Shown here: positions 1 to 64,000 of the stretch, piece by piece
Numbering within the stretch: position 1 is the first letter of the stretch
Layout: every line of letters begins with the position of its first letter
Assembly: GCA_030141605.1 (NCBI GenBank)
Contig: JAQGDQ010000748.1
Coordinates: 1-64,000, forward strand
Direction: 5' to 3'
Length of the DNA stretch: 64,000 nt
DNA from: Tubiluchus corallicola
Lineage: Eukaryota > Animalia > Priapulida
Program-made: the position numbers and the translations under genes
The notes under the pieces: generated by a model
The model's database searches: none
Seen by the model: the letters and a program-made list of their open reading frames with translations, nothing else
What the model was told of the DNA's origin: nothing

Positions 1-771
1 CTATATACAATGGAAAGTGACTCCTTAATTAATGCTATCCAAAGATTTGTTTGTCGAAGAGGCGAACTTAAGATGCTGCGATCCGATTGTGGCACTAATT
101 TAACTGGAGCAGATCGTGAACTGAAGAAATCGATCGAGCAGTGGAACAATGAGGACATTTCCAAGGCATTACAAAAAAAGGGAATCGAATGGCGATTTAA
201 TGCTCCTCAGTCTCCACACACTGGAGGAGTTTGGGAGCGGCTGATAAAGAGTGTAAAACGAACACTTACCTTTATCATGGACAAGCACACCATAGATGAT
301 GAAGCATTACACACATATTTTTGTCAGGTTGAGAATATCCTGAATAGTCGTCCGATTTCTGTAGTTTCAGAAGACATTCGCGATTGCGAACCTCTGACTC
401 CTAATCACTTGCTGTTGCTGCGCAATGGTCCTACTCTACCACCTGGAAAATTCACCGACTGTGATGGGTACACAAGAAGATGGCGCCACATTCAACATAT
501 GGCCAACATATTTTGGCAAAGGTGGAAGAAGGAATATATAGTTATGCTCCAGCAAAGGTCTAAATGGAACAGAGCCAAGAAAAACATCCAAGAAGGTGAC
601 ATCGTCCTAATTAAAGACATCCAGACTCCGTGAAGCGGCTGGGCTCTAGGCAGAGTAATACTAGCCAGTCCAGAAGAAGATGGTTTGGTGCGGTTTGCAA
701 CATTGAAGACAGCTTCTGGCATTCTAAGATGACATATTAATCAATTATGTTTAATTGAAGGACACATGTAA
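1..771 (+). pseudogene. BEL/Pao LTR retrotransposon (family 1) pol C-terminus: integrase core and C-terminal domain, with two premature stops
   Basis: ORF 10-633 has BEL integrase motifs (RSDCGTN, WRFNAPQSPHTGGVWERLI, LNSRP, PLTPNHLLL, FWQRWKKEY). The frame continues past TGA 631-633 (SGWALGRV...DGLVR) and TGA 730-732 to TAA 769-771. Confidence 0.92.
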
Positions 772-827
772 TGTCTGTTGTAAACTCAATTATTCTGGTA
801 AATGCTCCTGTAATTAAAGTCGCATTT

Positions 828-837
828 AAGGGGGCGG
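828..837 (+). other. Polypurine tract of BEL family 1
   Basis: AAGGGGGCGG lies directly before the TGTGA LTR start. Confidence 0.8.
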
Positions 838-1247
838 TGTGAAGGATTTTAGGTTGTACTTCAGTGTTCTTTCATTCTGTAAACCCCCCTATACTGTCCT
901 TTTTAACTGCATTCATATATGTATGTCTTGACTTGGCTTCTTTCTGTCATGCTCTACTGACAGAGCTAGTTTACCTGGTCTGTTGGCAGTCTGTTCTTGG
1001 CTAAGAGAGTTGTTGTTGTTGTTGTTGTTTGTCTCAGTTAAACCATTTATTTGTCAAGAGTAGTAGAGCCATGATGTAAGTTTATTTTGATTATTCAGTC
1101 TCACTTTATTATTAATTTCTTTGTTTCCTTTTTGGCTCAAATTAGTTTGTCATATTTTGTTATGATTTGTTTTGCAGATAAAACGTAATAAAGCTACTCA
1201 AACATGAATTTTTGACTTTGGGCATCATGAAGTAGTAGTCTCTCACA
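838..1247 (+). mobile_element. 3' LTR of BEL family 1 (about 410 bp)
   Basis: Follows the PPT; TGTGA...TCACA inverted termini; Inr-like TCAGTT at 1034-1039; AATAAA at 1187-1192. The partner LTR is outside the window, so the right end is inferred. Confidence 0.75.
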
Positions 1248-1869
1248 GTGAACATAACATACCTTTGTCAAGTTTCTTTTTGTCATCAGTGCCTCTTCCA
1301 GCCTTGCTTCAATATCTTATTAGCAAAAGTGAAATTAGTAGCTCAATAATTTTCAGCAAGGGTGAACAACGTGTGACGTAAACATCATAATAGCTAAGTA
1401 ATCATTATGGCAAGTGGGGAACACAACAGCAAATGATGGACCAAGCATGCAAATTATGCAATAATTTTGCAATGAAAAAGCGTCTCTTTTAGTCTGGACA
1501 CTTTGCCATCATGGCAGACTTTAATCTCGTTGTATTATATAAATGAATATTATAAGAATGGCCTGTCGCATCTGCCTGCATTAAATATTTGTTTGTCGCG
1601 GCATGCAAAATGCATCATTTGTATAATGTATGAGCTATGCATAATGTTAGTTTTGTGGTGGCAGGCATGGCTTCATTTCACGACATTTTAATTTAACGTC
1701 ATATTTTATTGGAAAGCATTGGCATATAAAGTGTGAATGTACTATATTTTCTGTTATACTGAGCAGTAATTTATTTTGTCACTAATAAAATAACAATAAA
1801 TCTGTTTTATAGGTTCAGTGTTTCTGATGATACTTGTGATATGGTATGAACTGTAACTAAACCAAGACG

Positions 1870-3123
1870 ATGGCTGCCTACTTGTTTTGTTTGACCACAG
1901 GAGGTGGTGTGCCACTTTTTTCACGTATTGTGGGTGATGTTAAATCTCTGCCATTTGCTATAATAGGAACACTTAATGGAGTACACATGTTCGCAAATTC
2001 ACATGATATCAAACTTCTGGCTACACGTACTAAAGGCGCTAAGATTGCCTGGAAAGTTTTCAATAGCAGTATTACGCTGATTTTAGTAACAAATGACAAC
2101 GGGACTTCAGATTCATTTATGCAGCAAATACTTGAATTTGTATTTAATGCGATGGTTTTACTAATTGGACTAGATGACCTTATTAATATAAAAAATGTTG
2201 AACGATTAAAGCGCGAATTGAGATGCTGTTATCAACTTTTTGACTGTTTGCTTGAGCATGACAACCGGGAAGAGTTTGGTGATGTTGTTGTTGCAGCTGA
2301 TATAATGTTAAGTAATAGTAACAGTGTTTTCAAAGAAATTTTGGACAGTTTTGTCGATGCAGCTGATTCCACTTATGGTTGTATAATGGTGCATGGCAAA
2401 GTTGTGGCAGCAACTAAAAAGTGGTGGGAGTTAACTGGTATCGAACTTGTGCTCATTTCTTTGCTAATTTCAACCCTACCTCAAGCTTCATCTCGTGATA
2501 TACCTGTGTTCTTGCCACAAGGAAGCCCGACTGTGCCACACAGACTTTGTACATTGCAACTTACTCCAGGGGTACAGATTTGTATTCTTTGTGGACCTGT
2601 ACCTTCGTTGGCACAGTTAACTAATCGCATTGCAAAGTACTGGCAATCAGCTTTAGACTTGCTACGAGATTGTGCAATAGTATATCCTAGAAATTTTCCT
2701 CATAGTATTGCTGTGGATCATAACATACTTGGATTCATTTTAGTAAACATGAACTCAAAGCAGTGTTTGTGTTCTGTTCAAATAAGGCAAGAGAACACTC
2801 GCAGAGAGGGATTTACAATGAGTTACAATCGAAGGAGGGCTATTTTACGTGCTTTTTATATGTCCACAGTTGGTCATATATTTGAACTGGTATCACAATC
2901 TGATAGTCAAAAAACGCTTCCTAGTGATGATATACATGAACGTCTTCTACATAGACCAAAAGAGGCTTACCAGTTATGTGATACACACAGTTGTTATGCT
3001 ATTCAAACTCACTTGTATAGAATTTTCATCTTGTATAATAAAAGGATTCCTCTCTATGCAACTGGCCCCGTTGCAAAGCATACTATAATTGCTTTAACAA
3101 AGGATAAAAATATCAGAATATAA
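1870..3123 (+). CDS. FUZ: Protein fuzzy homolog (planar cell polarity effector, CPLANE longin-domain protein), 417 aa
   Basis: Recognisable Fuzzy motifs GVPLF, LPF.IIGTLNGVHMF, NVERLKRELR, GKVVAATKKWW, RDIPVFLPQGSPTVPHRL, ILCGP. A splice acceptor tttatag ends at 1812, so a 5' UTR intron is likely. Confidence 0.93.
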   Translation: MAAYLFCLTTGGGVPLFSRIVGDVKSLPFAIIGTLNGVHMFANSHDIKLLATRTKGAKIAWKVFNSSITLILVTNDNGTSDSFMQQILEFVFNAMVLLIGLDDLINIKNVERLKRELRCCYQLFDCLLEHDNREEFGDVVVAADIMLSNSNSVFKEILDSFVDAADSTYGCIMVHGKVVAATKKWWELTGIELVLISLLISTLPQASSRDIPVFLPQGSPTVPHRLCTLQLTPGVQICILCGPVPSLAQLTNRIAKYWQSALDLLRDCAIVYPRNFPHSIAVDHNILGFILVNMNSKQCLCSVQIRQENTRREGFTMSYNRRRAILRAFYMSTVGHIFELVSQSDSQKTLPSDDIHERLLHRPKEAYQLCDTHSCYAIQTHLYRIFILYNKRIPLYATGPVAKHTIIALTKDKNIRI

Positions 3124-4168
3124 CAGCGATAGCTCAGTTTGTAATTTTGTATATTGTAAACAATAATTTTTATTGATTTGGCTGGCATTGTGAGAAAATC
3201 TAAAATTCAAAAAACCAGTTGATATCTTCCTTACCATAGCTGTTGTTGTTGTTACTGCTGCTGCTGCAATTTTTTTTTCTTTTTTGTCATTTATTACACT
3301 TTTCTATATAGATGGCCTAGAACAAGACCAGTAGTCACTGAAGATGGGGGTGCAACTGAAAAATCCTATTTAGGGTTAATGTTTGTAAAAGAGAAACCAT
3401 ACCCATATTTCCCTGATAGAATAAGTTGTAACTGAAGTTGAGTCTGAGTTGTAACTGAAGTTGAGTCTGGTTAGTCATATATGAATACTTATATAAAAAA
3501 TGCTAGTTCTTGAAATATTAAATAAATGGACAGTAATCGCTGGCTAGTGAACACCACTGAAAAACTATTGCAGGTTTATTTATTTCACTGTATAATGACT
3601 TGATGGTAAAAATTCTTTCTTTCCTTTACTACTCTTATAGATTTTGAAATGACCAATCTGATAGTTGCAGGTCAGTTATAAGTGCACATTGGTTGCTTCC
3701 CATTGTTAAGAGAATTAAGCCTATAACCAAAATAACCATCATTTAAATTATAACCTAAATTAGCTGGAACTAAAACATGTATATTAACATGTCATAATGA
3801 TACATGAAAATAATGAAATGGAACTGTTAAATGTTAAATGGTAATTGGAAATGACAGTCTGCTCAAATGTCTTAAAACAGAGAAATCCTTTCCTAATAGA
3901 CTATTTCATTTTTTCTCTTAATAAACACTTGTTTAAACAAAAAATGAAAATATGACTGCAGGCAAACAAATTTCTATTACTGATTTTGTAGGTAAGTCTT
4001 GGAGATTCAAGAGAAAAAACTGGATTTGTAAACACTTGCCCTGCATCCCAGTTAAAAATATGAGAAGCAGCAAAATATGTACTCCAAGCAACTGTCTGCA
4101 TTTATGAACCAATCAAGAGAATTTTTCACAGTGATAAAAAGTAGCAATAAAAAGCCTTAATGTAGCAA

Positions 4169-5955
4169 CATGGGCGGATACAGGTTTTAGAACAACGGTG
4201 GGCCCAACAGAAAAGCAGTTAGGGAGTCTGAGGGAGCGGTGCAAGCTCCCCTGCGAGGTCAACGTGGACAACAAACATTTTACTGCATTTTAGACCACAT
4301 TTCTGCCTTCTAGAAGCCATTTTCTCAAGGAAGCTCACTAGATTACAACAGGTGTCATCTCATCTTTGACTCAAAATAACATACCAGTATATTGATATAC
4401 ACTATACACATACATAATATACATAACCGTCATCTGTTTTCTTGTGATATATTATTTATACAGATATAAGGCAGCTTCAGGGTTTAGCAAATCGTTCTAA
4501 TGCTTATAATTCAAAGAAAATATTAATTTGGTGTGTTGTAACTGCTACTGTGAAAGGAGAGCCCACCCCTTGGCCCCACTTGCTACTAATTTTAACACTC
4601 GTCTTTTCGCTGATGATAAAAGTCTCTTCCTCACATCTACTAACCTTTCAACTTTACAACATCGCACCAACAAGGAACTAAAAAAGATTGATGACTGGAT
4701 GAAAGCAAATAAATTAACTGTTAATTACACTAAAACCAAGTATATGTTAATCAGTAGGAACTTTTCACAACAAGACTCTTCCACTTTCGAACTCAAAATT
4801 GGTGACATAATTTTAACACAAAGTAGTAGTATAAAATACCTTGGGTTGCATATTGACAACAATATGAAGTGGTCTACCCATATTTCCTCTACAGCAACAA
4901 AACAGCTGGCATTTTTGCAAAGTTAAGACATTTTATTAATTTGCCTGTTTTGAAAATGATCTACCATGCATTAGTCTATCCGTACCTCCAATACTGTGTG
5001 TTGTCATGGTGGCAAACAAAAAATACTTATTTCAACCACTAATAACAGTTCAGAATAAAATAGTTAAATACATGACATTCGCCAATTACAGAGACCATGC
5101 AACACCATCGTACATACACCTTAGTTTATTGAAAATACAAGATATTTATAATCTTGAATTATTTAAATTCATGTATAAGTATAATAACCGGCAGTTGCCT
5201 GAATTATATACTAACTACTTTACTTTACCTTAATCAAAATGTTCACTCTCACTATACTAGGTCTTCCAGTATGGGGGACACTATTTTCAAACACGATTTA
5301 ACACAGCGTATGGCTTAAATACCATACAGCACAGTGGAGTTATATTGTGGAATAGTGTACCCAATACAATCATTTCCTCTCCTTCTTTACAAATAGCCAC
5401 TAAACAATATAAGATATTTTTACTTAGTAAATATTCATTGGCATAGAAAACCAGAGGTTTTTTCTCTTTTTGTGCACGTGTGTCTTTTTGCACTAATGTT
5501 TTTCTTTTACTAATAGGTACCATTACGACCTTTGTTACTTTATTAGTAAAAGGTATAAATCAATTTAAATGAAATTATTCATTCATCGCAGCCTATATCA
5601 AAATCGTAATTACATATTATGTTTCCTTGCTTTTATTACATCATTTACTTTATTTCAAAATTATTTCAATATTTATATCAAAATCGTAATTACATATTAT
5701 GTTTTCCCTATGTTTCCTGCTATTATTACATCATTTACTTTATTACATCAATTTCATTAAGTCATCTACAAAAGCACGCATAACTTTAATAATTTTTTCA
5801 TTTTCATTTAAGTAAGGTGAGTGTGTTAATGACCGTATGGTCGTACACTCACCTCACACTACTCAAATCATTTTATTTATTGTTTATTTGTGTACAACAT
5901 TGTATTTTGACGTGTGAAAAATAAATTCATAGTTCACTCTCTAAATCCGCTGATG
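4169..5955. mobile_element. Degenerate TIR MITE (CATGGGCGGATAC...AATCCGCTGATG) interrupted by a LINE
   Basis: Imperfect inverted ends at 4169-4184 and 5940-5955; GC-rich subterminal sequence at 4200-4260 and 4560-4580; no clean TSD. Confidence 0.45.
4581..5937 (+). mobile_element. 5'-truncated, frameshifted L2/CR1-group LINE (RT C-terminal half and 3' UTR)
   Basis: RLFADD, W..ANKL.VNY.KTKYM and IKYLGLHID.N.KW.THI motifs, continuing in other frames to G.ILWNS.P; 3' stem-loop GGTGAGTGT...ACACTCACC at about 5816-5853; AATAAA near 5920. Confidence 0.8.
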
Positions 5956-6834
5956 CAGCAGACCTTTAAAAAAGATAGCGATTCCATAGAAGACCCCAAA
6001 CCAGAGTAGACCAGATTTGCAATATGATACGCAAATCAGGTTGCCTGGCTGTGTTAAGGTAGCAAGTGCTCAAGGCACCAGCTATGTTTCATTGTAAAAA
6101 CACAGGTCGAGGCCAAGCAAATTAACATGATTGGTCGCAAAGAAATTAAACATCCTCAAATTGTACAATCTAACTAAGTTGTTATAAATTGTATGAAAAA
6201 CACAGTTTTGTGATAAAATTAACTTAGAAACAATTTGTTATTCGTATTTCCTGTTCTGTACACATTAAATTAGAAACTACAGCATTCCTGTTCTTAGGTT
6301 ATAAAATTATTGTGTAAGTTTTAATATAATACTATGTAATTAATATGATTATGTAACTTTAATTTAATATTTATTTAATAGGTTTAACTTTAATAATACA
6401 ATAAAAAGCATTAACATTTATTTTTGCATAATAAAAGTCAAATATACATCAATTGTAATAAAAAATAAAACGGCAGCGACTGAAAAATTAACATATTGGA
6501 TGTGGAAAAATGTCATCTTGCACGTTGCGTTAGTTTTAGACCAATTATTAAATTTAATATCATTTATATAAGGAAACAATTGCCTATAAGTCTACATCTG
6601 ATAGGCGATAATTGATAACAAATTTAATATTAAAACTAATCGCAGTCGCTTGTATAATCATAAACGATTGTCATAAATTTGAATTATTGTTAATTCTCAT
6701 TATTATTGATATAAATAATTAAAATTGTCATAATTTTTCAGACAGAAACACCAGAAGCACTGCTGCATGGCGTGCCTGCAGAGTCTATGGGAGACATCGT
6801 CATCGTTTATGCTATGTTTGAAAAATGAAAGGTA

Positions 6835-6871
6835 ATTGGTTGCCTTAGCACGTGTCGTAATTCTAACCAAT
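6835..6871. promoter_or_regulatory. Candidate promoter: ATTGG, CACGTG and CCAAT, possibly for the gene whose coding exon starts at 18063
   Basis: Inverted CCAAT at 6835-6839, E-box at 6849-6854, CCAAT at 6867-6871 in a locally CpG-richer patch; possible donors at 6943 and 7104. The link to the gene is inference. Confidence 0.3.
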
Positions 6872-7647
6872 GGCTGATGCTGTTTCATAAGTTGACACAA
6901 GCCGATCTTCATTTTGTTCTGACAAAACTGAAAATTGTAAAGGTTTCCCCGCGTTTTCTATACTTTTCATTTTTCTCAATAATAAATGCTGTTGTTATTT
7001 TAATTGTTCTTACCGATAATTTAAGTGCAGTATGGAGTGTAAATCGACTTTAGCAATGTCTATTAACTTGCATTTGTTGAGTTTTTTAGCCGCTTATTGT
7101 GCAGTAAGACCTATCTCCTGGGCCTACCGCCCAAAAGTCATTAATTACTTTTTCTCTTTTAATTTTCTAATTTAGTTACGTTCGTTATTTTGGATTTTAA
7201 GTTTTTTTCTGCTTACGTAAAATGATCTACTAATAGTATAATTGGGTACTGTTATTTGGCCTGTATAGTTTTTTGAGACAATAAACCTGAATAAGTAATG
7301 AGTATTACTGTAATTTGTAAATCATCATCATCATATTCCCATGATGTCTATTGTAGACATTGGGCAGGCAAAACTCTAAAAGAAAAGAAATCTGCCCTCA
7401 AGACAGGTAAACACAGCAGCAATTCAGGAATAAATCCAGGCCTGTCATGAGAACGGGAATTAAAAATTACCCTTTACGTCATGAGTTGTTTGAACTTGTT
7501 GTCAGGCAACCACAGTACGGTTACATTATCCACATAAGGCTATAAGATTAAAACGAATAACTATTTCTTTATAAGTGAATATTATACTTGGTATTCTTAA
7601 TTATCTGCTGTGAATTAGCCATGCTCTGTTGCCTATTGTTGTAACTA

Positions 7648-8479
7648 CAATAGTCGCCACTTAATAGACTCACTGGTAATAGACTCAATCGCTTAATTGA
7701 CTCAAAAATGCCTGGAATGGGCTGCTTCTATTCAAATATACATAAAAACTATCGATAATTGACTCAAATAACTTCGCTTAATTGACTCAATATTTTTCCT
7801 TCACATACTTAAAGTAAGACATTTGTATGTGCCCAAACAGTCTTTCTTACTTTCATGTCATCTTTACTTCCCTTTTGTGCATTATATATGTAGAAACAAT
7901 CATGTTAAGTACTGTTTTGTTTGGAAGCAGGTACGTTTATCATACGCTAATAGGCTAGCGTAGCGGTTTTGCTTTAAATCTGTTACCCGCTCGCCCACTG
8001 TTACCCAAAGAATTTCTGGAAGCTAAACATTTAATCACTTGCCTAGCGGTTTCCTCTTGATGCTCTAGTTACAAATCACGCTTTCAGGCTTAATGAGTTG
8101 ATACTCAAAGCTGTACAGTACATTTACTGGCTATGTCATGGAGCAATGTAAGTGAGCAGACGATTCAGAACTGTTTTAGTCATGCCCAATTCAGACTTGT
8201 GTGATTTAGAAAAGTGTACTTATTTACAAAAGTATATTTATTGTTAATTCACTTATACAAATTAATATTTTAAAATATTTTTTCTATTTTTAACTGTACA
8301 AAGGAATTTAGGCATTACTTCATTTCTAAACTTGACTAAAAGCCTTTGCAAGTGCATAGTAAGCTGATGACTCATACTTCTGTAGCAGTAATACTATACC
8401 CATCGGTTAATAGGTTCAATCAGTTAATTGGATCAAAACACGTCGGTTCCGAAGTGAGTCTATTAAGCGGCGACTACTG
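7648..8479 (+). mobile_element. Tc1/mariner (pogo/Tigger-like) MITE, family A, copy 1
   Basis: TIR CAATAGTCGCCACTTAATAGACTCAC / GTGAGTCTATTAAGCGGCGACTACTG, TA on both sides, subterminal TTAAT(A/T)GACTC repeats; homologous copies at 54.5-55.5, 57.6 and 63.2 kb. Confidence 0.9.
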
Positions 8480-8651
8480 TATAACATGCTCTTTTGCCTA
8501 ATGTTACTATAACATTTAAACATTATGTGGCTTCCATTTAAAACGAATCAATTAAATTGTTTCAGATGTAACAGCCAGCCAGTATTGTTTAAGTTTTTAT
8601 TCCTGGATTATTCTCAAATTCTGCACAGCTTTTTTTAGAATTAAGATTTAT

Positions 8652-9295
8652 ATGTGTGTGCTTGCATAGCGAAATCGTCCATAAGTTGGCAATTAAGCTT
8701 TTTTTAGTTATTCACATATTCTGAATCTTCATTTCACGAGTATCATTTTGATACCAAGCTCATCGCTTAATGTTTTTCTAAGCTGAGATAATCCACATTG
8801 AAGTTGAGGTGCACGCTGCGCACTCATAAACATAATCTTGAGAAAATTGCTGTTAAATTTAGCCATTGTTTTTTTCGCGTTTGTACAAGACACTTAGAAA
8901 CCGCATGAATTGGTGGTTGCTACGGACTTTAAATCCAGTAGATGGCTGTTCCTGACGAAGATCTGGGCTTGGCAACAGAGAAAAACCGAAGAAAAATGAT
9001 TGCTTCCATGAGCTACAATCGGAGATTGAAAATACAAGTTTTTCACAACTGCATTATTAGTTTCTAGACAGAAAGGAGGTAGGGGGTTAAAAAATTACAT
9101 TTTTTGTATTTTTTGAACATTTTGATAAATTGTTGCTAGAATATAAAACCCCAATATATTTAGCATTTGTTTTTATAAAGAAGAAAAAATTAACATTTGA
9201 CCAAATTTTTGGGTCCTTCTACTTTGAAGCATCATAACTTAGCTTTAAATATGCCGACTTATGGACGGTTTTGGTTTGCAAGCACACACACACAT
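8652..9295. mobile_element. Unclassified TIR MITE
   Basis: About 40-bp imperfect TIR GTGTGTGCTTGCA...CGTCCATAAGTTGGCA / TGCCGACTTATGGACG...TGCAAGCACACAC, flanked by TA-rich sequence. Confidence 0.75.
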
Positions 9296-9300
9296 ATATA

Positions 9301-9850
9301 TATTTGTTTATTTATTTAAAGTGGATTAACAAAACAGTAGTACGTGATTCAAGCCTCTCCACAGTGTTGGTGCAAGTGAGTCAGTGCATTATAACATCAG
9401 TGCTAATATAAAATCAATAAGATTTTCAAGCCAGTAACATCAATTAGACATACATATCAGTTTGGCATAATATATATCATCTGGGCATTAAATAATGCAG
9501 TAAATCATCTAAATTAAATAATACATGAATACACATCAAAACAAGTGTTGTGAGTTCTAATCTGCAAGGACAATAGCAATGTTGTGCTTATTCTTCAGTT
9601 AGTAAAGTTTTTAAAACTCAATATTTATTTTTACTTAAACCTTTTGGTTGACTTTATAAAATCTTGAACTATGGTAAATAGAATCTCATTATTGCATGAG
9701 TTCAAAAATTTCATCATTGAATTACACATAGATTTATGACTAAAATTTACAATTTGCCTGTGACTAACAAAATTGTTGCAAAGTAATTCATTTAGAAAAA
9801 TGTATAGAAAAGTGTTTTCATGGCATTTGGATTTACGGCAGCAACCAATC
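9301..9850 (-). mobile_element. Highly degraded LINE 3' end, possibly the target of the BEL insertion
   Basis: Minus-strand peptide ...NEILFTIVQDFIKSTKRFK* resembles LINE ORF2 C-termini; TAAA-type tail near 9301-9318. Confidence 0.35.
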
Positions 9851-9993
9851 ACTGCACAGTATTGTCAGTATCTAGCACAGAATGTGTAAATAGACCATAA
9901 TGGCTACTGATAATTCATGTTTTACTGGGAAATTTACACGATTTCTCTTCTTACAAGCTTATCTCAAATAAAAGTTAAATTTTGTTATGTATT

Positions 9994-10698
9994 TGTAGAA
10001 AACTGGCTATTTGTTTTACAGATTTTATTTTCATTTTCCTCTCATTGTAAAAAAGAAGAAGGTGAAAACTGCAATAGAACAAGAAAAAAAGAATATCAAC
10101 AAAAATAAAGCAACAGTAAATGTGCGAGTAAATGAGAAACAAGCGTTAGCAAATTAACAACAAGCACACTGAAGCAGAAGGTGATTCAAAATTAAACCGT
10201 TACATATGGCATTACAAAACAAACGCAAAAAATTGCTAACAAACAAACTTCCCAGCATATTCACAAATCAGCACGCACATGCACACACGTGCATGCCTAC
10301 ACAAAAACACGCGCATACGCATGCACTTTAAACAGTTGCAAAAAATCAATAATTAGGCAATGGCTAGAGATGAAAAGAATTATTATCAAATAAACACCAA
10401 CAGGAACTATTAAGCAAACAAATAAACTTACAAACGTTTGAGGATCTGTATAACAAATTTCAAGCCAATCTTCAGAAATCACAAAGAGACATACTGGTTC
10501 TACAACAGTGGCCTACTGAACTCACAACTACTATACTACTAAAACAGGATTTTTTCCTATTCTAAGGCTATCTAACCACTCAATACAAGAGCGGCCAAGC
10601 ATGTCAAACAAACTCTACAGGTAATGCAAAATGAATAATGTCACTCTAGAATTAATACACCTGGCTTCACTGTACCCAAGCTAGCCTGAAAGATAACA
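9994..10698 (-). repeat. 3' LTR of BEL family 2
   Basis: Direct repeat of 15993-16697; about 7 substitutions and no indels by manual comparison; adjacent to the PPT. Confidence 0.97.
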
Positions 10699-10776
10699 CT
10701 CCCCACCGTAGAATAATTGCGATTCTACCACACCATGACCAAAACTCCATGACTGGTATCAACGGCGTCAACGATA

Positions 10777-13700
10777 CTAAGCATCCTTCAAAGCAGCTTC
10801 CAACAGCTCCAGTTTTGTGATCGGACGAACCAACTCTGATGTTCGGGTCTTCACCTTGACAGTTCGCACCAAGCCGTCCCTGCCCTTCATGACATCACTG
10901 ATCAGAGCTAATGGCCATAAGCACCTCGGAGTGTTTTCATCTAACACCAAAACTAGATCACCAGGCTTCAAATTTTCTTTCAAGTCCATCCATTTTCCTC
11001 TCCGTTGAAGCTCAGGCAAGTAGGCCCTCACCCACTTGCGCCAGAATTGATCAGCTAAATTCTGTACATATCTCCAGCGTCGGCGATAAAAATCGTCTGA
11101 ATCAAATTTGCCTGGTGGCAAAGTAGGTCCTTCACGAAGGAGAAGAATATGATTAGGTGTCAATGGTTTGGAGTCACGAGGAACATCACTCAACTTTGTG
11201 ATTGGCCTGCCATTCAGTATAGACTCTACTGCGGCTTTAGATAACAAGGCAGCTAAAAATTCGACGCGTGCTGCGTATCATTCTCTCCCAGTGACCACCC
11301 ATATGTGAGGCTCCAGGAGGATTAAAAATGCCAATCAATCTCCCGCTTCACTGCATATGATTGAATATCCTCTTCGCTCAAGTCTTTCATACTTCGCTTG
11401 AGCTCTGACTTGCCACCAACAAAATTGGTACCATTGTCGCAGACAACCTTTTCTGGCAAACCTCTGCGTGCAGCGAATCTTCGAAAGCTGTTAAGGAAGG
11501 ACTCTGTTTCCAGACTGTTGAGCTTCTCAATGTGCACCGCTCTAGTGGTAAAACAGGTATACAGACATCCATATCTCTTGACCACTGATCTGTTTAGCTT
11601 CACCTGAAAAGGACCGAACACATCGATGCCGACAGTGGTGAATGGTGGTTTGTCAGACTGAATTCTCTCTGGTGGCAAATCTGCCATGCACTGTATACAA
11701 GGCCTAGCATACAGTTTCCTGCAAGTCACACACAGCCGGATTATCTTGTTAACCATAGCTCTCCCTTTGATAATCCAGTACTTCTTCCTGATGTGATTTA
11801 AGACCCACTCTGTGGCCAGTTGTGCAAAGCTATGAGTATCTCGGATAATCGCTGAAGCTACTGGATGACCATACGGTATTATACATGGAGGCACAATGTC
11901 CGCATTAGACTGGCTTATTCTACCGTGTAAGCAAATGATGCCATTCTCATCCATGAAAGGAGCAAGCGGTTTAATTGAACTTGATTTATTAACACTGTCA
12001 CCTGATAATAACTGTTGATACTCTTTAGCAAACACCTGTGATTGCACCGACTTTATTATTATTTTCTCTGCATGATCAATCTCCTGGACAGATAGTCGTC
12101 CTTGACAAGCTGTGCTTCGTTTTTTAAGAACATTAATCAAGCGATGCCACCATGCCACAGCTCTCTTCATGCGGTACCAACTTGAGTAGTGATTAGCAAT
12201 CTTGAGTATCGGGTCTGTAAAGGTACTGCCATCAGCCTGATCTCCAGAAACTCCAGTAATATGACTATAGATATCAGTAAGCTTTCTTGGACCATTGTAT
12301 TTCTTGACCACTGGATCTGCCTCTGGTAGGCTACTAGAATCGATTACTTCTAGGCTCCATTCACTCTTGTGCATCTACAGGAAACTTGGACCCTGGAACC
12401 ATTTCTGAACATCAAGCCTATTTACAACCTGGCCTCTAGAAAGTACATCTGCTGGGTTCTTTCTACTCCCAATGTAATGCCAATGATCTGGTTGTGACAG
12501 CTGGCGTATAGTGCTGATCCGATTGCCAACAAAAACATGAAATCTCCTGCTGTCATTTGCTATATACTTCAGCACTATCTCAGAGTCGCACCAGAAGTGT
12601 GAACCGTCAATCTTAATGTCCAGCTCTTTGCGTAGCAATGCATCCACTTTTACTGACAGAACTGCCGCCTGTAGCTCCAGGCGAGGAATTGTACACTGTT
12701 TTAGAGGTGCTACTTTGCTCTTGCTCATGACCAACTCTGTAAAAATAGCCCCTGCTTTGTTGATACATCGTATGTATGAGCAACTGCCATAAGCAAGCTG
12801 GCTGGCATCTGAGAAGTGGTGCAGCTCGATGACAGCATCATAGAACTCCGCAGGTTTTATACACCTAGGTCTCCGCAACTGACTTATACCTTCAAGCGAA
12901 AATAGCCATGTTCTCCATTGATAGTCAAGATCAGATGGGACAACTTCATCCCAAGACAGCCTATGTCGAGTTGCCTCCTGGAACAACAACTTTCCTGTTA
13001 AAACCAAAGGCCCAATTAGACCTAGAGGATCAAATATGGACGACACTATACTCAACATCTTCCTTCTGGAAATATTATCAGTTTGTAACAGTTTCTGGTC
13101 AATCACAAAGTAGAACTCATCTGACATGATACTCCATTTAACACCCAACACCCTTCCAGATGCTTCTGTTCCAAAATCTTTGACTTCCTTTGCTCGCTTA
13201 TGCTGTGGTATTTCGCAAAGCAACTCACTATCATTGACAACAAAAGCAGTTAAGTTGAAACCAGACCTCATCAAAACTTTTGGCACATCATGTATAACTG
13301 TGCGTGCTTCTTCAAGTGTGGCGGCTGATCTGAGACAGTCATCAACGTAGAATGACCTCATGACAATGTCCTTTATGACGGAGTCCACATGTTCGTACAT
13401 GACCGCACGTTGCAGAGCATAAGTGGAACTGGCTGCACACCAGATGCCACCAAATAAATGTGAAGTCATACGATAATGCACTACTACGTCACCATTCTTG
13501 TACCACAAGAAACGAAGTGCATCTCTGTCTTTCAGTGGTTTACGTACTTGATTGTACATTGCCTCTATATCAGCTTGAACCGCATAGGGATGCTGCCTGA
13601 AACGAAGAAGAACATGTAAAAGCTTATTGATGAGATCTGGACCTTGCTTGCATCGCTCATTCAAGGACCTTCCGTGAAATTTACTGGCACAGTTGAATAC

Positions 13701-15974
13701 TACTCTAAGCTTGCCTGGCTTCTTCTCTGTTATAACATCATGATGAGGCAAGTACCATATTCTTTCTGCGCTAAAAATGTCCTCTGCAGGCACGGGTTCT
13801 GCGTAACCATTCTCAAGAAGCTTGGTAATCTCATCATCATACCGCTGGAAAAGGTTTCTCTTATCGAGTCTCTTGACAAGTGACTTTAGGCACGCCTTTG
13901 CTACCACAAAATTATTTGGAAGTGGTTCATTTCTATCCTTCCATGGAATGGGTATCTCAAAGTGGCTATCCACCATGCAGCATTCTTCATCCCACATATC
14001 TACTACGGATTTGTCTTCTTGTGACCATGATGTATCATCTATGCCCTCATTTTCAATGTCCCAGATCTTCTGAACTTCCTCTTCAATTGATACGAGGGTA
14101 ACAAAATGAGAAATAGCTCTGTGACTGGCTTTAGAAGGAGCCGTGCTGCCGTTCAAACACCAACCAAACATTGTCCGCACAGCAAAGGGTTCTCCTCTCT
14201 TGCCTTTCCTGACATCCAAGGGAACAAGTGCTTCTGCATTATCTTGCCCAATCAATATGTCAGCGCCAGAACTCTGAAGATGCTTGCCAACAGGAAGTAC
14301 AATGTCGGAAAGATGTTTATACTTGCTGGTGTCCACTCCTTCACACTGGGCTGGTATTTTATCAACAACATAGACTCTTGACATACTGAGCGACTCTCCG
14401 GCACTAGACGAAATAGTAAGGCTAACCACTTCAGAAGATTTAATAGATGATCTATTCAGTGTCCTCAGTTGATAATCCTCCTTGCTGCCAGTTATTCCAA
14501 GCTGTCTAACCAACTTTCGAGAACAAAATGAACTGGTTGAACATGTGTCTAGAAGTGCTAGTGCTTGGCATGCATTATTGACTACTACCTGAACCACTGG
14601 CATACAAGTATTACCACGGGTAGAAGTACCGGCATTAGACACCATAACATCAGCACCCTCTGTAGTACTGGGCTCATCTACATGAATGTACATGGTATGT
14701 TTCTTGCCACATCCGCGTACCGAACAAACAGATTTCTTCCCACACCTCTCTGTCGTATGAGATGACAACAAACAGTTGTGGCATAACTTGAACCTCTGAA
14801 CAACGCCAAGTCTATCGTGAATATTCATCTTCTTGAATTGCTCACAGTGCCACAAGCGATGATGTTCACTGCAAAGAACACATGGTGGTTCTGGTTTAGC
14901 ATATGACTGCAATCTAGGATACCGCATTGGTGTAGGGTGTCCTTTGTTAGACCTGACACCATCCACAGCTGAAACAAAATTGGATGACCGTGTTGCACGT
15001 CTCTCATTTGAGTTACTCTGTTTCGTCATACTAAACTGGCCATAAACTGGATCATTGATATCTGCTGCAACATCTTTAACAAACTCCACCAGAGACATGA
15101 AACCTGGATACGCCCCAGTGTTCTTTTTCACCTCCAGCGCATGCTTCTTCCACTTGATTTGGATGTATGGTTGTAATCTTTGGACAATCTCTAAAATGAT
15201 GGTTTGAGAATCAACTTCCTGCAACTGATGTAATTGGCTCAAAATAACAACTGCATTACTCATTTCATCTGCTAGCTGCTGCACCTCTTGTGGAGATTTT
15301 ACTGGTTTACCATGCCTCATTTGCCTGACCAATTGCTCAGTCACAAGGTGTGAATTGCCAAACCTCTCTTCCAAAATTTCAATTGCCTTTCCATACCCCC
15401 TGTCTCCACCAATCAGCTGACACCCTCTAATGGCTTCCTTGGCTGGCCCATCAGTATACTGCATAAGCCTGGACAACTTGAGATAACTGTCAGCACAAAT
15501 ACAATCAACATTATGCTCAAATGCTTTAATGAACTGATGGTACTGAAGTGGATCTCCTTTAAAAGTCTGTAACTCAACTTTTGGCATGTTAAGCAAACTC
15601 AGCAACTCACCCCTGGTAATGTCGTCAGCACCAAATCCTGGACCAGCCCAACTGGCCTTCTTTACTGGTGACCCTACTGGAGACTTCTGTTTCACATCTG
15701 TAGTATACTGCTTTGCTAAATTCAGAACTGTGATGTAGTCTTCCTGCACCTTGTAGAAATAAGCATCACTGGTTTCCAAGTCATCCTCAGTCTCCAAAAT
15801 CTGATGATAAGAATCATGTGCTTTGGTGAACTCCTTGAAGATGCCCTTCAGTCTTTCAACTCTTTCAGCTAATTTTCCTGTATCATCTTCTGCTAGTAAC
15901 TGCTTCACCTGATTGACATCTTTAGTGACTGCCCTCTTGGCCTTTGACCTCGCATTCTTCAACTCAGCAGTCAT
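10777..15974 (-). pseudogene. BEL gag-pol polyprotein, disrupted
   Basis: ATG at 15974; gag (TFKGDPLQY) with three Cys/His knuckles; protease ALLDTCS; RT FYVDD; RNase H LHHFSDASQLAYG; integrase IDVFGP, CDNGTNF, PLTPNH. Lesions: TAG at 12377-12375, apparent +1 T frameshifts near 11325 and 11258, and a short deletion before AVESILNGRP. Confidence 0.93.
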
Positions 15975-15992
15975 GATGAAACGTTTTTTCAC

Positions 15993-16697
15993 TGTAGAAA
16001 ACTGGCTATTTGTTTTACAGATTTTATTTTCATTTTCCACTCATTGTAAAAAAGAAGAAGGTGAAAACTGCAATAGAACAAGAAAAAAAGAATATCAACA
16101 AAAATAAAGCAACAGTAAATGTGCGAGTAAATGAGAAACAAGCGTTAGCAAATTAACAACAAGCACACTGAAGCAGAAGATGATTCAAAATTAAACCATT
16201 ACATATGGCATTACAAAACAAACGCAAAAATTTGCTAACAAACAAACTTCCCAGCATATTCACAAATCAGCACGCACATGCACACACGTGCATGCCTACA
16301 CAAAAACACGCGCATACGCATGCACTTTAAACAGTTGCAAAAAATCAATAGTTAGGCAATGGCTAGAGATGAAAAGAATTATTATCAAATAAACACCAAC
16401 AGGAACTATTAAGCAAACAAATAAACTTACAAACGTTTGAGGATCTGTATAACAAATTTCAAGCCAATCTTCAGAAGTCACAAAGAGACATACTGGTTCT
16501 ACAACAGTGGCCTACTGAACTCACAACTACTATACTACTAAAACAGGATTTTTTCCTATTCTAAGGCTATCTAACCACTCAATACAAGAGCGGCCAAGCA
16601 TGTCAAACAAACTCTACAGGTAATGCAAAATGAATAAAGTCACTCTAGAATTAATACACCTGGCTTCACTGTACCCAAGCTAGCCTGAAAGATAACA
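15993..16697 (-). repeat. 5' LTR of BEL family 2
   Basis: Direct repeat of 9994-10698; AATAAA at 16028-16023; followed by GTGAAAAAACGTTTCATC and then the gag ATG. Confidence 0.97.
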
Positions 16698-18081
16698 GTA
16701 TTCTTCATTATGTTGATACCTTTGACGTGATCGTGAATTTCTCTAAAAATTATGCAACTCATAAATTATTCGTTCACACCCGACTGACTCCATTTTCAAC
16801 AGTGGTGCAATTTACTCAACATTTTGGTTATTGTGCTTCTAAATACGGATCTATCACATTTTAGCAGTTAGTATTCTTTATGCATAATATCCTTTTTACT
16901 TTCTATCTAAAGTTTAATTTATCTTTAATACAAAAAAGTGTGGTTAAAGAACATGTCAAAATTTCTTTCATTTTTTTGTACGTAGTTTTGTGCACATTTT
17001 GCATAGTAATAACACTATTTTCTAGATGACAATAAATAAAGATCAACAAAGCAAGCTGAACATGAACAAAAACAAAAACTAAATCTGAATTAAGAAACTT
17101 TACTGTGTTTTGTGTTTCAGCAAAACTTATAACATTCATTGCAACTTGCACTGTACTGATTCTAAGACAAAAAACTTAAATTGCATCAAGTTACAAGATT
17201 CAGATACATCTGGTATTGAAAATTAAGCGAATTAAATATTCGGATTTGATTTGATTTTGAAAACTTCTAAAATGTGAGATTTGAATTCAATTTGATTATG
17301 GAAATGAAGCAAAATGAGCTTCGGATTCTATTTGGTTTAGGAAATTTAAGCTTCGTCCTACATCTAATAGCTAGCAGGATTTCAAGACGATGTTGACCAA
17401 ATTGTTCAAAGCTTAAAATGGTCTCGCTGATTTGTTCTCAAAGCAAAAAACATTGTAAAATGAAATTTTAATAAGGAAATTTAGTTCTCTTAGGAAATGT
17501 TTGCTTACTATGCAGACAGTTAAGTAATAAGACTACAAATCACACATAATAAAACTGCTAGGTTAGGTGCATACATAATACAAAGGAACGTTTGCTATAT
17601 TGAATATAAGTGTACTTTTCGGGGAATTGATCACAACCTGAATTACAGAAGAGTGCCATATAAATGCATTGTAGTAAAAGCATGCCAATGCTTAACGATC
17701 CTTATAAATTATACATAAATAACAACAGCTGTTTTATTTGTATAGTTATAGTTCAAAACATATTGAAATTGTTACATGGGATCAAAAGATGATTTATTAA
17801 CTTGTATTACTCTTGAGAATGGCTGCCAATAGATAACTAACATATTGAGTTTGTCTAAAGGTAATTAATCTCTTGACCCAGTTTAACAGTTTCAGTAAAT
17901 AATAATGGCAAATTAGGTTTAAAGTTGCATGTTGTATTGAGATCTGCAAAGAAAAATCGTATAATAATTTCGGCTTCTTGAATATGAAATGTAATCACTT
18001 TATTGTATGCACTTTTTGTACTATGCTTTTGAACGAGTTTGCTTATTTTCTGCTTTTTCCAGAAAATTGGCTTTTGCAAAA

Positions 18082-20331
18082 ATGGAGCATGTACAAATTA
18101 TTCACCAGTCTCTGGATGGTGTGCAGATGGTGCAACAGCAAATCGAGGGTGCACAGGTAATAGAACAACAAGTAGATGAGGGACAGATAGTGGAACAACA
18201 ACTTGATGATGGTCAGGTAATAGAGCAACAGCAGATGCTTGAACAACAGCTGGAAAATGAGCAGATGGTTCAAGATCAGTTGAATCATTCCCATGTGAGC
18301 AGTGGGCAAGTTGTAGAGCAGCAGTTAGATGGTGGTCAAATAATGACACAGCAGTTGGAAGGAGGGCACATGCAGGTACATGTTGTAGATGAAAATGGGC
18401 AGATTGTTGAGCAACAGATGAATGGCGGACCTGTGCATATTGTGGAGCGTCAGTTGGATGGAACTCATATAGTAAAACAGTTAGAAGATGGTCAAATTAT
18501 AGAACAACCTCTGCATGGAGTGCAGATAGTTGAACAGCAGTTAGATGGTCGACAAACTGTTGTGCAAACTATCACTGAACCCGCAGAAGCAAGCCGCATG
18601 GGTCAGGCAAACGAGGCTTTGGGTCAAGCCTATGAACAGTCTTCACAGCCAGAACTGGAAACAGCTATACACACCATTAATTTTGACGTTGAAAATGGTA
18701 CAGTATTATCCACGGATGCAGTTCTCATTGACGGCTTGGTTCCTAATCATGAGATGCTGGTATGCTTTGAATGCATGGCATGTGAGTCAAAGTTTGCAGA
18801 TGAAACTGAGTTCCTTTCGCACACACGAGCTGCTCATTGCTTAGTAACTTTAGTTGATCCAGAACAAGCTGCCTCGATGACAAATCGTGTTGGATTGCCA
18901 TTCCCTATTGAAAAGTGGAAACCAAAAACAGATTTTTTTGTACGTCCTGAAGGTGATGATGAAGACGAATACATTGTTGAGCGAAAACATGGTAACTTTT
19001 CTGTCAAGAGCCGGAAAAGAGCTTCTGATGCATTATCAGCTGGCGGTGCATCTAATTACGTTATTGAACGATTGCAGATGAGTGATATCATTGCAGCATT
19101 GAAGTCGTCTGGCAAAAAAACTGATAGTATTCCTTCTGTTAAATCTGTCGAGTTAGCTAAAGGCAAAAAACCTGTTCCAAGAAGATCAGCTGGTTCGAAG
19201 GGAATTACCATACCGAAATCAGCTCTGCGAGGGAAAGGTGATACCCGTGAATTTTCTCAAGAAGTTATTCTTGTTCCAATTGTAGGTGCTGATGGCAAAA
19301 ACCAAGATCCTGTTTTTCTTTTCAAGAATCCAAATGCACCTGTACCTGGATTCGTGCCAGCAGCAGATGAACCTATTATTGTTATGCAACAGGATTCGAA
19401 GAAGCAAACTCCAGCCCGCATAGTAGCAAGCAGAAGTGGTGATGCGACACAGGAAAGTAAGCCCAAAATGCAAATGTCAACCATTGGCACAATTGCATCT
19501 GCAAGCAGTGGAGCTGAGACTGGTGGAGGCACGAGCATTAATGCATCAGAAGACATCATTCAAGTTCCAGTCGTTTATACCCAAGCGGATCTTTCTTCAT
19601 CTGCTGCTGGTGAAGCCCAGAAGTTTGTTGTTCATGGAGATGGTGAAAATATGTCAGTTATAACACCACAGAAGAGTCAATCTCTGAAATCACCAAACAA
19701 AAGTCAGATCTCTGTATCACCAGTTAAACCAGTTAAAGTGTCTCCACCATTTCCTTCTATCAAAGTTTCTACATTAAAACCAGATGTTCAGACTGGAAAA
19801 CATTCAGGCATTCGAACTTTTACACTTCCTGTTAGTCAGTCGGGTAGTGACAGTGGTAGTGAAGGTTTATCGCCAGCTCGCGTGTCTGAATTGTTTCCTG
19901 GGAAATCATTTACCATCAAGCCGGAACCACTGGACATACCAACAGTTGTAATTGATTCACCATCAAGTAGAACTAGAGGAGTAAAACGCCGACGTCCACA
20001 GATATTTGAGATAAAACCAGTTAGATCTGAGGGTGGACAAGGTTATAGTATTTCTACTACTGAAGCTGCTACTGAAGAGCAGACAGGCGATGCAGAACCT
20101 AACATTAAACTGATGAAGTTAGCTGATACTGTTGTCTCTGCAGCACAGGATGAAAACACTGATATTCAGATGCAAGTTGCTGAGAAGCAAACTGATGACT
20201 TTGCTGAAGCTTTCCAAGAGGACGAAGCTGCATCAGCAGATACTGATAAAGGATCATATACTATAGGTCAAGTAGTTATTGGGGAGGAAGGGCAAATACC
20301 AATAACTACTGGACTGGGATCGCAAAGTTAA
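18082..20331 (+). CDS. Uncharacterised 749-aa protein: N-terminal Gln-rich 10-aa repeats, one C2H2 zinc finger, long low-complexity tail
   Basis: Long ORF; acceptor tttttccag ends at 18062 and the first ATG after it is 18082 (AAAATGG); C2H2 CMACESKFADETEFLSHTRAAH at 18772-18837; basic KRRRP motif. Confidence 0.8.
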   Translation: MEHVQIIHQSLDGVQMVQQQIEGAQVIEQQVDEGQIVEQQLDDGQVIEQQQMLEQQLENEQMVQDQLNHSHVSSGQVVEQQLDGGQIMTQQLEGGHMQVHVVDENGQIVEQQMNGGPVHIVERQLDGTHIVKQLEDGQIIEQPLHGVQIVEQQLDGRQTVVQTITEPAEASRMGQANEALGQAYEQSSQPELETAIHTINFDVENGTVLSTDAVLIDGLVPNHEMLVCFECMACESKFADETEFLSHTRAAHCLVTLVDPEQAASMTNRVGLPFPIEKWKPKTDFFVRPEGDDEDEYIVERKHGNFSVKSRKRASDALSAGGASNYVIERLQMSDIIAALKSSGKKTDSIPSVKSVELAKGKKPVPRRSAGSKGITIPKSALRGKGDTREFSQEVILVPIVGADGKNQDPVFLFKNPNAPVPGFVPAADEPIIVMQQDSKKQTPARIVASRSGDATQESKPKMQMSTIGTIASASSGAETGGGTSINASEDIIQVPVVYTQADLSSSAAGEAQKFVVHGDGENMSVITPQKSQSLKSPNKSQISVSPVKPVKVSPPFPSIKVSTLKPDVQTGKHSGIRTFTLPVSQSGSDSGSEGLSPARVSELFPGKSFTIKPEPLDIPTVVIDSPSSRTRGVKRRRPQIFEIKPVRSEGGQGYSISTTEAATEEQTGDAEPNIKLMKLADTVVSAAQDENTDIQMQVAEKQTDDFAEAFQEDEAASADTDKGSYTIGQVVIGEEGQIPITTGLGSQS

Positions 20332-22869
20332 TTCAAAAGCTGTTAACAACTGTTCACTACTCTTCACATCACATCATAGTTGTCTAAAATTGTGTAGAGT
20401 GCACTAGTGGATAGGTCTTTATAATCTTTGTGTTGCAACATTATTTTGAGTTGTTTCTGTATTGTGAAATTTCAGCTTTTTTTGTTTTTGTTGAAGTCTT
20501 GAAACTTTGTGAGATTTGTTGATCATTCTTGCACTCTTTTACTGAAATTTTTGTGAAGTATTAAGTGTTCCTATTTAGTGCTCGCATTTTATTCAGTGGC
20601 TTCATTAACTGGGAAATATAGTTGGTAAAATGAAGTGGAACATGTGCATGCACCTGCGTAGGTATCTGTATATGCTTGCATGAATCCGTAACTGACCCAT
20701 GTGACATGATGTACATTAGTGAAGCCATCGCATTTGAGTAACATTTGAGCATCAAGGTGTATTTAGAGGTTAGGTTCAAAGTTGCTAGCAAGTTTATTTA
20801 GAAATAATGTAGAAAAAGAGACACATGAAATCAGAGTCACCTATCTTCAGAACAAATATAAATATTTATGTTTATGAATTTATTTAATCTAAATTACAGT
20901 TTATCAAAATTTGGTTAATAGTTTTGATGAAATTAATTTGCAGTTTTGATGTGCTCAAAGTATTAAAGATGGTGTACCATGAATTCAAAGTGTATTGTTA
21001 TTGCAGGCAACATTTCTAAAAATTTCTGTAAATCTATAATTTTGGATAAATTTGTTGTATGATTGTATAATTTTGGGATACCTATATTTCCATGCATACA
21101 CTATAATTTACGGATGTGTGTTGTGGTTAGTTACGCCTTGTAGTTCTAACCCACATTTAAGAACATACCATTCTGTAAAGATATATATTACTTGTATAAT
21201 GTGCTGTGTTTAGCAAAACCCTTTGTTACTGAGTTTTTAGATGTATGTCGCTCATGAAAACTAATTGCTTGCATGTATTTAGGCACTATTCTGTTTAGTA
21301 CACAAGTGTAGTTGTTTGGTTTGTGGTCCCAGTCTAACATTCAGAATAACGACGTAAACATGTAGCATTATTATTTAATACAAAATGGTGTACAATGGCT
21401 TATGTTTTTCTCATCTAGTATTTATCTCTTTATAAAAATATCTAGAGATAAGTTATGTGCATGCATAATTAATTGAAGCTAACAAAATGAAGCAGCTCCA
21501 GTATTGTCATTGCAAACAAACAAGGTACAGGTATTGCCATTTTACTTCCATGTGTTGGTGGTTTCATTTCTTGTAAGACGTTATATTCTGATTTCCACCC
21601 AGTCAGCAAATACTTCTTTTACGTATTCAAAAAAATTGATGAGTTCTTGCGAATCTTTTATAAAACATAATAGTCTAGCGTAGACGTTTAACACTTTGTG
21701 GGAACTAAAACTTTATAGTCTTTAGTTTAGATCATCTTAATTTTGTTAAGAATTTATAAAATACCAAGTTATTTGTACAGTAGATGTAAACACAACTTTT
21801 TCAGAGTGAGTTATGACTGATATGTATGGTATCATATTATATTGTCATTTACTCTGAGTGACAGGACTGGTTTTGCAGAATTCGGGTTTACATTTAATTT
21901 TGCAAAGAACTTGTTATTACTTGACATTATATACACCAAGGTTAATTAATTTTCATGGTTACAAAGATATGTTTTGTTTGTGTGTGATGTCTTACATTGG
22001 AAAATACAAAAAGTTGTTACATTTCTTTTCCTTTTTAAGTCTTATTTTGTGTGTAGACATCTTCTTGATAAAATCTTTGTTTGTTGACATTCATAATATT
22101 CCCTTTGTAAAATTAAAATTGTGTATAAAGCTTTATTATTACCATTGTTCAAAGCTTTTTGCTTTATTGTACATATTGTAAAAATTCAAAGTGCAGGTTA
22201 TTGAGCAAATTTCTGGGACTACCATAATATTTGATCTTGCTCTTCCTGTGCACACAACATGTATTACACATCGATGCACTTTGTTTTGTGAGTACAAATT
22301 TAGCAAAGCTGGAAAATGTTCATTTTTTTCTGGAGGTTACTACTGTGCATGGTTTTCAATAATGCGATTTTCATTCTGTCATTTGCCAGGTTTTTTTTTA
22401 AAGTTTTACCTTGACAGTTACCTTGAATTTCATATTTCCCATGTTATTCATTTCTTTTTTGCAGTTTGTTTTCACATGTACTGAATTATAATGCATTTCT
22501 TGTGTTTCTGTAAATTGCCAATAGTTTTCTTCAATCAGATCTCAATGTGTAGTTAAAGTATTGTTATGATTCAATTTTTGCATTCTGTCACAGATTCATA
22601 CATTGTAAACGTTTTCATTTAATTTGAGTATGTTGACGTTCACTTACTGTTTGTCATTTTTTTCATGTGTAGCAGAAATAATTACGACACCTGATAATTT
22701 TATTGATTCTGTTTAAATTTTTCGCATTTTTTTAAATTTTATGCAGCGTAATCCAATCATATGTTTGTACTTCATAATTAACATTGTGAAAAGTGTATTG
22801 TGGACAGCGGTTTAATTTGTGCTACGTTATTTTACACTCTGCTTGATTATACATGTAATGACAATAACA

Positions 22870-23070
22870 ATAACAGTCAACTTGGGTGAAATATTAAAGA
22901 AGGAAAACGAGAGAGAAGAATGACAGACTACATTATACAGGCAGACTTGCTACTGTTGTTTAGTCAAAAGTTATTTGAGTTTGCTCAAAACGATAATAAA
23001 AATAATGCCCATTGAACGTTACTTGGCATATCAAGGGCTTTCGACATTGTGCATCGTTCAATCTTATTAT
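22870..23070 (+). mobile_element. Small LINE reverse transcriptase remnant
   Basis: ISRAFDIVHRSIL at about 23028-23066 matches the D.SKAFD.V RT motif; the flanks are decayed. Confidence 0.4.
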
Positions 23071-23630
23071 TTATTTTTAACATGTGCATTTCCTATTTTA
23101 TCTAACAACGATAGCAATGATATGTGAAATGGTATAGTAATCCTAATTGGTATAGTAATTATTATTTTTGTTTATAAATTTGACTTATTTTGCATGCGTG
23201 ATATGCATGAACAAACCCTAATAGAAATCGAATTTGAACAGGTTTTTTTGCTTTAAGATGTTCAAATAAATTTCGAATCGTTAATAAAAACTACAGTGTG
23301 CACAAAAAACCCAATTACTTAGTTCTGAGATGAGGAAGACTGAATGTAGCATGGTCGCTGATTTACCACCGAGACTATAAATTATATAACTTAAAAATTA
23401 GCCAAATTCACAGAAAAAATAGTCTAGCGCACTTAGCAAACTGTTGAATCAACTTTACTTAATGTTTCTAAGTGACATGTTTGGTACCTAGGTGTTATTT
23501 TGTAGGCCTAAAATTGTACGTTTTATTGCGCGACTTCCAAATTGCCTCAGCAAGATGACTCATTAAACTTAAATAATTTAAGCTTGCTTCTACAGGCTTA
23601 CTTCTAAAGGTCATGCTAAGTTGCTTACAA

Positions 23631-23699
23631 AGCAAATTTTATTATCTAAATGCCTTAATGCAGTAAGGCATTAAGGCATTTAGATAATAAAAATTTGCT
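23631..23699. repeat. Near-perfect 31-bp inverted repeat with a 6-nt loop
   Basis: AGCAAATTTTATTATCTAAATGCCTTAATGC-agtaag-GCATTAAGGCATTTAGATAATAAAAATTTGCT (one extra A). Confidence 0.9.
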
Positions 23700-24426
23700 C
23701 TGTACTGCCTTAATGCAGGCTGCAAAAGTCATGATTTCTTTATTTTTGGAGTACTGTCTGCCATACGTCTATAATAATTATTGACGTAACGGGCATAATT
23801 AAAATTAATTACGACGATGATGATGATGTTGAATAAGTGGACGTGTACAGTATTTTAGTGTACAAGTCGTAATAGTAGCACGGTCAACTATTCATCATTC
23901 GTGACGTTGCATGTTAATCACACCACAGTGATATACTGATTACAGAAATCGTTCAGTCAATGACAATTATAATTCTCATTCAGTACTTGTTGTGGCAGTT
24001 ATGCAAGCTTCGAAGCTAGTTTCAAGTAGGTTTTGATTATTCATTTTTATGGACTGACTGTGTCTTTTTGGTTTATCACACAGTTTGAAGTCTTCGTTTG
24101 AAAGGATGATACATTTAGCGAACATTATTTTTGGTTTTAGTGTGGTAAAAGTGAATAGTGGCACAAGTGTCACTCAAGTATTCTCAAAACGTAGACTACA
24201 GAAGTATAGAAAAATTAAAGAAAGTGATTCTTACAAGGCTAAAAATAAGTATGAACGTGAATAAGATTGATATCAGATAATGCAGTAATATGGAGGTGTC
24301 CTGTGTAGCAGTGTAGGAAACATTTTTGTTAATCTTATGTATGAAATAGTTTTTTAGAAGAAACGGGTCAATGTAAATGCTTGGGAATAGGAGATAATAT
24401 AGTTCACCCAAATAGGAGATAATTTT

Positions 24427-25157
24427 CGGCGCTATTACACTTTCGCACCGCCTAGTTTTTTTCTAGGTTATTACTCGTTTCTAGGCTCGTAGGTCATTAT
24501 TCTATTATTCTCACGTCATCAGTGAATGTTTCCGCTAATCTCGTGGTAATTTAATCATATATTTAGGTATAATTACCAATAATTACATTGTATTCACAGT
24601 TGTACACATTCACAGTTGTACACCTATACAGTTCGTATCGCCATCTTGCTTGTGTGTGTAGTCACGTTTATGCTTTATCAGGGCCTAGCTTAAAAGGGCC
24701 ACACTTTCATCTTGACTGCATTTACGAAATAAAGAAAAAACTTTTACTTTTTTATAATCTAATAGTAATAATACTACAGTAATAAATAAAATTAATGATA
24801 AATAACTGCAGTGGTCTAAAATAATTTCCCACGATACAATACAAACTCCCGTGGCTGCAACCCTAATATTCATAAATTATGCGAAGAAACTAAAAATACA
24901 TGTTAAGGGCCACATCGTCACTGCGCGAGAGCGATTGCACATTAGTGGTGTAAACACAGTTATTCACGTGGAGTTTTTTGCGTGATGGTGATGGTAAGTA
25001 ATGTATGATTTTAATCTGGAATTGTAAGGTCTAAAAAGCAATAATATTATGGGAATATGGTGTATATTACGCCTGTTGGTCTGCTTTCTGGCCTGCAGGC
25101 GTGAAAATAACCAATAGGCCAGAAAAAACTAGGCGGTGCGAAAGTGTAATAGCGCCG
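24427..25157. mobile_element. Non-autonomous TIR element with 35-bp perfect TIRs and a 6-bp TSD
   Basis: CGGCGCTATTACACTTTCGCACCGCCTAGTTTTTT at 24427 and its exact reverse complement ending at 25157; AATTTT on both sides (24421-24426, 25158-25163). Confidence 0.88.
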
Positions 25158-26453
25158 AATTTTCTTTTTCTTCCTGATAATGCGTTAACTTCATGAAATT
25201 GAAGGCTATAACACATGGCTGTGCTTTGAGCTCGTGAGTGGCATGCTAGCATGAAACTTCATCCAGTGCAGATAAAAAATAATTTGCAGTGATGCATAAT
25301 AAAAAATAGGTAGAAATATCCCCAAGCTCCTCAAGGTAAGGGCGCCACACCTGTCCCACATTTATCATGCAGTGGAGTACTTTAAAATAATGTACTAATC
25401 GTATGCTTATAGTGCAAGCTACAGCAATAACTATCATCACAAAAGTGCAGTAAAAACTTTATAAGCAAAAACCTGGAAATAATTTATTTTGCTATTTCAA
25501 GCATCTATGTCATGTTTGCCAAATGACAATGAGAATCGCATTGTGCGAAATGTGTCGTTGTGAACGACCGAAAATCATAAAAAATACATTTTATTTGCAA
25601 ATAGTTTAATAACCTGTTAAACCGCTCTTACTGTAGTAGATATGGCTTCTGTCTGTCTGTTACCTATTCTAAAAATAGGCTTAATTTAATAGTGAACGGC
25701 TGCTCTAATTTTGCTAGATTCTGTATTACTGGTTGGCTGTTACAAGACATTATATGCCGACACCTTTTTGCCTATATTTCTGTTGAAACTTCTACATCAA
25801 TAAACGTTTAAGGTATATTCTATTGTTATACCTTTGTCAACATGACAACTTGGCATAAAATGCACTTCCCGGCAACTGCAGCTGCTTGAGCCGGAAGAGA
25901 GAAAAACTTTATACATAAAAGTGATTGCAGATTTATCCTTGTTGAAATTGGTAATTGTGAAGGTTATTATTTTTATTTTCATGACAGTTAGCTGAGTTAA
26001 GTATAATGGTTAAAATGTCTTACTCAGAGTAGTAATGATAAATGAAAAGCATAATAGGAAAAATAAAAATTGTTCAAAATCGTGTCTTAATTGTTTATTA
26101 ATTTTGTTATGCATATATTGGTTGTTCTAATTGTTCTATGCGATAATTTTGTCACATGTCAAAACCATTCAATTGATTTGTAATAATAATTACATTTCAG
26201 GATTACCTGAAATGACACTAACGCACAGAAATTCCCAGAGTATATGACAAACATGTGAAGATACAGTGGCTACATAATGTGTCACAAAGCAGTAATAAAT
26301 TTTCTGACATACACAATGTTATACCTGTAATTAATTAATTATGATGGAATGTTACTGACTTTTGAAAACTGTAAAAATATTATATAAGTATCAAGAAAAT
26401 GTCAGCAAAAGCTAGTCATGCTGACATTTTGCATTGCAGAGTGTAAGCAAATG

Positions 26454-26711
26454 ATAATAATAACAATAATCTTTATTTAAAGTTGGCTTTTTGGATGAAA
26501 AATTAACATAAGCTCCAGAGAGTTTTCAGGCCTATGGTAAATAACAATCTACAACGGCATAACTGAGCCTATTATTACCCTAAATACCACACGCCAGGCA
26601 GGCAACAGCAGGTACCATTTTTGAAGTTTTTGGTATTACCCAGCTGCAGTATCGAACTCATGACCTCCAAGACGTAAAGCGGACGCGTTACCACTAGACT
26701 AAACTGTCTGG
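26454..26711 (-). mobile_element. tRNA-derived SINE
   Basis: Minus strand: A box TAGTCTAGTGG, B box GAGTTCGATAC, central ATACCAAAAACTTCAAAAATGGTACC...GCCTGGCG segment, AATAAA and (ATT)n tail. A short relic of the same head lies at about 44300-44388. Confidence 0.75.
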
Positions 26712-26820
26712 TAATAAATTATAATTTACATGAAATGTTACTGAAATCTAGACATTATTTGATCAGGTAAGCTAAATAAACTTAGCCTTGTGTAGCTAAG
26801 TAAAAATATTTGTGTATGCA

Positions 26821-27221
26821 CAGGGATGTATTATGACCATTTGTGGCCCCTAGGCTATTGAAATTATGGAGGCCCCTCAGACGGGTCCACCCTCAACTCG
26901 CCCGCAAGGTGACAAACAAACATGGATTTACAAATCGAGCTCGAAACTGGGACCCCTTATCTCAAATAAAAGGCCTCAAACACGGGGCCTTTATCTTAAA
27001 TAAGGGGTCACTGTTTTTAAAACTGAGTTTTCAGACTCCAAAGCCTCCTTTTTTTAAGTTAAAATTTTATTTTAAGTTAAGTGAATTATTCAGCACTGCT
27101 ACATATTAACATATTATACTCATTTTTCAAAAAAAAGTTATTTTAAAATCTTTTAGTAGGCCCCTCAAATTTAGGGGGCGTGCACTGCAGCCTATACTAG
27201 CCTATAGGATAATCAAGCACT
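26821..27221. mobile_element. Degenerate CAGGG-ended MITE with GGCCCC/AGCCTA subterminal motifs
   Basis: CAGGGATGTATTAT...ATAATCAAGCACT imperfect ends; repeated GGCCCC and AGCCTAT motifs; TSD unclear. Confidence 0.45.
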
Positions 27222-28269
27222 TTGTGCAGATATTGTGAGTTAATATGTAATTAATTAATTTGTGATTAAATACAGTACTCCATGGGCAGTACAGTATCCC
27301 TTATAGCTCTAGGTAACTAAAAGGAATTCTGTGATAATGTACCTAAAGCTGTTGCAGCATGGCAAAAACAAACATCATCAGGTAAAAGTCTCACATGTAA
27401 TGTGTTTAATAATTTGCCTGTTCAAAAGAAATTTTGTAATACTGAAAGTGTGTAGGCTCGTTTAACATGTTATAAATTTAGAACTATCTAAACTGTGTAG
27501 AAAATTAACTATAATATCTGTAGTTGAGACATTAAACTTAGAAAGTATTGAATTTGTATCTCATGTAATTACTAAATTGATTATCTGATCTACTTGGACA
27601 TGATAGCATGGAGCATGTCTACAACAATGCATTAAATAGCAGATTATTTATAAGGCTGACATAATTACACAAGTTTTTTATTTGTGTTATACATCAACAC
27701 TTGTAATCTTACCTAGTAGAACACAGACATTCCAAAGCCACCCGGCAGGTATATAATCATTCGTAAGTTATACGTAATTTTTAAAATATATGAAAACAAA
27801 GCTTAAATTAGTCACATGAACAAATTTTGAAGTCTCATGTAACAGAATAGTTATTATGACTTAACTTTAATTAAATTAACGAAAGACCACAATTAAATAG
27901 CGAAGGTACTGAAAATTCATGAAAAATGAGTACAATGGCTTTACCTCCAAGTCTTGCATACAAATTGCAAGAAATAGAATTATACCTTATAGTGTCCCTA
28001 ACCCCATTACAACCAATACATTCCTCAGCTGTTATGCAACTTTGTTGAGAATTGTAGCACAAACCATTTGAAAACCATTTAATTCTTAATTTTCATTTTG
28101 TTTTTTTGCTGTGTGCTCAACTATTATTATTACTATTTATTTCAAAATTGCAGTACAATTTTCAATTTGTTAGTAGTGTAAGAAATATGAATATTTATAC
28201 ATTGTAATAATTTAAATAAAAAAAGGACAATAAGTAATACAGCAATTAGTCAAGGGGAGTACTAGTTAA

Positions 28270-28740
28270 GTTAATTTTGATATATCCAATCTACTATCAG
28301 GTTAAGTTTATTTCTGCTCAGAAGTTCAAAATGTTTACACTCGATTGCATTCATGATACCTTTCACAAATAATACATGATAACTCTGCTCATTGGTCACA
28401 TTATAAGCGCACTTAGAGACAATCTGTGTTTCATGCGAAATTGTATTTTTAGCATCATACACATTTTGATTGTTGTTATATTTATATCTCAATAGCTGTG
28501 AGTTGTAACAAAAAGTAGAATTAAATTCATTTGTCATGAAGAAGTTTATGAGGCAGTTTTTACTAGCAAGACACGATGCATAAAATTTAGCAAACCTAAT
28601 TTCAAACTGGTAACTAGGTGGCATAATTCTGCTAATATGAAGTAATATGTATATATGCGTACGGTATGGTAATTGACATAGTTTTTTAAACACCAACATT
28701 TCAGGCTGTATCGATAATATTTATACAACTGTTATCAAGT
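28270..28740 (-). mobile_element. Degraded LINE ORF2 3' fragment
   Basis: The 142-aa ORF with KKLCQLPYRTH resembles the post-RT region of LINE ORF2; lies upstream of the Topors coding exons. Confidence 0.35.
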
Positions 28741-29139
28741 TTGCAATTTTGCAATGCATAAAAACTGTGGCAATATGTTCAAAATACTTTAGTTTTAACT
28801 GTGCTATCCAGAAATTAAAATTATGACGTTATTAGTTCTAAAAATAAAGTCATTTCGTTTAGATGGTGTTGTTGGAGAGATCAGTATCTGGCAATATAAA
28901 TAAATAATATATAAATGGCAATATCTTGGCTTAGAAAACAAAAAAGACAGCTCAAACTGATACCAAAATCATCAGCATGAAGAGGAGATTAAGAATATGT
29001 ACATAAATAAACATTCCTGCAAAGCACGCTACCGAGTGCGTTGCACAAATTGTGCATTGAAATATTGTTAACTGTTTCTTTATTATATTGTCTTGATAAT
29101 TGCATTTTATTACAGTCACTTGCATTGATTGTGTATGAA

Positions 29140-29254
29140 ATGGCTTCGTCTCGGTCGACCATAGCAAGTAGATGGGATTCTCCAGCTTCTCCATCACCAG
29201 AGCATGCCGATGTCAAAGAAAGTTTATTAACACCTCCAAGAGAATCGCGGTCTG
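29140..29254 (+). CDS. TOPORS: E3 ubiquitin/SUMO ligase Topors, coding exon 1
   Basis: Acceptor ttattacag ends at 29115, ATG at 29140, donor G|gtaaga (phase 1) joins in frame to the RING exon (ASPDSS). Confidence 0.7.
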
Positions 29255-30916
29255 GTAAGAATGAATTATTTTTTAAAAATCTTAAAAGTAGAGTAGTTGC
29301 TCACAGTTAAGTTGGTTAATGGCTACTAGTGTTATACAATAATTTGTAACATGTAGAAATTTTATGTATGTGAAATGTTCAGTTTTCTGGGAAAGTACCA
29401 ATTCAATTTTTAGCATACAGTATTTACACTTGTTAAGATAACCCCACAAGCTGTAATGCACTTGGTGCTTGTGTCTTGAATGGGTTTTGGAGAAAACTTA
29501 CTATGCATAATGAATCAGCTCTGTGCAAAAAAGCTGGTCTTCAGAAACAAGAATTTAACTTTTCTTTATTAGTGCAAACATCTTTTTTTGGTTAGTTTAG
29601 TTTAGTTTGTTTATTGTAGAAACCCGCAGCAACCGTTACAGCATAGCACTTCAAAAAAACTTATAACATATTTGTTATCTACCCAAAATGCCAAGCTGCA
29701 ATTGTCCTATAGGGTGCTCAGATATAGTTTTTGTGGCTTCTATAAACTTAAGCAAACGAAATTGCCATTTATCACCCTTTGCTGACAGCACTTTGGATTT
29801 GATATCTAATATTCTATCTTGTCAGCGTATAAAATATATGAAAAAGTTATTCAAGTCAAACCTGATTTGGGAGTTGAGGTGTCATACAGGGCTGTTACAG
29901 TCCAGTAAGCTTTACTCTGAATCTGTGCTTGCTGCTTGCTGAACAATTTAATCTTTTCCCTTTAAACTAAAAAAAATGATTCTCTGCTGTTGTTCAATGT
30001 AGTTCACATGAATTTATAGGAGTATATGTGTGGTTTGTGTGGTGGTGGCTGCAGTGATTCCATATCTGATTCCCACTAGTAGCTGTGATATATGTTGTGT
30101 TCATGAGATTCACCGAGATACTTATGCCGCCTTAAAATAACAATTTAATGTTATATTCTGTGTTATATAACAGAGTTGCATTCTATGTAGTTTTGATTTT
30201 TCTGTATTAACTTACCTATGATTGATTTTACGTTAATAAAATTAATTTTACCAAACACTACTCTTATTTTTACGCTTAGCATATATTTCATTGATACGAA
30301 TATATATAGTAACTTTGCATGTACATAAAATTATCTATTTTATTTGTTTGTAATTATGTAAATGTATATTATTTTATGCAGGTGCAAAACTGTTTATTTT
30401 ATTTATAACTTTTAAGTAAACTTAAGAGTCTTAACACACTAACTTCAAAAATTTTAAAACCAGCGTGATTTTATTGATGCTAAAAAAATTTATAGTAAAT
30501 AACCATCATGGGCTATTATGGAAATAATAGCTTTTAAAACCATTTATAATGTATTCATGCAAAAAGTAAATTCTTGTTCTCATTAGATCATGAATGGCTA
30601 TTGGACTGTCACCCATGCATTAAGTACTACCACTTAATGAATCAAGTGGCACATATATGTTCTGCCTATTTTATAGATATTGAAACGTTTCCTAAATTTT
30701 ATTGTATATTTGAGTCTACTTAAATCACTAAGAATTGCGAGTTTTATTATTTTGTGAGAACAAAACTTGGCTATCCATTTAGCCTTTTTATTTGGTACAT
30801 CCTTCCTCATGTGTCTGCTTGGTGCACTTATGTTTTAGTTTTGAGGTTGCTGCTTGTATTGTAGCTCACTGATGGTTTTGTGTTAATTGATTTTAAATTT
30901 TTTTATTTGTTTTCAG

Positions 30917-31026
30917 CTTCACCAGACTCATCGTGTGCAATTTGCCTCAATAAATTAGAAAACAGATGTTTTACAGATAGTTGCCTCCACACGTTCTGCT
31001 TTGCCTGTCTTTTGGAATGGTCTAAG
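30917..31026 (+). CDS. TOPORS: Topors coding exon 2 (RING, N-terminal half)
   Basis: tttcag|...SPDSSCAICLNKLENRCFTDSCLHTFCFACLLEWSK|gttagt; phase 1 to 0; missed by the ORF track. Confidence 0.92.
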
Positions 31027-31764
31027 GTTAGTAAACACAAACAATGAGTAAAGATTATGTAAAACGTTCATTCTTTGATGATCATCAGTGGATGGGCATT
31101 TATCTATTCACACAGCTTTGACTATATGCAAGATGTTGTGTAGGGTTTCACTAGGCTGCTGTTTTTGTTTCCGTTTATGTTGTCGTCGTCAGCAGAGGTG
31201 GCATGAGTGGTGAGGGTTGTGTTTTGGTGCATGTGATGTCATGTGGTCAGCTGTGGGTGATGTGATGGATATAATATGATGTTTGTGATGTGACCTCACT
31301 AGCTCGGTGTGGTGTGGCATGGGCGATGTAGTATAGGTGATGTGGTATGGTGTGAGTTGTGGACTATGGTCAAGATTCTATTGCAGGTTTGGCTAGTTTA
31401 TATCAATCGCCCAAGCAGAAAGAAGTGTTACTGTATTTACTTTATTGTCAGAGAAGAACAGAGACAAAAAGAGGAGATAAGTTAGATTTGGCCCATAACA
31501 AAATGAAATTAGTCTTCCTGCTTATCTAGACTTAGAGCTAAAGTAACTAAAGTTAACTATCATTTAAGCATTATCCCGGTAAATGCTGTTTTGCTGAGGT
31601 TTTCAAGTTTTAATAGCTGTGCTATTGTACATCTTTCAAGCAATTAGAAGTCTCTTCATTTAGTTCTTTGCACTTGTGCTTTTATTGGTTTTATAATAAT
31701 TTGTATCTGTTTAAATTTTACTCTTTGAATAAATTTCAATATTATCTCACACATTTTGATTTAG

Positions 31765-31934
31765 GTGAAACCAGAATGTCCATTGTGCAAGCAATCCTTT
31801 AAAAGCATTATTCATAACATACGTGCTGTTGATGATTATGATCAACACTACCTGCACCAAACTCCTCGATATCCTGAGACATCTGCATACGAGAGAAGTC
31901 TATTTTCTGCCAGTCCTGATGGAAGACGATTTAG
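31765..31934 (+). CDS. TOPORS: Topors coding exon 3 (RING, C-terminal half)
   Basis: tttag|VKPECPLCKQSFKSIIHNIRAVDDY...GRRF-AG|gtgcgg; phase 0 to 2. Confidence 0.92.
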
Positions 31935-33065
31935 GTGCGGTTTGTATTGAGCTAAACAAGTTTGTCCTGACGCAGTGATGAAATGTTTGTCTTTAAAATT
32001 ATTTTTAATAGACACGTTTTTGTTTATCTTTTCTGTAGTACAATTGATAATGCAGAGATCAACAATGAAACATTTCCAAGTTTTAACAAGTGATTACTGC
32101 ATACACGTGTGTACAAGGTGACCATAAAATATTAAGATCTTCCAGAGTAAATGATGTCAACAATGACCGAGTAATAAATCAATAGCCTACTATGTTAGTG
32201 TGTAAGACCCGTGCAAGTGCCTGGGCCGAGTATATTATACCTACCTGATATATATATATATATCTGTGTGTATATATATTCATGTTGAGGGCCCTCAATG
32301 CAATCCACGATAAAGCAGCCTGGCCTTTCATCGCGCATAATTGTTTGTAGTGCCTTTAACCCTAGGATGTCGCAGCCAGGAATTACAGTAATATTTGTTA
32401 AGTTTGTGAAGTAATGTCAAGATGCGAACATTCTCTGATGCGAAGTATCACAGTATGAGTGTTCATTCAGCCCAGCATATAATGAAGGATTATTTCTTTA
32501 CATATTCGTATTGTAGATGATTCTTTAGCGACATCTCCCAAAAACATATCATAAGTCTGCCCCAAAAACTTCACCTTAAAATCATCACCAAGTATATACG
32601 GTATGTGCTAAGATATCAGCTTACATTCAATAATCATTTCTTTTAGTTATTAATTTTTCTGATCGTTTTACATGTAATGTAGGCTGATAATGCAGAGAAC
32701 AGCTTTGAAGCATTCGTAATTTCAATACACGACTGTAAGCTAAGATACCAGCTTTCGTTCATTTGAAACCGCACAGTACTCTAAGTTGGATTTGTGAATG
32801 AGAATTATGTTAGTGTTTCATATGGTCCCGGAAACAGTTGCTTTATTGTATTGTCATTTAGTTCTACCTGTTTGCTATACATTATAATTGATAAAATTTT
32901 TAGTGTGATAATTAATTATTAGTATTATTTTAATCTTATATTTTTCTAATGGTTACTACTGTTTTTTAAGGTTCTGATTTCATTTAACATTGTCATTGTT
33001 GTTTTATTGTACGTAATTATGTGGATCTAATAAACTTAACTAATGACGTCATATTTTTTATGCAG

Positions 33066-35343
33066 GTATCGTACAACAATGGCAGATGGATACTATTCGT
33101 CAACGCCTGATTATCTAAGAGATTACCAGGCTGATTGGTTTGTGCCTACTCTTTCTCGACGAGAGAGGCAGGAACGAGCATTGCGTCGCCGTCTTGATAT
33201 GTTCGATGTTCAAAACTTATGGCGCCGAAGAAATGCTGCAACAACTGAAACGAGGCGGCGTGTGTACAGGTATCGCTTACGGTTGCGTCAAATGCAGAAT
33301 GCGCAACAAGGTTACCGGGACACCAGTCCGGAATTCTTCAGATCGAATCCAGCATGCACACATCGACTTGTTCCGTGGCTTAATCGCGAATTAGCAGTAT
33401 TGCTGTATAATGCTGAAACTCAAATAGCATTTGTACTTGAGCTAATCATGTCATTGATTGTACGATACGAGATTCTGAGTGAAGATATGTATCAGCATCT
33501 TGAACCATATTTACAAAGCGATACGAGACAGTTTCTATATGAATTCTACCATTTTGCTAGGTCACCTCTCGATATGATTGGATATGATCGAATTGTGGAT
33601 TATGAATTTGCCGGCCAGCGACACGAAATACCGGATGAACCACTATCTTCGGCAGCTACAGAAAGTTCACATCCAAATGAAGATCCAGGCATTGATATTA
33701 ATGACGAAGATATTGTTTTTTTGCCACGTGATCCTCGAATATCAATGCCGTCTAGTACTGCATTAAAAGATCGATCTGCTTTTACATCACTTGTTACCAC
33801 GAGGTCTTCCAGATACAGCCATAGTGGAAATACTCCTGAATTGCCTCTGAGTCCATTTCCCGAGGCATCCCTAAGTCCATTTTTGTATTTGAATTCACCA
33901 GTGCATTACCCCGCAAGACGTTCACATGCCAGGTCAAGGTGGCCAAGTTCGGTACCTGCTGCAAATCAAGCTCAAATGGAAGCTGATGCTGGGCAAATGC
34001 TAATTAACAGGGTTAAAAATTCTCTGAGTGACACTTCCAGCGATCCTGCAGGATTGCCATTGCCTCAAATAATTTCATTGTCTTCAGCTTCTGATGGCAG
34101 CGACATTGAATTTGTGGAAGAAGTTAAACCAAAGCGCAAGCGCACGCCTGAAGTAGTGCATATTTCTGATAGTGAGGATGACATTAATACAGATGAGCCG
34201 GGTCCTTCATGGAGGCACATGCCTGGCACACGTTGTGCAACCAGTAGTAGCAGTTTGTCTAGTGATTCAAGCTCACATGGTAGTTCTACTCTAAAAAAGT
34301 CTCCACCATTATCACCGTACTGGAACAGAAAGTTGCACAAACGTATTTGGTCTCCTGCAGGTTCTGATTACACTAGAGATGAGTCTGCATCAAATGAGGA
34401 TCTTTTGCTGAGAGATGCTACCACATTGCAGCATGAGGACAAATACAGTAAAAGCTCATCTAGTGATGCGGGCTCACCAAGTGGTTCGATGAAAAAAAAT
34501 CAAGGAAAAAAATCTAAAATGGCACGGTCATGGCCATTTTGGAAAAATGGCCCTGACAAAAAATCTTTGTCTCGGGCTAGTCCCACATTTAGTCCTGATT
34601 TGCTGACAGGTACTTCCAAGGGTATGTCAGCTTCACCTGAAGGTCCCTTTCATAAGAAGTCACCAGTACTTTGGAAAAGCAAATCACATTCTTTTGCTAA
34701 GCGCATTCTGTCACCAATATTTGATTCCGATTCTAATCATTCAGCTAAATTGCCTCAAAATCAACATTTAAGTGGTACTAAAATGGCTGTAGCAAATGAT
34801 TTTACTTCTGCTGAAATAGATTTCAGACTGCCTTCTCCACCAGGACTTGCCTCTTCTTCAGTGCGTTCGCAAGAAAATCACCCCATGTCTGACAGATCAC
34901 CAGTTTCTTCTTTTCCAGTTGATTTGGATTTCATTGGAGCAGTTGATTCAGACTTGGAAAAAAGTTCTGACAGTGAGTCGACTATTATAATGTCAAAGAC
35001 AAAGAGTAATAACTGTGTTAGTGCCGATGAGTCACCTAGAAGAACGAAATGTACCAGCAAAGATCTGGATGGGTACAAGAAGAGTAGTAAACGTGCACAC
35101 ATACACGAGAATAGCCTCCCTCTAAAGAAACGCCATAAGCACAGATCTTTCCGATCACGATCTAGGCATTCTTCATCTTCACCTGAACGAAGTCATTCTA
35201 AATCACGATTAAGTTCTGTCATTGTTTGTAAAGGAAATCCGCAATTGGATGAGTTTAGCGAGCGTTCCTCGCATCATAGAAGGCACAAAAAGAAAAGACG
35301 CTCAAAACACAAGAAGTCGAAGCATAGGGACATGACACACTAA
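33066..35343 (+). CDS. TOPORS: Topors terminal coding exon
   Basis: tgcag|G completes RRFRYRTT; Topors block SPEFFRSNPACTHRLVPWLNREL...FARSP; SIM-like DIEFVEEV and RTPEVVHISDSEDD; Ser/Arg/Lys/His-rich tail. Spliced total is 2673 nt (890 aa). Confidence 0.93.
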
Positions 35344-37474
35344 AAAACTAGATGATACTTTGTATATAAATGATTAGTTTTTATTTCTTTCTCCTTGGTT
35401 AGTGATATGTGTATACCTATATAAAATAATATAAAATTTATAATGACTTAAACACTTTCATTCGTATTATATAATTTACGTATTTTGTCATTCTTGCTTT
35501 TGTGCTTGACTAGCTGAATTAGCTTCCTATTTCTCTCTTTAACTATATTCCTAGTTATGCAGATTTTGTTGTATAACGGATCTATGAGTGGGTAATAATA
35601 TTTTCTGTTCATATCTTGATGGCTTATTATGCTGTACTATTATTCTTTTTGACAGTATTCAAATTTGAATTGCTTTGTAGACCCATGAAAAAACTGTATT
35701 TAGCACCTAATATTATTAACAGGACCATATTATGATGAATATGCATACGTGATAAATAATACCTTACTGAACTCAACTTTTCTTTGTGTGGTAACTGATT
35801 ATCATTGCTTAAGATACATTTTTTGACAGATGATTTCGATCAAATTCTATTAATAATGACCATTATTTTCCAATTTTATTTAATTTTTGAGCAAAACGAA
35901 AATTTGTTAAGCTTGCTGTTAATTAGGATGTTTGGTATAACAGCTGATTCTGATAAACATCAATTAAAGCAAAATACATGATTCGTAATTGTAGTTGTTT
36001 GCACTTTGTGTTTTACCATAAGAGTGTAACCATTTTAATAATCGACTCCACAATACTAAATATGTACCTTAATGTAGGAGCACGATTTTATTTAAAAAAA
36101 ACACAAGTTATTTACAGTAAGAACAATAATTACGATAATGATGTGCCATGAATGGAAAATAAGCTGCTTATTTACAAGTTGACTGTGAACATCATTAATA
36201 GTAAGGTGCATTATGCATAGCTAGAATATGTTAATCATTTTTACGATATTAATAGGTCTAGTAACTTAGTACATTATGTGTATGAAAGATTTAATATAAT
36301 TCTGCTCAGACATAATTGTCTTTTATTGCTGTTTCTGACCTTATATCCAGGAAAGCTTATTCAGTGGAGTGTATTTTTCTAACACTGTCTGATGCTTTAG
36401 AAGCGACTAGCTTGATATCACCATGCACTGTAGTCCAAGAAATTATTTATCACAGTAGCATAATAGCAGATAAAGTACTCCAGTCATGTTTCCAGGAGTT
36501 TTTCTGGCATATCACACCATTTTGAGAAATTAATATTTCAGAATTCTAACTAGTGCAGCCGTCTGTAGTATCTGCTATTTTGTTTACAGAAAAGATTTCC
36601 TGCGCTGGCATTTTATGAAAGCTTATTTTTAGAAAACGTAGACTACGTTTTTAGACTACGCTTTTACGTAGGACATTGTGCTTTGCCTAGTGTGCATTAA
36701 TTAAGCAACTGGGTAGAGTGTCATTCCATGCCTCAGGTAATAGGTTTGCATTCACTTCTGCTGTACTTTCTAGTAGTAATCCATTTCTATAACAAAAAGA
36801 ATCCATAATTGTTTATAGCTACTTCTAATATACACACCATTATAATTCTACCTTTGTTGAATTACCATAGTTAATATCTGCTAAATTTTTAACGTCCATA
36901 AAGAAATAAGCAAGGCAGTCCTGGAGTTTAGTACTTGCTTGACTTAAAAAATTATCCATACAAGTTTGTGTGTTCAACTCTTCGCAGCTTTTGAGCAAAC
37001 AAACTTCTATTATTTTTGTAACCAGTCAAGCTACGGCACTAAAGTCTTGGTCGTCTGTTGTCTAGGATTACTCATTTTCTACTAATTCCTGACATTGAAC
37101 TGCCCACTGACTATCCTATCAAAGTCCACATTTGATCCTGTAAATTACTTAATTTGGTTCAAGTTTGATTGCTTAGTTACTTAATTACACTACCCGATGT
37201 CATCAACTATCACATTAAAATCTGTTACGTATCTGGTACCGTGGTATAAGTTTCTTAAGTTTGGTTGCCAAGCTCCTAGTGTATTAGTATTTGAAATTCT
37301 CCTACAGTTTTGAACGTCCCACCCCAAATCTACCAACTGCCTAACTGACATCTGTTCCACAGCAGGTAATTTACGTTTACTTAACTGGTTAACTAACTGA
37401 GAAAAATCTCTGTGCTGTAAGTTTCTTGAATTTTATGTTGACTGGCTTCAGAATCTTCGTTATTGATGAAAAAT

Positions 37475-39394
37475 CTATACGCTAGGAATTTGTAAGCTCT
37501 TACTCTTATAGTCGTTGTAGCCATCATCATGTCCATGTCCCTTTTTCCCATACCCATCATCATGTCCATATCCTCCTTTGCCATACCGATCATTGTGTCC
37601 ATATCCTCCTTTGCCATACCCATCATCATGTCCATATCCTCCTTTGCCATATCCATCACCATGTCCATATCCTCCTTTGCCATATCCATCATCATGACCA
37701 TATCCTCCTTTGCCATACCGATCATTGTGTCCATATCCTCCTTTGCCATACCCATCATCATGTCCATATCCTCCTTTGCCATATCCATCACCATGTCCAT
37801 ATCCTCCTTTGCCATATCCATCATCATGACCATATCCTCCTTTGCCATACCCATCATCATGTCCATATCCTCCTTTGCCATATCCATCACCATGTCCATA
37901 TCCTCCTTTGCCATATCCATCATCATGACCATATCCTCCTTTGCCATACCCATCATCATGTCCATATCCTCCTTTGCCATATCCATCATCATTCCCATAT
38001 CCTCCTTTGCCATATCCATCATCATGCCCATATCCTCCTTTGCCATATCCATCACCATGACCATATCCTCCTTTGCCATACCCATCATCATGTCCGTATC
38101 CTCCTTTGCCATACCCGTCATGCCCATATCCTCCTTTGCCATATCCATCATCATGCCCATATCCTCCTTTGCCATACCCATCATCGTGTCCATATCCTCC
38201 TTTGCCATACCCGTCATGCCCATATCCTCCTTTGCCATATCCATCATCATGCCCATATCCTCCTTTGCCATACCCGTCATCATGCCCATATTCTCCTTTG
38301 CCATATCCATCATCGTGTCCATATCCACCTTTGCCATACCCATCATCATGCCCATATCCTCCTTTGCCGTATCCATTATCATGTCCATATCCTCCCTTGC
38401 CATATCCATTGTCATGTCCATGTCCTCCTTTGCCATACCCGTCATGTCCATATCCTCCTTTGCCATATCCATCATCATGTCCATATCCTTTGCCATATCC
38501 ATCATCATGACCATTTCCTCCTTTGCCATACCCATCATCGTGTCCGTATCCTTTGCCATATCCATCATCATGCCCATATCCACCATCATGTCCATGTCCT
38601 TTTTTGCCATATCCATCATCGTGTCCATATTCACCTTTGCCATATCCGTCGTCATGCCCATATCCTCCTTTGCCGTATCCATTATCGTGTCCATGTCCTC
38701 CCTTGCCATATCCATTGTCATGTCCATATCCTCCTTTGCCATACCCGTCATGCCCATATCCTCCTTTGCCATACCCATCATCATGTCCATATCCTTTGCC
38801 ATATCCATCATCATGACTATATCCTCCTTTGCCATACCCATCATTGTGTCCGTATCCTTTGCCATATCCATCATCATGCCCATATCCTCCTTTCCCATAT
38901 CCATCATCATGTCCATATCCACCTTTGCCATATCCATCTTCGTGTCCATATCCTTTTTTCCCATATCCATCATCATGTCCATATCCTTTTTTTCCATACC
39001 CATCGTCATGTCCATACCCACCTTTTCCATAGCCATCACTGTGTCCATATCCTCCTTTCCCATATCCATCATGTCCATATCCATCTTTGCCATATCCATG
39101 TCCATAACCTCCTTTCCCATATCTATCATTGTGTCTATATCCTCCTTTGCCATATCCATCATCGTGGCCATATCCTACTTTACCATATCCATCATCATGT
39201 CCATATCCTCCTTTACCATATCCATCGTCATGCCCTCCTTTGCCGTGCCCCTTGCCATAACCTTTACTGTACCCGTAGTTGGTCATCGAGTATCCACGTC
39301 TTCCATAACTTCTGCGATCCATTCTTGCGATGGATTTTTGAGTTCCACTGCTTTTATATAAATCGCCACCGTATCCATATTCGCCAGTAATTAT
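37475..39394 (-). CDS. Gly/Tyr/His/Asp/Lys-rich repeat protein (about 53 x GYGKGGYGHDD); main exon of a probable secreted structural protein
   Basis: 615-aa ORF from ATG 39322; the frame is open 24 more codons up to cttatag| at 39394 (IITGEYGYGG...). Variation between units is mostly synonymous in this frame (GGA/GGG/GGT, CAT/CAC, GAT/GAC). Confidence 0.8.
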   Translation of the reverse strand: MITGEYGYGGDLYKSSGTQKSIARMDRRSYGRRGYSMTNYGYSKGYGKGHGKGGHDDGYGKGGYGHDDGYGKVGYGHDDGYGKGGYRHNDRYGKGGYGHGYGKDGYGHDGYGKGGYGHSDGYGKGGYGHDDGYGKKGYGHDDGYGKKGYGHEDGYGKGGYGHDDGYGKGGYGHDDGYGKGYGHNDGYGKGGYSHDDGYGKGYGHDDGYGKGGYGHDGYGKGGYGHDNGYGKGGHGHDNGYGKGGYGHDDGYGKGEYGHDDGYGKKGHGHDGGYGHDDGYGKGYGHDDGYGKGGNGHDDGYGKGYGHDDGYGKGGYGHDGYGKGGHGHDNGYGKGGYGHDNGYGKGGYGHDDGYGKGGYGHDDGYGKGEYGHDDGYGKGGYGHDDGYGKGGYGHDGYGKGGYGHDDGYGKGGYGHDDGYGKGGYGHDGYGKGGYGHDDGYGKGGYGHGDGYGKGGYGHDDGYGKGGYGNDDGYGKGGYGHDDGYGKGGYGHDDGYGKGGYGHGDGYGKGGYGHDDGYGKGGYGHDDGYGKGGYGHGDGYGKGGYGHDDGYGKGGYGHNDRYGKGGYGHDDGYGKGGYGHGDGYGKGGYGHDDGYGKGGYGHNDRYGKGGYGHDDGYGKKGHGHDDGYNDYKSKSLQIPSV

Positions 39395-39675
39395 CTATAA
39401 GTTGTGATATTGTTCATTTATTCAGTATACGTGTGCCAGATATTCTCCGAGAAAGGCGAATTTTACAAAAATTCTGAAATTTTTGCAAAGCTCGCAGTTA
39501 TTGCAGAATTATTTTCCATTTTTATATTTCCAGACCTTATTTTTAACTGATGTGCAGTAATTTACTGCCAAATCGAATTTTACTGTTTTTGACGCTGAAG
39601 TTTCTGCCTCTTCTCTCTATCCCTGTTTGTCTCTCTCGCCCTTCCTTCTCTTTCTTACCGCCCGTTCTCCCCCCC

Positions 39676-39679
39676 TCTC

Positions 39680-39757
<78 letters not shown>

Positions 39758-39772
39758 CCTCCCTCCCTCCCT

Positions 39773-39836
<64 letters not shown>
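39676..39836. repeat. (CT)n / (CCCT)n microsatellite
   Basis: Seen directly. Confidence 0.95.
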
Positions 39837-39845
<9 letters not shown>

Positions 39846-40492
39846 TTGATATTTTTTAAGGCTATCAGACCAATTTTTTAAAACGCTGTCACAAGCAAAT
39901 TAAGATTTAGCTAAAAACAGTTTACCGGACCTAACGTCCGTGACAACAGACATTTCCCTCTTCACCTCACGATAACCAACGTACTCTATTCTTTATTCTA
40001 AGGATTTTGATATACGCAAAGAAAATACGACTGATCTACCTTTGGACTGCATCATAGTAAAAGCGAGATAGACAGTCTTGTTCTGCATTTATGGACCAAC
40101 AAGTGCCGCTCGCGTTTTCAATGCCAGGAAAACTAAATCCGATTAGAATCTGATAGAAACGGTAATGCAAGTCTCATAAGATAATGTCATTTTAGATATA
40201 GACATCTCTGTGAATCGGTATTTATATAAACTATTACTTTTACTATTTACAAGGATTTCCCTTTTTATATGATGAATTCCATTGTGAAAAAATCTTTCAC
40301 TATTTGGATATATAATATATGCATATTAGTGTCTCGACTTTGATAAATCCCTTTCAGTTCCATGGATGGGGCCATCTGACATATTGCTTCTCTAAGTTCT
40401 TGGTGCACCAGGCCACATCCAAAGATAAGATGAGCTCCCGTTTCCACGCTTGCTACATTGACATTGGTTCGTTTGGAATTGTCCTAAGTGGA

Positions 40493-40542
40493 CACGCACG
40501 CACGCTCGCGCACACACACACACACACACATACGCGTGCGCG

Positions 40543-40583
<41 letters not shown>
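40493..40583. repeat. (CA)n-(CG)n-(CA)n alternating purine-pyrimidine tract
   Basis: Seen directly. Confidence 0.95.
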
Positions 40584-40586
<3 letters not shown>

Positions 40587-41072
40587 GCATCTGGGCACAC
40601 AGACATAAGTGCATTAATCATAATTTGGCTGCAAATATTTTACATAGAACGTAAAAGCGTCTGCAAACAATGTTTAAAATTTTACAATGAGTTTAAAATA
40701 CATACCTTTAGTTGCAGTAAGATCAATAGAAGTGTACACGTTCCCAAAATCCTACAATACAGATTAACAACAAAATAGAAGTACGGCTTTAGTCAGTTTT
40801 AACTAATAGTTAAAACTACTATTTTCTTGCTAAGTAATTGTAAAACGTAAAAACAAGTAGATTTTTTGTTTCAGTGCAAAGTGATGGTTTGAGCTGAAAA
40901 CAGAGAATACAAACCTAATGTAAATTTTACAAACCTAAAAAGCTGCAAGCCGAATAGAAGGGACGGGAAATTTGGGCAAAATGTTTTGATTGGAAAATTA
41001 TCCAGTACAAACTTTCAATTTGTAAACTTCTTTCCAATTTTTAGGACGCACTAGTAATGAAAATTACCAATA

Positions 41073-41325
41073 TGTACTCTTTGCTCTTTATGCCCTTAAT
41101 ATGCTGGTTGTACACAGGTACTCTTCTCTTTATGCACTGTTTAACTGGTTATTTTTAGGCACTCTTTTCTCTTTATGCACTTTATAAACTGGTTATACTT
41201 AGGTACTCTTTACTCTTCATACATTTTATAAACTGGTTATACTTAGGTACTCTTTACTCTTCATACATTTTATATACTGGTTATACTTAGGTACTCTTTG
41301 CTCTTCATACACTTTCGATACTCGG
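41073..41325. repeat. Minisatellite, about 6 copies of a 41-44-bp unit
   Basis: AGGTACTCTT recurs at 41116, 41157 (variant), 41201, 41245 and 41289; unit AGGTACTCTTTACTCTTCATACATTTTATAAACTGGTTATACTT. Confidence 0.9.
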
Positions 41326-42732
41326 TATAAATACTGTTTACTTCCTGATGATGACTGCGAGTGCGCAGCAGAAACGTTATTATTTTTTAATAAAAAATGA
41401 TAAAAAATTCGTTGGTTGTTGCGGGATGTTTAGCAAACAGCTGATTTTAGCTCACATACCTTGTTTTCTGCATAACGCAGCAGGGTGCAGTCGATCTTTT
41501 TCACTGACTTCACACAATAACGCTGCCCACTTCTCGTTAACGCTATGTTCTTTTAACTTGCTCTGTATGAGCTTATGGCAAAGCTCTTTTCACAGCGTGG
41601 TTTAAACAATAAGCATTTTCATATCTAGTTCACTGGCTTAACAAACATTATATTTAACTGGATCAATGGCTATGGGGCTATCAGCTATTATGTTTGTTCA
41701 AAGTTTTGCTGAATTCCGTTAATTACTGCACAAATATCCAGTAAATCTAATTATTAGACTAATTGAAGAACAGCGCCAGAGAAAATTGCTTGATATTTTA
41801 TTTACTTAAATCATACAGAAATTTGATTTTATCTCATAATGATGTTTGAGATTTAATTTTTGTTACTCAGGTGTTTACAACTCGTAGTCATTGGTAAGCA
41901 TAATAGCAAACAAGAATATTCCCAGCTTTTTAGCTCAAAATAAAACGCGATAATTCTAATATTGTTAATTAATACATTTTTGTTGATAATGTACAAATGA
42001 GAAACAAACTTTGAATATCGATATAGTAATCTACTCAGACAATTCCAATCACATAAGTGTAGTAATTCATATATAATTCACATACATGGCAACGTTGACT
42101 GATCCGCTTTTTCATTACACGTTGCGATAATTTCTATTTGCTCAAAAAACTATCTAATGTTGATTGAGGTACAGATTTTTAACTAAAGTGGTAGTTTTCG
42201 CCATACAGAGACTTATTGTTTAGAAATTTGTTTGTTATAGAAACACGTATATAGGGCAGTAACAGTGAAAGGTTAATTAATTAATTGTCTGTTTACAGGT
42301 ATGGTTCAGTGGTCAAACTGGGTCACAACGCTAATCACTTAACTAACGTTTTAACTCAGGTAAGATTCTGTTTCTTTCTGCCTAGAGCCAGGAAAAACCT
42401 ATGCGATTGTGATATAATTCGTTGTATTGAGGCTCAAAATACTACCAAATTTTAGTACTTATTTTAGTTTCCAGTAAAGGAATGAATGTAGGCCTCTACA
42501 TATACTCTTTAATAAATGGCCAAGGGATAACACAACGCAATTAAATCCAAACAGCTAACAATTATATGCGTGTTAATATTGCATAATTTAGTTTTGTTGT
42601 ACGATGATGTTAGTGCCATTAAAATAAGATTGAACTTAGTGTGGTTCTTGCTTCGATCATGCGATCGAAACTTAAACGAGTGAAATCTAGACGAAAGAAT
42701 GTTGCTAAGAACAGTACAACCTTCCACTTCAT

Positions 42733-43702
42733 TTAGAGTGATATCAGTTTTTCATCAAAACTTCCATCCAGAATACTCTTTATTGCCATTTCATTAAGTT
42801 TCCTTTCTTCGTCTGACACGGGATTAAAAAGCTGGCGCTTGTCATACACGTCGGTGCTGTTTTTGACTTCTTGCAGTGTCTTATCTATTTGCTCATCCCA
42901 TTTTTCAGTGTCCGTGAGATCGATATTTGGTGCCACTTCATTGTCATCTGCTATTTGGGAATCATTCTGTGAGATAATGTTATCATCTGGCGAATCTGAA
43001 CTACCATTATTTGCGCCATCTAGGCTGTCGTTTTGGCCTTTCGAACTTTCATTTTTGACGAAATCAGATTTTTGTGGCGCAAGAGAATTTTCTTTGGCAG
43101 AGACATTTTCGTCGTTTTTCTGTTTCACATCTTTGTCTTTTTTCTCATCTTGTTCCGTTTCTTCATTATGTTCATCTTTGTCATTGCTTTGAGCGTCATT
43201 GTCATTGTTTGCTTTCACAGATTCGCCATTTTGCTGGCTTTGCTCGGATACTTCTTTATTTCCAATTGTTTCATTACCTTGAGCATTCTTGTCATTCTTG
43301 GTTTGTTCATTTTGTTCATCTGACTTTGGATCTTTTTCCGTTTTTGATGTGTTATCTTCCTTGTTATTTGGTTCATTCGTTTCTGCCTGAGACTTGTCGT
43401 TCACTGCCTTTTCTTTCGCAAAAGCAGAAGGTTCGGAGTCTTTCTCTTTATGTTCTTTCTTCTTTTTATTCTTTCCTTTTCTTTTGTTTTTGTTTGAAGG
43501 CGGTGAGGGAGAAGAGGCATTTTTGGGTTCAGGTTTAGATTCTTCTTGCGCAGTAGGAATTGGATTGGCTTTTGTTGATTCCTTTTCTACAGCCTTGCCT
43601 TCTTTCTTCGCTTTTTCTAATTTTTCTTGCAATGTTGGAGCATGTCTCTTTCTTCTAGCGTCTGGCATAGTTCTTACTGTCCCATCTCCCAACAATGCTC
43701 CA
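42733..43702 (-). CDS. Uncharacterised Lys/Glu/Asn/Asp-rich protein, terminal exon
   Basis: Acceptor ttatttttag| at 43702 (phase 2); about 320 open codons; charged low-complexity core; predicted helical C-terminus EKWDEQIDKTL...ILDGSFDEKLISL. Confidence 0.75.
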
Positions 43703-45249
43703 CTAAAAATAACGTCTGATATTTTTAAAATGAAGTAGGCTTTACAAAAACAACGTCGTCAGATAAATAATTAGATAGAGAAACAATTACCGAACTGTAG
43801 TTTGAAGGCCTATTGATTAACTTAGCCTGGAATGCAAAGCACTGAGTTGGTCGCTTATCGAGTTTTTCCCGATTCGGATCGGCATCAACATATGAAATAC
43901 TACTACGATAACAAAGCATTTTTGCGCCACGTTTTAGCTGCCTAGCTGTTTTATAAACCGAGCTACAGAGCTTTTTTAAAACAAGCTGTTCTAAAATCCA
44001 AGCTACGGCTACGTACGCACGTATATTTTGCTCGAACGTTTTGTAAAATGTATAAACATTAGTAAACTGCTATGTTTCGGATGCTGCCCTTCCGTTCCTT
44101 TAATAGTCATTCAATAATGTTTGTGCAACAGCGCTCTGCTGATGGCTTTACAATATTCAAAAACACTCCACACCATCCACATCATACCACAAAATAACAG
44201 GAAGAACAAAAATAAATACTTTGCCCGATGTTGAAATTGCATGAAAAGAAAAACTCATCCGCAGATGATCAAAAATGCGCGAACATTGTGTTTACTACTA
44301 TAATAATAATAATAATAATGACGATGGTAATAATAATAATAATCGAACAGATGAAAAGCGGACGCGTTACTACTAGACTAAACCGTCTACTCTCGAATTG
44401 ATAGTAATAAGCTATCTGTTAGCAGATTATAGATACGCGTTTGCGATTGCCATGAATCCAAATTTTCGCGGAAATTTAATATGCATTCTTTGCCTCACAA
44501 AGTAAATGGCTATACCCAGAGGGGGCGTTAAGTATTGACTAAAGGTATTATCCCCATAGACTAAACGAAACGATTACTATTAGTTTTGCATTACATTACA
44601 ACAAGAACGAAAACGAAAAGCCTTCACGGAGAAATAAATATGTTCATGAGTGCTATATCCCAAGCGAGTAACCAAAATAACTGTAACGGTATTTAGTAGA
44701 TAATTAAATTTGATGAATGAATTTTTAACGATCGCTGAATTCATTATCAAATTTTATAGAGGAGAAATTTTTATGCGTTGTTTACAGTGCCTGTCTTGCA
44801 CCTTACGTCTAAGTGAATGCACGTATGATTAATTAAATTCTAATGAAAGTTAAACATCTATAAAAAGTAAATAAACGAAGCTACAAATTAATAAATTAAT
44901 TATTAAATAGTTAAATAATGAATCGAGAAACTAAACAGAGGGTATGAGCTAGAAATGCTGTAAACAGACAAGCGAACAAACGAAAAAATGCACGAATAAA
45001 CGAACGATGGGACAAAAGAAAGAAACGAGAAAAGTGAGGAAGATATGAGAAAGGAAGAATAGAAGAAAAGAACCAAGAAAAGAGAATACATATACATTTT
45101 ATTGTAATAAAAACATACACAAAGTGTACGGCAATAAAATTATAATACATGTAAATAATTATGTATGTGCAGTCTCTCGATTGATGTTCTACAATGTCGT
45201 CAAGATGTTAGGAAGAAGCGAAGTTAAACGAGCAAAAAATCCCAATTAC

Positions 45250-45323
45250 CTGGCTGTCACCCCGTGTGGCCAAACCTTCAAATAAAGTCCATCAGACTGA
45301 AGGACCCTTTTGCGCAACAAAGC
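45250..45323 (-). CDS. Candidate internal exon of the 42.7-46.3 kb gene
   Basis: atccag|ALLRKRVLQSDGLYLKVWPHGVTA-AG|gtaatt ends in phase 2; an upstream AG (exon start 45363) would make it phase 2-2. Confidence 0.4.
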
Positions 45324-45726
45324 CTGGATACATTTAAGCGGGAGAGAAATATAAAGGGACACGCTGCAGATTTTATAATGGTCAGTTTAATGTGAATGTA
45401 GTTTATGGTTCGCCTCTAAATCCGTTATCAGTGCTCAACTTCATGCGTGGTTTTAATTAATACGAACAAATCAATTTTAAACTGAACTTGCCACTTAGTG
45501 AAAACAACCGAAGCCAAACATAAAACATGCAATTAAGGTCTACATCAAACATGCAGGGATCAAAAAGGATCTAAAACAGGCGTATGCAATTTGCAAATCC
45601 ATATTATAAAAAAGTTACATAAAATTCCGCCGTGCAAGTTTTATTAGTACCCATGCTTTAATCATTATGCACATGCTCAATCGAACATATGTATTCATGC
45701 GTTGCATATGCTCAGTCAACCCTTAC

Positions 45727-45856
45727 CGCCCCTTTCCGCGCTTTCGAGCGGGAACCCTACGAGTTCTGTTTATATGTGCGGCCTCTTCTTCGTCATAGGG
45801 GCTATGCTTTATGCGCCTACTCTCACTGTCGTCATCGTCATCATCGCTTGAATTAT
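45727..45856 (-). CDS. Internal exon B of the 42.7-46.3 kb gene
   Basis: cttacag|...NSSDDDDDDSESRRIKHSPYDEEEAAHINRTRRVPARKRGKG-CG|gtaagg. Confidence 0.65.
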
Positions 45857-45904
45857 CTGTAAGTGTGAAAAGTCGAGTATAAACAATGTTCTGAACAGAT
45901 TTAC

Positions 45905-46040
45905 CGTCTCTTCTTGGGGCGTTCGGATATTTTTGCTGCTGCGTTAATAGCTTCAGCTTCATGTGGATCAACAGGTCTATGTTCAATTCTCTTTGGTTTT
46001 GTAACAACTGCTTCATCATCAGATTCACTGGCAGGCAACT
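45905..46040 (-). CDS. Internal exon A of the 42.7-46.3 kb gene (paralog of exon B)
   Basis: cttctag|...LPASESDDEAVVTKPKRIEHRPVDPHEAEAINAAAKISERPKKR-CG|gtaaat. Confidence 0.65.
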
Positions 46041-46191
46041 CTAGAAGCACAACAGTAACGTAGCAGTATTCATGTATGTAGATTGTGAACCAACAAAATT
46101 GACTCTTAACACAGAGTGTATACATACTGTCAATAAAAAGCTAGAATAATTGTCGTTACAATACTACTATTACAATAATACACAAACTGAC

Positions 46192-46253
46192 CTACTCTTA
46201 GCGGTCGAACCTCGTGAAAAAGTGACCCAGCGAATTAGCTGCATACTTAACAT
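46192..46253 (-). CDS. Candidate first coding exon of the 42.7-46.3 kb gene
   Basis: MLSMQLIRWVTFSRGSTAK followed by two overlapping donors (A|gtaggt, phase 1; AG|gtcagt, phase 2). Confidence 0.35.
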
Positions 46254-46959
46254 TCCCAACTTAGGTTTGAAAATAATGCTGTCATGAAATTAGAGAATCT
46301 AAGCCTGATCTGACATCTGTTTAGAAGGCGTATATGTTGACCTGGCCGAGCCGGGCACTGTTACAATATCAGATTACACTGAAAGTGGCCCTTTTTGACT
46401 TTCAGTTTCAGTGACTTTCAAGTCCATCACGCAGCGCAGATCTGTCTGCGCCATTTATTCTCTTATACGTGATGCGAAATAAAAAAGATTATACAGGAAC
46501 GATATTGATTATTATGATATAAAAATAATTAGCAAAACGTAGAAAAGGGCTTTTAATTGATTAAAGGGGTTGTAATTTGTAAGTGTTTAAAGCATTTTGA
46601 TTCAACTTGAAAAGTCAAAATTTATTCGTTTATGAACTAAACCACGTTTTTGCTTCACCAGTAAATTCCCCTCAATAATTTTCGACCCCCAAATTTTTCG
46701 CTTAAGGCAGAATCTAGTTCGTATATGCCTTGAACCAGCCCTGCTGAAAATTTTGATGATATAGATACATGTACAAATTATCATAGATTATCATAGTCAG
46801 CATAAATTGATTAACATTAAACATTATCATAGCTCCCCAAAGAACGAGGTTTTTAGTAGTCGTCTAACTTACAGGGCAGAACAGAACAACTTTTTCTGTA
46901 CCTAAATATTTTTCAGATTTACGTTTAATTAATTACATAAAATTCATGGTTACAATTAA

Positions 46960-47640
46960 AGTTAAATAGTTAAAATGAACAATTATTGTATAATTTTAAA
47001 TAAGTCAGTGTGATATTATACTGAATGTAGAGGAGAAGTTGTAAGACTTATTGAGTCCTTTCCTCTCAGATAAGTTGAAAGAGCATGATTATTAAAAATT
47101 ATTCACACAATATATTCCAGCTAGTTACAACTAGGTGATACGCAAATTAAAAACATTTTTAAAATAAAATTCATATGTTGAAATGTTTTACAAATAAATA
47201 CATAAAGTGACTCCAACTATTTATATTTCTCTAAAATTTTCCTTTTGGCACGTTTTTTTTAAATATGCACACTCAGACATTTTTAAATCTTCACCTAGGT
47301 CGTTCCATAATTTAGCACCAGGAAGTGACAGACTCATTGTTTTCAAAGTTGTTCTTGCCAGTGGTATTTTGCAATTTCCCCGCTGTCTTGTCATTTTAAT
47401 TGGATTATTAATAAACGAACATCATTTTTGTAAATTTCCAGGCAAATGACTTTTATTAGTAGCATGTAATTTTAATAGTATTTTCAAATCTGTCAAGTCA
47501 GCCAAATATAGCTTTAAATTATGGAACAGTTTACTGCTTAGCAACTGATTATTAGTCACTTCATTTCGTAAATAAAAACAAACAATACGTACCTATAACG
47601 TCGAAAGCTTGCATTTTTTCAAACCTATTTTTATTTTTCA
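46960..47640 (-). mobile_element. L2/CR1-group LINE 3' fragment
   Basis: Minus strand 47390-47280 reads TRQRGNCKIPLARTTLKTMSLSLPGAKLWNDL, a typical ORF2 C-terminus; boundaries approximate. Confidence 0.6.
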
Positions 47641-48095
47641 GTTATTCTGTAATTCTGTTTGTAATTCTTCTATAAGTTCTCTACGTAATGATAGCATAAC
47701 CCTACATTTTCTATCTTCCGCTACTGAGTTGACTCAAACACTTTATGAACATAACGGAGAAATGCGGTTTACTATAGACAACTTTCATCGTTTGGTTGTA
47801 ACATCTTCACCACCAAATGCTTGACTAATGTAGCGTTATTGTAGATAACGTCTATCTAACCTGAGAAGAACGGGTTTTTACATTCAACTATAATACATGC
47901 TAGGGCTTCTCATTTGAAGCCAGTTCACGGTAACCAAGCTGACATTCGATCGGCAGTTCATCAATAATAAAATTACGTTTCTATGGCTAATAATGGCTTG
48001 TACTTTTCAGAGAATCATCGCCATGAACACAATGCGTGCAGTAGTTGTCATTGAGAAAGCACAAACAACACAATAAAAAATTAATGTTTCTTTTA

Positions 48096-49105
48096 GGTCC
48101 TATTTGCACGGTGCCTTTTTGACCCATGAGTTGGACGCCTAACTCATGCGTTAAAAATTGTACATGCGATACGATTGTATGACTCAAGCGTTAGACGCAC
48201 GTACAAGACGTATGTTCTAATTTTTTTTCGATACATAAGCAGGATGCAAGAATCCGGCCAATCAGCTAAGTGGGATTAGGTTGCGTATTCACTTCGAAGA
48301 ATGCAAAAAATAGTGTTAACAGCGCGGTGTCCTCTGACGGACTTGCGGCAAAGCAAATGGGCAACAATGATATTTATAATTAGAAAAATAAACAATCAGA
48401 AATTGGTGAAAGAAATTGATTTCTATTTTATGAAAGAATATGTAGTTTTGTCAAGGCAGTAAGGCAGTTTTCATTTCTTTTGCAAAATTTAAAGTGTTCT
48501 GCACTAGTAATGCTACTTTGGTGAACTCTCTACAAAGATACTGCACATCGTAAGAAACATTATTCACATGGAAAATAAATCTAAATTTAACACAGCAGCC
48601 AGATATAGCAATAATGTAACTGAAAAGAATTAACATAATAAAAATCTTATTATCAATTACTAGACCACTAGCAAAAATTAGTAACTGAGAACGCCATATT
48701 TGTTTAGAAATGGTTTTTGTCTTATTTTAAAGAATTTTGTCTTGAAGCATTTTAAACTTTGTTTTTATCCTAGATTTTTCCAATCCTATAATTAAAATCA
48801 AGATAGAGCACACATATCTGGTGCCAAAGAATCGAAGGATCAACAGCTCTGCAGCAGAAATTGAACCTCTCATGTTATTTGAAGAAGATCGGCCTAATTC
48901 TTGGAGCGAGCATTTCAATGAGTACAAGAAAAGACATTACGACAATTTTCTTCAGTCGGCGTTTACATGTCGACCCCATGGCAGCCTGCTGTGAAATGAG
49001 TGACCACGTCTAGGGCGCACAAGAAAGACGCACCCTTGCGTATAAGACGCATGTGAAAAATGCATGTCTTGGACTCACATCTAAGACGCACCGTGTAAAC
49101 AAGCC
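48096..49105 (-). mobile_element. Internally deleted PIF/Harbinger DNA transposon
   Basis: TIR GGTCCTATTTGCACGGTGC / GCACCGTGTAAACAAGCC; GACGCA subterminal repeats; transposase relic NMRGSISAAELLILRFFGT matches the Harbinger MR..IS..ERL..TLRFLATG motif. Confidence 0.7.
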
Positions 49106-50144
49106 TTTGGTGAGTATTGGTTTTTCGAACTGAAAGCGTGTTTCATGTACCTGCAATGTCTTCTTAAATTTGTCTATCTGCAGTTATGAAAAGACTCTGT
49201 GTAGGATATTGGCAGTCGGGCAATATCAATGAGAAAATTGGGACTCCAGTACAATAATGCACTTTTGCACTTCTGCTTTTGCTGATTTAACATTTCCATT
49301 TTCTTTGCCGAAACGTTTTACTGTTCACAGCAGCTTAATTTTATGCTTCTAAGAATCTCACGAAATACACCATGTCTGTGTATGTGTCTCTGAGAGCACC
49401 AAGTTGATCACGATCGAGCATGTCTTGAGGACGCTCTGAGCTGCTTCTGGTGTTGTTATTAGACTACAGTTTCTTGATTACAGTACATATAATAAAGCAG
49501 GTGACCGGTTCTTTGCATAGTGTTTAAGCCAACCATTAACCATAATGAACCTATGACCAACGACTTCATTATTTTGTGTCATCAGGCGTGGACAAAATTT
49601 TGTTAGAAATCTAGAAATTTTAACTTTAATAGAAAGTAAAACTTCACTAACTTCTTAAAACTTACAAACTGTGTAATAATTTATGGATAGTTAACTACTT
49701 AGAAACCGTCACATGCTTCTAGCGTAACATGCGTCACGTTAGGGATGGTGATGATGATGCTAACTACGATGAAAGCAACGGCAATGATGATAAACAAAAA
49801 GACAGTGATAACGATGGCTATGACAACGACAAGAATGCCTATGATAATTTTGTGATGATTATGGTATGATAAAGACTTCACTATATAAAACAGCCATTCT
49901 TCTTACAAAGTTTAACACAGAGAAAGCTGGTACGCAGTAATCAATGGCAGAGTCTAATTATTAAGGCAGTACTGATACTAACGGACCTAGCTCATTATTA
50001 AGGCTATACTTCTAAAATGAAATAATGAAGGGCAGAGGGCATATTCGAATAACTAATCAGGTCCAGTATTGTTCAGCTATGGCCTGGTTAATTCTGTATA
50101 GTATGTTTTTATAGCTGTTAATGTAATAAGCGTATTTTATTGAA

Positions 50145-50510
50145 GGTAGTGACTAAAGGTACTGATCCGTATCCTGATCGCAGAAACTAAAAATACGGAT
50201 ATCACTTTTTTGTTTATTCGCACCGCAAAATCCGCAAGTGTAAGCATCCACATACTTAAAATTGCGGATTGAGTGAAATTGAATATCTTCGTATCCGCAC
50301 CGCAAAAATGTGGGCCACAATTTTAATTACTTGGTATGTGTACGCTATTGTTGAAAACCGTTTCTTAATGTGAAGCTAGGAGATATAATCGCGAATCAAT
50401 AATAAATTGCTAGCCAGACCCCAATTTTGCTTGTAAACCTTCAACGACAACTCACACAGCACGATGTACATAGTACATCATTCAACCATATCATGCTCTT
50501 CACACTTCAA

Positions 50511-50580
<70 letters not shown>

Positions 50581-51402
50581 CGTAAAATTTGAGCAACCTC
50601 ACCGAAATAGTCCGTCTGCTTTAAGACTAAATTTTCTTCATTCATTAACTTTAATCTCTTATTCAACACTTAATCAAACAGTGTTTCTGATATTTTAACT
50701 AGATTTTTGTCAGTTTAAAAAATCCGCTGCCATTCCACCGCACACGCATAAGATTCACGGTATAAATTTTGGCAACAGGTGCATGTAATAATTTAGCAGC
50801 TCTTATAAATTGGACTTACTGTATATCAGTATATCACATAAAGACTAAAAAGTTTTGCTATGTTCGACAAGTCAATAAATCACAACCCAAACTGAGGAAA
50901 AATACAGCTTAGTAGGTTATCACATTCACAACATTCTGTAGAAAAAATACGGGTTAGTAGGTCATATTACAACACTCTAAGAAATTCATAACACTTTATG
51001 GGTTAAAGTCTTGCTAACTGGCCTATTACACATCATTTTTTGTAGCAATAAACAAAATAAATTAAACAAACTATTAAATGGAGCTTATGCAACACACAGC
51101 ACCCTATAAAAGCTAACACTTTGCCAGACAATGAAACAGTGTAACAGTGTAACTATTATATCACGAAGAAAAACGGTACGGGTCCAGGCTGTAAAATGGC
51201 ATATCACCATTTTCATGAAGTGGGAATGTACTTTTCAATGATGTGCAGGGCGCATGGTCAAAATGTCGTAAAAATGGTCAAAATCAGTATGTTTTGTAAA
51301 TGTCACAGTACGGATCCGTATTTGTTGCAAAAATAGTTACGAATACAGATCCGTATTCGGTATCGCAGAAAAGACGAGGGATCCGTACCTCTAGCCACTG
51401 CC
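50145..51402. mobile_element. TIR element with a 10-bp TSD (MULE-like by TSD length), containing a (CT)n(AT)n microsatellite
   Basis: GGTAGTGACTAAAGGTACTGATCC / GGATCCGTACCTCTAGCCACTGCC; TTTTATTGAA on both sides (50135-50144, 51403-51412); ATCCGT/ATCCGC subterminal repeats. Confidence 0.7.
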
Positions 51403-51989
51403 TTTATTGAAATTGTTATCTTCATATCGTATGTGTTTCTATGGGAGCTCAGTATTTGATTTAAGTGACAATATTGATGCACTTGCACAGTGGAATATAG
51501 AAACATTTACGCCGTGTTCTTCAAATTCCAGGGAATTCTTATGGCAGTTCGACAACATTAAATGCTGACACACATTCCATTCCCTTACGGATAATTGTCA
51601 AAAGTATATTGAATTTCTGCAAATCTACCGGTAACTCTAATAATGACTTTTGGGTTCACTGCCTATCTTAAATACTGAATGTTGGGAAAGAATAACAGTT
51701 TTACACATTACTATGATGATAATTTTACTTTTAATGATCGGACAGCACATGAACTTTATTTGACAATGAACAACGAAATATTGATTCCTGGATTAACATT
51801 TACATTGAATTTAATCTACTAACACTTTTGACTAATTATTTGTTTATTTAATTTAAAAATTCATACGTATGTATTGTTACCATTACATTAACTTGTCAAT
51901 GTATTGCATTGTGATATGCGAATAAAGATGATATATACATCCATTTAAATATTCGATGTACAGCACAAAATTTAGTTGAACATGTTTTT

Positions 51990-52780
51990 GTACAATGCTG
52001 AACTAAGTGAAGCAGGAAAAGAAAATTAACGCTTTTCAAAGACGTCTCTGCAGAAAATTGTTAGATATTAAATGGTCTGATAGAATATCAAATGATGATC
52101 TATATCAGGGGTGTGCAAATTATCTGACTAGACGGGCCACATTAAACATTCCTGCGGGCCACATGCAGTTTGGTCAAGGAGCCAAGTACAGTAGGACCTA
52201 ATAACGATTTTTTTCATCCGATTTGCACACATCATTACTACTGCACTACTACACTCAAGAAACTATTTTAGCAGTCTATATAAAATTTATATTAAAAACC
52301 ATATATTTCGTCATGTCTGACAGTGACATTAAGTGATAACGGTCTTGTAAGGGTTAATGCCATCCGATCTAGAGGAAAAAACTACCCGCACTATCTTTGC
52401 GATATTGGCGTAGACTTCAGCTGGATCGCGTGGGCCGCACTTTCATTACATTGACAAACCTCTTCGCGGGCCGCACAAGATCTCTCGGTGGGCCGCAAGT
52501 GGCCCGCAGTTTGCACACCCCTGATCTATATGATGTGGTGAAGAATTCTTGCAGTAAACAAGTAAGAAGATTGCATTGGACTGGGCATGCGCTAAGACCA
52601 CCTCAAGAGTCTCCTCCTTTATAGCATTAGGTAAAACTCTTGAAACGACAAAAAACGAAAGGGGGGTCAGCTACTAACGAATATAGATCGTGAGCAGTGG
52701 CAGTGGACAGGAGTGCGTGGCATCAACAGGCGGGACCCGCCATGCTTTTAGAAGGTTATCAGCACCTGGACGATGACGAT
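51990..52780 (+). mobile_element. RTE-clade LINE 3' fragment split by a hAT MITE
   Basis: KKINAFQRRLCRKLLDIKWSDRISNDDLY joins DVVKN...RRLHWTGHALR once the MITE is removed; GAC/GAT-type tail near 52770. Confidence 0.75.
52106..52523. mobile_element. hAT (Charlie-like) MITE
   Basis: TIR CAGGGGTGTGCAAA / TTTGCACACCCCTG; perfect 8-bp TSD ATCTATAT; GGGCCGC subterminal repeats. Confidence 0.93.
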
Positions 52781-54200
52781 AAAAGGCAAATGAGTGGTGT
52801 TCTGACAAAAGCTGCATCATAAAAAACACTGACATGTATAATTATCTGCAAAATCTGAATGCATTTTGTTTTATTGTAATGCACCATAATGTCACTAAAT
52901 TTTTACAAATTATAATAAGAACGTGCATTTAAAACAGCTAATAGCGCTACAATAAAATTTATATCAAAATAACAAAAACGCTGAATAAACTATTCTAAAG
53001 TGGTTATTATTTTCAGACATTATATTATGCAACAAAATAATGATATAATTTATAGGCAGATGATAGTTTATCAGATTTAAATGTGAAGTGGCAAGTTTAA
53101 TTACATAAGCACATTAAATTTTATCAAGACGTATTGCATGTTTATTCCACGAAAGCCAGTTAGTGGCAACTCTGTAGCATTAAGATGCAATCTCAATCAT
53201 TACCATCTTTAATATCATCTATAATTACCAATATTAATTAACAACAATGTAAATAAATTTAGACAGAATTATATGAATAATGAAATATTTAGACACTGGG
53301 AATATTATGAAACCAAATAAATTGAATTAGAGTACGAGACAAAAAATGTGTCTTATATTTGTTGTTAGTTCTGATGCTCTTAGTTCATAACGAAAAAATA
53401 TTTTATAACATTAAATTAATGATTTAAAATGGACTAGATAAACACACAAATTTGCTGCCCTGCAAAACTCATTCCAAGTTTATAGCACCTCAGATAGACA
53501 CATTCATGATAGACCTGATTAAGTTACACCTCTTTTTAAGTCACATTATTAGGTCTTATGATCTGATAAGCTTCTGTGTATACGACCATATTCAGGTAAT
53601 CACACACGTCACCTTACACACAGCAATTTCTTCAGTCCCCAGACATACAAGTTAAGCCAAGTTGACAGCAGTTACAAGAACTACCAAACATAAACATTTA
53701 AATCCATTCCAATGCAGATGAATAAAACTTATAAAGCAAAAGTTAAAAACACATTTTCAGTTCACACGATTTAACCGACAAAAATATTTGATATTATCAG
53801 TTGTAACATGCTGCAATACATATACTAAACAACATTTTCTACATACACGATTAGCAATAAATATCAGGCAAATATCAGCAACTCACTGATTTACCTTAGA
53901 CAGTAAGTTTATCAGTCAAGTTAACATGATTAAGAGCATTGCAAAACAACAATCTATGCAAAGGTTAACAGCTTAAACATCTTATCTGTAAAACATTTTC
54001 AACTTAACACTAAATCAAATTTAGAGAATAAAAAATGCATCAATATTATACAATCAGATCATAATAAATAGCACAGAAACCAGGTTCTATACGAGGGCTT
54101 CATTTCGCAGTATGTACACACTTTGAAGTTGTATTAAAAAACTGGATTATCAGATAACAAATTGATATAATACTGCTGTTAGCTTGAACCTCGCAGTGAT

Positions 54201-54315
54201 CTATGAAAAGAATGGGTCGTCGGCAAATGGATCAGCCTCGGCTTTCTGAAAAAATTCATCTGGTGAAAATTGACCCTCTGGGCTTGTATTAACAACTTGT
54301 GTGGCAAATTTGGTG
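54201..54315 (-). CDS. Dab: Disabled (Dab) homolog, terminal coding exon
   Basis: catttcag|C completes Ser (phase 2); ...EADPFADDPFFS* with TAG at 54203-54201. Confidence 0.85.
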
Positions 54316-54544
54316 CTGAAATGAAAATTAAAGGAAAATTCAATCAAACACTACTCAAAAACTTAGCAATACATCACATTTCCAAATAACTGGGAATGAA
54401 AGAAATTTAGCAAACTGAAAGAATCAACCAAAACAGACTTTTGGTTTGAAACTGTGACAGGTACCAAAACATATAGAGTAGGTGCCATTTATTAGTCTTA
54501 CGGTTAATATATAGAATCAAATGACTAAATGTTTAGCTATCAAA

Positions 54545-55471
54545 AAAGCGGGCAAGCGGACGGCAGATTCAAAGCAAAACCGCTACGCTAACATATTAGC
54601 GCGTACAATAAATGTATTGTACCTGCTTTTAAATAAAGCTGTACGTAGCATGACTGTTTATACATATATTATAGTGCACAAAGCGACATGAAAGCAAAAA
54701 ACTCTACCCTCAAGTGTCTTATTTTAAGTACGTGAAGCAAAAATGTTGAGTCAATTATGTGGAGTTATTTGTGTCAATTACCAACAGTTATTTTATACAT
54801 TTGAATAGGTGGTGAGATATTTTATTTTCTTTTTTTATTAATTCACTTACGCTCATATCTCGGCTTGCCGGACAAACATGGGGAGACATCGGTCCGAATT
54901 TGCCGAATGTTTGTATTAACTGATTCTAAGCTAATACAATAGGTGCCGTGTATTAGACTCACGGTAATGCAGAGTCAATCGCTTAATTGTCTCAATAACG
55001 TCTGTGCAAAACTATATAAAAACTGTCGGCAGTTGACTCAAATAACTCTAATTGACTCTAAACCACTTACACATGCTAATTAAACCACTAAACATGCTGA
55101 TATACCCGCTGTTTGGATGTAAACAAAGTGACGGCCCACCAACTAGCAGTCAGCTCACAAAATAACTGACTGCAATCGTTGTATGCAGAATTTTTTAGCG
55201 GTCCATGTTTTGTCCAATTCTTCCAATATCCGTAAAAGCGAGGTCCAGCAAACCGAGATATGAGTGTATATAAATTAGTATTCTTAAATAATTGCACATA
55301 GGAATTTTGACATTAATTCGTTTCTAAAATTCATTTAAAGCCTTCAAAATGCATACTAAGGTGATGAGTCATGACTCACACTTCTATAGTAGTAAGATGC
55401 TACACCCGTCAGGTAATTGAATCAGACAGTTAATTTGGCCAAAACACTTCCATCCCAAAGTGAGTCTACTG
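54545..55471. mobile_element. Two degenerate MITE family A pieces (minus-strand partial at about 54545-54810; plus-strand copy at 54937-55471)
   Basis: Similar to 7648-8479; TA|CAATAGGTGCC...GTGAGTCTACTG|TA ends on the second piece. Confidence 0.7.
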
Positions 55472-55561
55472 TATCATGCACTGTTGTAGTTTTAAACATT
55501 TTTTTCGAAATTCAAGAATGATAGAAAGTCACCAAATGATTGAAATGCATTGATATCTTAC

Positions 55562-57201
55562 CTTTCACTTAATGTTGATCCACCTGATACAGCTGAAGAA
55601 AGAGCAGACGTATCAAAGGTTTGAGCTTTCTGAAGCCTACGAGGTTTAGGAGGTGGTGTATTTGACAGAGGTAATGGTGGCAGTTCTTGTGGTGGTAGTA
55701 TCACTGCATTGTTCATAATTAGTGGTGGAGGTGAGAAATTCGGAGGCTCCGGACTTTCCGAACTGTTGAAGTGATTAACGGGAGTCGGTGGTGCTTCATG
55801 TGGCAATGGCGGTGGCGGGATATCTGGAGACGGAATAGAATCTGTAGAATCAGAAGATGACTGAGGAATCATGGGATTTCGTTTTGGTGGTGGTGGCACT
55901 AAGCCAACGTTATCTATTGATCGACCCTTTGGTCTTGATCGAGCAGCAACTGTAGTTGGCGATACTATTGCGGATTCAGGCAGAGTCATGCTCTTATCAC
56001 TGGCAAATACATTTTCCCCGCTGATGCTGCGAACTCGGCTGGATACAACAAATGGATCATCTGTTGGTGTAGGCACTTCTGCTAAATGACAACTGAAGCT
56101 AGTTGATGAACTACTTACTACAGGCAGATGAAGAGATTGACTAACATGTGATGCGGCAGAACTGTCTGTAGAAACCGGCAGATCACTTGGTGCCGCAGAC
56201 AGTACTGCAGCAGTATCAAACCTAGCATTACCTATAGAGACAATTCCAGTATTCGAAGTTAGTTGTGGTAATGTACTGGTTTGAAATTCTGAGTCAAATT
56301 TGCTATCGAATGGTGCCTCAGTAGCAGCAGTTGGTAAAGGAGCTGGAGTTTGAACTTTGTGAGTTGCTGAGCCAGTGCTGTGAGCTTTGTGTAAAGGAGA
56401 CAAGCCACCCAAAGGAACAGCGGCAAAAGGATCATGATCAGGAACCGGAAAAGTAGCAAAAAATGGATCACTGGTTGGTGAAGGAAACAAATCCGAGAGT
56501 GGAAAATTTTGAGGAACAGTCTGCTGACCTTCGCCACTTCCACGTGGTGAGAACTCAACTGAGAAACTATCACTTGGTGTGAATGATCCTTCTGTAACCG
56601 TTGCTAGTTGTTCTTTGCTTTTTGATGGACTAGTCTTCACCAGATGTTGCAAAAGCCCCGAATCGACAGACATGCTGAACTTTGAACCAGCATCTCCTTT
56701 TAGCTCTCTTAGTGATCTTTTCTGTGGAGTTTTTAGCTCTGAGAAGAAGTCCTTTTTATCTTTTCTAGATCCAATGTCACACAAGCCTTTGAATGGGTCA
56801 CTAGCACTGGCCTCATCTTCTGGGCTCAGAATGGGTGATTCCATGTCCAGCATTGGCGCAGGAGACTCAGAATGCTGCTGAGCCATTCGAGTCTCTTGCA
56901 GTGTAGATTCTTTACCTGAAGAGCGCCTGGGCGACAAGGGAGGAGGGATAAGCAATGGTTGCTCAGTCTTTGTAGTTTGTTTACTGTGCGTGAAGCTAGT
57001 AATAAATGGATCTTTAGCTAGTGCTGTTGGTGACACTGCTGTCATTTTCACCGGTGTGAAAGGGTCTTTAACATCACTCAGACTACCAGCATCTGTATCA
57101 AAAACTGTTGGTTGGCTGGCACTAGAATTCTCGGGACTAGACTGTAGGTTCATATTTGTAGGAGACTTAGATGGAGTTGTCTCAGCCTGGAATATCAATG
57201 T
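55562..57201 (-). CDS. Dab: Dab large Ser/Pro-rich exon with DPF motifs
   Basis: 546-aa ORF; acceptors at 57201 or 57186 (both phase 0); donor AG|gtaaga; six DPF motifs and proline-rich PxxP segments. Confidence 0.88.
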
Positions 57202-57405
57202 CTAAGTAGAATTAAATAAATTAAGCTAACTAAGTATACCAGTGATGATGAACACATGATCTACATTTACACTACATTTACATTGAACAGATGTAGTTTA
57301 CGACAAAGGAATGCCCATTCTTTAAAAAAATTCTTGTAATAGTTAACACTTAAACTCACATTAGCAAGATCATTTTGACATGAGACGGAATAGTTTTTTT
57401 GTTAC

Positions 57406-57516
57406 CTTTGATCGTGTAAATGACGTAATAAATGGATCGGAAGTGGCAGGTTTTTCCACTGTTGTTACTGTTGAAACCACAAATGGATCCTCTTTAGTAC
57501 TAATATCAATCATTCC
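57406..57516 (-). CDS. Dab: Dab internal exon
   Basis: caatag|GMIDISTKEDPF...SDPFITSFTRSK|gtaaca; phase 0-0. Confidence 0.8.
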
Positions 57517-57604
57517 CTATTGTATTAATAAAATTATTTTAAAAAAAATAATGGCGTCATAAATTGCTTTGCAAATAACTGCAGAAAAATTCAGCTTTCT
57601 AATA

Positions 57605-58572
57605 CAGTAGATGTCGCTTAATAGACTCACTTTGGGACCGAAGTGTTTTGACTCAATTATAACCGAATGAAGCTATAAACCGATGGGTGTTGTATTAGTG
57701 GTATAGAAATATGAGTCACCAGCTTAGTATGCACTGCAAGGGTTTTTAATGAATTTTAGAAACAAAGTAATGCCTAAATTCCTTTCTGCAGTTAAAAATA
57801 AAAAATATTTTAAAATAATAATTTATATAATGAATTAGCAATAAATTAAAAAGTATTCTTTTCTAAATTATACAAGTCTGTTTATTTGCAAAAGTTACTT
57901 CAAAGTCAGCTACTTCATTTTATCGTGAAGAAGTTGGTTTACAAAGTTCTCATCTACTGATAAAACCTCTTGTATGACGCACATATTCTCGTAAAACACT
58001 TAGTGCTTGGCATGCTTGAATTGATAGTGGTGCCCGTGTTTCCCTGCAAGTAGTTTCGCCCAAGTTCCCACTTGCTATCATGATATACTTACTGTACTGT
58101 ACCTGCGTCCCTGGCATAACAGCAAAGGCAAACGAAACTCTGGCAAACACAGCCAAAGCTTCAAAAGCAAACTGCTAAGCAAGTGATTAAATGTTTAGCT
58201 TCCAGGAATTCTTGGGTAATGCGGTTAATTGCAGTGGATGGGCGGGTCAAAGGAAACCATTAGGCTAGCATATTAGTGTACGATAAACGTTCCCCCTTAC
58301 AAAAAAACACGGTACCGAACATGATTGTTTCTTATGTATATTATAGGACAAAAGTGAACGAAGAAGATATAAAAGTAGCAAAAGCCTACTCACAGGAAAG
58401 TATCTTATTGAAGCATGTGAAGCAAAAATAATGAGTCATTTATATGGAGCTATTTGAGTCAATTACCGACAGATTTTATGTACACTTGAATAGAAGTGGC
58501 CCGTACCAGGCGTTTTTGAGTCAGTTAAGTGATTAAGTCTATTATTCGTGAGTCTGTTAAGCGTGCCTGCTG
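57605..58572 (-). mobile_element. MITE family A copy (reverse orientation)
   Basis: TA|CAGTAGATGTCGCTTAATAGACTCAC...GAGTCTGTTAAGCGTGCCTGCTG|TA; reverse-complement similarity to 7648-8479 and 63159-64000. Confidence 0.88.
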
Positions 58573-58722
58573 TATATAGCTAATCAACTGTTACCTTCCT
58601 GTTAAATACAACACAAAATTCTTTGCATTATAGTAAGAAAGTATTGAAGCGCAATTACGTTTTAACTCTAGTATTTATAGGTTCAATTATAAAACTCTCT
58701 CGCACAACCAAAGCTTTAGGTA

Positions 58723-59316
58723 CAGTAAACTATGTATAACTCGAACACCTCGTGACCTGAATTTCGAGTTATGCAAAAGCACAAGTCAGACAATGTTCGT
58801 AAGAAAACAAGATTGAGTCAATCGTCAACTTCAGACAATATATTAGTAACACTGCAGCCCATGAAAATGACAAAACGAGTCTTTAATCAAATATCGAACA
58901 ACAATTTTTATGAATAATCAAAAATAAAATGACTGGCCCACCTTTACTTTAATCTGAGCAACATGGTTAATAGAATTCGGTAATAAAAATATTGTTCATT
59001 AAGCCATGTTGTGTGCAGTGTTCTGCTAAAGTAATACAGGAAATCTTAGTAGTTAAATGCTGAAACTAGTAGTTAAAATTGTAATGTGGGACACATTTTC
59101 ACATAGAATTCCTTGCTTGGAAGGCTGTTTGAGATAGGCGAGGTAATTTCAATCAGATTTTTAAGAATTGTACCAGGAATTCGGTTCAAGATATGCGATA
59201 ATTCAAGTTACAGATTTCAAGTTACATGATGTTTGTTAAAGGGAAAAACAAAAGGGAGCATCTGTTTCAAGAGATCTGTTTAAGATTGAAGAATTCGAGT
59301 TACGTGCAGTTTACTG
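58723..59316. mobile_element. Second pogo/Tigger-like MITE family
   Basis: TA|CAGTAAACTATGTATAACTCGAA...TTCGAGTTACGTGCAGTTTACTG|TA; TTC(G/A)AGTTA subterminal repeats. Confidence 0.85.
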
Positions 59317-59348
59317 TATTTTAAAATGAACTAGAAAAAAGCAAACAC

Positions 59349-59429
59349 CTGCTGTATCGAAATTAGTTCATTTTCTAAATCCAGTAATGCTTCAGAACCT
59401 AAACCACCATCCGACGATGTTACCTGTGC
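59349..59429 (-). CDS. Dab: Dab internal exon with a clathrin-box-like LLDLE
   Basis: attgcag|AQVTSSDGGLGSEALLDLENELISIQQ|gtgttt; phase 0-0. Confidence 0.82.
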
Positions 59430-59763
59430 CTGCAATATTAAAAAGGGACATAAGTGACAATGTACGCTCAGAATACAATGGATAAATGTACCTTAAAGAA
59501 GTTTCTAGTATACCTGTTTGTTGTTACTAAATAAAGAACTCTGCATTCTAATATTTATATGCATTAACAACAGCGACCATGTATGTGCATTCTTGTTATT
59601 TAAAGTCAAACCAGTGAGTCATTAAGTCAAATTAAAAACTAATTTTGGAAAGCCTCTTTCCTGCAAATGATAAAGCTCATTCAGCAACTAGAATGCACTT
59701 AGCTCAGCTTATGAAGAAAGTTTTTGTTCAGTAATGATGTGCAAATTATTAAACTATCCAAAC

Positions 59764-59937
59764 CTCAGAAACTTCACTTGTCTCAACACGATCTGTTTCA
59801 CTGGGTTTATTCAAATCTCCACTTGGTACACATTCATGCGCAGATTTCTGCTTCTGTTTAGCCAGTTCCACTTCTTTCTTCTTCATTTCAAACACGGTAT
59901 GAAATAGGTCTCTTATTGCCATCACAAGATTTTCTGC
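59764..59937 (-). CDS. Dab: Dab exon, PTB C-terminal helix
   Basis: AENLVMAIRDLFHTVFEMKKKE matches the Dab AE.V..DLRDLFQ..YELK helix; phase 0-0. Confidence 0.9.
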
Positions 59938-60881
59938 CTTTAAACGACAAGATAAACTTCTAAAGGTCTCCCAATTCTTAATGCTCTGGCAGAAACATTA
60001 GAGTGGCTTTACATTACAGACCTGGCAATCTCTGTGTCATGTGTATCTCTGTGTATTGTGCCGTGTTACAAAGCAGACAAAGTAAACATAGATATTTTTC
60101 TGAAAAATTGTCTTGCATTGGATGTAAATAAGGTGAATTTCCACAGAATCAAGAAAACTTTACTGCATATCAATGTTAAATACATTTCAATAACAAAGCA
60201 GCTTTCTCGTGATGTATTTCACTATTACAGCACCAGTGTTGATACTAATAAAAATATGTAGTTCTGATACTGATTGCTGTTAAAGCAAACCAGTACAATC
60301 ATACCTTACATATTTGAAAATCAATATGTTTTTGGGAAATTCTGGAGACCATAATATGCTACATAAAAAGCGAACACAAATGGCAGCTGTAACAAAACAG
60401 TTTACCAAAAGAAAATCTGCAATCTATTTACAAAAACAGGAAAAAAACTTGAGAAAAAGTGAAACTGTGGAGAACGATAAATAGATTTTACTACTTGGGT
60501 GAATTCAACAGAATTCACAAATCACACTAAATGGATGTAAAGTTAGGCAACTGTATGCCAGTGATACAATAATATGACGTTCTGGTATACTTTGAATCGG
60601 AATTGTTTTATTATCAGAAACTGTGCAAGAAAATTAAGATCCGTCAAAATATAGTTGCTTTAAGCCTTGTCATAAAAATGCTTTAACTAGTTGGAATGCT
60701 CTGCAATTTTCATTATGAATTATACCATGAGAGCACAATTGAAATGAGTACATACAATGTACAACACTGTGAAAGCACTGAAAGCACAATGCATACAGTG
60801 TACAACGCTATGGGAGCACAATGCATTCAGTGTACAACAGTATGACAAAAGCCAATGGCAATGTCAACCGTGTTCACTTAC

Positions 60882-61016
60882 CGGTTTCTCTGTCTTCAAA
60901 GCGAAGAATTTGTGGCCACCCTCTGGCATGCCAACAACATACCCGAATGCTCTTGCGTCACCCGTATCTCGAGCAATAAATGAAATCTTGTGAACTTTGT
61001 GAGTATAGTTGACCAC
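60882..61016 (-). CDS. Dab: Dab PTB domain exon
   Basis: tttttcag|VVNYTHKVHKISFIARDTGDARAFGYVVG...HKFFALKTEKP|gtaagt; hallmark Dab ISFIA.D..D.RAFGY. Confidence 0.94.
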
Positions 61017-61066
61017 CTGAAAAAAGTATTTATTTATGCATATGCCATCATTTGAAGCAACAAGGA

Positions 61067-61113
61067 TAATAATAATAATAATAACAACAACAACAACAGC
61101 AACAGCAAACAGC

Positions 61114-61146
<33 letters not shown>

Positions 61147-61340
61147 AATAATAATTTCATTTAGGACACAGTCCAGGGATAACACTTTAAGTAGGCCTCA
61201 ATACTTATTTCCAAGGTGGTCCTGATTATTAAAACCCACATGTTACTTAAATAAACCCGAGTGCTTGCTCGAAGAACCATAGCTAAAACTTTTAAGTCTT
61301 TAGTATGACTCGGTCTGGAACAGGACGCCCAAGCATATGA
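61067..61340 (-). mobile_element. Degenerate SINE with an (ATT/GTT)n tail
   Basis: Minus strand GAGTCATACTAAAGACTTAAAAGT resembles the central segment of the SINE at 26454-26711; (AAT/AAC)n run at 61067-61154. Confidence 0.5.
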
Positions 61341-61461
61341 AAAAGTGCCATGTACTCTACATGTAGAAGAAACCAAATGCTAAGAAAATGAGCCAGCATA
61401 TCTATTAGGTGCACAGTAATTACGGCCTACAAAAACCGATTCAGTGCATTTCAGAAACCTA

Positions 61462-61606
<145 letters not shown>

Positions 61607-63014
61607 ATTTATAATGCATTAAACTCCAAATTTTAATTGGTTTGGCATTCATTACCACCAACACTAATAAAACAAAGATTGTAGACAGAATCATGGGTGT
61701 AGTTCTTTTTGGTTACGATGTTATGCTTTTAATCCAAAAACACAAAATAATTACTAATAAATAGGTATTTTGGAGTGTTTGCATATTCAAGTCAAAGAGT
61801 TCAATATTATTTATCGCTGTCAGACAGCAGTATAATTGAGCACAGACTCAGCAATGCATTATATTAAGTAATGAACTATTGGCACTGCTGAAATATCAAG
61901 TTCCTAACAATGAAAATTTAAGAGTAAGTGAATCCTTGATCTGAAACCAGTAATTGAGATTTAACATAAATCTTGCAAATAGGCAGCTAATTTCTATAAA
62001 AAAGCATGCTTTTTAGCATATATTACAAAAAAAACAAAAAAGGCACTATTCGTGACAAGTCAGCCAGATGTACAGAACTAAAAATCCTTCCAGGCAGTTA
62101 TGACCGATCAACGATAATTTCATTTACAGCATTTGATTACCATTATCAATAAAAACTCTCATTCAAGTGGCAGGTCGCGAAAATTGCACTGTCGATTTTG
62201 CTAAAGTTTTAGATAATTTAAATATTTTTTGAAGTTTTCAAGGAAGTTGTTTCTGTGAAGGTCATGAGGTCTTACAATTTACTGCATGTATGCATGCCTT
62301 TTTCTTCCCAGTATTAAATTCATATTTTGTCCAATGTATGCAGCTATAACGGTATATGTCCAAGCAATATTTGTTAGCTGCTCATGTTGTAACTAATTCA
62401 TACATTGGCATCTTTCAACCACTATAAGTTAAAAAGGTCGAACTAGCAACAAGTTTTACAAATATGCGCTTTCGTATTTTACCAAGATATAACAACTATC
62501 TTTGCCATCAGAAACTTTTTACATGCATCCAAAATATTATAAACTTTTAAGGCTATGTTTCGCCACATATTTATTATAAATACCTTGTAGTCTAGTGGAT
62601 CAATGCTTTACACTTATTGGCCAAGTTATAATAAATTTCGACTGCTTTCCCTCTAAATATTAACCATCTAGCTTAAATGCCTGGGGAGATACAACTAACT
62701 GAACCACAATCATACCTAGCACCACCCCACAAGCGGACTGGACACATTTCTGCAGCCCAGTTGATCATCTAGGATCTAGCACGGTTTCTAACCCCAGCTC
62801 AAATGTTTGGAGAGATGCAACCAAACAAAAGTTGTATGAAGTCTGTATGAATTACACTCTCATTATGACTGGAACGACTTGCACTGCTGAAGGATCGTGA
62901 ATAACAATTACCAACAGATAACATTATTATCATTATTGAACAGATATATATATTACAAGGTAATCAAATGAAGTGGCTTTGAAAACTTAATATAATTTGG
63001 TAAATAAAACATAC

Positions 63015-63104
63015 AGTTGTTTTTTCATCAAAAATCTTCAGTCCTTCTAGTGAAACATTAACAAGAACTTTCTTCTTGTGGTCTCCACTGCTTTTTACTG
63101 CAAC
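63015..63104 (-). CDS. Dab: Dab PTB domain exon (the gene continues beyond the window)
   Basis: ttttttcag|VAVKSSGDHKKKVLVNVSLEGLKIFDEKTT|gtatgt; matches Dab GEHKQKI...IS..GIKIFDEKT. Confidence 0.92.
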
Positions 63105-63158
63105 CTGAAAAAATATATTTGATTTTAATAAACAAATGTCCAAATCTAATTTCAACTA

Positions 63159-64000
63159 CAGTGGGCGCCGCTTAATAGACTCTCGGTTAATAGACTCAAC
63201 CGCTTAATTGACTCAAAAACGCAGGGTACGGGCTACTTCTATTCAAATGTACATAAAAACTGTCGGTAATTGACTCAAATAACGCTGCACAGTTGACTCA
63301 ATATTTTTGCTTCACATGCTTCAATAAGACACTTTCGTGTGACTAATAAGTTTTTGACTTTTATATCATCTTAGTTCGCTTTTGTCCTATAATATACATA
63401 GAAACAATCATGTTAAGCACCGTTTTGTTTGTAAGCAGGAATGTTTATCATACGCAAATATGCTAGCCTAGTGGTTTAGCGGTTTGCTTTTGAAGTTCTG
63501 GCTGTCTTTGCCAGAAAGTTTAATCAGTTAGATGTTGCTGTTATGCCATGGACGCAGGTACAGTACAGTAAGTACGTCACAATTATAGCAAGCGGGAGTT
63601 TACGCGAAACTACAGACGAAGCTACTTGCGGGGGAAACACAGGCATCACCAACAGTTTAAGCATGCTAAGCACTAAATATTTACAAGAATTTGTGTATCA
63701 TACAACAACAGATTTTTAACGCTTTTGTGACTATGAGAACTTTGTGAGCCAACTTCTTTGCGATAAAATGAAAAAGCCGACTTTGAAGTAACTTTTGCAA
63801 ATAAACAGACTTGTGTGATTTAGAAAAGTATGCTTTTTAATTTATTACTAATTCACTTATATAAATTAATATTTTTTCTAATTTTTAACTGCACAAAAAT
63901 ATTGTATAGTATTACTATACCAGTAATACTACAACCATCGGTTAATACATGTAGGTTAATTGGGTCAAAACACATCGGGTCCAAAGTGAGTCTATTAAAC
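63159..64000 (+). mobile_element. MITE family A copy (right TIR cut by the window edge)
   Basis: TA|CAGTGGGCGCCGCTTAATAGACTC...GTGAGTCTATTAA; collinear with 7648-8479. Confidence 0.9.

Follow-up and report, generated by a model that had tools for sequence, protein, structure and literature searches.

LTR elements are defined in part by how their reverse transcription is primed, and BEL/Pao appear in the ICTV profile as tRNA-primed (PMC8742986). The window analysed here, a 64,000-nucleotide stretch of Tubiluchus corallicola DNA, contains the 3' end of one BEL/Pao element (family 1) and a complete element of another (family 2), and both carry intron-like splice signals in their LTRs. This raises the question of whether a spliced LTR transcript, rather than a tRNA, primes reverse transcription in these elements. 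The position and complementarity of the sequences described below lead us to consider, with good confidence, that the 3' LTR of family 1 carries an intron and that the spliced joint would pair directly behind the 5' LTR, serving as the primer in place of a tRNA. If this is true, a primer that exists only after splicing ties replication to the spliceosome, and the same intron must be handled differently at the two ends of one RNA. Sharp predictions follow from the model: each family should have an 11-nt leader, and an RNA should end at a named AC dinucleotide.

The family-1 element lies at the start of the window and comprises the following features.

1..633, plus strand: 3' part of family-1 BEL/Pao pol (end of the integrase core and DUF5641); in this copy a stop truncates the frame (Pfam DUF5641 E 1e-15, rve E 9e-4; open reading frame list).
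828..837, plus strand: polypurine tract abutting the TG of the LTR (from sequence; a comparable G-rich tract precedes the 3' LTR in relatives).
838..1247, plus strand: 3' LTR, 410 bp, TG...CA, multi-copy in the genome (from sequence and contig depth).
1034..1039, plus strand: Inr-like TCAGTT, candidate transcription start (from sequence only).
1072..1075, plus strand: exon-1 side of the predicted self-primer, 4 nt with up to 9 possible (by analogy with 24 curated families).
1076..1177, plus strand: LTR intron, 102 nt, GT..AG (exact join of 1075 to 1178 in contigs of runs X2 and X1).
1178..1184, plus strand: exon-2 side of the predicted self-primer, ATAAAAC, with a predicted cut behind the AC (from the AC/AT edge and the nt-7 position in the 24 families).
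1187..1192, plus strand: AATAAA, likely poly(A) signal, the only one in the LTR.

The pol fragment, whose integrase end and DUF5641 are the domains inside the window, is up to 54% identical to BEL loci, and in a quick integrase tree of window and metagenome elements family 1 forms a long branch of unsure position. The initial annotation of this DNA had proposed an intron in the LTR from the Inr-like TCAGTT at 1034, the donor CCATGAT/GTAAGT at 1076 and the acceptor TTTTGCAG ending at 1177, and all three motifs were found at these places. The donor consensus GT[AG]AG occurs once in the 410-nt LTR, at 1076. Rfam returned no matches in window positions 700-1400.

The contigs of four sequencing runs were mapped on window positions 600-1450; two of the runs, X2 and X1, represent one sample and are, by our guess, DNA. 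The junction 1075/1178, which had been suggested as the one to look for, is present in the X2 and X1 contigs. Positions 1076-1177 are absent, the missing segment has GT..AG ends, and the join is exact with no ambiguous bases. It was not listed among the contigs of run X4. Run X6, by guess RNA, gave no contigs on these positions, and a search for runs containing the sequence listed none of RNA; neither outcome speaks to expression, and X5 and X6 contain almost none of the sequence words sought. Depth at the join was 385.7 in X2, against 188.4 for the unique flank (approximately 2.0-fold), and 18 against 11.4 in X1 (approximately 1.6-fold). Over the whole LTR the contig depth is about two orders of magnitude above the unique flank, and over the internal region about 5-12 times the flank, although summed depth is not copy number. 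With the LTR about 100-fold over the flank and the join about 2-fold, the intron-less LTR is thus a small minority form. The same contigs contain a second joint, from 1097 to 1209, which skips 111 nt, has GT..AA ends and removes both the acceptor and the AATAAA. This is probably a plain deletion variant of the LTR, and deletions thus occur among the copies. A deletion that matches both predicted splice sites exactly is, we infer, best explained by splicing followed by reverse transcription, and the GT..AG intron at 1076-1177 looks real.

The leader with which the family-1 junction should pair is placed behind the 5' LTR, approximately 5-6 kb upstream of the window and hence outside the 64-kb stretch. 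Loose contig ends accumulate directly behind position 1247, the end of the LTR, but they are mixtures of many flanks (agreement about 0.45) and the family-1 leader is therefore not legible from them. The sequence GTGAAC... that follows 1247 in the window was considered as a leader, as it resembles the start of the family-2 leader, but it mismatches the predicted family-1 leader and runs into a Fuz-type gene, and we took it as flank. The gene in question is an uninterrupted 417-codon frame (1870-3123, plus strand) with all three Fuz/MON1/HPS1 longin domains (Pfam). It begins about 620 bp behind the family-1 LTR on the same strand, could be an intron-less Fuz-type gene or a retrocopy, and might be affected in its expression by the LTR.

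Family 2 is present as a complete element on the minus strand, with its leader in place.

15993..16697, minus strand: 5' LTR, 705 bp, with an intron at 16430-16068 (363 nt); the LTR pair has 7 mismatches and an AATAC target duplication.
15979..15992, minus strand: leader/PBS, complementary to the spliced LTR junction except for one unpaired base, with no TGG (from sequence).
12375..15974, minus strand: gag-pol open frame (Gag DUF1759, protease, RT/RNase H region; open reading frame list, Pfam).
9994..10698, minus strand: 3' LTR with the intron retained at 10431-10069 (from sequence).

The LTRs at 16697-15993 and 10698-9994 flank the complete element, in which Pfam identifies DUF1759, Asp_protease_2, Peptidase_A17, Integrase_H2C2 and DUF5641 in this order. 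The integrase part, downstream of the long frame, is broken by one stop and one frameshift. The leader is one A short of a perfect junction match (6 versus 7 A's), with 11 nt pairing perfectly from offset 3. Beyond their splice motifs the LTRs of the two families are dissimilar, as had been observed initially; the best BLASTN match is 13 nt long, over the donor, with an E value of 0.01. The shared geometry also held on recomputation, with acceptor-to-LTR-end distances of 70 nt in family 1 and 75 nt in family 2. Exon 2 opens with ATAAAAC in family 1 and TTTTCAC in family 2, both 7-mers ending in AC, and an AATAAA lies behind the acceptor in both (9 nt after it in family 1, at 1187, and 39 nt after it in family 2).

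Elsewhere in the window we noted a long array of 33-nt tandem repeats (37393-39394) that is open in several frames, matches no Pfam family above cut-off, and on the minus strand would encode an 11-residue repeat rich in Gly, Tyr, His, Asp and Lys. A non-coding repeat of about 0.9 kb, probably a non-autonomous DNA transposon, occurs in four copies in both orientations with 75-90% identity (7643-8480, 54544-55472, 57602-58563 and 63154-63998). There is also a fragment of a non-LTR-type reverse transcriptase (4510-4926, plus strand; RVT_1, E 8e-7), and three long single-exon host-gene frames lack Pfam matches (17995-20331, 33040-35343 and 55558-57201), the second of which may resemble the post-RING part of TOPORS.

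Examination of related elements shows how far the match between junction and leader extends beyond the window. Family 2 was aligned with 63 of 120 homologues, and this alignment yielded the best 80 of 529 BEL/Pao loci in metagenome contigs; no relatives were found in the viral contigs or prokaryote genome contigs searched. In a blind strict scan, strong donors and acceptors in the LTR regions were combined, and perfect reverse-complement matches spanning the resulting junction were sought in the 300 nt before gag. Of 81 elements, 42 were scored, near-duplicates included; upstream DNA was missing for 12 and a candidate junction for 27. Matches of 11-15 nt across the junction were found in 18 of the 42 loci, while the complement-only, reverse-only and direct controls each gave 0/42 at 11 nt or more. 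The remaining 24 loci, family 2 among them, scored 0. A relaxed version of the scan was discarded as a test: it was noisy (23/60 at 11 nt or more, versus 6, 4 and 12 in the controls, of which the direct control was inflated because of the LTR duplicate) and chose spurious junctions in L017, L023, L071 and L079.

An anchored test was restricted to 10 non-duplicate elements in which the LTR was complete and the end of the 5' LTR was fixed by the LTR pair; the set excludes contig-edge pairs, assembly overlaps and the duplicate L058, and two LTR slices start 5 nt late with their junctions unaffected. All 10 leaders, including that of family 2, pair with their own LTR over 10-15 nt, eight of them across the splice junction and two unbroken. 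In seven, the match is to a strong junction, covers 11-15 nt and lies at offsets of 2-4, and in each case none of 100 shuffled leaders reached the score. L041 matches a junction with a weak donor over 10 nt (0/40 shuffled leaders), and L017 and L047, which have no strong intron, match their LTR without a break over 10 nt (0/100 shuffled leaders). When leaders were paired with the LTRs of other elements, 10 nt was reached in 2/90 cross pairs in strong mode (the sisters L023 and L029), 6/90 with any GT..AG and 2/90 unbroken. Judged by sequence, the rule that a leader is the reverse complement of its own spliced LTR junction is strongly supported in the relatives.

This result bears on whether family 1 might be an exception, having a real intron but a leader with an ordinary tRNA site or unrelated sequence. 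Its leader sits outside the window, its branch is long and of unsure position, and the ICTV profile assigns an 18-nt tRNA-Arg/Gly site to the Belpaoviridae (PMC8742986), all of which would leave room for such a case. Against this, 10 of 10 independently bounded relatives are self-complementary, and family 1 has the modal layout of these relatives, with a GTAAGT donor, a 102-nt intron, an AC ending at nt 7 of exon 2 and an AATAAA behind it, and we therefore regard an exceptional leader as very improbable. The only A[CT][CG] in exon 2 of family 1 has its AC ending at nt 7; the same is true of 5% of 3,099 background YAG sites in the window.

The geometry of pairing was characterized in 24 curated families, which were chosen by their split match and partly picked by eye, so that the counts are not a rate. 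The split match covers 9-16 nt from the leader start, and the introns are 74-423 nt long. The paired segment begins 0-6 nt behind the LTR end, at the position of a PBS, and ends in AC in 22 of the families and AT in two; in 13 of the 24, the modal case, it ends 7 nt into exon 2. Its exon-1 share is 2-9 nt. In all 24 families, which were selected by match, pairing with the spliced junction gives a more stable duplex than pairing with either flank in its unspliced form. Of 552 cross pairs only 12 reach 10 nt, all inside four close relatives, and the set contains 22 distinct 11-nt leaders. In a set of 30 families with visible leaders, also partly picked by eye, all pair with their own LTR and a TGG near the leader start was observed once, in L041; this element has a weak donor, and its well-supported sister L031 shares the 7+3 geometry without the TGG. 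Inspection by eye revealed LTRs with apparently two donors or two introns in L031 (3100-3990), L057 (300-1100) and L079 (682-1077), and in L031 and L079 the primer junction takes the last donor. The spacers from PPT to TG and from LTR end to PBS are often similar (about 4/4, 3/3, 2/2, 2/3 and 0/0 in L048, L059, L079, L023/L024 and L047, respectively), resembling unprocessed cDNA ends, with L080 and L017 as misfits.

A duplex of this kind could instead be a regulatory fold, acting in packaging, gag translation or poly(A) suppression, with priming left to a host RNA, for example an internal fragment of a tRNA. The gag ATG is indeed often near: in 12 of the 24 families it follows the leader start by 13-48 nt. 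Copia lineages are known to prime with tRNA halves, according to the accessible part of PMC6317226. Yet the duplex starts 0-6 nt behind the LTR end, the place required for the end of a primer, and its AC/AT edge is conserved. The 22 different leaders also follow 22 different junctions, a pattern incompatible with a fixed host RNA. We consider the regulatory reading quite improbable. A second alternative retains the spliced junction as primer but has it supplied in trans by short spliced LTR transcripts, either from solo LTRs or as RNAs ending at the poly(A) site of the 5' LTR. With such a supply, one LTR copy would no longer have to be spliced while the other is kept. Supply in trans also agrees with the large excess of LTR over internal region in the contigs and with the AATAAA that the LTR carries just behind the junction. 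Each family's leader, however, matches its own LTR only, which cis pairing explains without extra parts, and the precedent Tf1 acts in cis as described in the accessible part of PMC10085805; supply in trans appears rather improbable, though the present data fit both modes. Self-priming in cis by the spliced junction is the reading that we prefer.

Applied to family 1, the rule yields a specific leader. The reverse complement of the spliced junction is GTTTTATATCATGGCTC, in agreement with the initial annotation, which had predicted that the internal region begins with this sequence, possibly with its ATG starting gag. The principle behind the prediction, a leader that starts with GT and is the reverse complement of the spliced junction, holds in the relatives, but its full length extending to ATCATG was an overreach. 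Because the exon-1 side contributes only 2-9 nt, and 4 nt or fewer in 11 of the 24 families, GTTTTATATCA (7+4) is well predicted and the full form is not; the longer form with the ATG requires 6 nt of exon 1, a length reached in 13/24. We thus expect, with reasonable confidence and from sequence considerations, that the family-1 leader is GTTTTATATCA, following a spacer of 0-5 nt from the 5' LTR end. A start of gag at the ATG of the leader is unlikely. In family 1 that ATG would be at offset 10 from the leader start. In 23 of the 24 families, the first ATG to open at least 100 codons is found at offsets of 13-433 (none was found in one), and it overlaps the paired segment in L080 only, by one base. 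The ATCATG common to the two families, once taken as a meaningful likeness, is probably a coincidence, as the family-2 copy falls outside its paired segment. Transcription from 1034 would put about 38 nt ahead of the paired segment; no Inr-like motif or TATA was found at a fixed distance from the donor in the 24 relatives, and 1034 is best regarded as a candidate start only.

The exact intron ends and, in the relatives, the complementarity of each leader to its own junction are observations; their position and pairing suggest how priming, cleavage, the start site and the RNA-DNA joint may be arranged. In the proposed mechanism, the start of transcription would lie ahead of the donor in the 5' LTR, and the intron near the cap would be spliced out. 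The new junction, comprising about 4 nt of exon 1 and 7 nt of exon 2, could then fold onto the PBS. A nuclease, probably the element's own RNase H as reported for Tf1, would cut behind the conserved AC to leave a 3'-OH, from which reverse transcriptase would copy U5 and the remainder of exon 2. The resulting strong-stop DNA would jump to the 3' R, carried by a short R between the AC cut and the poly(A) site. The intron copy in the 3' LTR would normally be kept in the transcript, so that both daughter LTRs inherit it. This asymmetry might plausibly stem from the cap-binding complex and exon definition, since the 5' donor lies close to the cap and the 3' donor closes a 5-kb exon. Because the primer is copied during plus-strand synthesis, every cycle may rewrite the PBS with the junction as template; PBS and junction would then stay matched while the LTRs diverge. 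Occasional splicing of the 3' LTR copy would produce an intron-less LTR with an unbroken, Tf1-like primer, and would yield both the intron-less LTR seen in contigs and families with unbroken primers.

Six families (L017, L047, L049, L064, L075 and L076) have an unbroken self-complementary PBS of 10-13 nt with no intron in the primer; Tf1-like sites of this type were noted in L017, L045-L047, L049, L062/L064, L075 and L076. On a quick unrooted RT/RNase H tree of 30 families, the unbroken state needs 5 changes, at least 4 of them forced by well-supported branches. Of the sisters L013 and L017, the former has the intron and the latter lacks it; their LTRs are too diverged to align. The changes on the tree fit repeated intron loss via a spliced 3' LTR. 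Taken as a whole, we lean somewhat towards a widespread animal BEL/Pao lineage that uses host splicing as a replication checkpoint, the 5' intron being spliced to make the primer and the 3' intron kept for inheritance. The PBS would be recopied in each cycle from the spliced primer, so that unrelated LTRs keep matching their PBS, and occasional 3' splicing would repeatedly have given intron-less, Tf1-like self-primers.

Self-priming of Tf1 is reportedly the subject of work by Levin in 1995, and a role for RNase H in release of the Tf1 self-primer is said to have been described by Levin in 1996. According to the accessible parts of PMC10085805 and PMC4600332, Tf1, Tf2, Tj1 and the Tf1/sushi group have no tRNA site; their PBS is complementary to their own LTR RNA, which is cut to provide a 3'-OH. 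The elements studied here resemble this group in that the PBS is complementary to the LTR RNA in 10 of 10 independently bounded relatives, family 2 included, while the family-1 PBS is a prediction. They are not members of it, since Tf1/sushi elements are Ty3/gypsy chromoviruses and ours are Pao-type by Pfam with no chromodomain match. The Tf1 primer lies at the 5' end of the RNA, whereas here it would be split by a spliceosomal intron in most families and is probably internal to the RNA. Of the three-duplex pretzel of Tf1, the exon-1-side extension alone was examined, and further pairing into exon 1 beats tail shuffles at the 5% level in only 7 of the 24 families; for release by RNase H, the conserved AC/AT edge is what points to it here.

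The ICTV profile of the Belpaoviridae (Semotivirus) describes an 18-nt PBS for tRNA-Arg or tRNA-Gly and tRNA priming, in a group whose replication is poorly understood (PMC8742986). Our elements agree with the profile in the order Gag-PR-RT-RH-IN, the Pao peptidase A17, DUF1759, DUF5641, LTRs of 0.2-1.2 kb, a PPT and a 5-bp target duplication (PMC8742986), and both families have TG..CA LTRs, of 410 bp and 705 bp, each with a PPT. No TGG near the leader start was found in family 2 and 28 of 29 related families, the family-1 leader being predicted. The leader departs from the description in the ICTV profile, not from the protein-based family BEL/Pao. Within the superfamily, the Sailor lineage (Sinbad, Sparrow and Surcouf) is common in marine invertebrates according to the accessible part of PMC6238403; the named top matches of family 2 likewise come from marine invertebrates (sea cucumber, sea star and sea spider), and our trees hold window and metagenome elements only. 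The main text of the Sinbad paper mentions no PBS or tRNA (PMC554778), that of a BEL/Pao survey no primer, PBS, tRNA, intron or word beginning with splic- (PMC3118150), and that of the mollusc survey no primer or intron (PMC6238403). The accessible parts of PMC8220671 and PMC3601003 added nothing on a splice-made primer, and no description of one for a retrotransposon was found in the literature searched, a body that stops short of most subscription papers, Repbase, GyDB and supplementary PBS tables.

Self-priming has also been predicted from PBS-LTR complementarity for the plant TAR copia elements and Tcn1, which belong to other superfamilies and for which the accessible part of the source mentions no intron in the primer (PMC6317226). 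If our reading is true, self-priming extends to a third superfamily, which would also explain why PBS finders based on tRNAs miss these elements. The mechanism is most likely akin to the self-priming of Tf1, with the primer assembled by splicing.

Follow-up and report, generated by a model that had tools for sequence, protein, structure and literature searches.

The window, meaning the whole 64,000-nt stretch of the Tubiluchus corallicola contig that was analysed, carries a BEL/Pao retrotransposon, all features of which are given on the minus strand. The element is young; its 5' LTR (15993-16697) and 3' LTR (9994-10698), each 705 nt long with TG...CA ends, differ by 7 mismatches in a pairwise alignment and are 99% alike. 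A 5-bp target-site duplication (AATAC) was found at 16698-16702 on the 5' side and at 9989-9993 on the 3' side, each copy matching the other flank, and a polypurine tract recognised from the sequence (10699-10707) adjoins the 3' LTR. The LTR ends, the duplication, and the polypurine tract are those of an LTR element. The gag-pol region (10780-15974, with the gag ATG at 15974) was delimited using Pfam domains and reading frames and is of the BEL/Pao type. Pfam matches to DUF1759, Asp_protease_2, Peptidase_A17, Integrase_H2C2, and DUF5641 were obtained, in the order Gag (DUF1759), protease, RT/RNase H with Peptidase_A17, and integrase with DUF5641 that characterises BEL/Pao. The frame is disrupted by an in-frame stop at 12375-12377 and a frame change near 11280-11320. 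The BEL/Pao superfamily (Belpaoviridae) comprises the lineages BEL, Tas, Pao, Sinbad, Suzu, Dan, and Flow, and the window element shares with it the domain set, the single gag-pol, and the 5-bp target duplication. The protein of the element had 5967 homologues, the best at 65%, and the closest named proteins were from echinoderms (61-64%).

Outside the element, an unbroken 420-aa frame at 1861-3123 (plus strand) contains all three Fuz/MON1/HPS1 longin domains according to Pfam and is, judging from these domains, a Fuzzy-like host gene that is intron-free here. Three other open frames, of 778 aa (17995-20331, plus strand), 767 aa (33040-35343, plus strand), and 547 aa (55558-57201, minus strand), gave no Pfam match, and the first two are unrelated to each other. 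A long array of 33-nt tandem repeats at 37393-39394 has several open frames of 593-639 aa, distributed over both strands; a frame on the minus strand is rich in Met and Asp, and another frame, inspected by eye, would read as a Gly/Tyr/His/Lys-rich 11-residue repeat resembling a structural protein. A dispersed repeat of about 0.8-1 kb occurs four times, at 7643-8482, 54544-55472, 57602-58563, and 63154-64000; the copies are 75-90% alike, lie in both orientations, and probably represent a non-autonomous mobile element. No tRNA gene was found in the 64-kb window.

LTR intron and predicted primer in the window element

An earlier note on this DNA had proposed that removal of an intron from the LTR assembles the complement of a non-tRNA primer-binding site. 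When the sequence was re-examined, all of its coordinates for the LTR, the intron, the site, and the primer halves held. The internal region opens with GTG-A6-CGTTT (15992-15979) and, as had been claimed, contains no TGG; these 14 nt (15979-15992), which adjoin the LTR and lie 4 nt upstream of the gag ATG, are the predicted non-tRNA primer-binding site. The 363-nt GT-AG intron candidate described in the note (16068-16430) was also recovered, with a GTAAGT donor at 16430, a pyrimidine tract (73% pyrimidine over the last 60 nt), and a CAG acceptor ending TATTGCAG at 16068, and it is present in both LTRs (10069-10431 in the 3' LTR). The predicted self-primer is divided by this intron into an exon-1 half of 8 nt (16431-16438), which pairs with 15979-15986, and an exon-2 half of 7 nt (16061-16067), in which one T is bulged in the window copy.

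Joining the exon-1 end AAACGTTT to the exon-2 start TTTTCAC gives a stretch of 15 nt with seven T against the six A of the site. All 14 nt of the site pair with it, in agreement with the earlier note, giving 14 bp with one bulged T and a longest unbroken run of 11 bp. An 11-bp run across the canonical junction was reached by 0 of 1034 internal 25-mers and by 0 of 500 shuffles. The best unspliced match was 8 bp, which is at the level of chance (equalled by 204 of the 1034 internal 25-mers). The complementarity between the junction and the site is not due to chance. An LTR complement of at least 10 bp placed 0-5 nt behind the LTR, as in Tf1-type elements, is found in the window element only across the splice junction (11 bp unbroken, 14 bp with the bulge). 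The loop between the exon-2 half and the site (15993-16060) contains the 68 nt after CAC that the note had counted as strong-stop length (16060-15993), and on the Tf1 model it would be the minus-strand strong-stop template; an AATAAA (16028-16023) lies inside it. The CA at 16439-16438 directly before the exon-1 half may be the start site. A further acceptor located 9 nt upstream of the LTR end would produce an identical 11-bp run; it was rejected because no template would remain and the relatives show nothing equivalent. The Rfam search over the LTR gave nothing near the gathering score, and the unspliced exon-2/site region folded no better than its shuffles (z -1.38).

Other copies in the same organism were compared in DNA contigs from four runs (X1-X4), which represent at most two samples, X1 and X2 being from the same sample. 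The earlier note had suggested that other copies might have seven A in the site, and this was not what was found: most DNA contigs instead have one T fewer at the exon-2 start, with one letter of the run 16064-16067 missing (depth of gap/total, 3443/5987 in X1, 170/170 in X2, 63/75 in X3, and 242/242 in X4). The junction of these shorter copies would set six T against the six A of the window's site, and some of the contigs belong to a subfamily with additional small gaps. The extra T of the window is present in both of its LTRs, consistent with this stretch having been inherited from a 3' LTR. One DNA contig joins 16431 straight to a variant exon 2 and retains no letters of the donor or the acceptor. 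Its depth in X1 was 168, compared with about 200 in the flank, and it was seen in X2 too. Such an intron-less DNA copy is the product left when a spliced RNA is reverse transcribed, and it was observed here at one locus in one sample. LTR depth in the DNA runs was higher than internal depth, which suggests many solo LTRs, depth being a poor measure of copy number.

Complementarity and intron distribution among relatives

Relatives were taken from an alignment of 65 proteins, which gave 84 loci (5 in genome contigs and 79 in metagenome contigs); the search of viral contigs found no relatives. The strict set consisted of 11 elements, window included, in which the LTR end is fixed by the LTR pair and is thus independent of pairing. 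For the strict test, a junction was defined as a Watson-Crick helix across GTRAG/YAG. The splice-site filters were set after the first matches, and the nulls were run under the same filters. When the LTRs of this set were spliced in silico and compared with shuffles, as the earlier note had envisaged, 8 of the 11 elements had a junction-crossing helix of 10-15 bp, which in each case was matched by none of the roughly 1,000-1,250 internal windows and by none of the 500 shuffles. Two elements (L004 and L055) are intronless and have an uninterrupted match of 11 or 10 bp (reached by 1 and 2 of 500 shuffles), and one (L079) has neither form, with a matching donor half and no AG at the expected acceptor. 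The off-diagonal maximum of the cross-family matrix was 8, and the best unspliced match was at or near chance in the intron-bearing elements of this set.

The wider scan covered 55 of the 84 loci plus the window (56 elements). The remaining 29 loci were left out, mostly because the contig start was too near the RT match, and L040 duplicates L041. Split complements were found in 25 elements (20 distinct families), uninterrupted ones without an intron in 7, one half only in 6, and nothing in 18; in several of these 18, the reading frame runs off the contig start. The strict version of the scan missed six split loci (L005, L014, L039, L041, L068, and L070), which were added from other analyses. 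Under the looser null, the best of 20 shuffles equalled or exceeded the observed helix for the window, L003, L030, and L055. Allowing any GT/GC donor gave chance helices of up to 13 bp, and a scan of this kind served only for finding missed sites. The 10-bp matches in L071 and L073 at offset 7 were rejected as chance, L073 having a better-placed but mismatched half. In L052 (1623-2047) and L037 (1-615), a good acceptor is followed by the exon-2 half, but the available LTR sequence contains no canonical donor that matches, which may be due to short-read collapse or a different donor.

The helices of the 20 intron-bearing families are 10-16 bp long, and the introns, measurable in 18 of the 20, are 76-542 nt. 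The site lies 0-8 nt from the LTR end (0-5 nt in 18 families), and TGG, expected in a tRNA-primed element, is found within the first 8 nt in 0 of 20. In each of the 20 families, the two primer halves complement the site in register, and the pairing is kept while the letters vary from family to family. Each of the positions -4 to +5 shows three or four Watson-Crick pair types, and because the search required three pairs per side, the evidence at these positions is the variety of letters, not the number of pairs. Mean duplex energy was -19.1 kcal/mol for cognate versus -6.7 kcal/mol for non-cognate combinations, with the cognate duplex best in its own row in 14 of the 20 families; in the other six, the best partner was L003, L029, or L074, in most cases a family whose site is similar. 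In the close relatives L002 and L003, the exon-1 end and the site have changed together with 11 bp kept, and the intronless L004 reads as the joined form of L056/L058.

The distribution of the intron was placed on a quick RT tree that contained only the 38 rows to which a state had been assigned, using SH-aLRT support only and a midpoint root. The seven intronless families are scattered on this tree, amounting to seven separate changes, each required by well-supported branches. The simplest reading would be that an ancestral intron was lost repeatedly, the root being a midpoint only. A long branch divides the window's group from the rest of the tree, and the feature therefore spans 40-51% RT identity. 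The split self-complement is a real, clade-wide feature. Strong support for the core idea of the earlier note, that the complement of a non-tRNA site is put together by splicing, comes from the covariation across the 20 intron-bearing families, from the seven intronless families with an uninterrupted match, and from the intron-less DNA copy in the same organism. The part of its interpretation that did not carry over as a general rule is the exact fit of the primer to the LTR edge. This fit is seen in the bulged register of the window and in 5 of 19 other families, and the offsets of the unbroken helices range over 0-8 nt.

Among the same loci, L001-L005 are animal-type BEL/Pao elements, four of them with both LTRs, that lie on contigs in bacterial MAGs of GTDB; host contamination of these bins is most likely. 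L040 and L041 lie on one 18.5-kb contig with a head-to-tail repeat every 6138 nt at 100% identity, which may be a tandem array, a one-LTR circle, or an assembly loop. The exon-2 half starts with AATAAA or ATTAAA in L029 (83-88), L074 (253-258), and L080 (1404-1409), so that the primer and a poly(A)-like signal overlap there (noted without a null).

Start site, proposed mechanism, and rival explanations

A CA was found 4-11 nt before the donor in 16 of the 20 families versus 71 of 267 other GTRAG sites. This enrichment suggests a start site that would place the helix right at the RNA 5' end, where it is in Tf1. In folding calculations, the spliced leaders of 13 of 15 families formed the duplex when the 5' end was set 8 nt before the donor (median P 0.95), and those of 8 of 15 did so when it was set 80 nt before the donor. 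In unspliced leaders, the exon-2 half paired in 0 of 15 families and the exon-1 half in 4 of 15. The folding models favour a start near the donor. The predicted fold of the window is fragile, with a mean P of about 0.8 that falls to 0.51 with a slightly longer 3' flank, and the P of its duplex is near 0 when the RNA starts at least 30 nt before the donor. L039 folded poorly at most start points. The predicted first exon of 5-9 nt is unusually short.

The likely reading of these data is Tf1-like self-priming by a spliced-together primer, in which the 5' end of the BEL/Pao RNA would prime on a template that has no tRNA-type site. Transcription would start a few bases before the donor, at the CA, and splicing would join the short exon 1 to exon 2, as indicated by the splice signals, the intron-less DNA copy, and the intronless sister families. 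The joined 10-16 nt would then pair with the site 0-8 nt behind the LTR, a predicted duplex for which the complementarity and covariation are seen. A site starting at this distance is where minus-strand synthesis must begin, and since the offsets vary from 0 to 8 nt, an overhang of variable length would be left at the DNA end. As in Tf1, the RNA would be cleaved by RNase H behind the helix, which would release a 3'-OH and, in the window element, leave 68 nt of template. Once strand transfer had taken place, the usually unspliced 3' LTR would supply new copies of both the primer sequence and the intron, and rare splicing of the 3' LTR copy would give rise to intronless lineages with a ready-made primer. 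A slight preference is also given to the view that a whole branch of animal BEL/Pao elements was ancestrally dependent on the host spliceosome for reverse transcription, with a capped first exon of 5-9 nt being spliced to exon 2 to make the primer, the identical intron in the 3' LTR of that molecule being kept and thereby inherited, and loss of the intron providing a repeated escape.

Three other explanations were weighed. The splice-built duplex could be real and act by the gag start as a switch of translation, packaging, or dimerisation, with priming by something else, for example a tRNA fragment. The variable offsets from the LTR end would suit such a switch, as would the proximity of the site to the ATG, which it precedes by 4 nt in the window and by 16-43 nt in many families. 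This role is nevertheless unlikely: the start of the site is always confined to the 0-8 nt that follow the LTR, but the first ATG can be as far away as 190-340 nt (L005, L025, and L081); the sequence of the site varies from family to family, so that one host RNA could not pair with every site; and TGG was found in 0 of the 20 families.

Priming in trans, by a short spliced polyadenylated RNA (its source being a solo LTR, a 3' LTR, or a second, co-packaged RNA) that pairs with unspliced genomic RNA, appears quite unlikely. Most of the spliced leaders (13 of 15) readily form the cis duplex, a short RNA would still need a cut behind the helix, and Tf1 acts in cis according to the available text of PMC7175516. 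Priming in trans would also account for inheritance of the intron, and it is consistent with the A(A/T)TAAA hexamer in exon 2 of 13 of 17 families (a count without a null) and with the solo LTRs suggested by LTR depth, a poor measure of copies. It is highly improbable that one half only, of exon 1 or exon 2, self-primes on unspliced RNA, with the intron serving expression or export and its position being incidental. The two halves match the site in register in 20 of 20 families, in 9 of these exon 1 contributes no more than 3-4 bp, and the best unspliced match is at or near chance in intron-bearing elements. The exon-1 half does pair without splicing in 4 of 15 families, its match extends to 8-10 bp in the window, L064, and L081, and seven families manage without an intron, but a duplex with exon 1 only would end 4-9 nt further from the LTR edge.

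Significance and comparison with known systems

If self-priming by a spliced-together primer is true, it would be a third route to minus-strand priming, after the host tRNA and the uninterrupted self-primer, and self-priming would reach a third LTR superfamily. It would also explain the absence of a reported primer site in such elements, the complement being invisible in DNA before the intron is removed. Transposition would be tied to splicing, giving a control point for both host and element, and a puzzle would arise in that one molecule splices its 5' intron yet keeps the identical 3' intron. The scattered intronless families form a natural series for intron loss by reverse transcription.

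The full-text literature search, with Repbase notes and subscription journals outside its scope, found no splice-assembled primer and no BEL/Pao self-priming among the titles and abstract openings returned. Within the text open to term searching, the BEL/Pao-related surveys PMC554778, PMC3118150, PMC6238403, PMC8556966, and PMC2996953, and the paper PMC11117352, had no mention of PBS or tRNA, and the available sections of PMC3601003, PMC8220671, PMC6934838, and PMC3286476 had nothing on splice-assembled primers or BEL/Pao self-priming. According to the accessible parts of the respective papers, the first 11 bases of Tf1 pair and RNase H cuts between bases 11 and 12 (PMC7175516, PMC4600332), and self-priming is known for Tf1, Tf2, and Tj1 and predicted in the plant Tcn1 and TAR lineages (PMC7175516, PMC4600332, PMC6317226).

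As far as these partial texts describe them, Tf1 and Tf2 of Schizosaccharomyces pombe, Tj1, and the Tf1/sushi group of Ty3/gypsy resemble the present elements in having no tRNA site and an LTR segment (about 11 nt there) that complements the sequence behind the LTR. The window element differs from Tf1/sushi in being BEL/Pao by its domains, not a Ty3/gypsy chromovirus, and in that the primer is split by a predicted spliceosomal intron in 20 families and would exist only once spliced, whereas that of Tf1 is uninterrupted. The plant Tcn1 (gypsy) and TAR, Houba, and Osr-1 (copia) elements have the same signature, an LTR complement of at least 10 bp placed 0-5 nt behind the 5' LTR; the search reported there was for an uninterrupted match, which a split primer would escape, and the part of that paper available describes no LTR intron (PMC6317226). 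In Tf2, formation of the RNA 5' end determines whether the transcript contains the self-primer, as stated in the excerpted text, and the switch there is the choice of start site, whereas in the BEL/Pao families it would be splicing (PMC5341516).
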